Part shown: piece by piece, positions 1 to 64,000 of the stretch
How positions within the stretch are numbered: position 1 is the stretch's first letter
Layout: each line of letters opens with the position of its first letter
From: Phoronis australis
Lineage: Eukaryota; Animalia; Phoronida
Direction: 5' to 3'
Assembly (NCBI GenBank): GCA_002633005.1
Contig: NMRA01000544.1
Span: 168,479 to 232,478 of the forward strand
Length of the DNA: 64,000 bases
Notes under the pieces: model-generated
Seen by the model: only the letters and a program-made list of their open reading frames with translations
The model's database searches: none
What the model was told of the DNA's origin: nothing
Program-made: the position numbers and the translations under genes

Positions 1-45
1 TGTGCTTTTAACGTTTGATTATTCTGATACTCGTTATTTTTTTAG

Positions 46-3000
46 GCATATGTCCTCCGAAGTTTTACCTTTTCAACCATTCCTGTTATTGTTTCGGTGC
101 GGCATCTGAGTCAGTCTCGTGGCCTATGGCAAAGATAGCTTGCCATCAGAGAGGCGCCAAACTGGTATCCGTGGAAACGAGTGCTGAAAATGATTTTATT
201 ATTCGACACATCAAGTCGTTGTCAGGTCAGTGCTTTCAAAATACTTGGACTGTACTTTCGGTCTTGATATTGCAAAATACAGCTTTTTCTAAAGGCATTT
301 GTTTGTAAGACAACGCTAGCGTGTATTGCTAGGCCTAATAGCCGATAAGAGTTATCTCCACATGTTACCCATGACGTCCTCTTGTAATTTCGGGCATCAA
401 AAACAATGCCAAGAGACTACGGCTTTGGTAACTGGGCTTCATGTTCGTTGCTTCCCTTACTCGGGAATTTCTCAATTTTAAAAAGATTTTCTACACTAAA
501 CTACTTTGAGCGAAACGTCGCTTTCCCATAAACAGGTAGGTGAACGGCAATGATATAAATAGATAGCCAGGCCCGTAGCCGGAAGGAAAAAATTATTGGG
601 AGGGGGGCACAAACCAATTTGACTTCGCCAACCAACCCCATTGCTATCGCCACCTAACTTGCTAACCCCCCTCCCCCACCCGTTCTCTGGATGTCACCAT
701 ATTTATTCCGAGNCCCCCGCCCCACGTCCGCCCGGTGGGAGTATAATACCGGGGATGCAGCCATAAGGATTTGAGTGACCGTGAACCAACAAAGTTTCAC
801 GGAGAGTAAGAATGGGTCTAGTGCCCGCATACTGACGGGTAGCTGGAAGTTGCCTGACTACAGCTGGCCTCCAACAGTGTATTCGCACTCCTCTGCTCTG
901 GGTCGAAGGTCAAGGTTTGTTTTATGATCCAGTTTCGGGAAAACTTCAATTTATTATGCTTAGTTTTTGAAGACTTGGAAAGGTGAAGTCCCGAGGTGAC
1001 TGGTATGAATGCCTTTGTGGCCGTTTCAGAATCCCTAGATGAAACACAGCCGGTAATCCAGTTTCGGGTTGCTGGGGGAAATGATACAGAGTGTGTCCCG
1101 AAAATGAACACACTTCAAAGTCTGGTGTTCAAATTGAGCTCCCGTGGGTAACTTATATTCTACGCAGGCCTACGGCATGGTTACACCTTATTTTAACGTG
1201 GGTGTGCCAGTTACTACGTGTTCCGTGCATGCGCGCACCCAAGGGGGCTTGGGTTGCTAGAACGAGCCCCTCATTTGGAAAAGTGGGCAAAAAGGTACGC
1301 TTCAAAGAAACAAAATGTCCGAGAAAAACGACACAAAAGTCCGCTAAAAAGGTAGAAATTCTACGTATGCATAATTCATAGCCCTGAACGAACCCCATAT
1401 TCCGTTTTTTTTTTCTTTTCTTTAGTAAAAGGTCCGCATCTTCAAAAATGTTAAGCTGGTTGGGGGCATGCCGTGTGTGTAGAATGCACGGAAAATGCAA
1501 GCAATCGATTCAGGTTTGAAGAACAAAAAGTCATTGCTCCATACTACTGGAAATTAAAAACAACGTAGAACTGCAAAGAGAATCTTTAAAGTTGATGACA
1601 AATGAGTTAGATTTTATTTATTTAAGTACTTAAACGTCTTTTTCGATACGTTTGTAAACTTAAACCCAGTAATCTAGTTCCTAAGCCAATAAACAATTTA
1701 TTGTCATTTGAAATGTGACAGGATTTTGGGACACTTTGTAGAGTTGTCCGAAATTCATCAATTTCCTTGAGACTTATTTCAGATAGACAAAAATCGTTTA
1801 GCGTACTTTTACATTTGGGGATCTGATGATAGGTCAAAATTTTCCGGTGTCTGCTTGCAACTAAGTTCATTGAAGCATTCTCATTTCTACAAGATGAGCT
1901 TTTAATTGTCAAAAAAATCATCTGTCAATCGGTTTACTTTCATAGATACATAAACATGTAAATCAGAAACCGACAATCAAATGCATGAGCAATGCGTCTA
2001 CCTTGAGCTAATGACTTAACTCTCTTTTGATCCCCTGTTAGTGAGTTTAAACAATAAAACTTGTACCGAAGTCAAACAGTAATGTATTTATTGTCATGTG
2101 AATTTTAGTAAATTTTTGGGAAGTGTCCGATTTTCACCAATGTCTTTTAGAGTTATTTTAGATAGGCAAAAAGCGTCCAGGTGCACTTTACTAGTTGGGG
2201 ATCTGATAGAGTTTTTTCCATATCAAGGCTTCGACTAAATTCCTTGAATCGTCATCATTTCTTAAAAGATTAGCCTCTAATTGCTAAAAATCATCTATTA
2301 ACCTGTCGGTTTTCGTAGATACATAAGCATGTAAATCAGAAACCAACGAATTTGTTAATCAAAACGGAAATCAGTGTTATAAGCAATATCCGCAGCCATG
2401 CTCGCAGATTTTTGGCGGGTAACCCGGGGAAAATAGGAGATTGGGCATTCATAGTGAGGTGTATTTTTGCACATTACCGAGGTACCTATCACGGTTCAAG
2501 AGTTTAACTTGACCCCCCCCCAAAAAAACGTTGAAATATTTGTTTATTATTGGGAGTATTTGAGTACACTCGTTCACCCCAATTGTAGCCTCGACAGCAG
2601 TGTTTTCCACATGTAGGAATTCCTTACAAACAAATCATAGTAACCATTTTCAAAAGAGATATTATTCTTGTGATATTATGGGAAACAGTAACATTGTTTT
2701 ATAATTACATTATTTTTGGCGATAGTACGATTAGAAAACGGACAAGCTCTCACACTCATTTCACCACATGGATTTGGAATGGTAATACACTTGCTGTCCT
2801 ACTGTACATATCCAGATGATGTCTTAAGAAAAGACGTTGAGTTAGCATGAACTTTTTTATTTGTGTGGCGATTGTCCTTTTTTCTAATTATTCTATAACT
2901 ATATTAATCCTTTTGTGTAATTTACAAATAGGGGTCTTCACGTTCTTCAAAATTTCACCCTTTCGATGGTGGTCAATCCTATTGCATTTTTTCACATTTT

Positions 3001-4671
3001 TGGTTGTTTGGATTGAATGCCTTGATACTGCTGTTGCTGTGCACGAATGTTGGTGTTTTTATGAATTTGGAATCTCAACTTCGCTCGTCGGGAATACTTG
3101 GCAGTGTCCATGGGCTGTGCACCAAAGGGGGCTTTGGGGCTTTAACCCCCCCCCCCCACACACACACACACTTTTTTCAGTGCTGCGCTGCCCATGATGT
3201 CGGATTTACATATATAGAGGGGAAAAAGGGACATTTCCCCGAACTGTTCCACCGATAGAGGGTACCGTCTGAAATAGGACACCTTAATTATGAAAGGATA
3301 AATATCATTAAGCTTGGAAAAGAGTGACAGTTCATTCTACCGTCGTGTGATGACAAGACCGTGCAGGAAGTGACCCTCTTTAACATGAAAGTCAGTTGCA
3401 CGATTTCACAAAAAAGCAGGAAACTAGACGAAATCGAGTCCAACTCTGGGTTTTCTCCGTGAGTGGACCCTTAAGAAAAGGATGGCCACTTGAATGTCAT
3501 CAATGGCCTCCTTCAAGGGTGTGGCCCCTCAATATGAAATTATCAATATTTTGAAAAATCAAGAAATGTGCAGCAATTGATGATATCTGTCAGGGCATCA
3601 AGCGATACACAATTTGAGAAAAATGCTACTGTTGTCTCAGTTATCCTTTGCCAGAGAGGGGCCTCTGGAAAAACATGATTTTGCAGTCGCAAACTTGACT
3701 TATTGAGTTTAAAATCAAGTAAATTAACACGCTCCGCAAAAGATTCGCTTTACAAATTTTTCGATTTTTCGAAATACAATGTATGAATCATTACGTGCCG
3801 GTTTTCAAGTGCGTTTAGACGACCTGTTCTGCGAAAGCGGAGACCCCAACAACAATATCCTGGCAAAGGTCCCCAAAGGTAAACCATGCACTGATACAGA
3901 GTTGTTAAATGTTTCTATTGATTTTTCTCTCTAATCCGCATTTAGCAGTCTTTCTTTTTTCAACTGTCTCCACCCCACGCCTATGTCGGTTGCCACGGTT
4001 GAACCCTGACGCCTGAAAATTTTTTTTGGGGGGCAGTGCCCCCCGGCCCCGCCCACTTCCTACGGCCCTGATAGCTATTTATTTCATTAGGTGAACCGCC
4101 CTTGGTCAAACTGGCCGCGCCACCTGGTGTCTGAAATCATAAGAACAATGGTGTTGCTAAGATTCGGAATCTCCATTCTATTACTGTATACCAGGCCTAT
4201 TACTCGAACAGCAAGTATTACCAACGTTTTGGAAAGATGTCGGCTATACAACAGTACGTCATGATACCTATCTTGATCCCAACAAGTTTACATGAGCACC
4301 GTTTCGCACTGTTTAGATGACTAAACATGAAAAACAAAACACTGAGGTCTGCAAAAACTTCTTTACACAATGCCAATAACCACTGAGGAAACATTCATGT
4401 AGACCTTTTGTTCTTTTCAGATTCTTCAACTTTGTGTTCATTTTGGACAAGTGGTAACAACCATGAGAGCTACTGGGTTTGGGATTCCACTGGACGGGCG
4501 TTCGGTAATTATCGTCCCTGGAGTCCGAAACAACCTGATTCAACAAAAGGCCAATGCATGTTCTACTTTGCAAGTGACTTTTGGAGATGGCATGATCTCC
4601 CCTGTAAATATAATCGGTTTAAAGGTGCAGCCATTACATTTATTTGCGAGAAAGACGCTTTGCCGTTCTAA
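46..4671 (+). CDS. C-type lectin domain protein (perlucin-like), last two coding exons: 46-225 and 4421-4671; 5' exons lie outside the window
   Basis: Exon 46-225 (tttag|...TCAG|gtcagt) encodes CPPKFYLFNHSCYCF...SWPMAKIACHQRGAKLVSVETSAENDFI. It joins in phase 1 to exon 4421-4671 (ttttcag|), encoding FWTSG...WVW...Y.PWSPKQPD...C...W.WHDLPC...FICEK*. The CTLD Cys/Trp pattern, QPD and WND-like WHD motifs are present. Confidence 0.9.
1228..1475 (+). mobile_element. MITE-like dispersed repeat, copy 1 (CATGCGCGCACCC termini)
   Basis: Same body (aaagtgggcaaaaaggt..c.tca.agaaacaaaa) as the reverse-orientation copies at 20612-20901 and 53768-54030. The right end is degenerate. Confidence 0.65.
1690..2360 (+). 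repeat. Diverged direct duplication (~390-bp offset) of a dispersed repeat
   Basis: 1697-1975 aligns with 2087-2348 (tttattgtcat...ttggggatctgat...gtaaatcagaaacc). A reverse-complement copy lies at ~7670-8070. Confidence 0.65.
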
Positions 4672-7669
4672 AGTACTCGTTTGGGTTAACGCCCATACTC
4701 TGCTTACCGCTAACAAAGATATTATAGGTATAGAGTATCTTTGCCGCCAATGAATGACTCCGTTTCATACGACCGAGACTTCCTAAGTGTCCACGTGACA
4801 ACGCGCCTTTTCTTCAGATGTTTAGCTCACAAACGTTCGCAGCTTGCTTACATTTGAAGAAGAATCTTTTAGATCAGCAGAACCTTGGTGCCTCGCATTA
4901 AATATCAATCTCCTCAAGTCAACAGTTTTAGAAGGACGAGTTTAAAAGTCTTTTGATGATCAAGGTTTTGTTTCATGAAAAGCGACTTGAAGCCATGTAG
5001 GACACTAGTAGTAGCAGTATATGGTTCCACGCGATGTCTTTTTGACTGGTTCGGAGGTGCCGTGGACGGAAGGCAGCCGAGAAAATGTCACGCTTCCAGG
5101 GAGACGCACGCTAAGGGCTATCGTCCCTTTCTTGTTTTTTACCGTAAACAAGTCATGAACGTCATTTATTTTGAAAACACATTGGCAGAAAATGCAGACA
5201 GCGTCTTGTTACACCTGCAAGTAAAATTTTCGGTTGTATGAAATCGGTCGAGGAACTCAATTCTATACAAAGGCAAACTAGGAGGCATATTGGTAATTGG
5301 ATCGGTCTTATCCTAGTAATGGTTTATGTTCCTCGGCGTTATTATTATTATTTTTGAAGTGTCGTGGAGGTGCAGAGACAAGAACAAGCCCTCAGGTAGT
5401 AGTTTGATTGTCGCCAATTTACTTTGAGTAGCTGAAGACAAGGGCGTTTCGTTGCCGTCTTGTTTTTTGTAAACGAGTCAAAAACTTATTCATTTTAAAA
5501 ACAGACGGACAGAAAAAGCGATAAAAGAAGCGTGTCACACATGAAAATAAAATATCAGGTGTATTGGTGTTGTTTGCTCTGGTTTTATATACTCATCAAC
5601 ACACAACGTCAACACACACTACAACGTTGCAATAAAAATTGCAAGCAGTGTCAGGTGGTAAACGTTGCACCAGGCCTCCCCGAAGGGTCCATTGCACTGA
5701 TCACTTGGAACTATGTTTATGCTTTATTGGTATCAAGTTTAGCAGGGTAGTAGCTTCACGTAAACAAAGAACTAAGCAATGAACGCTGCTGTTTTGAGAT
5801 GACTCGCAGTGGCAGAAGATGTACCCCAGATGACACGAGCAAACATAAATGCCGGACAGAAACCGTAGATGGCAAGAGTGACAATAACTGTCACGACGAC
5901 CGTTGAACTAACGGGTTAGTAGCGACCAAAGTAGCAAGTACAACGAGTGAGCATTCAAACAGGATCCACTGCTGTTCCTCCTACATCCCTTGAAGATCTT
6001 AGCGGACAACGAATAATTTCTGACGATGTGACCTCTAGTGGCGATTTCTTTCTTTGCGTCAGTGGCCGAACCTCCTTTGAGAGCTTTGTGAACTGTGTGG
6101 CCAGATGTGTTTCTATGATGATGCCGACGACAGATGTTAACGAAGTCGGACCGAAATTCGGCTAATAGGTCAGCTCTGATTGAGAAGACAACTACACCTT
6201 TCAAATCTTCGGTAGATTCGACGTATTTTACACTACTTAGTGGTCATTGTTGTAACCTTAGAGCCCGCCTTTACTGTCTGCCTATTTATTTTCCAAACCC
6301 GCCGCTCAATAAAAAATAATACGAAAATTGACAGATGTGTTCGACGACTGCTGTGGTGCCCCTTGCTGACATTTTGCGTCCTCGGCTACATGATCCTTTA
6401 CACTATCTTTGTGAAATTGTGGCAAGTGGTCATATAAATGTGACAACGGCAGTGACCATGACTTTTTGACGAATCTGACTGTACCTCTTTGCCCCCTAGT
6501 AGTTTGTTTTAGTTTTTTCATTTGCTTCCGTATCGTCAGATTTCCTTGACAATTTTGATGACATTTTGGCAGATAGGTTTCTAATATGGAGACGACGTTG
6601 ATAAACCAGTAAAATGTGTGACCACACATTTCGTTCCTGTGGACTCTTTCGGTGTCAAAAGGTAGGGGTAACACCAAAGAAGTCCACGAGGACGACGTGT
6701 CTGGCTTCCTTTCCACACGTTTTACCGTCCTTAGTACATTTCCATTGTTTTGTTATCAGTAACGGTGTTTTAGTATTTTATATCATTTTGTAGGCATGGT
6801 ACACGCTTTCCGCCTTTTGGAACTCCTACAGGACATCCTTTTGGACGCTTAAAATGGAACTCAATTTTCGTTTCTGGAATGAAAACACTTTCCGCCCGAG
6901 CGTATACTCGTTTATGTTCGGAAATTCCCGGTATCATAAGACTAGTGTTTCTTTTGAATATCATTACCTGCAGTTGTTTGTAAGAAACTCGCACATGGCG
7001 AATAGACTATGAGGGGTACGAGTTTTTGATGACCGTGTACAGAGTACACGTGTAACGCATTGAAGATGTCATGTCTCGTTAAACCGTGAATATTTAAATT
7101 TGTAGCAAGCGCCATCTTGTAACTTCCTGGAGAACTGTGTGAACAAGTATCATCTTGGAAACAACTTGTAAATAAATTGCGGTTTTACAGAAAACATTAC
7201 AAGTGATACACAAGTGTGAACATAAAAAAATCCGATTATTACGCACTCGTTGTTTCAGAATGAAATAAACAAACAATAAAAACTGCCTTGTTTCATTAGG
7301 GTAACGATGGAATACTACCATACTCATTTACATAAAAATAGTCTCGCAAAACGAGACTGGCTCTTGGATGGTTTCCTGCACACTGGAGGACTTGGGGTTA
7401 TTTGTAAATCGGTGCTTCATTTGCATACCCATAATTTAATGAGATTGTTCATATTTAAGGTGCATAATCAGCGATTTTAGAATTTAATTTTAACCCATAC
7501 TCTGTAATTTAGCTACCTCTGGAGTGAAGCAAAATACACGTTACGCGAATGAATTCGGAACATTTCCTTAGGGAATGCGCAGTAGCAAGATCCCGCCGGT
7601 TGCCCCTCAAGAATCTGAGAGCATGCCTTTGGGAATTGCTTTTTATGTTCTGTTTTCAATTGATAAATA

Positions 7670-8070
7670 TTGATAAATAACGGATTTGTTGGTTTCTGAT
7701 GTATATGCTTATATACCTAACAACTGATTGGTAGATGATTTTTGACAGTAAGACGTTATTCTTGTAAGAATTTATGGCGCTTCAGTGAACGTAGTTGCAC
7801 GCTGAAGTTGAGAAAATCTCCGATTCCTATGTAAGAAAGTGCACTAGACGATGTTTGCTTGATGATGTTGATGAAATTTAGACAACTCTACAGGGTGTCC
7901 CGAAAATGTGCTTACACCTCACATGACAATAACTGCATTGTTTATTTACCTAGGAATAAGATTAGTGGTTTAAATTCCCAAATAGCAGTTAAAAAAGAAA
8001 TCAAACTTTTTAAAGTAGATTGCCCTCTGAGATAAGGACTTTAAGCTAAATTAAATGCATTGCTCATTAA
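7670..8070 (-). repeat. Inverted copy of the 1.6-2.35 kb repeat family
   Basis: ttgttggtttctgat...atgcttat...agatgatttttgaca...atgacaataa is the reverse complement of the 1690-2360 units. Confidence 0.6.
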
Positions 8071-8899
8071 GTTGAGAAGATTAATTGTCTTTGCACGTCC
8101 TTGATGTTATGTTTCCAGTAGTTTTGCGCAATAAAATTTCGTTTTCCAAAACTGAGTCGTCATTTTGTAAGTCATTCCCTTTCGTACAGAGAACAAGATG
8201 ACAAACCAACTCACTGTCAAAACACACGAGTTGTGATGACTTCCTCACCGTCATTAGTCCATCACTATGGTGGGCGTGGGAGATCGGTTCAAAAATTAGG
8301 ACATCCGGGGAATGGAGCAGAACGTGGTGGCGATAGGAAACAGATGAGGGCAATTGTTTAGCGAACTGCAACACAAGCCCGCAACCTGCATACATTATCT
8401 AATCACATTGATCACATTTCTAGAAATTTAGTATGAAAATATACCATTTGTTTTCAAAATACTCTTCGTTAACATTTTTTTTGTGAAAACAGGCGTCGGC
8501 TTTTTAAAATTATATGTTAATTCAACTTAAAATTTTCAGTAGAAGGTAATTGGTTCTGCATTCGACGGGAGAGTATGTCTTTTTAGCTAGAGTGGTAAAA
8601 ACTCATTTTTGAACCGTCAATGGAGAAGGTGGGAAGTTTGTTTGAAGATGACTCATCTTTTTACATTTAAATCGTTTTCTGGCACTACCCAATAAGCTGT
8701 AAAAGGTTAAAAAACATGGCGCAAGCTTACGATTTGTGCCAAAATGAATGTGAGGTGAGGACACCCAGTCTCATTCTTACATAAATCACAAACAAAGGTA
8801 ACGCCTGTTTCATTCTAAGAACGAATGAATACAGGTTCAAGTCCCGCCAGGATTCTACAATTAAACTATAAAGGTTGACAAAATTCAAAACCTGAGAGT

Positions 8900-9680
8900 A
8901 TTTGAGATGTACAAAAGACAAGAATTAAACGCATCTGCCTAGAAATAAATCTTTCACATATCGGCTAGATGCTTAAACTAGGCATCTGATATAAATTCAC
9001 TTTGCTCCTCAAATTCTGCTTAAAGAGCGTTTCTTTCCATTAGGAAATGAAACTTTGTAAAGGTTTTCTTGTCCGTGTTCAATTTTTGCACTGTTTCTTG
9101 GGGACGGCAGAAGTGTCAATTTACAAATTAACAACGATTTAACCACCCATTTTTTCCTAACACAATCAGGGATCTTTTGGACCAAATCTCAATATCTTTT
9201 TCTATACCAGTGCAAGTTTTTCAGAACAGCTGCTTTCAATTACTTTGGAAAGTTTTGAAGAAAAGTTTATTCCTAACGTTTTGAAGCTACTTGATCATAA
9301 AATATATTTCCTGAAGGTATTTTTCTGTTTAAATATATTAGCTCCTATCCACAAACAACATGATACCTTGTCAATATTAGGTTTGAGGTCGCAGAACTTA
9401 AAAATGATCCAATAAATTTAAAGTTTTCTTAAGAGATTTGTCTGAAGTGAACACCAAGAACACAACTTGACCTATGTCGTTTGCATACTGAATTAACTTT
9501 TGGCTCGCCGTCGCCAACTCTGCGATTCCCTTTGTCTTTGTTTTTCCTAAGCAATACTCCTAAAGTTTCTGCACACATAATAAATAGATATAAGGAGATG
9601 AATGGGCCCCTTGCTTGAAATTTGTATGCAATTAAAAATTTGGGAAGTTATTCCATTTGCATGACACCCAAGCTTCATCC
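8900..9680 (-). mobile_element. Decayed L1/Tx1-clade LINE reverse transcriptase fragment
   Basis: Minus-strand translation with frameshifts gives QG..SPY/LFIMCAETLGVLLRKNKD...KLIQYAND...KSLKKTLNLLDHF...LKPNIDK...LWIG...WSKRSLIVLGK..VVKSLLICKL. This matches the QGxPLSP / YADD region and thumb of L1-clade RTs. Confidence 0.7.
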
Positions 9681-10899
9681 GGCAAATACATGATCCGTTC
9701 GGTCAAACATATGAGTTGCCAAACATCTGTAATGCCTTTTGTTGGATGTGGTAAACAGTCACTCAATTTAACCGGAAATAATAAAAAGTGTTAAAAATGA
9801 AGATGTCAATTTTCCTTCATAGTGTCACAGAAAAATGAACAAATAGAGTGTCCCATGACAACCGAAGAGGCAAAGTCACAAGCGCACAAAATAAAGATCT
9901 TTTTTAATTAACTGGTCAAAACAATTTTTTAAGTGTACATTTATAGAATATATTGCCAATAAAATGCAACCCATTGCCGTGTCTATAGTATTTTTTTCAA
10001 AATGACAAGAAATGATTTTCTCAGCAGAAGAAATCATGACTTGTGCCCTAACAGCGCCCTCTTTTTTCCAGACTTAAAAGCTAACAATTAAATTTAGGTC
10101 AAATATCTTTGGGTCATTGAGGAACACTGGAGCTTTTGAATTATGCGTTTAGGTGTGACTAAAACGCGGAAACACTTTTGAAATTTGATTTCGAAAATGG
10201 GAGCACTCAGCTTTTGCCACTAACAGAGCACCGGCCTTTGACCCACACATCCGGCGAGTTCAAAAAACCCCGCTGCAAGGCGTCCTTTCCCTGTTTCTAC
10301 GCAACAGTGATCTGCTTCATAGTGTCATTCTACACAGGATTATGAAAACAATTCCATATAAACTTTTGAAGAATCAAATTGTTGATCTATTTTATGGCAT
10401 AGAAAACATTTGAAATTTCACCGTTTTCTCTTTTGTTCCTCAAAACTTCCTTTCCGTTATAGCAACTTTTCATATACTATGGATTATTTCTATGCGGATG
10501 AACAAATATGTGATGCATTGATTCCATAACGAGGCAGCATATAAACTTGACGTCGATTGACAGATATGGCGACGGAATGCAAGTAAAGGACATAAAAGGT
10601 AAAGCTTTACCTGTTTCGATACGTGATATGTTCGAATGGAAGTCAAAAAGTGTGAAACCCATTCCGAATTGGAAAATGTGGGCAGTATTCAGTCATTAAA
10701 AAAGTAATGTGTCAACTTTTTCTTGTGGAAACCTTCTGTTCGGAATGTTTAACTGACGATTGATAGCGAGTGCGACTTTGCAAAGCCGAAGCCTTCGGCT
10801 AAGGATTCACCTCTGCACGACCTCAATTTTGTCAGGTACTAATGTTTCAAGTTCTTCTTCAAGTTCCACTATTACCAGATGAGCTCACATTTGATTTAT

Positions 10900-11150
10900 T
10901 GTTGAAATGTTTACCAATTTCTCTGAAAATACACCTTGGAACTGAGCGATTAAAGTCAGAACTGATGGTCACCCCCACACTACTGTACTGAACTGTGTAG
11001 GTGGTGTGAATCTCAACTGTTTTCCCTTGAATTTGTCTTTGCCTTGACCTGATGGCTGAAGACAAGTTGGTTATGCTATTCATGAACTTGGAATCCACTG
11101 TAATTTCAAGGTAATGTATGCATGAACTTGGAATTGGACATTCATCACAC
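10900..11150 (-). mobile_element. Possible decayed CR1/L2-type LINE fragment (RT C-terminal region)
   Basis: The ORF 10859-11152 contains YLEITVDSKF and VGVTISSDF, which resemble the YLGV.I...L motif of LINE RTs. No catalytic motif is visible. Confidence 0.3.
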
Positions 11151-11337
11151 ATAGTGTACCTAAATACCAGAGTACCAGACAGACCTTAAATATCGGCCGT
11201 TTTTACCGTATAAAATCTTACTCCGAGAAATAAATTACATCATTTTTCTATTCGGCCTTAATCCATTCAATGTCTGGCACCTTCTTGTTTTTTTATAGCG
11301 TTCGCTCATTTTGATACCACTGAGACTGGGGTGTAAT

Positions 11338-11521
11338 TGCAGTGAGACTGCACATGCGAAAGTCATCTGCACTGCTTTAAAAACTGCAGTGAGACTGCAC
11401 ATGCGAAAGTCATCTGCACTGCTTTAAAAACTGCAGTGAGACTGCACATGCGAAAGTCATCTGCACTGCTTTAAAAACTGCAGTGAGACTGCACATGCGA
11501 AAATCATCTGCACTGATTTAA
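11338..11521. repeat. 47-bp minisatellite, ~4 copies
   Basis: Unit tgcagtgagactgcacatgcgaaagtcatctgcactgctttaaaaac starts at 11338, 11385, 11432 and 11479. Confidence 0.95.
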
Positions 11522-11840
11522 TGAAACAATTTGGTGCTGTTGTCGGATCACATTTTATCGATAATTTTGTTGCAAACAGAGCTGTGTTCTAGCAGCTAAT
11601 TTATTAAAACACAGGAGCTGCAATTCGGCGAAAAGGTGCTTGCAGCCACTACTTGGTTTGTCAGTTTTTGCTGTGGCTTATGCGGAAACAACGGTGTCCA
11701 ATATTTAGGTTCTCCAAAGTTTACTGGTTTGTTTTTTTAAAGATCAGTCAGAACATAAATATGGATTTTGGTGACAAGATACAGTAACAAAACTATTTCG
11801 TAAAGTCTTTATTTCAGTAAAGATCACGTACAGGTTTTTG

Positions 11841-11878
11841 TATTTAATTGGAAATACTACAGTATTTCCAATTAAATA
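11841..11878. repeat. Perfect inverted repeat, 18-bp arms
   Basis: tatttaattggaaatact-ac-agtatttccaattaaata. Confidence 0.9.
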
Positions 11879-12334
11879 TAAGGCAAAATGTGCCAAAACG
11901 TCTGATATTTAGGTCGCTTGACTTCAAGGCAATTGGGTGAAATTTTGTGTTCTATGTAAAGAATATTTGCAGTTACTGGCCTCTCCATCACCATCTTTGT
12001 TCTTGTTTGACAGATATGATTGCCAATAGTTGAACAGAGGTTGCTTCAAATTTATATTGCTTCATTAACATGTAATTTGAGCGTGATTATTTGACATAAC
12101 CTTGAAAGTTTTTTGGTGTATTCCAAGCTCATGCATAAAGGATCTTGAGATTAAGCAGGATTCACCCACAGCAGGTTAAACTTGAAGTTGCTTCGAGCAA
12201 CAGTAGCCAGTGTATACTGTAAAGGTTTTGAAAGTAGCTTACTGTGCTTTATAACTTTTCTGTATTCACTCATTTTATCGTAGCTACTCACTTTGAATTA
12301 AATGCAGAAAAAACTTGAATATGTGTTGGAAAAT

Positions 12335-12410
12335 TCTACACGTCCGGGACTTGAACCCAGGACCTTCGTCATGCGATTGAGGCATCCAAACTGATCGGTC
12401 AATGGGCATT
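12335..12410 (-). mobile_element. tRNA-derived SINE head or tRNA-like relic
   Basis: The minus strand has B box GGTTCAAGTCC inside a CTGGG/CCCGG T-arm. The A box is degenerate and no cloverleaf forms. Confidence 0.4.
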
Positions 12411-12528
12411 TGTCCCTTCAGTTGTTTAATGTATTCATGACGCAAATTATTTTTATGAAGCGCCCTGGGAATCAATTCAGTGCATCATTTTAATGCACTC
12501 TTTCTTTTGAATTGCAGATTCTTAAAAT

Positions 12529-12598
12529 CAGGGAGCGTGGCTGGAAGTAGATCAGATGACCACCAGGGAGCGTGACTGGAGGTAGATCAGATGACCAC
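12529..12598 (+). repeat. 35-bp tandem duplication spanning the USP2 start codon; creates a uORF at 12556-12585
   Basis: cagggagcgtg(g/a)ctgga(a/g)gtagatcagatgaccac occurs twice. The first ATG reads MTTRERDWR* and stops 5 nt before the main ATG at 12591. Confidence 0.85.
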
Positions 12599-15500
12599 GG
12601 TGTCGCCTATGACAAATCTCATGCCATCTTATCGCACTGAACCCGGGGCCTATGGAACTGGTAGAACAAGCTATTCATCATACCGCGCAAATTATTCAAC
12701 ACTACCTCAGTCCACCTACGGCAAGACAAGTTCTGTACGTTCTAGCAGTCACCTTTTGACCAAACCACCAAGTGGGTATAGGCCACTTCCCTCTGGACCC
12801 GGACCGTTAGATAGATATGGTAAGAGGCAAAATACCGATGACGTTCGAAGCATACTGCACAACAATGCAACCAGATCAACTAGTAGTGTTAGCAGAAAGC
12901 CAATTAAAGCAGACTACTCAACATCGTACGACAGGTCGTATGTGACTGATCGTACTTCTGACCGTACACAGTCTAAGACCAGTCCTCTCACAGGATTACG
13001 CAGGGATACACTATCACCGTCAAGTACGCTGAGACATCGCACATCAAGCAATCAGGATTTGCATAGAAACTTGCACAATTTAGACATTACTGATACTGGA
13101 TCTCTTCGTAGGAGTAGTCATCATGGAAGTCTTTCAAACATTTCCGCCAGTAATCGGAGATCATCTTTTGAAAGAAAGGACTCAGATTCGCACACTCTCA
13201 TGTACTCTAGTAAGTACAGAAATAAAAACGCTTCTTCAAATAATCCTCCAAGTGAGTCATCGTTCCACAGTGAGCGAGAAAAGAGTCCAAAAGAACGCAT
13301 CACTGCCACGCTTACGCCAGAAAAAAAATCACCTTTATCACGTGTTAAGGCACCCTACAGTGAGTCCGATGAGGATACTTCATCGCCTAGCTATACAACT
13401 TCACCAGATAATAACAACAACGTAAGTGTTTGCAAGACTAACTTAAACTTCTTATCAGCTTCTTTAAACATGAAATTCCTCAAATTTGTTAGTGCCAAAA
13501 TTGTCATTTTCTGTTTTTCAAATCTCACTTTATTGTTTTAAATTAATTTCATTTATGTGTTTGGTACAATTTAATTTGCACGAATATAGTAAAGTTCCTG
13601 CAAATGTTTGCATAGAGAATTTCTTTGTTCAGTCATCTTGCATTTTAACTTGAAGAAAATGTGCTTCGGGCCATGTACTAAGACTAGAAATTGATGTGTT
13701 GTAGCTTTGCTAGTTGAACCCCACAGGCAGATTTGGGATTTTTCAAGGGGGTGGTCACTACAGGAAGGGTGGCTTCAGCATTGCGTAGGGGACTCACTGT
13801 CTTTTCTGCAGCTTCATGTTAGTTTAACTCCTTTGGAATATTCACAATTGCGAACAGATTTATCACAAAACTGTGACTAGATTAAAGAAATGTTGTTTAT
13901 TTTATCTGGCTTCGATGACCGGAGTAATTACTTTCTTGTAGGATGTCAGTCATTGTATGTAAGACATGTTCCACTTAATACATAGATAAAAGTGATTTTC
14001 TGAAAGCATGGAGTGAATGACCATTTGATTCCCTTTCCTAAAGTCACTATAAAGCTTGGAGTTAGTGACCATTTGATTCCCTTTCCTAAAGTCACTATAA
14101 AGCTTGGAGTTAGTGACCATTTGATTCCCTTTCCTAAAGTCACTATAAAGCTTGGAGTTAGTGACCATTTGATGCCCTTTCTTGAAGTCACAATAAATCA
14201 TGAATGATTGACCATTGGATTCCCTCTATTAAACTCACTATAAGATTAACCATGTCCTTATACCTTAAAAGGCATTCATTGACAGGCATATTTATTCTTC
14301 CAAAGCAATACCATCACCTTCTGATCATTTGCTTGCGTAAATAGTGGATAGTTAAATAAATCGACTTGAGTTCTCTTTTCGGCAATCGTGCATTGACGAC
14401 TGGAACTTAATAAGCGTTGCTGTCAAGTAACTTCAAATGGGCCCGGTCTGAAACCTCAACAATCTGTCAGTTCTTCGTAAGCCTAGAAATCATTTGTTAT
14501 CTGTGTGAGAAGCTTGATGAGACCACTATAAGTGTCATAAAACAATGGCTGGGTTTTGACAAAAGGTGCGGGTTTACTGCCCCTTTAAATTTAGGGAATG
14601 ACTGATTACAGTTCTAAATGGATGAAATGAGGTAGACAATGGCTTTGATAATTGTATTAAATAATTTAAAAAGTAAAACGTAAATTTTGAGTGTCAGTGG
14701 TTGTCTTCGGTCATTGCTCATGGAAATTACATTGTTTATGTCTAGCTAGTGTTATCTGAAATCAATAAGAGTTATGGTCTACTGTTCTTAACCAATATAC
14801 ATTGTCAACTGATTCAATATGTGATGTTCGTTGTTTACAGAGGATAACATCGGACTACAAACACTGTGGGAAGACTGGTCTCGCTAATCTCGGAAATACG
14901 GTTTGTGTTCTCGTGTTACACACGTTAGTGTTGAATCTGTTAAACTGATGTGTAACCTTACTAATGAGTCAGCTTACTAAGTCAACAAGTCGTCAACAAA
15001 CATTTTGTGTTGAACTTCATTTTGGGACACAATATATGCTAATATTCCATGCCAAAATTGACCCTTTTCATTTTTCAAGGTCTGCTAACATTGTATTTGC
15101 GAGTGCTCATGCAGTTTCTCAAAAATTGTCTGATGGCAACTCCTGAAGGGTCATTCATATTGACAAGGTTTCAGCAAGCATGTACCAAAAATTAGCGAGA
15201 GATCCCATATTTCAGGTGCCAAGTCTGCTAATTCTCACCCCTTTTTGCGCAGTAGATTTTTCTGTAGGTTGACGCCCAGTGCACCTTTTGTGAGGCTGAG
15301 GCCAGTTCAGTGGGCTTTTTGCAGGGACAAAATGGAAATTTAGGGGCCTATTGGACACTGCACGGGTACCACAAAATTTGCTGAAAAAGCACCGCATACT
15401 CAGGATTTTTGGTACACATGAGTATGTTGTGTATCGGTACCGGGGGATGTTGCCAAAGAACAATTCTGAGCTCTACACTTAAAATTAAAATTTTGGAAAT

Positions 15501-18500
15501 GAAGTTTTGTGCCTTTTGTTATTTCGCTAATCTGAGTGTAGTGACGCGTGTGCAGTAGTACGTTTTGCACAATAGACTGTACAGCGGGATATTATGGCTG
15601 TAAACATTAGCTACCTCATCAAATTTAAAGAGGGTGGAAAAGAGATCCGGAAAATTTTGTCCCGTATGTTTTAATTGTTGCAGTCAATTTTTTGCTATAA
15701 ATCCTTAGGCAGTTAATCCATCTGGTCATGAACCAGTCTTGATTCCTCAAGCAGCACGGTAAACTAAGTTTACATCACCTTGTTGAAGTTTTTTTGAATC
15801 CAAACAGAATAATGGTTTGGTTAACATTCAGTTGCACTTCAACAAACTCTTGAGTTTAACATTGACAAAAACGTGATATTATCACTTTTTGCTTAAAGAA
15901 CTACCTGTTGCGATGTAGATAACTATAGAAGAGTCTTTGTATCAGAAGGTTCCTTTATTTCTTTAACAACACTGAATCACGTCTAACATAGGTATCTGTA
16001 ATGAAACAACAAACACAGGTTGACGAACAGTAAATAATGGATATTCTCTAGATGTGCCATCTATTGACGGACTGTGATATTAGATTATCTGTTCTAAGAG
16101 CCACCTATTGAGAAGCGACATCTAGTGGCCAAATGCAGTTAGAACTTTTCTTCCAAGACCCACCTGTTGACGTTATGTGCCTTCTTGTCTCTGCAGTGCT
16201 TCATGAACTGTGTGCTGCAGTGTCTCAGCAACACACGCCCCCTGGTGGAGTTCTGCTTGAGTGACAGTTATAAAACGGAGATCAACAAGAAGACTAGCTC
16301 GATGAAGGGGGCGCTGATATCGGGTAGGTTGTGGTTTAGAGATGTGAGCTCATTTACCTAGATGAGATTTTGTCCACCATTTTGTTGAAAATCACTGTAT
16401 CATGTCCTGTTTTGCAGTAACACACTGTCTTTTTCCTGTTGTAGTCAGCCAATGTCTGTAATTGTTTCTAGCGCCCGTTCTTGTGTACTCGCTGTTGTAA
16501 ACGCACCTTTAATTGTTGTTGCAGCATACGTCTCTTTAATGAAAAATATGTGGGATAATAGATCGTCCGTATCTCCTACCGAGTTCAAGAGCCAAATTCA
16601 ACGGTTTGCCCCACGCTTTGTGGGCTACAGGTTAGTAACTGCTTCCGATGATTGTTATGGCCCGGTGTATGTCTCATGAAAAATGACTTCAGACTTGAGA
16701 CTTAAAATTTGTCTAAGTTAAGATCAAAATTTGGGCTATGTTAAGACCAAAGACACCAATTCAGAAAACACCATTATGTGATCCCATAGCTGGATATAGG
16801 ATAGCATATTAACTACGCTAATGCCACCTGTTGCGAATTCACAAAATTAAGCGACGCGACATGTATAATCTGCTTTCAAGAATGATATCGTTGTCTTGAA
16901 ACCCCAGTGGGGATTTATTTACAACATTTTTGGCCATAAGTACTATTGGAATGTTGTTTTCTTGAGAAGACCCTGGAATGGCTGGAAAATATCACTTCAG
17001 ATTTGCAGGTAAGTCGCACTGCATTGCCTTTGTGGTGCATTGCTTGGTTCTCAAATCAAAGGCAGACTATCTTCAATGTGATAATGTTTGGGGCCATTAG
17101 GTTGTAAACTATTGAGAATAATATTGTCATAATTTTTTCCTTAAGACTTTACTGCGATGACAGTAATTGTAAATTTTAATTATTGAAGCCAAAAAGCCAA
17201 TCTTTAAGTCTTTTCATCTTAATATTGCTTTATATAAACAAATTATCGCAATGTAATTGAATCGCCATTAAAGCTGCTTTGATGCTATTGTTAATGTTTT
17301 ATTTACCTTAAAAATTGTCTGCAGTGATTACCTGCTGCATGAAAAATTCAACAGCAGTGGTGATTGTGTATCCAATTCCAAACAGAATATTCAAACTTGT
17401 TGGTTCACGAAAGTCGGAAAGACCATCACAAGTTGGATGGTAACAGTTGCTCTTATAGTTTGTCGGCAAATGGCACTGTTTGCTAAACAGGACACTTTGA
17501 CACTCTGTAAAACTTACCTTAAAGGTAGACATGCGAAAGCCGAATTTTTGCTTGACTTGCTTGACAACCTTTAGCAGTACAGTTGTGCTAGTTTTTGTAT
17601 TCCACCCTTCAGAGATGTCGTATTTTGCAATACTCGGGTAAAATCTCTTTGTCGGTTGAGTTCAACTGATAGGAGTTTTACCAATACTGTATAAAAATTG
17701 TCTTCACTTCCTTGTTTCTTTTGGTAGTTAGATCAAGGTTAATATCAAACATGGATTTGAGAGCTTGGTTTATTGTTACTGTGGTATTGATTGACATACA
17801 GTCCTGCATGAAAATAGTTTCCATTTACTATTCAGTTTTGTTTAGTGTTTGACACTGTTGAGTGTACATTGATTTGAAGTCTATGCTTTGACGATTAAGT
17901 GAAAGGGTGAACATGAAAATGTACGCAATTACGGGGATTTTTATATTGGCTGTGATTTGGCCAAAATCTGATTTAATCAGAACTTAGTAACATTGATCAA
18001 AGCTTTTTTTGTCTCTTTACCTCAATGGTGTCTTCTGTTCAGATGTGTTTAAATTTCATTTGTGCTACTTTGACAAGTTTGCTGTCCCCTTGCAGTTAAT
18101 CATTTATAGTTTATTGGTTAATGAAAGTCTGAGGAAATTGCTTCATATTAGTGTTCAATTGCAGCCAACAGGATGCGCAGGAATTTCTTCGCTATTTGCT
18201 GCAGGGCCTGCATGAAGACATCAACAGAGTTCAGAGTAAACCCAATCCTGCCCCTGTGAATGAGAAGGAAGAGAACTCATTAAGGTACGGCCAGTGACAT
18301 CTGTTGGGTGTTGTGGGGGTAGAAAACTTGAGGCGGGTTTTGTGTTGCTGGAATTCTTTTAATAAATCTAGTATCATTCAGAGGTTAGTGGGCAATTTGT
18401 ACGTTTTGTGTTTTTTGTCTGCATTTCATGTTTTAAATCAATTTTCGTTAATGGTGGGTGACTGTAGATTACTTTACATCATTGTTTGGCCTCTTTTTGG

Positions 18501-21500
18501 TGCAATTTTGCCTTATGTCTCAGCAAAAACTATAATATCGTACATTTCATAGAGTGTTGACTTAAGAAATTGATTCAATTTTGCTGTCCATAGACATTGT
18601 GGTCCGCGTAATACTGAATTAAAGCATCCTATGCATAAATGCACTGAAAAGAATAGCCATGTATACCAGAATACCACAGCACCCTCTGTGATAGGTGATT
18701 TTAATCAATTAAGTTTGCCCATCCCTTGTCAGGCTCCACTCTGAAGTTTTAAGCTGCCCTGCATTTCAAAAACTAGGTCAATCACAAGTAAGACAATGCG
18801 CTTCTCTACCTTCATAAAAGGTTTGGGATTTATATTAGATTGTGTTTCCCAGCTGCCATGATTATGTAGAGCCTGGGCTTGAAATGAATTGAATCCTATA
18901 TTAATTTTGTGCCCTTGCAACTCTTCAGAAGATTGTTAAAGTAAATAATCATGCTTCTTATAATGCTTCTAAAACATTACAAATCCGATTGACATTTTCT
19001 ACATAAGAGCTGTATAAAGAGTGTGCTACACATTCACTGTTACTGTTAAAGGAATAAGTTTCATCATTATTTCAAGTTGATGTTTGAAACAATTTGATTG
19101 GCTAAATTTTGAGTGCATACAACTCAGTTTAAATCAGGCGGCTGTTCCTCGAAATCTATTGTCTTTTGGCTAAAATAAATCTATGGATGGCTTAGCCTGG
19201 GTCACGAAATCATGCTATGGCTATTAGACTAAAGTCAGAATGTCTGTCTACATGTCAAAGCCAAGAGACAGAAATTGTCTCAGTGCGGTATGTTTGAAAG
19301 CAAAAAAAAAACAGAAATCCATGGTACGCTTGAGATTAGACTTAAAGCAAAAGTCGTAGACGAAAAATCAGCTTTTGAATGTAGACTCTTCAAGAAAAAG
19401 ACCCTGTGTCTAATGAATGTTTGTTGATGACTTGCTCCTTGGACTCGATATCCTAAATTTTTGTTTCTCTCGGGTTTCAGCGATGAAGAAAAAGCCTCAA
19501 GAAGTTGGAAGCGCTACTTGAACTTTGACTCCAGCGTCATCGTAGGTAAGACCGAGTAACTATGTAATGTAGAGTGGACACTGAGAAATGTCACGTGTTT
19601 GGCACTATGAGCTGCAGACAGGTTAACAGGCAAATCATAGTTGAACTAACTATGAACATAAAACTATAGTGTGCCAAAGGTATCCGGACATAATGAGCTG
19701 GCGTTCCCCATGTTGTTTATACCCCAAAAGAACTAAGGATAGCACGTAGTGCAACTTCTTTGGGATAACATTATGCTGAAGAATCTGCTTGTCTCGACAG
19801 GAAAATTTGGATTTCTAATACTCCGTTTTTAGTACTTAATGATAAGTGTAATTTTTATCTCGTCTAAAGCGTGCTGTGTGAAATGAAAAGGTTTAGACGT
19901 GTATTTTTTAAAAACTGGCTAACCCACCAGGTGTCACAGGTGAATTGTAATGTTGCAGCTTGTACGCATCATCACACCTTGAGAATAATATACAGAGTCA
20001 ACGCTCCATGTACTATAGTCTGTGAATGCATGAATTGATTTCATAGTTGTGTTGCAAGCTCACTTAATGACACATGTGCAAGTTTATCTCACGTTCACTA
20101 TGACTTATTATTCTAAATGAAACATGAGTCACAATTTTGTTTATGAGATTACGATTCTCCAGATATGAAATTTTTGCGCTTATCTTTTTCAGACATATTT
20201 GTTGGCCAACTGAAGAGCACGCTCACCTGCACTGAATGTCATCAACAGTCGGTGACCTTTGACCCCTTCTGGGATCTCTCACTGCCTATACCCAAGGTAA
20301 GTTCAGCGAGCTTAGCCCACCTGAATGGAGGGAATTATTGTATTTATAATCAACGTCTTCGTAATGTGTGGATTGTTTGCGGTTGAATTGCTTTCTGTCT
20401 CACCTATAGGATGCTCTTGGACAGGGTTCAGATTTTAATGAATTTTTGTAATTGGCAAGGTTCCTTAACGTAACTGGTTTAACATTCCAACTCCACAGTT
20501 GCCTGTTTTGCTAACGAAATTTGTTATGCCCTTCTCAGAGCACAGCAGTTTTGGGACAGTTCCATTTGTATAGTTAAAATAGGCCTACAGTTATTAGGAT
20601 CCTTTCTTCAACATGCGCGCACCCTGCCTGAAATATAGGGGGGCTCGGATTTTTGAGAATGTGGACTTTTTGCTGAAAAACAAATTCAGGACCAAAAAAA
20701 CAACAAAAAGTGGGACTACTAAATAGGAAAGGGGTACTACATTCAAAGCTATGAATTGTGCATTCGTGCTGAATTCCTACCATTCTTGGGTTTTTTTCTT
20801 GTTTTCTCGAGCTTTTTGTTTCTCTGAGGCGGACCTTTTTGCCCACTTTGCTAAATGAAGGGGGGAGGGGCTCATGCGAGCCCCCTCTGGATGCACGCAT
20901 GGACAAGTCTGTATTTAGCAACATCTGTTAGGAATCTACGGAAATAAAATAATATGCAAATTTTAAAGTATATAGACTAAAAGCCAAAAGACAAAAAATC
21001 AGACTTTTGCCTGTAAACGCTTCGAGAAACAGGCCGTGGTTAATCTTAATTGTTCTCAACTTCCTGGGGAGCACGTAATGGGGTCAACCATTTTCAGCAA
21101 ACAGCAGTTAATCCAAATCACATGATTTTGTTTATGTTTGAAACACTAAAGTGCCCGTGAGGTTACCTTAATGGGGAAAATCCAAACCTTCAAATTATTG
21201 ACTTTATGATGTAACTGCTTTTCTGTTCCTATTTCTGGGTCGAAGTCACATCATGATAAAGGCCTAGGTCATCACTACATATCATGTCCTGATTTGTTTG
21301 TCTGCTGCTCTTGCCATTTCCCTCATTTTACCGCAAGTTTGTGCAGTTTTCAGTCCCATGGGAATGTTGGATGCACGATTTTTTCTGTAAAAAACTGAAC
21401 TCTGCCCTTGAGCAACTGTTTTGAACTTTAATTTGTCGTGTGTTAATTCGATTACGTCTTGAATTGAATGTGCTATTTTGAAGGTTACTTTATTGACATG

Positions 21501-24500
21501 GCATTGAGAAAAAACTCAACAGTCGTATGATAAGATGTATTTGTGAGCGTTAAACTGTGTACCTTGTGAGTTGTGACAAGTTTGTTGGCAGTTGTTTTGA
21601 TTTGCTAGGTGGTCTGTTGGATTTTTTCTTGCTGTATTTATGTGAGTCTCTTTTTATCCGGCTGTTGTAACACATTTATTAATTCCAAGTTGATGTTCTT
21701 TCCATCTCATTTATGGAATATCTTTGCACTAAAATTGTTCCTTTTAGTACATTGAAAGAGTTTCACAAAGCCGTTTATTATGCTGTTTACAGTAGATATA
21801 CGGTAAAAATTCTTCAAACTGGGACGATGAGAATTTAAAATTTTTTGATTTTTCAAAGGCTTGGAACTTTGCTTTTGCATAATCAAGCTTACAATTTTTA
21901 AGTCAAATGTTCTTGAAGGCTAGTTTTGTCAAGAACTTCTATGAAATAAAATTCCTAACTAAAAGAGTTTTTACTGTAATGTAAAATATGTTTATTTTAG
22001 CCAGTATGTCAGCCACTGGTTTCATTACAGGACGTGATGTTGAGAAAATCTATTACTGCTCTGCTTGCTGGAGCTTGGAAATGGTGGACATATTCCCTAA
22101 TGCGTGAAACATGTCACCATGAGAGGCTATCAATGAGTTCCATTTCTTGCAGTGTTGCTTTATTTCTTCCGAAAACCACTACTAGGTTACTGTTTTACGA
22201 TTCCTGAATAAGCTCTACGAATCCGTTGCAAAATGTTGCAAGGTCTCTTGTTCACAATTGTTGTGGGCAGTTGTTTTAATTCTTAAACGCAGGAACAAAA
22301 TAGTGATAGTTTACATTTAACAGTAACACAAGTTTTTTGAGTTTTGATATTTGGTGTATGGAGTTAGGTTTTTTGTCAAGAAAAATGTAGAAAATATAAA
22401 GTAACTCAAAAATAAATACATTGGAAGCATTGATGGCCTTTAAAGCATTCAGTTTTTGCTAATTTATGATCATGTTACATTTCTGTGGCTGGTTATGACA
22501 ATCTCTTTTAAATTAACTTTCCACCATCTCTAACTATCTCTCTCTCTTTTTTTGTTTAATCCAGCGGAGCATTGCTCCCACGTTGTTGGACTGCCTCTCC
22601 CTTTTTATGCAAGAAGAAGTACTGGATGGCGATGAGCGTCCGCGGTGTGACCGGTGCCGCGAGCACCGGCGGTGCACCAAAAGTTTCCGCATACAAAAGT
22701 TCCCTCGAGTACTCGTGCTGCACTTGAAAAGGTTTTCGGGCGAGCGTTACCGCTCTAAACTCAGCACACAAGTTGACTACCCAGTGACAGGCCTCAGCCT
22801 AGCAGAGTTCGCCGCCTCCAGAGGTAAGTCAACATGTGATGTCCAAGATTGCCACAAAATTGGCCATGCTGTGTTGGCTTCATCGCTGTTCTTCTTGTCA
22901 TTATCAGTGTGTGGTATTATACTCGGGATGTCCATAAATGACCTCTGGGAAGCTCTTTGTGTAAAAAACTGGTAGGGCTCTTTTGTTGACCTCAACGCCC
23001 TCATTTGTCAGTGGACTTAAATAGTGCTGTAAGACGGAGCAAGTTTATGGGCTCCCATCAAACCTTATGAGTTCCAATTAAAGTTTGTAGTTATAGTGAT
23101 CACTATTTTTAAGTGTAGATGGCATTCATTAATCAGATAATGTATGAACTTATAAACGTGAATCGGATAACAGCTTTGTTTGGTTCACAATGAAATTCAT
23201 TGATGATTCCAAAGTGGTTGGTCAAGTGTCCTTATAACCACTTGTTTTGGGCTTCTTTGTCCAAGTGAACCGGTTAGTACCTAATGATGCCACAGGGAGT
23301 TGAAGACACACCGGTCATGGACTTCAAATACCAGTCATGTTTTACTTTGTTGTCAGTTTGGTTATATGCGAGTATTCTGGTGAGGCCTGTGCTGACAAGT
23401 CAGTGATAGACTTACTTTAGCAGTCCCTTTAAGGACCGAATGATAAAATAATGAAATCTTGCTTTGCTTTGCATAACTTTTGTCCCTTGACAGAAATGCA
23501 TATTAAAGACTCGACTGAAAGAGCCCCCCCTCGGTGGCATTTTGGGGAGGTCGTGTTGGCGGGAGTTCTTTCAGAAATTCCTATTATTAAAATGTTCCAA
23601 ATTATGGGCACTTATTTCCAGTTTTGTGATTTTGATAAGCTTTTGTCACATGGAGATAGATTGTATTTTATGAATAGTGTAACCTTTTACTCCTGATGTG
23701 AACGCTTAATGACACAAATATTTGGATAATTATGTTGATTGTTGAATTTTTGTCATTTTAGAAAATGAAAAGGCATGTCAGAACTAAAGGTTGATGAAAC
23801 TATTTTGTTTTCCAAGTATTTTTCTGTGAAGGGTTTATTCTGTATGCGCACTGTCACACTCGTCAGCCACTGAACCTGGTAAAAGGGAATTTGTGATCAG
23901 TCGTTCTTTAGCACTCTCACCCGTTTCTCACAGCTGCATGGTATGTTTGCTGCCTTTGACGTCCCGAGCTCCATTTATTTCTGTGTTGTCATAGATTCTC
24001 TTCCCATCCCACATTCACCAAGCTTTCCTCCAGGTCAATTTGGATTTCAATTTGTACTGGCTTAATTGGACCATGGTGGGCAGACCCTCGACTTCTTGAA
24101 AGTGGACGTCAGCTGCTGTAGGATGTGGTTTTGTTTGCACCTGCTGTGGACATGATTACCGCAAAGTAATGTAGATGAATCATCAATGCTGTTATTTTCA
24201 GGTGGTTCTAAGGCCACGTACAACCTGTACGGTGTGTCCAATCATTCAGGCAGTGTTTATTCGGGACACTATACAGCCTACTGCAAGCATCCCTACACTG
24301 GTGTGTGGATGTCATGCAACGATTCACAGTAAGTACTAAGGTTGTACAGTCAGCCTTGGCTTACAGTGCCATAGGCATGTGATAATTCATGGTCGAGTGT
24401 TTTCATGTCTTTAGGCTGTCAAGACAACAAAGACCCATATTATCAAAGGTCATAAGTTCGGTCATATCTAATGACTGTAGGCATGTCTTTTTTGCAAGAC

Positions 24501-24966
24501 CGAAACATTGTTGCTGATGTAAATGTGTTAGTAATTCATATTCAAGTTTAACGGTACCCCTAACAAATTGTTGTCAGGCCGTAAAAATTGACTATGCCAC
24601 CATTTTAGCTACAACCTGACTGAAGGCCTTTGATTAAGCAGCCCTCACGTGTAAACAGCATTCAGATGGGGGGATTTCAAAATTAATGCTAGAATACACA
24701 ACCTTTCGATCTAACTTAATTGCCGAGTCAGGGCACAATATTGGGCAGACAAGTGGAATGTATTCTTAGTTTCTTCAAGCTCTGCAGCACACCGAGTTCA
24801 TGCTCATTTGTGGGCAATCTGGCAGAAATTTTTACCTTTATTGTTCTGTGTTTGCAATCAAGACCTGTGCTTTATTTTCAGTGTAAGAGATGTCACCAAC
24901 AGAGGTATTGTATCGTCTGAGGGCTACGTGCTGTTTTACGAAAGAGTCGGGGAATCACAACTTTAA
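12591..24966 (+). CDS. USP2: Ubiquitin carboxyl-terminal hydrolase 2-like (USP2/USP21 subfamily), ~627 aa. Coding exons: 12591-13421, 14841-14900, 16197-16323, 16525-16630, 18165-18284, 19481-19545, 20193-20296, 22565-22823, 24202-24328, 24882-24966
   Basis: All introns are GT-AG with consistent phases (1884 nt in total). Motifs: Cys box GLANLGNT|[35 protein letters not shown], Zn-binding [16 protein letters not shown], His box [23 protein letters not shown]...NDS, and terminal GYVLFYE. A long S/R/T-rich N-terminus resembles long USP2 isoforms. Confidence 0.93.
14006..14245. repeat. 48-bp minisatellite, ~4-5 copies, in a USP2 intron
   Basis: Unit gtgaccatttgattccctttcctaaagtcactataaagcttggagtta starts at 14065, 14113 and 14161, with degenerate edge copies. 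Confidence 0.95.
20612..20901 (-). mobile_element. MITE-like dispersed repeat, copy 2
   Basis: Imperfect TIR catgcgcgcaccc ... ggatgcacgcatg. The body is shared with the copies at 1228 and 53768. Confidence 0.7.
21801..21976. mobile_element. Tc1/mariner-type MITE (TA-flanked)
   Basis: TA|cggtaaaaattctt ... aagagtttttactg|TA. Confidence 0.55.
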
Positions 24967-25306
24967 ATTGCCTAGTGAGTGCTAGAAAAATGCAAGTTTT
25001 TTATAAGAGCACTACTGGTGATTGACCACAGCCTTGTCTTGTGCCCAGCACTGTTATTAATGATGTATGCAACGTTACTGATTTGTTGAAAACATTTTTG
25101 TACACCGTTGTTGAAGATTCTGACTGTTGCAAGCAGCCAAGTTCTAAGCGTGTTTGAAGTACGTTATGTATTTTTGCTCTACTTCAAGTTGGTATGATTC
25201 GAGTTTAATAAAAATGTATAAAAATAGATTTCGTAGGTTCCGTCCATTCTACCGCATGAGTGATATTGTTTTGCTACCTCGAATGTTTGAATTCTTAAGT
25301 TTGCTG

Positions 25307-25386
25307 GTTAGCAGACGTATTTGCCAGTTAGTAGACGTATTTGCCAGTTAGCAGATGTATTTGCCGTTTAGCAGACGTATTTGCCG
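25307..25386 (+). repeat. 20-bp tandem repeat, 4 copies, downstream of the USP2 stop codon
   Basis: gttagcagacgtatttgcca repeated four times with minor substitutions. Confidence 0.9.
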
Positions 25387-27187
25387 CGGTCAATAGCATT
25401 CATTCTCTGACAGAAGCACATATTCTACGTGGCTTATTGTGATAATACATTTCTGATGCTTCATTTGTGAATTTCTAACATAAAAGCTAGCAGCGAATTG
25501 CCATGTTACATATTTTCAGTTACCCATTTTGATGAAAACATAGATAGATCCCACATATTCAAGGAATTGGAGGTCTTCAGGGAAATCTAATAGCCATTAA
25601 GATCTCATGTAATCTGCACCTGTAACAGTTTAATGAGGCAATATATGTTTTTACACAAGACCTTTTACATTCATTTTGCTTACCTTCAAATAAGTGAAAG
25701 TCTACTGTATTGTGATATAGGTCATCGCTAAAGCTAGACAGTGGGTGTGTAAATTGTCTGGTTTGTCATCCTATAAGGTTATTTTCCTGGTTACACATCA
25801 GGAGATGCCCTAGTTACTTGTAGTTCAACAGCTTCCCGTCAGGTATGTGCAACGCAAAGTTGTCGGAGCTACATCGATGCATTTCGTCTCATTAATGAGA
25901 AAACGTTTCGCGTTAATTTATGGTTCTATTCCGTCCTGCTGTTAAGTATTCTATGAGTAACCTTTCGGATTTAATCTATTGTTAAATCAGAATAGATTTT
26001 AAAGTTTATTTGTCATGAACTACTTGCGTGTAGCTACATTCTACGTTATTGGATAGCTTACAAAGTGATTTCTTTTATAATTTTAATTGAAATTTGTATA
26101 TTTATTGCAAACTCATTGCTTGGTTAGTATGAAGTGATACGATTTTAATCTCTTATTGCAATTTTTGTTTCTTTATTTAATAAAATATCATATTTTCAAT
26201 TGCTTTTTATCAACAAGCTGTCATCATCTACATCTGTCGCCCGCACGCACGTTTCTTTCATTCTACACAAGATGGCAGCACCAATTTTTGGAAACATCCA
26301 TCCACTGCCATGTGCCCCCCCACCTGTCATTTTTGCTTTGTCGTAATTTTCGATTTTTGCACTCCAACAGTATTGAGGTGAGAACCACAGCTATTTTATA
26401 ATGGAACCAATTGGAATGGAAACCAAAAACTGAAATAATTGCTCTATCCTTTTATTTGGTTAGTAGTCGCTCGGTTCTTCACCCCTAGGTTGCACTTGAT
26501 GACTAGAGTCTGGATTCTAGTTCGTACCCCTGATTCTAGAGGTCATCAAGATTAGTGTAAACTGACTTCTCATTGTTATAAACCAAAACAATTTTTCACA
26601 CAACTACAGACGCTTCTCATGAGCTGACGATGAAAGTAGAACAGGAAATGTAAACAAGAATTAGAGGCCTACTTCGGAGGATGGAATCGAGGACCTGATC
26701 AACTTTTGAACTAATTTGACGCAGCGTAGCCATTTCTGTTTTACGTGATCATCTTTGTATCAGTCTCCATCCATGTTAATGGTTGGAAGTCAGACGTAGG
26801 TTGTGGTAATAAAATGACCAGTTTTTGAACAAACTGGAACAGTACCGTGTCCCCTAATGGCAATTTTAGTCTTCTTGTTTTTCTCAACAATGCGTTCATA
26901 GTGCAAGGACGCCAATCAGAAACCGGTGTTGACCAATATTGGCATGTGTGTTGGCTTTGACTGACACTTTGTAGAGAGCAACGGTTCTAGAAGAAATTTG
27001 GAACTTTCTACTCTCAGTTGTTACGAAGCGTACCTCAATTACAAAATCACCATCTTCTATTCTGTTCACGTGCAATCCCAAATAAGAGAAATTTTTCTTA
27101 AAGATGCATTTGCATGCTCCCATGTTAATGTATATCAGGAACTAAATGAAAACACTATTTTAACATAATCTAGTGCACTAAACGAAC

Positions 27188-27238
27188 TGCAGTGCAAATG
27201 TATTCTTAAAAGTTTTTTAAGAATACATTTGCACTGCA
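27188..27238. repeat. Perfect inverted repeat, 24-bp arms with 3-nt loop
   Basis: tgcagtgcaaatgtattcttaaaa-gtt-ttttaagaatacatttgcactgca. Confidence 0.9.
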
Positions 27239-29051
27239 AATGAGAAAAATTCTTCAACCACTTGACCTCTGCACTTATGACCTACCTCGCGAGCTCACAT
27301 GGCTCGAGTCAAGCAGTGTTATTCCCCAGCACGCCACGATACCAGAAACGGTTCTGTGATTTGGGGCAGATCATTTTCATCACAAAACTCGTTATTACAA
27401 ACATTTGGCAATTTTCAACCTTCTCATATTCACATCATTGCTAAACGTTGTTTCTAACTAATTTACAACTGAAAGTAATCGGAATGGAATTGGCCTGCAA
27501 GTTCCACTTTATACGTATACAACTCGTTGTTGCCAATTTCCAACTTCCCCAGTTGGAACCCCAGACTCACCCATTTTCAAATAGCTCTTTCAAGAAAAAA
27601 CTATGTCAGAATGTGTGTTCAAAATGACTCAATTTGGTCAACATTTCTTTTGACGTGGATTCTCGATTTACTTTTGATAGAGTAGTGTGAGGAACAGTGT
27701 TTGTGTGGAGCATATGGATCGTTGGACGGCAAACCATAGCCACTTATTTCTTCACCCGATAATCTCAGTATTCATTAACGCTCGGTACTTTATTTTGGCT
27801 CATTAGACCATTGCAACTACCCTTTGTAATGCCTTGATTTGCAAAATTTAAGCGAAGTTGTGTTCAAAGGTTTAACTACCTTCTCTAGCATCTAAATAGT
27901 TATTTATAGGCATCTTACAAATCTGACACGAGAATGCCCATTTTTGACACTTTTCACAGTTTTTTACTTCCATATAAATTCTGTGGCACTTCTGGAAAGC
28001 TTACTCAACTTAATAAAACATATTTTTTCCTAGAATTTGGATGGTACAACAAAAAAGTTGATCAAGAGACTAAAACTTTCAAAGCGACAGAATAAAAAAT
28101 CACTTGGCTCACGAAAGTGTGTACCCAAGATGGACCCCAAACAACTTCACGTTTTTGAAAGCATGTCGCTAGTAGTCCTACTAATTTCCCGACAGGTAGT
28201 AATTTGATTAAACTGAGGAATTTATCAGATCAACACTATTTAAGATGAACATTTCTGCTTCAAATTTTGTAAATTTTTCAAAAATGGAAACTTCCCAATC
28301 CCTTGCTTTTCTATGCTACTTCAACTTAAAAATACCAGTGATCAAAAAAGCAAGATTTTTCGCATGTGCGATTCATTAAACAAGATGGCATGTATTCATT
28401 GCAAGCTGTTTGAGTACAAAACTTGAATGGAAGTTGATGCTAGGTGACCCTTGTCAACTTGAGGGGGATGCAAACAGTACTGCACCCAAGCGGTACTTTC
28501 TCTTCAGTCCTAGTAAATGTTTCTTCATAAAAGCCAGCGCAGACGAAGAACCACAAGTCAAGACGCCCGGCTCCAGTGAACCATAGCTGTGCTGACAAGC
28601 TCACTTCAATGTGAGAACAGTTACATGAACTAGCAGCTAGTACATTCAACAGTCGTAGTTTGAGGCCTTGACTTGGGGTGGCTCATAACTCTCCATTTGA
28701 GCTGGCTCTTAGCAACACTTGAACATCAAGATGTCCATTATCAACCTTCATCAGCATATGCATCCCTCAAACGACAAATAACTGGCATAGCACAGAAATA
28801 TGTATTTTTGTATCATACATAAAAAACATATTGAATCCATGTTTCAAAATGTCCAGCAATTTAGAATCACGCTGCTAGCCAGACATAAACTAGTTCACAA
28901 CACACTGTGAGCTGTGTTTGTTCATGGTACAAGCAACGACAGGAGTCTTCGTCGAGAAGTAACAAACAGCATCTAGTCGTGCTCCAGCAGAGTAATTCAT
29001 CACAGCTAACAGCAACTTTGCCAAGTTGCGTGCAGATTTTTCCTCTACCCC

Positions 29052-29184
29052 CTAAAAGTCTAAATTAAAATCTTCCAGTTGGAAATTCTGCATCGGTTGT
29101 TGCTGTCCCAGGTTGGGCTGCAACATGCCTGGTGGTGGTATTCGCTGCTGTTGCTGCTGTTGTTGCTGTTGCTGTAAAAGTTGC

Positions 29185-29222
<38 letters not shown>

Positions 29223-32200
29223 CTGTAGTAACTGCCTTTGCTGAAAAAGACAAATTGATCATGATTTAAGCAGTGGTACCAGACAGCATACACAGAAGTT
29301 ACTTTTTCTTGTCACCGGCTTGGAATAACACAGCACACATCACAAGAAGAAGACTGGTCATCTAGCTGACCAGCAGCAAACCACAAATGGTCTGCCAGGA
29401 GTCGTCACCTGAGTCGCCTATGCAGTCGGCACTTGGGTCAGCAAACTGGTCACCTAGCTCAGATCACTGATTCGGATTATGCATATCCTAAGTTGGCAAT
29501 TACCATATTACAATAGTTTACCTTTGGCTTAACAAACACCTAACGTGAAACAAAGACTGTTACCAATCGGAGGCCTGACCATATTTGAGAACCTAGTTTT
29601 TAGGCTCGTCCTGGGTCCTTTGTCAGGGCACTGGCAGGGATTTCCATGTTATGTGGCCACCTGTGGGCGGTGATTGGCAGATGTCAAACAACACCTGTCA
29701 CATGAGAGGCGCTGGTAATTGGCCAGTAATTCGCAACCACTGTCTCTGTTCAAATCTAGATGCACTCTCGCATTTTGTGGTTCCATTATTTATTTCTCTC
29801 TAGATAATATACTAACTGTGGGTTTACAAAATAATAAACGGTGATCTCCCAGAGTTGTAGTGTTGCCACATGCCAGATGATATAATTATTAAATTGTTCT
29901 TTCCGAGCAGTCTCACCAACAGGACAATCATCACAAACTTCTTTTTGTCATATGACACCTATGTCGGGTAAACTGACACACTCTGTAGGGTGTCGAACAG
30001 TTTGAGATACATATAGGTGTTCTCTGAAAATCTTAATACTTTTTCTGAGCGACCGTGGACGAATAGAAGAGCTATGTAAACTCTAAAAGGTCAACCTCCT
30101 TGGAAGTCATTGGGTCTGGGATGGAGCATCCAGTTAGTGTAGTCATTAGCACATAAAACATCTTTGATTCCAGTCTGTTCCTTATATTTGCCATTTTCAT
30201 CTGTTACTAATTATTCTGTTTAAAAGTGCATGCACCGCTGATATTTTATATTGGTCATGATGGTTGGAGCGAAAAGTAAGGTACATGCAAATGTTATTTG
30301 GTTTCTCGTAGATGATGACCTTGGTACTGCCGTCCACCTCGATACGTATGCAGTGAAGAAACGAAACCTTGTCATTTGATGCGTGCTTGATGGTAAACTT
30401 GATGTAAAGGTCCACAGTGTTGATGTGATCTAAAAATTTGTAAACCTGATATTCCTGGATCTTGACGAAGTTGTCCCCTCCATAGTGGTACCAAAGTAAT
30501 GGGGGATGGTCGGCCATAGCGATGGCACTAGTTTCAAAACTTTTCATGCATACATTAGCGACAATGGCTGTTAAGGGCCAACCCATAGCAGCACTGTGTT
30601 GTTCTTTGTAGTAATTATGTATTTGAAATGGGGCATAAAAACCTGGTATTAAAGCAATTAATTTTTCTGGCTACAAAGCAAACTGCAAACCAACCTGTAT
30701 CAACTGTAGCATTTGTCGTTGAGAGCTGCCTTGCTGTAACTGCTGCTGCTGCTGTTGTTGTTGCTGTTGTTGCTGCTGCTGTTGCTGCTGCAAACGATAC
30801 TGTTGCTGACGAGCTAAAGAACGGGAAAAGTAATCACTGATAAGAACAATTCAGAGGATATAAAGATCTCGTCACACCAAACTGGTTATCAGAACGTCAG
30901 AACCAGTCTTAACGTTTTAATGAAACAGATCAGGGATGGGTGAAACAGGCAATACTTATTAAGCTCCCGGATGTTTTCTTTTCGCTCTCAAGATTGTACA
31001 GAGAACTACCTTAGTGTGGCATATTCTGGCTCCAGCCATCAGCAGGCAGTTGGTTATGTGCATGCCAAAAATACAAAAGTTCCTACTAAGGCATAAATGG
31101 CGATATTTGCGAATGATTCCTACAGGCTGATGACCACAGCTGTTTGTAACAAAGGCAGTGGAATTCCACCTTAATTGTCTACAATCAGTCCACAATACAG
31201 TTCAGTGAACAATCACTTTTTCTCCAAATGCACTGAATGCAGCCAAAACATTTTTGCGCAATAACATCCTTTGTTACTGAGGACTCGATTACAGATGAAT
31301 TGACAAAGAATTCAAGATTTGCAGCTTCTGTCATGACATTCCAGGCGCAACTGCAATGCTATCTGCCTCAGACCAGTGGTATGGGGTATGGACAACCCTA
31401 TCAGTCTATTTTAGCCAGATCATGTTTGTGTAAAATGCAAATGTTCAGATAGCATTGAAAAGCATGGCTGAAACAGATTTCAACTGTTCAATTTCAGTTT
31501 GATTTTGCTTTTTAGCTCAGAGATTCATGGTTCTTTGGTTCATTTGTTTCTCACAAAAGTTAGACAAATCCCAAACTTGCATACAGCCATGGAAATGCCA
31601 CAGTTATATCACTCGCCATCAAATAAAAAATCAACTCAAATTACTACTTAGCAGCATAAAACCCTAGACTGCCTTTTCTATGACACTTGGAACCCAATGG
31701 ATGGAACTACATTACCTTTTGTCCAGTTTAAATTCTCAACCTGCAAAAACTTTTCTTTTTTAAATTCAGTAATTGCGATAACTAACCAATAAATGGGTTT
31801 CAACTCGAACAACTTAAAGCAAAGCCAAAAACAACGCATTAAAATGTCTTAGTGCTATTGAGAAGAAGACAGCTGGAATTTCCAGGAAATTACCAGCAGA
31901 CCAGTGGGACGTACCCAGGACCATGGCGGCTTTCTTTTGTTCCTGTTCTCTCCGTGACGCCTCTCTAGCCTGGGCCAGCTTCAGTTCTTGATTAAGGGCC
32001 TGAACCTAAAAGGAGACGCAGCGGAAAGTGAGTGTAAAGCGGAACGTACGATAAAAACTATCAAATTTGTGAAAAAAAAACAATAATCGCATATTGCTGT
32101 TCGTTAACTTTCAGAGTCTCATTATGTTCCCGCACATGCATAAAAATACACCGATTGCTATTTGATGGCAGTTGCATTGTAACCACGCTAACAACAACGT

Positions 32201-35200
32201 TCAATTTCCTAAAGTTTTTGTTCAGACATTTAACACTGAAAATGAAATTCCACTACTACTCCATATTGTGTCTAAAACTGAACAATGTTAATTACAGAAA
32301 AATAACAATGCTACCTATGTGATTTATCCTAAAACACTGACAATAATTTCAGTGTAACCCCCAGACATCCAGCTGTAAGAAGGTAACATCTCAATTTGCC
32401 AAGGACACAAGTCCGTATCTACTTGTAAGAAGCTAGTACTCCAATTAGCATTAAGCACGATTCTGCTACATGCCATGTCGACATGGCTTTACGCAAGATG
32501 ACCCATCAGTAACAGTACAACTAAAATTAACATTATCAAAACTAAAATAAGAACTGAAACTATGTGCTATACAACTTTGCAACTCTCAAGATTGTGCATA
32601 GCTCTAAACTTTACAAGCAACTCAAAAACATGGTAAAAATTAATGTACAAGCCCTTTATTTGTGTTATAAAGTAAACTCACTTGACTTCCAGTTTGTGCC
32701 AGTCCAGCCATTTGGTTACCAGCCATAGCACCACCAGCAGCCACTTGGCCATCTTGGAATGGCATGCCCTTGAAATAGGAAACACTTTGCTAACTGTCAA
32801 ATGAGCATTAGTAGGATATAACGTGCCCGTATTTTGAGAACCAGTTTGATACCCATTATCCAGTAAAGAAAATTGGTTCTCAAAATGCGGGCACATCGTA
32901 TCCGACCATTACTGTCAAATGCAATGTCACTTGTCGATGCCTCTTTGAAAATTGCACTGAACATAATGCACCAACAACATAAATACACAACATGTCCTTT
33001 CTTATACTGCACTGGTTGGGGGGGGGGGGNAACAGCACTTGAACTGAGGAACTAAAATATCAGGGGGTGGGCGGTTCAGTCAAAGTTACTTTCATGTGAA
33101 CTCATACCTTGGCATCAGGTTTTTCAAGCGATGGATCCCACATTAGTTAATTGAAACATTCAGCACTGCCTAGCCAGTAACAGCATGTAAGTTAAGACAT
33201 TAATACAACCCACAGATGCACAGATGTCCACATGCATGACCCAGGGTGATCTTACGGGGGTAGTAAAAGGAGTATCATTTATTTCAATTTTAGGAAAGTT
33301 CCACGAGAAACACAGAGACAAGCAACAAGTTTTGATTTGTGTATACAGCCATAGTGTCCAGATACAGTGTTGGTTGACGAGTCGGTCAGAACCATTAAGT
33401 GTAGCTAGCAACTACTGAGCCCCTTTTTTCCACGGCCATCCTTAAAATATCCACATTAAATTTGAGTAGATGGAATTGCAAGCCTGTAACCAAATGGGAA
33501 GCTGCAAGATATAGCACAAACAGGTAATTGGCTAAGCTCATAGCTCTAGCTCTCTTTGCTCAGAGCCATAAGGATTTACACTGGACAGGTAAAAGGAATC
33601 CAACAAATAAGACAACCTCCTCTAAAATTAATGCAAAATCCTCACACCTCATTTTGCCATGGGGGTGATATGCGAGTTCGGAGTTCCTCTGCACTCAAGG
33701 TCTATAGAAGCTGGCTGTAGCTTTCATGAATAGCCTACCTGCTGAGAAGGCATGCCCATTGCATTTGGCGGGGGTCCTAGGTTCTGTGCAGGCATGCCCA
33801 TTGTACTCGGTGGGGGTCCCAGGTTCTGCTGCTGTAGCTGCTGCTGCTGCTGCTGCTGTATCTAGAAAAAAGTAGGCTTGTGCAAATAAACATTCACCAC
33901 ACAACTCTGTTATGCTTAGACACACATCTGAATTTTAATTTCATTGTTTCATGAGATAGTGATGACCTGGGGATCTCGTATAAAAGGGATGACCATATCT
34001 TCTCCACTGAAATATAGCCTTATTTTGACTTGTAATTCATCATTTCCTGTTGTCCAAGGCACTTATTTTCCTGGTTGCCCAGCAACTGCAATAGTCAGGA
34101 TTTTGAATGTGCCCAACAGAACACCCCTAATTAAGTTAAGGACAAACCGATGCACAGGTCACATCCTGGCGCCAGCTGATTCTACAACCTTGACAGACGT
34201 GAAGAGCACTCATGTAACTGGTGGTATGAAAGCAATTCAACATGGTGAAATCTCACCAATTTTGGGCAAAAATAAATTGCAAAAATTGACCCTTCTCAAA
34301 AGCTTCTAATATTGTTGCGTAAGCCTCAAAATGTTTAAAATGTTGTATGGCTGGAACTGTGGCACAGAGTTTGAATGTGGGAAAACATACACATCAATGA
34401 AAAAATCAAATCCCCCTCGTCCGCCACATTGCGTCACAAAATGATGAAATTTTACAGTACTTCTAGCACCAGTGGAAATGAAGTAAAATTAAATGTGCCT
34501 ATCATCATTTGCATCAGATCATCAATAAGAAAAACGTCAGAAGCTCCTCGCTAAACAAGGCATGACAACACCTGACCAGTTCAGGTCACACACAGTAAAC
34601 AGTATGGCAAAAAATTTATTTTTTCAAAATCAAAAAATCTAAGAACAAAAAATTGGAGACATAAGTTCGGGTAAATGTGCTATCCAGTAGATTATGAAAA
34701 CACACAGGACAGATATCAAAAGATGTCTAGATGTGCCTCATGCTAGAAATGAAATCACATGTTTCTCAAGAAAACAGGTACCACGGACCATTTTATGAAA
34801 ACAGCCTTATCAGGAAACAATTCAATCTCACTTCACCAAATTATAGGATCTCGGAGCATATATCCACAATTTCATCACAAACATTACAAAAATGAAGTAC
34901 TGACTTGTGAAATTTAATAGTACTTGCTTGACTTTCATTACAGCAAGCACTTACATGTTGTAATTCGGATAAAAATCAAGAAAACAGACAACTTATTCTT
35001 TTAGAATTATTTAGCCACTATGCCGACAATTCTTGACTCCAGTTAGCGACTCCATTTCTAGAAGATACCACAACTGAAGTTGTTTTATCACCAAGCAACT
35101 ACTTAGGAAATGGAAAATCATAAAAACCAACAATTTTGTAAGTACTGCGGATGCAAAAGGTAACGATGAAGATGCAGAAGCTGGGTCGCTTCTCGGCCTT

Positions 35201-38200
35201 TTGGCTAAGTTCAAAGAAAGTATACTTTGAAGAAGCACTGGAAATATGGAGACGCCATATGGAAGAAATGTAATCAAACTTTGTTTGCCTGGAAACTCGA
35301 AACCGTATAATAGAACAATGTTTGCGGAGCCGTTGAAGAAGATGTTTGCTGAATTAGACATCCCATTGACGGAAATTGTTTCATTCGGAAGCCTCACAAG
35401 GAACGATGAATGGTACATGCAACTTAGCACAAAGGTTACAGCACAGCAGTGCCTTCTGAAAGACAGTTTTATTGTGAAGTCATCAAAAAGGCCAGTCACA
35501 GCTCGATTCACCTCAGCTGAAGAGGGCGTAACCACCTGCAGAGTGCGCTGGCTGCCTCCCGGGGTTTCTGGTGCCTCAGTGGCCAAGGCCTTATCTCCTT
35601 TTGGCCAAGTTGTGGCAGTATATGAGGAAAAGTCTTCTGTCCCAGGACTGGAGTTTATGGGCACCATGGTCCGCAGGGTCGTGCTGAGAAACGCCAAAGA
35701 TATACCTCATACCTTCACCGTTGTGGACGCTAACTCACGTAGTTGGCCCATTCTCATCACCATGAAAGGAAGACCACCGTTATGTTTGAAATGCAAACAG
35801 ACTGGACATTTACGAAATAAATGCAAAACTCCCCGCTGCCGTGAGTGTCATGCCTTTGGACACTCGTCTGCTGACTGTGAGTCTAGACGGCCAACATATG
35901 CGTCACAGGTAACGACTCTTGACATAGACGTTGATGACCCGGTGGAGGACCACCCCCCTGAGGCTGCCCACACTTCTGTTGTTCCTGAAACTCAACCTGA
36001 CGTTGTCGAAGATGACATTCCTTCTGCTGCAACGCCAATACCTGACAAGACCCCCATCTTACTTATCGACCTTCCCTCGACTCCGGACATCGCCCTAAAG
36101 AGACCTGCAGTTGGTTCGTCGCACTCAGATGACTCCGATGACTCCTGCTCCTCTTTCATCAATTACAATTACAATTCACCTGGCGAGGGACCAATGTAGC
36201 CTGCCGGTTAGATCGTTTTTACATATCCAATGATATCAGCGACTATAGTGCATCCTTTTTTCCTTGTGCCTTTTCAGACCATGATTTTGTATTTCTTTGT
36301 GTCAGGGTTGCTGCCCCAAAAATCCCACTTATAATTCCTACTGGAAGTGTAACGTTTCGGTTTTAAAATCACCTCTATTCCGTAGCGATCTTATCTCTCT
36401 GTGGTCTCGCCTGGATCGAGCCCCTGTAAAGAGCCCCGAGTGGTGGGACCAGTGCAAGTGTATATTCAAATACCTTATTATTCAACACAGCAGACGTATT
36501 CGCTCTATATTACGTATTAACATAATTGTCTGAGAACGAGTATCATGAAAGGTACTTCATCATTACGATATAACTGGTAAAGGCGCTGCATTGGCATCTG
36601 AGCTGAAATGGAAACTACAATGATCCTTATATAACCTACAAAACGAAGGGGTAAAAATTCGTTCGAGAGCATGCCTCTTGGACTGTAACGAACAACCTTC
36701 TCATAATTTTCTCTTCGCGAGAAGCAAAATGCTCGCAATAAGATAATTCCGTCTCTCACTATTGGTCGGAATTTGGTGACTGATACTGAGGATATCATGA
36801 GTGAAGAGCATAATTATTATAGTACTTTATATTCACGTGAACCTCTGGATGAGGATCTCTGTGAGCAGTGCTGTAGCTGTTAATTGTGGGTTGTTAAGAA
36901 ATGCTTACTCTCAATGCCAATTACCTGCTTCTGCTGTGATTTCGTACATTTTAAAATGAAAACTTTGGCAAAACATGTTAAATTAGAAGACCATAGAAGA
37001 GCAAAAGGACTCTGAACATACCAGAGCCATCTCCGAGAAGCACCAAGACCAAACAGTATATAAGAGTCATAGATTAAGGTTGTTATAGATGGAAGAAACT
37101 GAATTTCTATCACATTCATACATGATGTACTTATTTTTTCTTTGCTTTAATAAAACCATAGATCAACTCTATACTGTCTTAATTGAGCAAGCCCATGACA
37201 TTTCGCATGGTTCCAAAACTATTTTATTATCAAAGACCCTCAATAGGGGGTGCATGAGATGATAAGTTGATAAGAATGTACTTTTAAAGATCAAAGTATG
37301 TGTTCTTTGAATGAAGAAAAATTAGAAACATGCAAACGGCATATGGAAAGTAGTGAGATTGGCGCATGCCTTTCTCAGTCACTCTCACCATTTGGGCAAG
37401 TCATCGGTGTAAAGAGAAGTCTTCCGTTACAGGAAGCTATTTGTTTGAATAATGGTTTGTTGAGTAATTATAAAACAAGCGAGAGAGGTACTGCATACTT
37501 TTTCTATGATTTACAATAAAGAACGTAGCTGGCCGGTCCTGATCACGATGAAAGGGAGGCCCCGCTTTATCTGAACTGTAAGTAGGTTGGGCACCTGAGA
37601 AGCAAATGCAAGACACCCCATTGCTGTGCCTGGCATGGATACGGTCGTTTGACTGGTAAATGGGAACCCTGTAAACATGCGTCACAGTTCAGTCCCCCTA
37701 AGCTTGAGGTGGACAATCTTCCCACTCAGGACAACACCTCCGTAATCTTTGAGACCCCGCTGGATACTGCAGCCGCTGCTTCTACAAAGACCCCAGTGCC
37801 TGCGTATCAGTCTCCTTATTTGGTAAACGGTATTTCATTATGGGACACAGCCTCTTAAACGACCAGCAAACATTTCCACATCTTCCCCTGATGACTGACG
37901 ACTCGTGCGCTTCTTTAATCACCGTTGACAGTCGTCGGCAGAAGTGGAAAGCCAGGGACTCTCTACCTCATTAGCATGGACCATTTCTGCAGAGCTTATT
38001 TTTTCACATTTTCATCCTCGGTACCTTTCACCTCATTCTAGTTTCTTCATTTTTACAATGCATATTTTAATTAAAATTTGCATACCTCAATGTTAATGGT
38101 TGTATGGACCCTACTAAGCGTAATGGTATATTTGCCCATGTCAGGTCACACAATGTGGACATAATGTTTTTGCAAGAGCCTAACAAATGTTTTTTTTGCA

Positions 38201-41200
38201 GTGTGCAGGGTAGTAAAATTTCTTTTATTACTTATTACTCCCATAGGGAGTGGGCCAATCCTGGAGGTACTGCAATACCAGGTCAACCCGTGGCAAAGGT
38301 GGAGCAAGCCCCTAACACTTCGCCCAGTTCCAAAAATCAGTTTAATATCGAAGTCCCCCAATGGGGGACGTATCAGATATTAAGCTGATAAGAACAGATA
38401 CTACACTTTGATCTTAGCCAAAAGGCCGAGAAGCGATATTGAGTGCAGTTTAACAGCTTCATTATATTTAGAGACTGCATACACTACACTGGTGTAGGTA
38501 AGTGTTTGATGCAACAATTCAGATGCTTAGTCAACAAATATCAAATGAACTATTTACCACCATCACCAGGATACAAGCAGATGAAACTGTAAACTAAAAA
38601 CATTATAAAAATCCCGGGCCATCAAGTCAATCAATTAATTTCCAAAAAATTAAAAAAGGCTTGTAGGTCAAGAAACGATGCAGTGACACCTGTTGGGAAA
38701 ATAGAGCACTGACTTCATCAATTAAAGCAGTGCTGTAGCTGTTAATTGTGGGTTGTTAAGATATGCTTACTCTCAATGCCAATTACCTGCTTCTGCTGTG
38801 ACTTTGTGCATTTAAAAATGAAAACTTTGGCAAAACATGTTAAATTAGAAGACCATAGAAGAGCAAAAGAAGGACTCTGAACAAACCAGAGCCATATCCG
38901 AGAAGCACCAAGATCAAACAGTACATCATAACAGTCCTAGATTAAGGTTGTTATAGATGGTAGAAACTGAATTTCTATCACACTCATACATGATGTACTT
39001 ATTTTTTCTTTGCTTTAATAAAACCATAAATCGACTCTATACTGTCTGAATGGAGCAAGCCCATGAATTTTTGCATGGTTCCAAAATTATTTTATTACCA
39101 AAGACCCTCAATAGCGGGTGCATGAGATGATAAGTTGATAAGAATGTACTTTTTAAGATCAAAGTATGTGTTCTTTGAAAGAAGAAAAATTAGAAACATG
39201 CAAACGGCATATGGAAAGAAGTGAGATTGGTGCATGCCTTTCTCAGTCACTCTCACCATTTGGTCAAGTCATTGCTGTAAAGAGAAGTCTTCCGTTACAG
39301 GAAGCTATTTGTTTGAACAATGGTTTGTTGAGTAATTATAAAACAAGCGAGAGAGGTACTGCATACTTTTTCTATGATTTACAATAAAGAACATAGCTGG
39401 CCGGTCCTGATCACGATGAAAGGGAGGCCCCGCTTTGTCTGAACTGTAAGTAGGTTGGGCACATGAGAAGCAAATGCAAGACACCCCATTGCTGTGACTG
39501 GCATGCATACGGCCGTTTGACTGGTAAATGGGAACCCTGTACACATGCGTCACAGTTCAGTCCCCCTAAGCTTGAGGTGGACAATCTTCCCACTCAGGAC
39601 AACACCTCCGTAAACTATGAGACCACGCTGGATACTGCAGTCGCTGCTTCTACAAAGACCCCAGTGCCTGCGTGTCAGTCTCCTTATTTGGTAAACGGAA
39701 TTTCATTATGGAACACAGCCTCTTAAACGACCAGCAAACATTTCCACATCTTCCCCTGATGACTGACGACTCGTGCGCTTCTTTAATCACCATTGACAGT
39801 CGTCGGCAGAAGTGGAAAGCCAGGGACTCTCTACCTCATTAGCATGGACCATTTCTGCAGAGCTTATCTTTTCACATTTTCATCCTCGGTACCTTTCACC
39901 TCATTCTAGTTTCTTTATTTTTACAATGCATAGTTTAATTAAAATTTGCATACCTCAATGTTAATGGTTGTATGGACCCTACTAAGCGTAATGGTAAATT
40001 TGCCCATGTCAGGTCACACAATGTGGACATAATGTTTTTGCAAGAGCCTAACAAAGGTTTTTTTGCAGTGTGCAGGGTAGTAAGATTTCCTTTATTACTT
40101 ATTACTCCCATAGGGAGTGGGCCAATCCTGGAGGTACTGCAATACCAGGTCAACCCGTGGCAAAGGCGGAGCAAGCCCCTAACACTTCGCCCAGTTCCAA
40201 AAATCAGTTTAATATCGAAGTCCCCCAATGGGGGACATATCAGATATTAAGCTGATAAGAACAGATACTACACTTTGATCTTAGCCAAAAGGCCGAGAAG
40301 CGATATTGAGTGCAGTTTAACAGCTTCATTATATTTAGAGACTGCATACACTACACTGGTGTAGGTAAGTGTTTGATGCAACAATTCAGATGCATAGTCA
40401 ACAAATACCAAATGAAGTATTTACCACCATTGCCAAGATACAAGGGGATCAAACTCTAATCTAAAAATTTTAATATAAAACTCTTGGGCCATCAAGTCAA
40501 TCAATTAACTTTTAATTAATTGCAAAGGGCTTGTTAAATGTAGGTCAAGAAACAACGTCCTGACACCTGTTGGGAAGGCCGAGAACTGATTACATGAGTA
40601 AAGGCAATGCTGTAAAGCATCGATGTAGATAACAGAGAACTCATTGTGAGCTTTTTGTGTTTTGTGTGTGTGTCCTGGTTTCACAGAGAATTGTTTTCAG
40701 AGATTATGGATACCCCCTGTGGTTGCTTTGTCACGCCAAACCTTACAGCCTTATGACAATCATTAAACACTTGAAGGATCAGTTCATTCAATATCGTATC
40801 GCTAGGTATATGGTCTTGTTTTATTTAACTAGCTGCTAAAGACACTGCCCAGAAATGTGTGTCGACCGGTAATCACGTTTTATTCAGTTGGCTGCTAAAG
40901 ACTCTCTAGAAATGTTTGATGAAGGGTGGTTTTAATATTGGACCTCTGAAGAGACCTGCAACTACTAGTTAAGATTTCAATTTCACTTCTGACCACCTAT
41001 GTACCAAGTCAGAGACAAAATACTCGTTGAAGAACACAAAACCCTTGACAACAGCGCCGTTTGTTCGACATGCCTCTACCACCAACACTGAGGAGGTGGT
41101 GTGGCTCAGTGGTTTGTACTCCGGACTCCCATTAAGGAGACCCGGGTTTGAATCCTGGCTTTACTGGCAGACAATCAAGCATTGCACGAACGAGTCTCTT

Positions 41201-44200
41201 ACTCCTCTGAGCTCGGTCTTACTAGAGAATGTACGTAAGGGAATGAATGAGAGCCTGGATATGATGCGAAAGCAAATTCTGAGGCTGTGCGCATATAACC
41301 AACCGTGAAATTGATTTGATAACGCACATATGTTATGTAGCGACAACAGACTCAATGCTCTGCACACTAAAGAAGGCCCATATCCTTCATTCTAAGACCT
41401 TCCTCTCATTGAATTACAAATAGTACTTTAACTAAGTTATAACTTTGGCCCTGACTCCCACCGATTTTGTGTTTCCTGTCCAATTTTCATATTGTGACTA
41501 TCAATTCTAGTGTTTGATCTGTCTGCAGTGCGGTGCGATTTTCTCTGATAATGTTTTCGGCAAAGTGACTAAAGAACAGGACTTGTACATAGTATACAGT
41601 AGTAGTGTAAATATTATCATTTGCTTAAGAGCTGGTTTGTTTTATTGACCCAATTGCAAGTAATGGTAATCAGATAATGTTTAAATTTTATATGTTAAAA
41701 ATAGTAAGACATAAATTTGTAGCTTCACGCTTTTACTTTTAAACATTTTTTGACATTCCTTACATTTTCGTGGACTGATGATGGAGCTGTACCTGTGGAT
41801 ATATTGTCTCTCAGTAATCCGTCAATGAATGATGAATGGAAATACCAGCATTTTTCTCCTGCCAACAGCAGTGTAACTGTCACCAAATAGTTTTCAAATT
41901 AACCATAAATGTACGACAGTGATAAGACTAGTGTAAGACGATGAAACAACTACTGACTGCTGAAGGCCTAAACGCAAGTTGATTAAAAGATTCATGACAA
42001 TAACTCTAGGCTCTCAGATAATCAAAATGGCCAGTGACATTTGTCACAGAAAATATCGCAAGGCAATGCGACATTCTACGACGGCATTCAACGCCTGCCG
42101 TACGATGCCTTTCAACCATCACATCACCTTCCCTTGCTTTCTGTTGTATGCCATATCCGTAGGGGGTCAAATCACAACTCTGTATCTAAATTTATGATCA
42201 ACAACACTGACACGTAATCATAGAATTCATCAGTGGTAATCTCTGCCTACACACTCAAGGTACCAGAGAAATAGGAATACGGCAACTCTGGTTCAACCAT
42301 TCTAAATACAAGTGCTTGGAATTATTGCATTGACAATTGTCAGTATACATGATCAGGGACTCGAACCCTTCACCTTGGAAATTTCTTGCCAAAATGAAGG
42401 TTCATAGGTGTAGCAGTTTCCAAAAGAATATTGGTATTACATCTCCTCAGCGCACCAGATTGCTGCAAGTATCGTAGGCAAAAAGCGTGCGCAAAAGAGT
42501 TGATGAGATTTTGACTGTGACCTGAAAAGACTGCCAAAATAGGAACAAAATGTTTCGAAATTTAATGCAAATATTTTTACTGCAAATGGGACATTGTACA
42601 AAAACCAGATTTTGTTCATATCGACATGCATTAAAAATTAGATGTTGATGGAAATGATAAAATCATAGTAATAATTGTAACAACATGCGTACCACAATGT
42701 AAAACACTCAACATGTTGTTATCTGGGGTGGAGCATATTTTAGTAAAAGTATTCAGTTTAAGAGTATCATTCTGGGTTCATTTCTAACTAATCTTACAAC
42801 TCGGATTCCAACTGTCCAGGAGTGAGCACTGCTTTCGCCACTGCATACCAGACAGTCAGTAATTCTAGAGAATGTTTTCCTGTCGTGGTAGAATGCCACC
42901 TGGTTCTTTGTACACTCCCGTTTGCTGGCAACAAAATCTTAAGCCTACCCGCTGGTTAGTCTGAGACTGTTTTTGTCTCATGATCAACTGCATAATCCCA
43001 GTCTTGATAGCATTCTGGTCATTAGGGATCAGGCCAATAAACGCTCGCTTCTTACGACTGAAGGTCAAGATCATGACGGACACCTCACAGCCGGGGATAG
43101 CCTTCCAGGTGATGTAGCCCACCTGTAGGGAAGATGGAAGGATTCGTGAAATATTGTACCTGAAACACGAGTCATGACCAGACCAGACAGGTTACACAAG
43201 GTTGTTCTAAAATGATGCGCTTCAGGCCATGTTAATCACATTGGTTGTGGTTTCACATATTGTTTCTTACCCATGTCACTTTCGAGAATAGACAAGAGGA
43301 CCATTACACCCACTAGCAGCCCTATCAGTTTATTAAATACATAAAATAAAAACATACAGTAATGTAACTTTTGCAAGACAGATTCTGCAGGTGTATTTCA
43401 TCTGTTCACCGCTCAAACCTTAAATTACAAATCAGGTTTCACGTCCCAAGATATGTGTTATCAGACCGGATGTTTACGAGCCGACAACAGTGTTCCTCAG
43501 TGCATTTGAAAAATGACAACGGCAGTACAGATGGAATCCCCTCATTTTACAGCAGTTCAAAAGATGACGTTTTTTTAACCCTGAACACTGCCAAAGGTGG
43601 GTGCACCGAAACACCAACACTCTAGCTGTGCTCACCATCTTTGTCTGGAGTACCAGCCTAAACAGACTTTTGAATGCATCCTGGTCACTATTGTTGAATG
43701 TGAACACGACGGTACGAGCGTCACGAAACTGCTGATGTAGTGGCTGGAGCCAAGCCTGGGGGAGCTGCTGCATGGTTATCTTTTGTGGCCACTTAGACGC
43801 ATTCCTGCGGGGAAAATGGGACAGTAGTTGAAAGGCCTCACTGAGACACTTGATAACATTAAGTACATACCGTGTCCAAATAACAATATTGAATTATGAT
43901 CATTAAAAACAACCATAAAGGGAATTTCCTTTAAACTCACAACCCAAAATCTAAATTACAAACAAGCCTTACTTCAGTCATATTACTCATATCACAATCA
44001 TTTCCATAGAATGATAAAGGAAAAGAATTTAACCCCAGCAAATTCGTGATGCAAGGCAAAAACACTGAAAAATCACCCACCAGACCTTCCAAACTTAGAC
44101 CACGTCATTTGTACATGCACTCTCAGTATCTGGTCATGCTTGAAACCAATTGCTTTCAAAGGTAAGAATGAGTGGCGTCTGATAGTTGATTAGAGAAAAC

Positions 44201-47200
44201 TGTGACAGGTCAACTACACGCACAAGCCAATGCAACACCTTGCACGTCAACACAAAACAGAGAGCAGGTGGTGAAGTTTGGTACAAGAGGACAACAGTGG
44301 TTATTGTTACCCAACATTCACAGTTTGCTGAGAAGTGCGCTGTAGCGCAAAACAAAGTTTAATTTATACAAACGTACACATCCGGATCCCCAATGCCAAC
44401 CATAACACTACAGGGTAGCGATCGAGTAATCTTTGTGCCTGGATCCATGGCTGATGTCTTGGTTTTGTCCTGCCACTCCAAGATGCCTACGACGGGAAAC
44501 AGGTCACAAAGCAGTAAGACAAAACAAAAGTACACACTCGATAACACGTCAAAAAACACGGGTGCAATATGTTTAACAACAGGATCCTGCTTCTTATAAT
44601 ATCTCCTCCCATGGGTTAGGGTCCTGAGTAACAAACTTGTATATAAAGATGGCATTCATAATTATCAGAGCGTAATAGCCTGGTCTTAATGTTCAAGGAT
44701 GTCACTGAGACAATCTCGCTTTGTACCGGCAGTGCTCAAATTCCTTTAGGAACTTCTCAGCTTCTTAGCCGCGCTTACTATTTTTACACAAAAATACCAC
44801 AATTGCCGTTTTTTCAAAATGTTTGCTGTATCAAAATACAAAGCAGGAAATGTACTTTTTCAAGTTGAACGGATATTGATTTAGCGTACGCATGGCTATT
44901 CCCTTTGCTCTGAACTCCAGCCAGCGGCGTGTGAAAAAATAATTGAAGGTGGTCTGGTACACATTGAACCAGATATGCGTAGGCCGCTTAGTCGGGCCCT
45001 TTGCTCTGACTGCTTTATTAATATATAGTTAAAACCCAGCTGAGGAACTAAAAACCTGACTACAGGGTCTAGCAGTGTGCCCCAGTAGGACTCAAATGCA
45101 TGACTACAAGACGAGTAAAGAAACCGGACACTTGTAGCAGAAGGCTACACGGCCTCCTAGAGTGTCATGTAGCACAGCCAGTTTTCTTAAAAGTTATTTT
45201 CTGGGACAATATTTTCGCAAAGTTAATTCAATAGCAGGGCAGGAATGTTCACAGTGCAAATCTGTCTTCCTGGCCAGCGTGACTGGTTTAAATGAATAGC
45301 TGGACTAATTTTCTACCACGTACTTTCAAAGCACCATGCAAAAATTTTGGGATTCAACTTTTTACGCAGAGAACCAAAAAATCTGTACTTAGCACCCGGC
45401 GTATACTGTCCAGACGTTACCATGCACTCTGATGACATCTTTGACAAGGTTCTATAGGATAATTATTTACAATGTTTTTTTTTTCAGTAACTGGATTCAA
45501 CGAATAAGTAAGTTTCCATCAGTGACTAAAAGCTTGCTCTCAGATTCAATGGGGGGATAACTCCGCATGCCTACAGCAGTCACAACAGGGAGTGCCGGCA
45601 CACTTGCACAGACCGTAGGTTGCTTGATAGGGTTAAAGCAATCTTAACCACTTCACCTACCCTTCCAGATCAACTTCTTATCTTGTTGCTGCTGAAGCAG
45701 TGCTTGTTCAAGGAGCTGCCCATGCACCGCCGGGTTGTTGACTACGTCTTCAGCATTGAAGTCTCCACCCATCATAGTGTTCTGTGGCAGTTGCTGCTGG
45801 GATAATTGCTGCTGAGATAATTGCTGCTGCTGTTGCTGAGACAAATGCTGCGACAACTTCTGCTGTTGAGACAACTGTTGCTGTTGCTGAGTTAATTGCT
45901 GTGATAACTGCTGCTGTTGTGATAGCTGCTGCTGCTGCTGCTGCTGCACCAACTGCTGCTGCTGTTGTTGAGACAACTGCTGAGACAGCTGAGAACTGGC
46001 ACTGCTGACTGGTTGAATCGAAGGCTGCGAGGCATTTGCCATCTGGGCAAGCTGCTGCATGTTCATTTGCTGTTGTTGTTGTTGCTGCTGTTGTTGCTGC
46101 TGCTGTGGCTGTGACCTGTTCATCAGATTCTGCTGTTGCTGTAAGGTGGCGCCGAGCAGTGACGGTCGCATCTGAGACTGAACGTTCATCTGCTGAGCAG
46201 CGGCAAGATTCTGAGTCACACCCTGTTGGACCATCTGCTGCTGAGCTTGTGATGTCATGGGTGGTGACATCATCATTCTTTGCGACTGTTGTTGTTGTTG
46301 CTGTTGCTGCTGCGGCGGGATGTTGGGACGGGGAATCTGTTGACGGACCTGTCCTGACTGCGAAGTGACAAGTGTCTGATTGGCCGGAGACAATGCAGAC
46401 ATAGTAGTCAACATGGTTGGCTGGGAGACAGTGGGGTTACGGCTGTTGCGCGCTGCAAGGTCAAAGTAAACACACTATGAAGGGCCAACTCAACTTATCA
46501 TGGTCTATGCCTGACCACACAATACAAATTGGAAGATGTCTTTGATAATTCCGTCATGCTGCACATCAGATTGTATCGTTTTTCAAGAAAACGTGGCAAT
46601 GATCACTTACAGCAGTTACGGATTCAGAGAACCAGTTTTATGTCAGTTATTCAGTGGAGAAAACTGATTTGTCAAAATGGATGACCACTAACAAAAACGA
46701 AGTAAGCAAACTAGAGTTCCACATTCACACATGTTGGCATTTTCAACACAGCATTTCAGACTCATGCTCAACTAATCCTTTTACCAATAAGATTCACAGA
46801 AAAGCCACCTAAGCAGTCCTCAAACTTAAGTCGTTTCTGAAAGCACTGATTAAATGAGTCATTTTGACTTTTGTTTTATGACTAGCTAATTTCTCTATCC
46901 ATAAGACAAGAATTCCTAGATGTATTTCAAATTCTCACTTATTTCCCAATGAACACACACATATATACGAGTGATGCCCATACTCACAATTTCCTGGTGG
47001 AAAGTATGTGAGAAAAACAAAGGCACATTTACTTTCTTTAAGTCCATTTTGTGCATGGATGTCTAATTGTTTTTCTATTTTTACACTCAATGAAAATATG
47101 CCCCACATAGACAGTGGCAGAAGAGATCACTGTCTTAGAGATACCCATTAGTCTCGTTCAGTCATTGTTCAGGCTTTAACTTTCATTGTGTCAATTGAGT

Positions 47201-50200
47201 AATCGGTACATTTTACAGATACATTTAATTTTTTCCTCTTTATAAAATCTTAAGCACTTTCCATCTTCAACTAGAATCTAAACATGACAGACAAAAATAG
47301 ACTAAAATAGTTATTGGGTGCCTCAACAATAATTCAGCACTGCCTCACTCTCACGTTACCCTCACCCGATATATTGGCCTGCTCCAGGACACTGTTAGCT
47401 GCTTCCTGGGCCTTCTGCGGAGCAGCCTGCCTGGGGGGCTGAACATGGGTCATCGCCGGATGTATCTGACCACCCTGGCTTTGCTGATAAACAAAAATAT
47501 TTGACAAGCTACAAATACAACAATTACTCTGGTTTTGAGGCTATTTATGGTGATAGTGTATTAAGCACTATGGTAGAAACAAACTGTCCAATAACAACTC
47601 ACTAATCACAAGGTACAAAAGACAGTACCTATCATATGGCAATAACTCTCTAAATTGGAACAGTTTCTTAAATTAGAGAAAGTGAAATTCAAACAGACAT
47701 TGTATTTTCTTGACTCTTAAGATTTGGACATGGGCGACTAAGACACAGAGTTTTATGTCAACAGTCAGAATAGACTTAGCAGTTCGTATAATTGTCAAAA
47801 ATTTGCGGACGTTAAGATTTCTTGCATCCTCATAGTGTGTAACACACACATGAAGGATTGTTTGTTGTTGATAGCAATACTTGAATTCAGGAAGGGCACT
47901 ATTGCCTACTTCTAAATTTCGGTACAAATTCCTACCCTAAGTAAAATGAAATTTGTCACTGCCTCAAATTGCAGAATTGTTAACAAAGACTGTTTTTTAA
48001 ACCGTCACTATTTGTCAAAGAAATACGTTTTCAGCATCAACAGAACACATTGAAATTTGTATGCAATTTGTTCCGATTTGATGAGGTAATACAAGAAATC
48101 CGAAATCGTCCACAGAATTAAATCGAAGTTTGTCTTTGTGCAGTCTTTAACATGAAGTACCATCACACAGGTCAAATTCTTACATTTTTTTTAATTTCAA
48201 AACATTAACTTTATTGAGCCACGCCAACGAAACAATGTACATTAAGTGTTTCTAACACTAACCTGAGAAACAGCAGTTGGCCTGACACCTTGTGAGTTCT
48301 GTGGGAATGACTGCGTGGCTGGAACATATGTAGATGAAGACCGAGGAAGAGCGGTAGTGTTCGGGTTTGGCATGGTTTGACGAGACTGTTGGGTGTCAGC
48401 TACAAGAATGGTATTGCAAAGCAGTATTCACTTAGCACAAAAATTCCATTGACTGCTTGAAAGTGTCAGAATGTAACTCTACAGTTATATCTAATCCTAG
48501 GAGCAAACTTCACAGTTTTACTTGCCCAGTCCAACCCAACCATCTTCATTGCTGCCTTCCACCTCCCTTTATCTTCCACCCCCCATTTATCTTCCACTGC
48601 CCCTTTCTGCCTCATCCTAAACTTCAGTTCAACCACTGAGTATGTCTTATATAGGACCTTATCGACTAGTCTGTACCATACAGTGAGCCATACGTCAACA
48701 AAACTAAATAACTTAAGGTTATCTGGGACCTTAATAAACGACCTCAACAACAAAGATAAAAAATATGTTTTGTCAACCATTAAAGGCATACATTTCCTGA
48801 AAGGAGAAAGATCGGGGATTCTAAAAATAAGCTTCTTGCTACTATGGCTTTGTTACTGTCACATGACAACAATTCTTAAGTCAAATTTTCATGAGCAAGG
48901 AAGGTATATTCACAGCAAAATAACCCCCCAGCCGATTTTACTAAAACTTTTTTAAATGAAAACTTTGCGTTACAACTCAAAATCTGTTAGGAATTTTTTT
49001 ATTATTCACTTAGTTAGGGTTTAATGCCAAATTAACTCCCAAAACAAAAGGTACGGAAATAAAACAGAAGTCCTATTTGTATATTGCTCAGTACACGAAA
49101 ACTAAACATTTTAAAGCAAATTCCTAACAGTGTTTTTGAGACATAACGTAAAGTTTTCATTTTGAATGTTTTAGCAAAATCAGCTGGGGGGTTATTTTGC
49201 TATGAATAGATACCTTTTTTGCACATGAAATTTTGACTTAAAAAACCTGGTCACTTGACACAAAGACCCAGTAGCAAGAACCATATTTTTAGAATCCCTG
49301 ATCTTTCTCCTTTCAGAAAATATTATGATTTCAAAGGTCGAAAATGCATAGTGTTTTATATTTGACTTAGAGTTGAGGTTGTTTATTAAGGTCCTAGATA
49401 ACCTTAACCATTCAGCCACTTCTGAGATATGATGTTCGAAAGTTGGCTTTTTTCTAGGGTCTTACATAACCTTAGCAATTCCAATTGAACACTGAAATCG
49501 ACGAATTCCAGCAACGAAATTTCAAGAACTGAATCCTGGACTACGTTCCAAAAACACAAAAATCTCCCAAGTAAAGCTGGTGAGTGTGGTCATGTGCTTT
49601 GCTTACAATGAACGGTGATATCACACTAAGCCTTGAGTGATGTTGCCTTTTTGCGAGATTCTCGCTACCCAGTTAGATAGGCTAAGCGGATTTCTTTCCC
49701 GTTCAAACAGCACGCGTACAGGTGCAACTTACCTGTAGACACTACAGAGGGACTCGAGTGCTTGACAACGTTCTGTTTATCATCCTGATCTGGCGCCGGA
49801 CTCGGTGCTCGCTCTATAACGAGAAAAGAATTATTTTAAGACAATGTCACTTAGCCACACAAAAACAACTTGCACGGCAAATTCCGTACCTGTCATGCTA
49901 TATCATTTCTAGTTTGTAAACTCTCAAACCCGACAACCAGTGAGCTCGGTGCATCTGCTAGGCCAAACGGCAAAGACGTTTTCATTGGTGGTTGGCTGCC
50001 AATGAGATTTCACTTGTTTTGGCAACTGATTTGACTCCCAAACCAATCAAATGTGTGTGTGTATTGATGTAGGTAAGGACAAGGAATCAAGAGATAAGTC
50101 AACAGAATATCAACGCTAAGTGTTACGGAATTTCATTCAACCACATGAAGTACTGAAGTGGAAAAATAAAACCTGGCACTTAGCATTATTTGCCAGTGAC

Positions 50201-60113: not shown

Positions 60114-63100
60114 ATGTCGACCAAAGAAGAACATTACGTTGGCCCATACCGACTGGAGAAGACGTTGGGTAAAGGCCAAACCGGTTTGTACATTTCGCCT
60201 GTGTTATTGAACGTCATTGTTGAAATTGATTGACAACTTTATTGGCACGGGCCATGGTTCATTGACTTTGTCTAAAACGCCTTTCTAAAAACGCCAAGAG
60301 TGGTGTTTTTTGTGGCCCTTTAAAAGTAACTGAAAAATAAGAACATTAAAGCTACTTTGAGTTATATTTTACTAATTTGATACCTCAGACACTTACTTCC
60401 CCACCCTGACCCTTCCTCAGCTCAATGTAAAATTAAGAAGTGCGAACCTTTGTTTACCAATTTACTAACAGTGCCAAGTTTAATATTTGATGCTTTGTCT
60501 TAAGGAATTCAAGCATAATGCTTTCCTTTGAGAATGTTTTGAAACTAATGGGTTTGATGAATTTTATTTAAGGAACATTCTTGAGTGAACAAGTCAAATA
60601 GTTAATCCTCAACCAGTGTTCAAACTTCGTGGTGCAGGTACCCGCCTAAGTTAAGGCACAGTAATAACCCCAGAGCTGTTGGTGGCTTTAGTCTAAATGC
60701 AATACTCAATCATTTGTTTTCACTGTTTTTATTTTTATATTCTCGTGCATCTGATCCAGTTTGTTTGTCCTCATCCTGATTTCTTTCACGTTTCATATCT
60801 TAAATGCCCTGGGTGTTGACGGGAATGGTGAACCTGTATTCTTCAAAACTAAAAGCAGCATTAAATCCATTATTACTGCCTACTACAAGATTTGCCTTAG
60901 GCCACTTACTACGTCTCTTGTTCCTTATTGAAGTTTAGAAGTAATGTTTGGGCTCAGGTAGTTTATTACTACATCAGACCTAGCTCATACAATTTCAAGT
61001 CATGGTCTGAAGAAGTAACAAAGTTGTCTTGACTTAGGACCAATTTATGACCAATTTCATCATTAGTGGCCTAAATCAAAACCTGTTTTGTGACAGAAAG
61101 CAGGAGTTACGGGCCACTCTAAGTGTCCGAAAAATGACTGAATACAACTTTCATCTATTGTTTTTCTTAAGTTCCTTGATTTGATCATGCTGGACATTTT
61201 CTTGAATGGATGCAGTCCTCGTACATAAACTGCACCCATTTCACCTTGGTAGTACCTTGTACTTATTGGAATTGTACAAGAGCCAGTGTTGACAAGAAGC
61301 CCCATCTAAGGTCCTTTTATGTGGAGCAGCGTAATTACTTTGAATTGCGGATAATTGGCATGTGAGTCCTGATGGCAGACAAAAATGTGGAAAGGTTTAA
61401 CCACTATCTCTAGAGACTGCTTGCTTGGAAACTGTTGTTGTCTGGCATTGAAACCAATGGAGAGGTTTTTGTAACGTCTTGTCTAAATTCTAAATGGCAG
61501 TTGCCGTAGTTGCGAAACCAAATGATTTCTCAACACTGGGATTGAAACTTGGACCAGTTGAATTCATAAATTGCCAGCCTCTGAAAAAGTTGCATAAAAG
61601 TCAGTTACTAGTAGGCCTGTCTATGCCCTTAGCACAGTAAGTGCTCTTCAGTTTTACATACAAGATGGTTTACGCTTCAACTCTATTTTTTGTCAAATTT
61701 CTCCACAAGAATTAAAACTTGACATCCTCTTTACCATGATTTGTGCTGGACAGCTTTTAAAACAAGTCTTTGGTAAGAAATTTAACATTTCAATAATGTT
61801 TACAACTGGTCCTTGAAAAATGGAAAATTTTGCTATTCTGATGATTATTTTTGTGCGAAATTGAAGACAAATTACCATTAGAAGCATTTTTTATTCTTTG
61901 GATAATAGGCCTGTAATGAATTGGTTTATCCAACTTGTTAGTAATTACTCTGTAATCATGCGAGGTAATCACAATTTCCGTGAGCATGAGCATGTTGCCG
62001 TCAAATGTTCAGATATTTCCCAGTGATGGCTTAAGCCTGCTTATGGTTTCTTTGCAAAAACAGCAGCGTAAATTCCTTGGCCTTAACTCTGAGAGATTTT
62101 TTTTAATGAAAATTATTCTCGCAGAAACAAATTTAGTATTTTCATAATTACACCTATTAACCTCTTCTGCGTCCTTAGTCTTGTTATTGCTCTGTTAAGG
62201 AAGCTGCATCTTATGGGTATTACTTTAAGCGCCGTTTGATTTTGCTCACATCTAGTGGACATGTGAAACTTATTTTATCAAATTTCTCAACGCAGCCAAA
62301 CAAAAGTTGAAAAAATAGTTTTTTTGCATTAGCATGAATATTCCAGATTTGCTATCCTAAAGCAAACTTAGGCAAAATTTTGGGAATTTTAAGAACCCAA
62401 TTTGTCTTTTAAAAAAGGAAAATCAAAATTTTGGTAATGATATTACCATATATTCAGATTGTTTTGTCTTAACTTGTTGTCAGTGTAATTTTCTCACAAT
62501 GTTGAACCATTTTACCATCAAAATATGGTCATGAGAGATTCAAATGGGCATGCATATCCAAAATACATTGAAAACAGCAAGTACCGCCTGTTATCCTTTA
62601 GAATTAGGTGTTATGAATCCTAATAGGTGATATGAATCCTAAAATGTGTACTTTTGACGTCTTGTATGAACACATTTTCCAGATCATGGTAGAACTTGAA
62701 ATGTCACTAGCAGACGTTAGTCAGTGAAAACTATTGTAAAACAGTTGAATATTCCTTTGTGTACCAAAAAACTCACGTTCTGTTGTTAAAGCATCATCGC
62801 AGTGGTATTTGCACTTTGAAAGCAATGCCATCTGGTTCTTATCCTTTGTTTAAATTCAAACTGGTTACTACAAATCACCCGAAATTCTCCTTATGGTCAC
62901 ACTGCCTTGGTGACAGAAACTAACCCAGCATGACTATCGATCTACTAGTATTGGAATGAGCCCAGAAATCGCTTCTAATGTGAGTGAGGGACAAGACTGA
63001 GACCAATTTTATAAGAGCAGAGTTCTTCCTGAGCAAAAAATTCAAACATTCCGTGGCATGCTTTTTGTCCTAATTTCCTTTCTGTTGGTTCTCATTAATA

Positions 63101-63695
63101 ACTAATACTTACAAATTATTTTCACTCACTGAGCATGTCAGTCGTCACTATCATTTTCCCTGCAAAATATTAGAAATAAGTACCACTCTACAAAACTATC
63201 TCAATCATTTGTCTTGTGAAGCAGAAAATTGGCTTTTCAAAGGTGACTTAGGACTTTAAAGATGGCTCAGGGCTTTCCAAACTTTGCTCATTATTTCCAA
63301 ACACGGTGCAAAAATTTTCAAACAGGGTGCAGCACCGTGGTTGATTATATGCAGGGAGATCACTGAAGCGTAAGTGGCCCAAATCCCGAGTTGTTTTGAC
63401 AGAAGTCCCTGGCTTATTGTCCCTTTAAGACATGTGGACTAAAATGGTACATACGTGAACTTACGCAATATCTAGTATATCGAGTGATCACCAATTACCC
63501 ATAGCCCAACTAGTAGAAGATTAAGACAGTATTAATACTGTTGGACTAATCATGCGTTGTTGCCATGTGTCACAGTTAATTGTTCCTCTTGTTATTTCAG
63601 GTTTAGTTAAGCTTGGAATGCACTGCGTGTCAAACAGAAGAGTGGCAGTTAAGATTGTCAACCGAGAAAAGCTAAGCGAGTCTGTTCTAATGAAG
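60114..63695 (+). CDS. BRSK2: BR serine/threonine kinase (BRSK1/2, SAD-1 family), first two coding exons 60114-60183 and 63601-63695; the gene continues beyond the window
   Basis: [24 protein letters not shown]|[31 protein letters not shown] is the characteristic BRSK/SAD N-lobe. The phase-1 intron is GT-AG. Probably a co-ortholog of BRSK1 and BRSK2. Confidence 0.93.
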
Positions 63696-64000
63696 GTAAT
63701 ACGGCCCGTGGATGTGCTGTCCATGAAAAGATGTTTGTTCAGAACCATCGATGCCTCAGGCCTGAATAATTGCCCCATTCCCCTTAATTAAAAAATTCAA
63801 TTGCAATTCTCCACTGGCCAAAAATTCTCATCCAACGGTTAAAAAAATTCACTTCTGTTTGAGACATTGGCAATTATGGGTGGCAATCAAGAGTCGGAGA
63901 GTAGACTTGGTGGTGCCGGGGGAGGGGAAATTTTCCCTCCATCAAAAAGTTCTTCTTTTAGATCCTATAAGTGCCTTTCCACTCAGGTGGTTGAGGGCCT

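What the first reader, a model, noticed from the sequence alone, without database searches (positions are those of the whole stretch)
35186..40602. Intronic U2 snRNA mini-cluster co-amplified with a U2-headed (Keno-like) retrotransposon inside MED25
Seen: MED25 intron 13 holds three related Tx1-type element copies (+), each starting with U2 5' sequence, plus two decayed U2 bodies (-) and two intact-looking U2 genes (-). The last 3.7 kb is a two-unit tandem repeat. Known: Keno (Tx1 clade, APE endonuclease) and Utopia elements insert site-specifically near nt 37-39 of U2. Inference: this is a host-parasite locus where U2 copies are hit by a U2-targeting element and replenished by tandem duplication that also carries the dead element. 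It may represent an undescribed invertebrate Keno-like family.
Basis: partly seen in the sequence, partly recalled or inferred. Interest (0 to 1): 0.88.

Follow-up and report, generated by a model that had tools for sequence, protein, structure and literature searches.

The report
U2-headed LINE relics in U2 array
A small tandem array of two or more intact U2 splicing-RNA genes, in what is likely an intron of MED25, carries broken copies of a jumping gene that begins with the first ~38 bases of U2 and is likely a new invertebrate member of the known U2-targeting Keno kind, so it adds an example rather than a new mechanism.

Summary
Two full U2 genes (Rfam 193 bits) lie on the minus strand in a 1.87-kb tandem unit, between MED25 exons. 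The unit-to-unit junction occurs in 4 of 4 runs laid and is about 5-7 times deeper than its neighbours, so the array is real and probably longer than two units.

There are two LINE insertions, not three: E2 and E3 are one old insertion duplicated. The element (two-knuckle ORF1, APE-type ORF2) starts where U2 likeness stops, at nt 38-40. A second genomic copy shows the same junction, which is the published Keno/Utopia site. Relatives fetched by protein alone carry U2 pieces in 8 of 29 loci.

Against a strict 'hit and replenish' story: E1 has no U2 promoter upstream, no 3' junction survives, relatives also flank U1 and a histone-like start, and no RT tree with Keno could be built. One oddity: a decayed U2 body starting at the Keno cut abuts E2's 5' end in inverted orientation.

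Keno is already known in lancelet and hydra, and this scan noted U2-led Keno elements on other DNA. Verdict: new member of a known kind.

The parts
33862..42948 (-). Predicted MED25 intron (9.1 kb) that holds the cluster; intron number not verified
   Evidence: Pfam Med25 hits on upstream exons; GT after 42949, pyrimidine-AG at 33862, both phase 0; no spliced read examined
35186..35222 (+). U2-derived head of element E1 (U2 nt 2-32 near-perfect, nt 33-35 damaged, nt 36-39 present); no U2 promoter upstream
   Evidence: 30 of 31 identical; upstream 295 nt vs U2 upstream region no better than shuffles, 97 of 200 as good
35246..36199 (+). E1 ORF1, 317 aa open frame with two CCHC-type zinc knuckles; C-terminus cut by a deletion
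   Evidence: 1145 relatives at E<=0.001, 370 at 1e-10; knuckle Cys/His invariant in 28 rows
36161..36168 (.). Deletion junction removing the ORF1 end and about the first 187 residues of ORF2
   Evidence: contig spans it unchanged in X3 (record 12); other contigs and reads leave the window on both sides; fragment positions in a full ORF2
36160..36863 (+). E1 ORF2 remnant (APE C-terminal part and linker, about residues 190-430 of ~1160), frameshifted; RT and 3' end lost
   Evidence: a related contig runs on about 1.3 kb past 36865 (X1 record 3)
36864..38725 (.). Tandem unit 1 (1.86 kb): spacer, decayed U2 body, dead element E2, U2 3' flank, intact U2, upstream region
37152..37282 (-). Decayed U2 body 1, solid from U2 nt 43 to 138, gapped match from nt 36 and to nt 164; starts at about the Keno cut
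37281..38186 (+). Element E2: decayed U2 head, broken ORF1 with an internal deletion of about 300 nt, first ~38 residues of APE; its 5' end abuts the decayed U2 body head to head
   Evidence: E1-E2 alignment score 175 vs shuffle maximum 36.5 of 30; Pfam Exo_endo_phos E 0.009
38245..38437 (-). Intact U2 snRNA gene a
   Evidence: Rfam RF00004 192.7 bits, full model
38438..38537 (-). Upstream 100 nt of U2 gene a, likely promoter (PSE not identified)
   Evidence: 99 of 100 identical between units, against 42 of 50 for the next 50 nt
38726..40614 (.). Tandem unit 2; its last ~200 nt are only ~80% like unit 1 (array edge)
39051..39151 (-). Decayed U2 body 2 (duplicate of body 1)
39149..40053 (+). 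Element E3 (duplicate of E2, 880 of 907 columns identical)
40112..40304 (-). Intact U2 snRNA gene b
   Evidence: Rfam RF00004 193 bits, full model

Best explanation
This is a small tandem array of intact U2 snRNA genes, in a predicted MED25 intron, that carries dead pieces of an APE-type LINE beginning with U2 nt 1-38, likely a Keno-type (Tx1-group) element whose source copies are inferred to sit in U2 genes and to be transcribed from the U2 start. Inferred history: (1) an old copy (E2) landed at or next to the Keno cut of a U2 gene and ended up inverted against the cut U2 body; (2) deletions brought it next to an intact U2 gene with its promoter; (3) this 1.87-kb block was multiplied by unequal crossing-over, so the dead element rides along passively; (4) a younger copy (E1), copied from an RNA that began at U2 +1, inserted beside the array without a U2 promoter, and later deletions removed part of its APE and everything from RT on, fusing it to an array junction.
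For: Shown: two full U2 genes. The tandem junction is present in DNA contigs of 2 samples and RNA reads of 2 others (11 and 8 reads), with contig depth 230 vs 48 for the E1-unit junction in X1 and 152 vs 20-26 in X3. ORF1 and APE fragments match 60-95 of 120 ORF2 proteins of APE-RT(-zf-RVT) type at up to 50-59%. A second, ~84% copy has a loose 5' end that matches U2 nt 20-38 at 18 of 19 and only 3 of the next 11 (compared by eye); this is the site given for Keno/Utopia (PMC4640811 section 6; PMC6136364 passage). E1's head starts at U2 nt 2 with no promoter likeness upstream. Of 29 loci fetched with the ORF1 protein alone, 8 hold U2 pieces: 7 heads before an element and 1 body behind a poly-A tail; 0 in the reversed control. 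The E1-unit junction shares 12 nt with the unit-unit junction, and the array edge is ~80% while the core is 94-99%, as expected of an older, homogenised array.
Against: No 3' end of this family is in hand, so the defining poly-A/U2-body junction was not seen. There is no RT in the window and no Keno reference sequence, so no tree with Keno. The ORF1 tree leaves E1 as an unplaced long branch, not sister to the U2-headed L003. The 8 U2-bearing loci are not independent: 7 belong to one distant one-knuckle family, and only L003 is a two-knuckle relative. Other relatives end in U1 bodies (L005, L030) or follow a histone-like start (L002), so this ORF1 type does not imply U2 specificity. Only one other 5'-complete copy was seen, and whether it has a U2 promoter is unknown. 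Contig depth is not a copy number (tool's caution), and X1 may be the source sample of the window. A U2 head could also be added by template switching.
Confidence: 0.68

Rival explanations
1. U2-headed but not U2-targeting: like crocodile Tx1-11_Crp, the family carries a U2 head fixed once (from an ancestral U2 insertion or a template switch) and now inserts elsewhere; its presence beside U2 genes reflects sequence homology or chance.
For: E1 lacks a U2 promoter and a U2 body on its left. The second copy and E2 appear by eye to share changes against U2 in the head, as an inherited head would. U2-headed Tx1-Mar elements are known (PMC4494074 passage). Relatives use U1 and histone-like targets.
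Against: Two independent insertions lie within 2 kb of U2 genes; the head ends exactly at the Keno cut; and a U2 body that starts at that cut abuts E2.
Confidence: 0.2
2. Active host-parasite cycle: U2 copies here are repeatedly destroyed by the element, and selection replenishes them by tandem duplication.
For: One cut U2 body per unit, intact U2 genes beside it, probable variation in unit number between samples, U2 cassette slightly more conserved than dead DNA.
Against: Only one destroyed U2 gene, which is old (72-77% like U2) and predates the duplication; no fresh insertion in an array U2; conservation difference p=0.065; tandem U2 arrays arise without such elements (recalled).
Confidence: 0.1
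3. Assembly artefact: the two units are the two haplotypes written in tandem.
For: 94% identity between units; the window differs by indels from several contigs in E1.
Against: The unit-end to unit-start junction is present in 4 of 4 runs laid, from 2 studies, and is deeper than single-copy neighbours.
Confidence: 0.02

Closest known systems
Keno (Tx1 clade, APE-type, U2-specific; KenoDr1, Keno-1_SSa, Tx1-5_BF, Tx1-1_HM; Kojima and Fujiwara 2004 not seen, known here through PMC4640811, PMC4494074, PMC6136364)
   Same: APE-type non-LTR element; junction with U2 at nt 37-39 (vertebrate numbering); low copy; in animals including invertebrates.
   Different: 3' junction and RT placement not seen here; E1 carries the U2 head outside a U2 gene; E2 is inverted against the cut U2 body; host probably a mollusc or other protostome (not determined), a group not named for Keno in the passages read.
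U2-headed Tx1-Mar (Tx1-11_Crp) and SINEU of crocodilians (PMC4494074, passages and section 15)
   Same: Tx1-type LINE whose 5' end is U2 sequence and which sits outside U2 genes; that group clusters with Keno.
   Different: Those target a Mariner transposon; here the copies lie beside U2 genes and the head stops at the Keno cut.
Utopia (RLE-type, same U2 site; PMC4640811 section 6)
   Same: Same target site; in Phytophthora found in U2 arrays that mix intact genes, cut bodies and elements.
   Different: Utopia generally has one ORF with a restriction-like endonuclease; this element has a separate ORF1 and an APE.
5'-inverted L1 insertions (twin priming; PMC4245944, PMC2912911 passages)
   Same: An inverted 5' segment of the element joined to the primer-side target DNA.
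   Different: Here the forward 3' segment is absent or only 4-5 A's, the other target half is missing, and the copy is old, so a later inversion or deletion cannot be excluded.

Membership tests
Keno | APE-type endonuclease in ORF2 | tested here: met
   Pfam Exo_endo_phos E 0.009 and 0.03, below cut-off; APE fragments match 60 and 87 of 120 ORF2 relatives
Keno | Separate gag-like ORF1 before ORF2 (Tx1-type layout; recalled) | tested here: met
   317-aa ORF with two knuckles; relatives L001, L002, L004 have ORF1 followed by ORF2
Keno | 5' junction at U2 nt 37-39 | tested here: met
   E1, E2/E3 and the X3 contig all leave U2 at nt 38-40 of this U2, which has one extra A; 3 insertions only
Keno | 3' end followed by U2 from nt 37-39 in the same orientation | tested here: inconclusive
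   no 3' end survives; the body beside E2 starts at nt 36-43 but is inverted; the canonical junction was seen only in distant relative L018
Keno | Most copies sit inside U2 genes | tested here: inconclusive
   E1 has no U2 promoter upstream; genome not held; only one other 5'-complete copy seen
Keno / Tx1 clade | RT phylogeny groups with Keno inside Tx1 | not testable with these tools
   RT absent from the window; none of 120 listed RT relatives of L001 is labelled Keno or Tx1; ORF1 tree unresolved
Utopia | Single ORF with RT and C-terminal restriction-like endonuclease | tested here: not met
   N-terminal APE and separate ORF1
Functional U2 snRNA gene | Full-length fold with branch-point pairing region and Sm site | tested here: met
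   Rfam 193 bits, model 1-192, both copies
Functional U2 snRNA gene | PSE promoter, 3' box, expression | not tested
   only conservation of the upstream 100 nt between units; no reads were laid on the U2 genes

The most novel reading that the evidence does not exclude
A protostome Keno lineage that is launched from the U2 promoter, moves with U2 nt 1-38 as part of its RNA, and left a twin-primed, 5'-inverted insertion at the U2 cut (inverted element, 4-5 A's, U2 body from nt 36-43), a structure described almost only for human L1; the scar is now fixed in every unit of a variable-number U2 array inside MED25.
Probability: 0.2. Interest if true: 0.55.

Novelty: new member of a known kind. Interest (0 to 1): 0.33.

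Why it matters
It likely extends U2-targeting APE LINEs to another invertebrate lineage. It gives a compact fossil record of how such elements and a low-copy snRNA array coexist: a head that starts at U2 +1 without a promoter points to transcription from the U2 start, and an array that amplifies dead element DNA shows hitch-hiking. If the inverted junction came from twin priming, that mechanism is not confined to L1. The locus is also a practical warning: the assembly probably under-counts U2 copies here. None of this is a new kind of system.

Tried and rejected
No genome is held, so no genome-wide copy survey. No RNA holder was listed by the index; raw-read RNA runs of the same species label were laid instead. 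Reads were laid only on 35230-37100, so U2 expression, the MED25 splice joint and the flanks of the U2 heads beyond 30 letters stay open. RNA over the unit is all first-mate-plus (likely minus-strand RNA, library type not on record); this fits MED25 pre-mRNA or U2 read-through equally and is not used as evidence.

A domesticated ORF1 was considered because the frame is open for 317 codons. It is not supported: RNA depth is 0-6 and mostly antisense.

Viral contigs gave 0 loci. Rfam on 14 of the 29 loci gave nothing, though blastn found short heads in 3 of these. Look-ups of earlier findings by place and by sequence were empty.

U2 promoter upstream of E1 and U2 body left of E1: both rejected (97 of 200 and 168 of 500 shuffles as good). 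Utopia and a haplotype artefact: rejected. The host species was not determined; the mollusc guess rests only on two named hits (Sinanodonta; Patella as best hit of one APE fragment).

Literature searches showed no paper on Keno in molluscs. Repbase, the 2004 Keno paper and all supplements were not seen and may list such families.
Full report
1. What is there. Rfam finds two complete U2 genes on the minus strand, 38245-38437 and 40112-40304, at 192.7 and 193 bits. They differ at 2 of 193 nt and carry one A more than the Rfam consensus near nt 30, so positions here run one higher than vertebrate numbering. They sit in a direct repeat, 36864-38737 against 38726-40614, 94% identical. Each unit reads, left to right: spacer; decayed U2 body on minus; decayed U2 head on plus; broken ORF1; the first ~38 residues of an APE endonuclease; then, on minus, 3' flank, intact U2 and upstream region. 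Left of the array lies element E1 on plus: U2 nt 2-32 at 35186-35216 (30 of 31), an open 317-aa ORF1 with two zinc knuckles, and frameshifted ORF2 pieces up to 36863.

2. Host gene. Minus-strand exons hit Med25_VWA (4 exons, 50.4-56.6 kb) and Med25 ACID (3 exons, 42.9-44.7 kb) (14 proteins scanned, 78 of 113 listed frames scanned). Q-rich exons follow at 33.7-33.9, 30.7-30.8 and 29.1-29.2 kb. The donor after 42949 and the acceptor at 33862 are both phase 0, and a scan for Q/P/G/M-rich in-frame exons between them found none. The cluster is therefore very likely intronic and co-oriented with MED25. The number 13 was not verified and no spliced read was examined.

3. The array is real and probably longer. 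Reads and contigs were laid on 35230-37100. At 36864 the letters of the unit's far end join on in DNA contigs of two samples and in RNA reads of two others (11 and 8 reads): 4 of 4 runs, 2 studies. The junction contig has word depth 230 against 48 for the E1-unit junction in X1, and 152 against 20-26 for neighbours in X3. The tool warns that depth is no copy number, and X1 may be the window's own source, but the ratio suggests roughly 3-8 units, or a second locus. Between the two assembled units the core is 94-99% identical and the last 200 nt about 80%. The E1-unit junction shares 12 nt with the unit-unit junction, which suggests units further left were lost with E1's 3' part. Both fit an old array homogenised by unequal exchange (inference). 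The U2 cassette is a little more conserved than the dead DNA (345/351 vs 1273/1322, p=0.065), which is not significant.

4. The element. ORF1 has 1145 relatives at E<=0.001, none close; in a 64-row tree (51 of 61 proteins kept for length, plus 12 loci) it is an unplaced long branch. The five ORF2 fragments, scored separately, match 60-95 of 120 APE-RT(-zf-RVT) proteins at up to 50-59% and map to residues 4-39 (E2) and 191-429 (E1) of a full ORF2. The deletion in E1 is real in another animal, and undeleted relatives exist: contigs leave the window on both sides of 36161|36168, and one runs about 1.3 kb past 36865. E1 and E2 are homologous (score 175 vs shuffle maximum 36.5); E2 and E3 are one insertion duplicated (880 of 907). 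So the window holds two insertions.

5. The U2 junction. A contig of sample X3, 84% like E1 over 58 nt, continues 5' into letters that match U2 nt 20-38 at 18 of 19 and only 3 of the next 11 (compared by eye). E1 and E2/E3 align with it, so the element proper starts after U2 nt 38-40, or 37-39 in vertebrate numbering. Published: Utopia 3' flanks start at nt 39 and are identical to Keno's (PMC4640811 section 6); Keno inserts 37 nt into U2 (PMC6136364 passage). As an independent test, 29 metagenome loci were fetched with the ORF1 protein alone. Eight hold U2 pieces, 7 heads and 1 body behind a poly-A tail, against 0 in reversed sequence. These are two lineages at most, and only L003 (head to nt 53) is a two-knuckle relative. 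Against specificity, L005 and L030 end in U1 bodies and L002 follows a histone-like start.

6. Two odd features. First, E1's head starts at U2 nt 2 but has no likeness to the U2 upstream region (97 of 200 shuffles as good) and no U2 body on its left. The simplest reading is that the head travelled in the element's RNA, which began at the U2 start; template switching is the alternative. U2-headed Tx1 elements are known from crocodiles (PMC4494074 passage). Second, the decayed body begins at U2 nt 36-43, which covers the Keno cut, but abuts E2's 5' end head to head. On the minus strand the order is inverted element, 4-5 A's, body. This resembles a 5'-inverted insertion, reported almost only for human L1 (PMC4245944 passages; PMC2912911 passages). 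The A's can equally be read as part of the U2 head, the forward segment and the other target half are missing, and the copy is old, so a later deletion between inverted U2 copies explains it too.

7. Mechanism and verdict. Most likely a Keno-type LINE bred in U2 genes left two relics at a small intronic U2 array, and the array amplified one relic passively (0.68). A U2-headed but non-targeting family (0.2), an active hit-and-replenish cycle (0.1) and an artefact (0.02) are the rivals. It works like Keno. Membership is likely but not proven, since the 3' junction and RT placement were not testable. Keno is reported from frogs, fish, lancelet and hydra. Six searches listed no paper on a mollusc Keno, and a gastropod LINE survey has no mention of it (PMC11203168 passages), but Repbase, the 2004 paper and supplements were not seen. 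The host taxon was not determined. Earlier notes of this scan describe U2-led Keno elements on other DNA; they are leads, not support. New member of a known kind; interest 0.33.

Noticed in passing
L002:1-170: A two-knuckle ORF1 relative lies just behind a TATA-like box and an ATG reading MSGRG then stop, as at the start of histone H4/H2A (name recalled); possibly a histone-targeting relative.
   Followed up: partly
L005:7806-7940 and L030:7238-7406: Two one-knuckle relatives from different sources are followed by U1 bodies lacking the 5' part, a hint of U1-targeting families.
   Followed up: partly
L003:165-217: U2 head runs to nt 53 before ORF1, about 15 nt past the Keno cut, as a target-site duplication would give.
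   Followed up: no
L018:290-390 and L028:3090-3200: Tandem elements: a poly-A tail followed by a U2 body from nt 36 fused to the next element (L018), or by a short leader and a U2 head (L028).
   Followed up: partly
L030, L031: Animal-type LINE and U1 sequence in contigs of a bacterial MAG, likely host contamination.
   Followed up: no
window:35246-36199: ORF1 is open for 317 codons while the ORF2 remnant has several frameshifts; no sense expression evident.
   Followed up: partly
window:36313-36704: Several indels against contigs and reads, one of 6 nt at 36329 absent from all covering contigs and reads; some may be assembly errors.
   Followed up: no
window:41090-41170: tRNA-like SINE head by eye.
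   Followed up: no
window:12576-24963, 63525-63788, 12-4668: Neighbours: a ubiquitin-specific protease gene on plus (Pfam UCH), a kinase-like exon and C-type-lectin-like exons (by eye); an N near 33030 and an RT-like fragment at 30200-30670 on minus (by eye).
   Followed up: no

Follow-up and report, generated by a model that had tools for sequence, protein, structure and literature searches.

It is known that Keno, a retrotransposon of the Tx1 clade, is specific for U2 genes (Kojima and Fujiwara 2004, as cited in PMC4640811, PMC4494074, and PMC6136364) and that its insertion site lies ~37 nt into U2 (as cited in PMC6136364). U2-headed Tx1 elements have also been published, among them Tx1-11_Crp of crocodilians (PMC4494074), and the copy described here is a dead member of this known kind. 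How U1/U2-headed elements are transcribed is left open in the relevant passages of PMC4494074, where flanking promoters are proposed. The Tx1-Mar element Tx1-11_Crp, as well as SINEU, as presented in that source, offer the likeness of a U2-derived 5′ head on a Tx1 element outside U2 genes. However, Tx1-Mar targets a Mariner transposon, whereas the family considered here still has U2 junctions, which offer the U2 promoter as a source. Identity with SINEU (<500 bp, noncoding, with a U1/U2 head and poly(A), according to PMC4494074) was rejected, as a 317-codon ORF1 and an ORF2 remnant follow the head.

Utopia uses the same U2 site, its 3′ junctions are marked by U2 pseudogenes that lack the 5′ part, and some of its families are weakly specific (PMC4640811). 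It is described there as having a single ORF and a restriction-like endonuclease, and is thus excluded by the APE-type endonuclease and separate ORF1 found here. The R2 element of 28S rDNA is comparable in its dependence on the promoter of the target gene and in its structured 5′ end, but a ribozyme cuts R2 from a long co-transcript (PMC4494074, PMC5035012, in the parts that treat R2). If the start site of the target is just 38 nt from the element, in contrast, such a cut would be unnecessary and the RNA would retain its leader.

The window (the whole 64,000-nt stretch of Phoronis australis DNA that was analyzed) contains what looks like an internally deleted, 3′-cut copy of a Keno-like Tx1 retrotransposon, judging from its 5′ joint, ORF1, and APE remnant, the reverse transcriptase (RT) being missing. 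Likenesses to Keno are the APE-type remnant, the separate zinc-knuckle ORF1, the 5′ joint 37 nt into U2 and, in the adjacent array, what appears to be a 3′ junction composed of an A-tail and the remainder of U2. The copy differs from Keno in having no recognizable U2 promoter upstream, no 3′ end, and no RT. The features are as follows.

33862..42948, minus strand: intron of a MED25-like gene, holding the element and the U2 array (Med25 Pfam matches in three upstream exons; GT/AG ends, matching phase)
35185..35221, plus strand: U2-derived head, U2 nt 1/2–38, with nt 33–38 decayed and 1 nt shorter (U2 alignment; end set by the loose end of the paralog)
35222..35236, plus strand: first 15 nt of the element, antisense to U2 nt 27–35 plus nt 4–9 at 14/15 (reached by 0/3000 random 15-mers; post hoc)
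35246..36199, plus strand: ORF1, 317 codons, open, with relatives and two weak zinc-knuckle matches (zf-CCHC E 0.008, below cut-off)
36170..36863, plus strand: ORF2 remnant broken by frameshifts and stops, comprising the last part of an APE-type endonuclease and the linker after it (Exo_endo_phos E 0.03, weak)
36864..40614 (36864-38737 and 38726-40614), no strand: two tandem units of ~1.87 kb, 94% alike, at which the element is truncated (higher summed depth)
37183..37285, minus strand: decayed U2 pseudogene without the 5′ part (match to nt 43–138, E 8e-11)
37281..37348, plus strand: remnant of an older U2 head (roughly U2 nt 14–32) with the same 5′ UTR and ORF1 start (score 57 or 64 against shuffle maxima)
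37374..38190 and again 39229-40060, plus strand: decayed ORF1 paralog and endonuclease start (mismatches by codon position 69/45/110)
38245..38437, minus strand: U2 snRNA gene a, intact, with the PSE-like 14-mer at −65
39050..39153, minus strand: the second unit's version of the decayed 5′-less U2 pseudogene (E 2.5e-8)
40112..40304, minus strand: U2 snRNA gene b, intact, with the PSE-like 14-mer at −65

The original prediction placed 24 nt of exact U2 sequence ahead of ORF1, and 35186-35209 is indeed identical to U2 nt 2–25. After a single mismatch at 35210 (U2 A26) identity resumes to nt 32, so that 35186-35216 matches U2 nt 2–32 at 30/31 positions (E 6e-10 against the window). Position 35185 is a G where U2 has A1, and 35217-35221 is a decayed form of U2 nt 33–38, shorter by 1 nt. 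Similarity had been thought to fade after AGTA (~nt 39), at the Keno insertion point; the Keno site holds but the exact base does not, because a paralog with an intact head, assembled from run X1, stops at nt 38. It is important to note that U2 here carries one A more than the Rfam consensus, so nt 38 in our numbering is nt 37 in the published one. The Keno 5′ joint ~37 nt into U2 is thus found in the X1 paralog, and in decayed form in the copy at 35185. The predicted spacing is also exact (the ATG of ORF1, at 35246, is 60 nt past 35186), and a frame read through the head into ORF1 meets a stop at 35228-35230. The junction is real in the DNA of the species, as a single unbranched contig of run X1 covers 33868-35601; contigs of run X3 break between 35198 and 35215.

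Keno has a separate ORF1 with zinc knuckles. This trait is present here, as is an APE-type endonuclease, indicated by weak matches (N- and C-terminal Exo_endo_phos pieces, E 0.004 and 0.03, below cut-off) and by homology to the ORF2 of loci L003 and L007. A full search with the ORF1 protein returned 1145 relatives at E<=0.001, and a word-based search gave one distant match. The last ORF1 codons were likely altered by the internal deletion into ORF2. The N-terminal endonuclease part is deleted from the ORF2 remnant, and RT is absent from the window. What is left aligns with residues 238–415 of the L003 ORF2, in which YADD lies at ~686, and with the L007 ORF2. The copy is dead, its ORF2 broken and the element cut at 36864 by the U2 tandem array. 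This cut removed the 3′ junction together with any target-site duplication, and the end of the flank has no exact repeat of at least 8 bases within 35250-43000.

The array itself bears traces of the same family. The 5′-less U2 pseudogene has a short A run and GTA ahead of it, resembling the 3′ junction of L052 (see below), and the older head remnant recurs at 39149-39223, the two remnants scoring 57 and 64 against maxima of 37 and 39 in 300 shuffles. By its sequence, the array appears to hold a Keno-type 3′ junction and both halves of an earlier on-target insertion.

Upstream of the head, the picture is less clear-cut. A PSE-like element had been reported before both real U2 genes and missing here, and this is borne out: the 14-mer stands at −65 of both genes and is matched at no more than 12/14 elsewhere in the window, and in the 300 nt ahead of the head the best match is 9/14 (at −143), with 7/14 near the expected register. 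As to whether the flank could be a diverged U2 promoter, the missing clear PSE and the ungapped tests against the U2 flank (P 0.20–0.40) speak against it, but gapped alignment is borderline. For 80, 150, and 300 nt, which are three overlapping tests, gapped P is 0.061, 0.035, and 0.069 with genomic segments as the null and 0.023, 0.012, and 0.016 with shuffles. Columns match at 44/80, with a null mean of 41 and a 95th percentile of 46. We describe this as a faint, borderline resemblance to the U2 promoter (P 0.03–0.07). The two U2 genes of the window are identical to each other over ~105 nt of upstream flank. In X1 the intron DNA that flanks the head occurs as a single copy (depth 49.8; one contig covers 34976-35269), and it is single-copy in X3 too; therefore no abundant transposon is indicated as the target, based on the one flank that is readable at length.

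Three further U2-headed copies of the family were seen in the species: the X1 paralog, a copy represented by RNA reads of run X5, and the array remnant. The prediction had asked whether other copies lack the U2 leader, and 3/3 of these carry U2 head sequence. It should be noted that plain insertion into U2 genes would likewise give each full-length copy a U2 head, so this point alone separates no readings. In the X1 paralog, U2 extends to nt 38 and is followed by the same 5′ UTR; its ORF1 is ~85% similar, with 43 differences over 282 nt (those listed fall 8/5/19 by codon position). Its branch-site sequence is intact, and the idea that this sequence is deleted in all heads was dropped for that reason. 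The X5 copy, with a head from U2 nt 10 and a flank absent from the window, is known from three reads of one run only and was not found in DNA contigs. We likewise gave up treating the absence of a 1-nt gap from the X5 reads as a feature in common with the copy at 35185, which would have proven the head to be inherited, given that the 49-nt read needs at least 6 differences, of which 3 are listed.

Chimeric U2–ORF1 reads had been suggested as a check, and none emerged: three RNA runs (coverage 0–5 reads, about one-fifth of each run) gave no U2–ORF1 transcript and no start peak. The reads over the element (0–5 deep) run nearly all in one direction, which would be antisense assuming a stranded library of the usual kind. 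This is, under the same assumption, the direction expected of host pre-mRNA. For the host gene, we infer that the exon downstream of the 33862..42948 intron belongs to the same MED25-like gene.

Relatives were compared in metagenome contigs. By profile, ORF1 homologs lie behind 15 of 92 U2 heads, one of these (L040) coming from flanking DNA. A whole related element, L052 (ORF1 E 3e-15), has U2 nt 1–38 on its 5′ side; on its 3′ side an A-tail is followed by U2 from nt 36/37 of 193, overlapping the 5′ joint by 2–3 nt, and this start is slightly ahead of the 3′ target start published for Keno, as far as it is cited. The upstream flank of L052 is that of an intact U2 gene in L045. When 80 nt were compared, 9/11 related loci proved to have a common flank (65–78 of 80), which we take to be a putative U2 promoter. 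The other two (L047 and L002) have an unrelated flank (29–44 of 80), yet start at U2 +1, like the copy at 35185. L006, a member of the L047 family, does have the common flank.

We consider it fairly likely that the element's own RNA, made from the U2 promoter at a source copy elsewhere, brought the U2 head along, because the 30/31 match begins at the U2 start while the flank upstream is at chance level (44/80). From a source copy inserted at U2 nt 38, the U2 promoter would drive an RNA made of U2(1–38) plus element, and complete reverse transcription would copy the leader along with the element. Inside a U2 gene such a leader would be indistinguishable from the target; at a promoterless site, as at 35185, it would be visible as a head beginning at +1. 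Deletions at a later stage would then have removed a portion of ORF2 as well as all sequence 3′ of 36863. The original proposal of a leader transcribed from a U2 promoter is thus favored by sequence comparison (the start at +1, headed paralogs, U2-type flanks, and the antisense block) and finds no support from RNA. One fact against a carried leader is that the copy adjoins a U2 array, which random off-target insertion would rarely do. This same adjacency would suit a U2 gene at the cluster edge that was hit on-target, the head being its left half, with the promoter diverged or replaced and the right half lost in the 36864 deletion. The array does appear to keep both halves of an earlier on-target insertion, and the flank resemblance is borderline. 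However, resemblance to U2 changes abruptly at +1, from chance level in the flank to 97% in the head, and working U2 flanks stay alike (the ~105 nt identical here, and 65–78 of 80 in related loci), so we judge this origin unlikely.

On-target insertion into a processed U2 pseudogene, which would by origin lack a promoter and start at +1, seems to us quite improbable. Truncated U2 retrocopies are common (e.g., L029, in which U2 nt 1–38 lies between 13-nt direct repeats) and U2 is listed among tailless retropseudogenes in the pertinent part of PMC5322556, but the pseudogene must have contained the cut site and by chance adjoined the array, and the head start at nt 10 (X5 reads) and the antisense block are left unexplained. 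We give still less credence to a one-off chimera, with the reverse transcriptase switching from element RNA to free U2 snRNA. Template-switch chimeras of snRNA and LINE, also starting at +1, are described in PMC4494074, but both the present copies and their relatives have the joint at one and the same place, the Keno site, and what appears to be a Keno-type 3′ junction is next door. If a carried leader is accepted, source copies at U2 promoters together with stray copies starting at +1 give a simple answer to the transcription question raised in PMC4494074, which arises with snRNA promoters being located ahead of the transcribed sequence.

The element's first 15–30 bases are predicted to pair with such a leader and to cover U2 parts used in splicing. 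In the copy at 35185, folding predictions pair block 35222..35236 with the head in the region of stem-loop I; the 14/15 antisense test was designed after the fold had been seen. By plain shuffle tests the fold-back of this copy is not significant (P 0.125 in the energy test and 0.11 in the alignment test), and there is none in the two array remnants (P 0.48 and 0.76) or in L052, the closest ORF1 relative (P 0.85 and 0.52). The antisense block was found in 7/10 loci with a direct ORF1-profile match and in 12/16 when loci were added by relatedness, counts that are non-independent as they comprise two or three UTR lineages. Among controls it occurred in 0/23 (0/6 Utopia-like loci, a further difference from Utopia, and 0/17 other truncated heads). 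By folding energy the numbers are 5/10, 10/16, and 0/23 for the same sets. The proposed fold would presumably hide the stretches of U2 that serve in U6 pairing and at the branch site.

Tentatively, and with some doubt, we suggest that Keno-type elements borrow the U2 promoter and start, keep the first 38 U2 bases as a leader, and may have evolved an antisense 5′ block that folds over it, lineages using different blocks, so that with the U6-pairing and branch-site parts hidden the hybrid RNA would neither disturb splicing nor be handled as an snRNA. The block at the element's 5′ end is a new observation here; titles, abstract starts, and passages of the literature contained no description of a Keno 5′-end fold-back, which may nevertheless be in print. 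If kept by selection, the block would indicate that the leader belongs to the element RNA, and would be a small device for carrying the end of a spliceosomal RNA harmlessly; it would also be relevant to the rebuilding of U2-specific retrotransposons as insertion tools.

One minor observation concerns the array, where the ORF1 paralog adjoins the 5′-less U2 pseudogene but in inverted arrangement, which may reflect twin priming or, fitting equally well, later inversion/deletion.

The U2-headed element is a real feature; it is dead, and is a further member of the known Keno-like group. The U2 identity near 35186 was borne out, as was the arrangement in which the head leads into ORF1:

38437-38245, minus strand: intact U2 gene (Rfam)
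40304-40112, minus strand: intact U2 gene (Rfam)
35186-35216, plus strand: U2-derived head, matching U2 nt 2-32 at 30/31 positions (E 6e-10)
35246 onward, plus strand: ORF1, an open frame of 317 codons with weak zinc-knuckle matches
33862-42948, minus strand: 9.1-kb intron of a MED25-like gene (Pfam Med25, splice ends), holding the element and the tandem units

Downstream from ORF1, which has 1145 relatives (E ≤ 0.001), all unnamed, are broken pieces of an APE-type ORF2. These match residues 238-415 of the ORF2 of metagenome locus L003, in which the RT motif lies near residue 686; thus, the RT is not in the window. The element is cut at 36864 by two tandem units (~1.87 kb each, 94% alike), and its 3' end is lost. 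Pfam Med25 was found in three exons upstream of the intron, and the exon downstream probably belongs to the same gene. The U2 tandem array is nested in this intron with its U2 genes on the gene's own strand, and summed contig depth suggests that it probably comprises more than the two assembled units.

Keno is described as an APE-type, U2-specific Tx1 element known from frogs, fish, lancelet, and hydra (PMC4640811 and PMC4494074), and Tx1-11_Crp is listed as carrying a U2 head (PMC4494074). The likeness to Keno in this family lies in the APE-type ORF2 pieces and the U2 joint. A contig of DNA run X1 (also in X3) holds a second paralog, with ORF1 ~85% alike, whose loose end retains U2 nt 5-13 and, after a gap, nt 22-38, followed by the UTR of our copy. 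U2 is kept up to nt 38 in the numbering of the U2 found here, equal to nt 37 as published, so the joint is at the Keno insertion point (U2 nt 37, as cited in PMC6136364). Each array unit carries an older paralog, made up of a U2 head remnant joined to our copy's 5' UTR and ORF1 start (alignment scores of 57 and 64 vs. maxima of 37 and 39 in 300 shuffles). Its ORF1 is decayed, with 69/45/110 mismatches over codon positions 1/2/3, a pattern that marks lineages diverging while active. This paralog is joined head to head to a 5'-truncated U2 pseudogene (E 8e-11 and 2.5e-8), whose first bases are a short stretch of A and GTA, the same as at the 3' junction of metagenome locus L052; the two are probably the rearranged remains of a U2-targeting insertion. 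In addition, three reads of RNA run X5, with no match in any DNA contig, show a head with U2 sequence from nt 10 on, preceded by a flank that does not occur in the window. The array remnants, X1 paralog, and X5 reads all carry U2 head sequence.

A search of metagenome contigs for U2 heads departing from U2 at nt 38-42 returned 92 heads in 81 loci; 15 of the 92 have an ORF1-profile match downstream, which in one case (L040) comes from flanking sequence. In L052, a U2 gene holds a complete 2-kb element with ORF1 only (534 aa), bounded 5' by U2 nt 1-38 and 3' by an A-tail and U2 from nt 37 on. The flank of L052 recurs in front of both U2 genes of L045, one intact and one interrupted. We compared 80 nt of flank for 11 related loci, one picked per distinct locus. 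Nine have a common flank (65-78/80) despite differing elements, which we take to be the U2 promoter. The flanks of L047 (same family as L006) and L002 (related to L075, 69% in translation) are unlike it (29-44/80), yet both heads begin at +1, that of L002 with G in place of A, like our copy. Thus, most copies sit behind a U2 promoter, and a minority have a +1 head without one.

Other loci returned by the search differ in structure. In L003, U2 nt 1-38 almost directly abuts an intact ORF2 (at least 822 aa) at its start, without ORF1. Likely Utopia 5' junctions are seen in L008, L009, L023, L032, L034, L048, L064, and L066, where the U2 head runs into a long single ORF (in several with an N-terminal Cys/His motif); some of these heads are partly duplicated. 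L001, L010, L028, L037, L043, L044, L053, and L058 share a repeated element in which conserved non-U2 sequence lies on both sides of U2 nt 3-40; L043/L044 have it twice, inverted. In L040 (the whole 1003-nt contig), an element of ~330 nt, headed by U2 nt 1-40 and ending in poly(A), occurs twice in tandem within zinc-knuckle coding DNA, with no U2 remainder after the poly(A). It looks like a SINEU-type element; PMC4494074 reports SINEU from crocodilians only.

The head was proposed to lack a local promoter. The PSE-like 14-mer sits at -65 of both U2 genes in the window, and the best near-register match before the head is 7/14. Over 80 nt, 44 columns match the U2 flank (random window segments: mean 41, 95th percentile 46). 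With this near-chance identity, there is no recognizable promoter, although a very old one may be present: over 80, 150, and 300 nt, ungapped comparison gives P 0.24, 0.20, and 0.40, and gapped comparison P 0.061, 0.035, and 0.069 (genomic-segment null) or 0.023, 0.012, and 0.016 (shuffle null). There is no clear PSE, and the gapped resemblance is borderline. A single X1 contig, of single-copy depth, runs from the flank through the head into the start of ORF1. That the head belongs to a U2 gene copy on the margin of the cluster, its promoter diverged or replaced, seems to us unlikely.

We consider it likely, on balance, that the head is a U2 leader carried on RNA made from a U2 promoter elsewhere and exposed at a promoterless site. 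With a source copy sitting in a U2 gene at nt 38, transcription from the U2 promoter would give RNA that begins with U2 nt 1-38; complete reverse transcription would copy the leader along with the element, and landing away from a U2 promoter would leave it visible as a head from +1. The U2-type flanks and +1 heads of the relatives favor this mechanism. Against it, the predicted U2-ORF1 transcript was not seen in RNA runs X5, X6, and X7 (~1/5 of each read), nor was a start peak over the head or ORF1. Coverage there is 0-5 reads, and in almost all of them the first mate maps to the plus strand, as expected of minus-strand RNA, i.e., host pre-mRNA, if the library is of the usual stranded type (direction uncalibrated). 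Our copy shows no sign of expression in these runs. How U2-headed elements are transcribed is left open in the discussion of them in PMC4494074, and such transcription is stated as not demonstrated in PMC5786205. A processed U2 pseudogene as the insertion target is improbable, even with an example of such a retrocopy in L029 (U2 nt 1-38, tailless, flanked by 13-nt direct repeats, with a 651-aa ORF beginning ~550 nt downstream), and a template switch from element RNA to free U2 is less probable still.

The part of the finding worth following is an antisense block at the start of the element proper. In the predicted fold of 35185-35260, the element's first bases pair with the head (z -2.1), and 14/15 positions of 35222-35236 are antisense to U2 nt 27-35 plus nt 4-9; in a test designed after the fold was seen, none of 3000 random 15-mers matched any of 1786 two-block templates at 14 positions. 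The plain energy test with the copy's own decayed head was not significant (P 0.125), nor was single-block alignment (P 0.11); with an intact U2 head substituted, energy P is 0.02, and 1/77 downstream windows is equally good. No fold-back was found in the array remnants. For relatives, the first 40 nt were aligned to the reverse complement of U2 nt 1-38 (pass, P ≤ 0.05). Loci with a direct ORF1 match passed in 7/10 cases, and 12/16 passed after adding L003, L047, L035, L081, L002, and L054 (L081 through likeness that includes the tested bases), all forming just two or three lineages; L052, L020, L031, and L003 failed. Controls gave 0/6 (Utopia-like) and 0/17 (other heads), the groups excluding, by eye, duplicated loci, intact or near-intact U2 genes, and some repeated heads. 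Past nt 40, UTR likeness between families is mostly 44-70%, so the block persists longer than the sequence around it. In passing alignments, transitions keeping a G-U pair outnumber those breaking a pair (14 vs. 5, not independent). Snap-back copying at a junction may be the origin of the block, and the putative selection on it would act on RNA pairing. Among the papers listed by the literature searches, none describes it in its title or abstract opening; junction alignments in figures or supplements may show it.

Elsewhere in the window, exons of a ubiquitin-specific protease gene (12576-13541 and 22517-22975, plus strand; Pfam UCH match in the second) are convergent with the MED25-like gene. 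A 157-codon frame (30197-30670, minus strand) reads like a retroelement RT remnant, with no Pfam match at E 0.01, and a tRNA-like sequence (41095-41166, plus strand), under the Rfam cut-off (E 3.1), is likely a SINE head. There are also a short high-copy repeat (34241-34290), a 700-nt imperfect palindrome (48713-49407), and a near-perfect 269-nt tandem duplication (57299-57837).

Follow-up and report, generated by a model that had tools for sequence, protein, structure and literature searches.

An inverted junction between a decayed U2 snRNA gene and an apparently Keno-like LINE remnant, carried in a tandem U2 array of Phoronis australis

The U2 array and its surroundings

The window analysed here, a stretch of 64,000 nt of genomic DNA from Phoronis australis, contains two full-length U2 snRNA genes (Rfam RF00004), both on the minus strand, at 38245–38437 (192.7 bits) and 40112–40304 (193 bits). 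Both have one extra A relative to the Rfam consensus before the branch-site-pairing sequence; an additional A at this position is common in invertebrates. Each gene lies in one of two tandem units, unit 1 (about 1.87 kb, 36864–38737) and unit 2 (38726–40614), which are 94% identical over 1890 alignment columns. Along the strand of U2 the order is promoter, intact U2, 55 nt of 3′ flank, an inverted LINE remnant (element B, running from its APE endonuclease piece back to its head), a decayed U2 body from nt 44 (nt numbers are those of U2) and flank. At each of three joins (36864, about 37280 and about 38190) LINE sequence on the plus strand meets array sequence on the minus strand.

Between the units the intact U2 genes differ by 1.0% and the first 120 bases upstream of them by 2.5%, whereas the LINE ORF1, flank and pseudogene segments differ by 3.3–6.5% (3.3% for ORF1 of element B, 6.5% for the pseudogene); the short segments differ by 0.8% (1 of 119 positions, APE piece) and by 1 of 34 positions (junction). 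The far upstream region (38558–38737 versus 40425–40614) is 21% different, compared with 1–6% in the remainder of the unit, which suggests an older paralogous edge and an inner part that was later homogenised.

Three exons of a MED25 ACID/PTOV domain lie upstream of the array and share the strand of the U2 genes (42868–44655, minus; PF11232, E=6.9e-11, 0.0044 and 7.4e-11). The minus strand of the window carries a Q-rich gene, with more Q-rich frames at 29052–33861; these are without a Pfam match and are probably later exons of MED25. Taken as such, they would place the region 35.2–40.6 kb inside a MED25 intron, and the U2 array is probably intronic to MED25 (29052–46474) and in the same orientation. 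Both LINE remnants of the region (elements A and B) are antisense to MED25.

Elsewhere in the window, a 157-aa frame on the minus strand (30197–30670), with no Pfam match, resembles, by its motifs, a decayed Penelope-type reverse transcriptase. Long, MITE-like inverted repeats lie at 32804–32913 (44-nt arms) and 48713–49407 (nested arms of 29–62 nt), an exon of a ubiquitin C-terminal hydrolase at 22517–22975 (plus; PF00443, E=2.4e-08), a perfect 270-nt tandem pair at 57299–57837, and minisatellites of 47 and 48 nt at 11335–11521 and 14003–14194, respectively. A weak tRNA-like match (E=5.1) at 41095–41166 (plus) is possibly a SINE head.

Two LINE remnants and a decayed U2 body

Element A (35186–36863, plus) opens with a U2 head, nt 2–32, at 35186–35216, identical to the intact U2 at 30 of 31 positions (score 59, reached by 0 of 1000 shuffles) and followed loosely to about 35223 (nt 40); with Rfam at E≤10 the head, at 35185, receives just E=1. 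The element begins at nt 2 behind G bases (35183–35250). Its ORF1 (35246–36199, plus) is open over 317 aa and shows two CCHC-type motifs in translation, with a zf-CCHC match (E=0.0086) that is below the cut-off; it has 1145 relatives at E≤0.001, which were unnamed or ‘hypothetical/uncharacterized’ in all 10 clusters looked up; a further search for a name gave one match, a bivalve hypothetical protein. The true C-terminus of this ORF1 was probably lost by a deletion near 36161–36168, where loose read ends are found at 36161 and 36168. Scraps of ORF2 follow at 36168–36863 (plus), namely a C-terminal APE piece (PF03372 positions 186–225, E=0.03, below the cut-off) and then what we take, by eye and from their motifs, to be linker fragments, before the element is cut off at the start of the array.

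The 486-nt upstream flank of element A has no U2 similarity on either strand (155 and 269 of 300 shuffles did as well), and the 100 nt directly upstream have a marginal likeness to the upstream region of the intact U2 genes (in the most favourable of six tests, 47 of 2000 shuffles did as well). No plus-strand U2 body follows the element (1803 of 2000 shuffles), and a search for a target duplication around it gave 5-mers only. Element A could have come from a U2-headed transcript that was retrotransposed to a site outside U2, or could have inserted into a U2 gene, diverged and on the plus strand. Loose read ends at 35243, 35289, 36161 and 36168 indicate that other family members carry sequence lost from element A, so that more complete LINE copies probably exist elsewhere in the organism. 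At the loose end at 35243 (run X4), a third family member has U2-like letters ahead of the same 5′ UTR.

Element B occupies 37287 to about 38190, also on the plus strand. Its decayed ORF1 and spacer (37330–38066), traced by tblastn, a family HMM and nucleotide alignment, contain stops and frameshifts and have lost roughly 280 nt after the first few codons; tblastn with the ORF1 of element A gave 34% over 179 aa (E=1e-13), and the family HMM matches at 37464–37654. An N-terminal APE piece follows (38071–38187, plus; PF03372 positions 2–39, E=0.0089), and the element stops after these first 39 profile positions, some 55 nt from the 3′ end of the intact U2 gene of unit 1. At this far breakpoint (38100–38244) U2 nt 1–40 are absent from either strand (1926 and 1240 of 2000 shuffles). 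Elements A and B thus give APE matches at the two ends of the domain (E=0.03 and 0.0089), both under the curated Pfam cut-off. Among 77 frames of at least 38 aa around both elements there was no RT match, nor was there any forward LINE piece beside element A or beyond the array, and PDB searches with the APE scraps gave no meaningful match. Both elements are dead, without RT and 3′ end. Keno is an element with a separate ORF1 that bears CCHC zinc knuckles; given domain matches below the Pfam cut-offs and a missing RT, elements A and B would be called Keno-like and no closer.

Next to the head of element B, on the opposite strand, lies a U2 snRNA pseudogene with significant similarity to U2, its structure or ends lost. 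The sequence from 37276 back to 37185 (minus) aligns with the window’s own intact U2 over nt 44–136 at 77% identity (72 of 93 columns, hence 21 differences), with a score of 99 that none of 1000 dinucleotide shuffles reached (the best of them scored 32); nhmmer over the whole window places it at U2 nt 43–138 (E=7.7e-11). A preliminary description of this DNA had seen here a decayed minus-strand U2 stopping at about nt 44, and both the alignment and its comparison with shuffled controls bear this out. Rfam cmscan reported the body neither at the gathering threshold nor at E≤10. Each of its three CpG sites is mutated in at least one copy. Likeness to U2 past nt 138, into the 3′ end or flank, was suggestive in a global alignment and was rejected, 1254 of 2000 shuffles being as good. 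With its 5′ end at nt 44, the body begins 4 nt away from nt 40, which is the Keno/Utopia site in this U2. Anchored extension beyond it gave at best −1.8 bits, the step to nt 40 costing 3.7 bits and no extension toward nt 40 or 36 gaining; the adjacent bases match U2 nt 40–43, which a clean 3′ junction would keep, at 1 of 4 positions.

The strand switch itself comprises ten bases (37277–37286) that we assign to neither body nor head, since extension from either side gains at most 1.8 bits where the 90th percentile of the null is 3.3. From 37287 the plus strand carries a truncated U2 head and the 5′ UTR of element B (37287–37329): bases 37287–37296 are identical to U2 nt 23–32 (10 of 10), and the ATG of the decayed ORF1 is at 37330. 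Extending the head 5′ of nt 22–23, as far as nt 14, again gains at most 1.8 bits against 3.3. A minus-strand U2 body thus adjoins a plus-strand head and ORF1, and the element is indeed inverted relative to the U2 3′ body, as had been proposed.

The plus-strand piece had been taken for U2 lacking GTAGT. Its identity with nt 23–32 holds, and the gap belongs to one of two readings of what follows. Aligned as U2 nt 23–48 with a 5-nt gap the piece scores 25, which 8 of 2000 shuffles reached in a hand-picked 70-nt window and 59 of 1000 in 37100–37330, and this reading has no nhmmer match window-wide at E≤10; a shorter U2 reading, nt 38–48, is possible and matches at 10 of 11 positions (26 of 2000 shuffles). 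The identical 70 nt aligned with the 5′ end of the sister element A (35186) score 54 (0 of 2000 shuffles), nearly ungapped and without the 5-nt gap; when the head block is left out, the remainder as far as the start of ORF1 still scores 42 (0 of 2000). Considering this better alignment (54 versus 25), and that the third family member has U2-like letters before its 5′ UTR, the piece is most plausibly the usual 5′ junction between head and element in a Keno-like LINE, the head being cut at nt 22–23.

The imperfect palindrome reported at the junction does exist (13 pairs including two G–T, with a 2-nt bulge), and it is weak: it folds at −3.5 kcal/mol, a stability equalled by 38 of 500 shuffles even though the 36-mer had been trimmed by hand. 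A stable junction hairpin was rejected, 31–84 of 500 shuffles being equally stable in eight folds. The idea that both arms share a common 5-nt deletion, as in a fold-back copy of one decayed U2, was unsupported, extension of the left arm losing score.

One old event, also present in the reads

Each unit holds one copy of the junction motif and the window has no others; 20 of the 21 differences between the first body and intact U2 are common to the second copy. Because the copies share these differences, the decay and the junction are older than the duplication, and the two junction copies are a single event. The recurrence at 39051–39175 in the preliminary description is real as a second copy (39053–39178, in unit 2), and is not an independent one, lying as it does within a 1.87-kb tandem duplication. 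Matches to the junction motif in metagenomes are uninformative on recurrence: among the 119 matches listed (full flanks for 80), none resembles U2, the unit, element A or ORF1, and we regard them as chance matches.

Reads on 35240–38200 were drawn from four of eight listed runs (at most four samples, two studies; 18–19% of each run), the DNA runs of which may be the source of the assembly. The junction is present in these further DNA and RNA data. Ungapped contigs cross it in both DNA runs (37140–37505 and 37248–37628), and RNA reads from the second study cover it at a depth of 7–8, the only joint listed being an 84-nt skip inside element A. No strand-change joint or loose end was listed at 37140–37330 in any of the four runs, and unit-to-unit loose ends at 36864 were found in all four. 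Among the unit 1 variants listed, 21 of 23 equal the unit 2 letter. It is true that tandem near-duplicates are often misassembled, that the DNA runs may be those from which the assembly was made and that the number of units may be wrong; considering, however, the spanning contigs and RNA reads, the unit-to-unit ends in all runs and the variants that equal unit 2, an artefact at the junction itself is refuted, and the wider explanation by misassembly or chance similarity is scarcely credible.

In both RNA runs the unit is covered about four times as deeply as element A (bin averages 8.0 versus 1.8 and 10.0 versus 2.3), and its coverage is higher in DNA too, which hints that more than two units are present, read depth here being no copy number. 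Every first mate of the RNA reads over the unit lies on the plus strand; in most stranded libraries this points to RNA of the minus strand, which is what host pre-mRNA or U2 read-through should yield. Element-sense RNA of element B was not seen in the 18–19% of each run that was read.

Origin of the junction and comparison with known systems

The structure is most likely the product of ordinary rearrangement and decay in an snRNA cluster, a single, old and heavily decayed join. In particular, we tentatively favour, with a confidence that falls just short of even, one old deletion that fused two oppositely oriented U2 loci after a LINE had inserted, the scar then being duplicated with the array. 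In this reading both strands of the cluster would once have carried U2 sequences, a state still visible in element A. An inverted repeat would have been made up of the plus-strand head and the 5′ portion of the gene on the minus strand, its arms ending near nt 39, the start of the LINE, and a deletion through this repeat would have left one break near nt 40–44 and the other inside the head. Further deletions would have removed the 3′ part of the LINE to a point about 55 nt short of the next intact U2 gene, leaving the 3′ end of that gene untouched, and unequal crossing-over would have duplicated the unit. Such a scar would need no function, and may be a passenger on a unit that is kept for its intact U2 (1.0% versus 3.3–6.5% divergence).

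A deletion of this kind accounts for a single origin (20 of 21 differences common to the copies) and has a precedent in the window, where element A is a plus-strand, U2-headed element beside a minus-strand array without any fold-back. Deletions are likewise precedented, in element A near 36161–36168 and at 36864, and in element B by the loss of about 280 nt of ORF1 and the cut-off in APE. All three joins set a plus-strand LINE piece against the minus-strand array; a body ending at nt 44 and followed by ten unassigned bases suggests a join made by repair rather than the clean end of an integration; the far breakpoint has no U2 head on either strand; and no strand-change joint or loose end occurs at 37140–37330 in any of the four runs. 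The proximity of the body end to the Keno site (4 nt) speaks against it, in that a random break would fall so close about 1 time in 15 (a rough estimate, 9 of about 140 positions), and it is because of this proximity that a deletion has to lean on the putative hairpin. Moreover, the supposed deleted middle is invisible in the present sequence, the upstream region of element A is only marginally U2-like (47 of 2000 shuffles, best of six tests), and the exactly matching head block and the body could, to judge by their compatible ages, be the halves of one gene.

This last possibility is central to a later inversion within one gene, which we consider unlikely: after a normal insertion, an inversion or two-step template switch would have flipped the piece from head nt 22–23 into the element, with deletions also removing the promoter, nt 1–21 and the 3′ part of the element. 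It would directly explain why the body starts near the Keno site, it fits the compatible ages of head and body (about 22% decay) and it requires just two new joins; a T run at U2 nt 15–18 could pair with an A-rich tail, and there is a short A/T run at the join. That T run, however, cannot be assigned, one break has to lie only a few bases from the 3′ junction and another inside the 39-nt head, and the reciprocal join (head nt 1–21 against the 3′ end of the element) is absent. The earlier suggestion of an inversion ‘centred on the cleavage site’ is inexact: the element keeps its head junction, and the join is at head nt 22–23 (perhaps 14), some 17–26 nt upstream of the site. It is very improbable that the decayed body is instead the lost 3′ half of the target of element A, flipped by an inversion between the 3′ end of element A and the head of element B. 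Flipping the body and its flank would restore the order head, element A, body, and element A has no plus-strand body of its own (1803 of 2000 shuffles), but the ages differ (1 difference in 31 in the head of element A versus 21 in 93 in the body; Fisher p=0.014) and ORF1 of element A is still open.

Inversion during integration had also been proposed. In twin priming, according to PMC2912911, one DNA end pairs with the 3′ end of the RNA while the other anneals at an internal position. Here a U2-headed RNA would have been primed inside the APE region from a far-upstream top-strand end, with synthesis running on to the 5′ end of the RNA; the product would have been sealed to a first strand stalled after a few bases at the U2 site, the target head and promoter being deleted. 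One event would then yield a body near the site, an inverted piece from an internal point to the 5′ end, and an intact U2 at the far side; element A, starting at nt 2 behind G bases, would fit a full-length U2-headed transcript. According to PMC4640811, Phytophthora Utopia insertions have intact U2 upstream, not heads, and an aborted first strand with a large target deletion, as discussed there for these insertions, could excuse the missing marks of twin priming. Those marks are nevertheless missing: there is no forward 3′ piece, only ten bases lying between body and head; there is no upstream target half (U2 nt 1–39) at the internal breakpoint, where the flank is the 3′ side of the intact U2; and there is no clean start at nt 40, positions 40–43 matching at 1 of 4 and extension to nt 40 costing 3.7 bits, a test that old decay weakens. 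As to a target-site duplication and microhomology at the joins, the parent sequences are missing and decay is about 22%; extending the head as far as nt 14 gains at most 1.8 bits. In PMC4640811 the 3′ junction of this target is described as precise, unlike that seen here, and 5′ inversions were seen, according to PMC4245944, almost solely with human L1 in human cells, with 10–20 bp target duplications. Only a single event is at hand, and we consider an origin during integration unlikely, on a par with the later inversion. A bolder version, in which a Tx1/Keno element integrates backwards at its own site (by top-strand priming, copying to the 5′ end and sealing onto a barely extended first strand, so that head and body end up folded back on each other) and the antisense scrap in every unit might feed RNA that silences the family, is more doubtful still. 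Judged by title and the start of the abstract, no work with twin priming in Tx1 elements as its subject was found, nor did the literature searched yield any inverted join for elements that target U2; the inverted body-to-head structure may be undescribed.

If the favoured deletion is correct its import is small: it adds a further dead family of the Keno-like kind and shows again that copies of a junction within an snRNA array are not independent events. If instead the inversion dates from integration, 5′ inversion would be known from a site-specific Tx1 element as well as from mammalian-type L1, and strict target-site orientation could fail, which bears on the order of second-strand cleavage and priming; this is a claim too heavy for one old, decayed junction.

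Keno is an APE-type non-LTR retrotransposon of the Tx1 clade, specific for U2 snRNA, which has its U2 3′ flank in common with Utopia (PMC4640811 and PMC4494074); the shared flank begins TCTGTTCT (PMC4640811 S1 Fig and PMC6136364), which is nt 40 in this U2. The remnants described here resemble Keno in having a zinc-knuckle ORF1 followed by an APE-like start of ORF2, in beginning directly behind U2 5′ sequence that ends near nt 32–39 (nt 1 to about 38–39 in Keno), and in a U2 body that starts 4 nt from the published 3′ flank (TCTGTTCTT, nt 40 in this U2). They differ in that the copies are dead, that there is no normally oriented element-to-body junction and that the body lies on the opposite strand. 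With 5′-inverted L1 insertions made by twin priming (PMC2912911 and PMC4245944), the junction shares a piece that extends from inside the element to its 5′ end and is inverted relative to the downstream half of its presumed target; in contrast to these, it has no forward 3′ piece, upstream target half or clean 3′ junction, and no target duplication was seen. Utopia, of the RLE type, has the identical U2 target site and, according to PMC4640811, occurs in arrays with intact U2 upstream of the insertions and the head missing, whereas the endonuclease pieces found here resemble APE and a separate ORF1 is present. Finally, like the human RNU2 array (PMC3795722), the Phoronis array consists of head-to-tail units, each with one intact U2 and non-coding passenger sequence; it differs in that it is small (two units assembled), probably lies in a MED25 intron and carries as its passengers a U2 pseudogene and an inverted LINE scrap.
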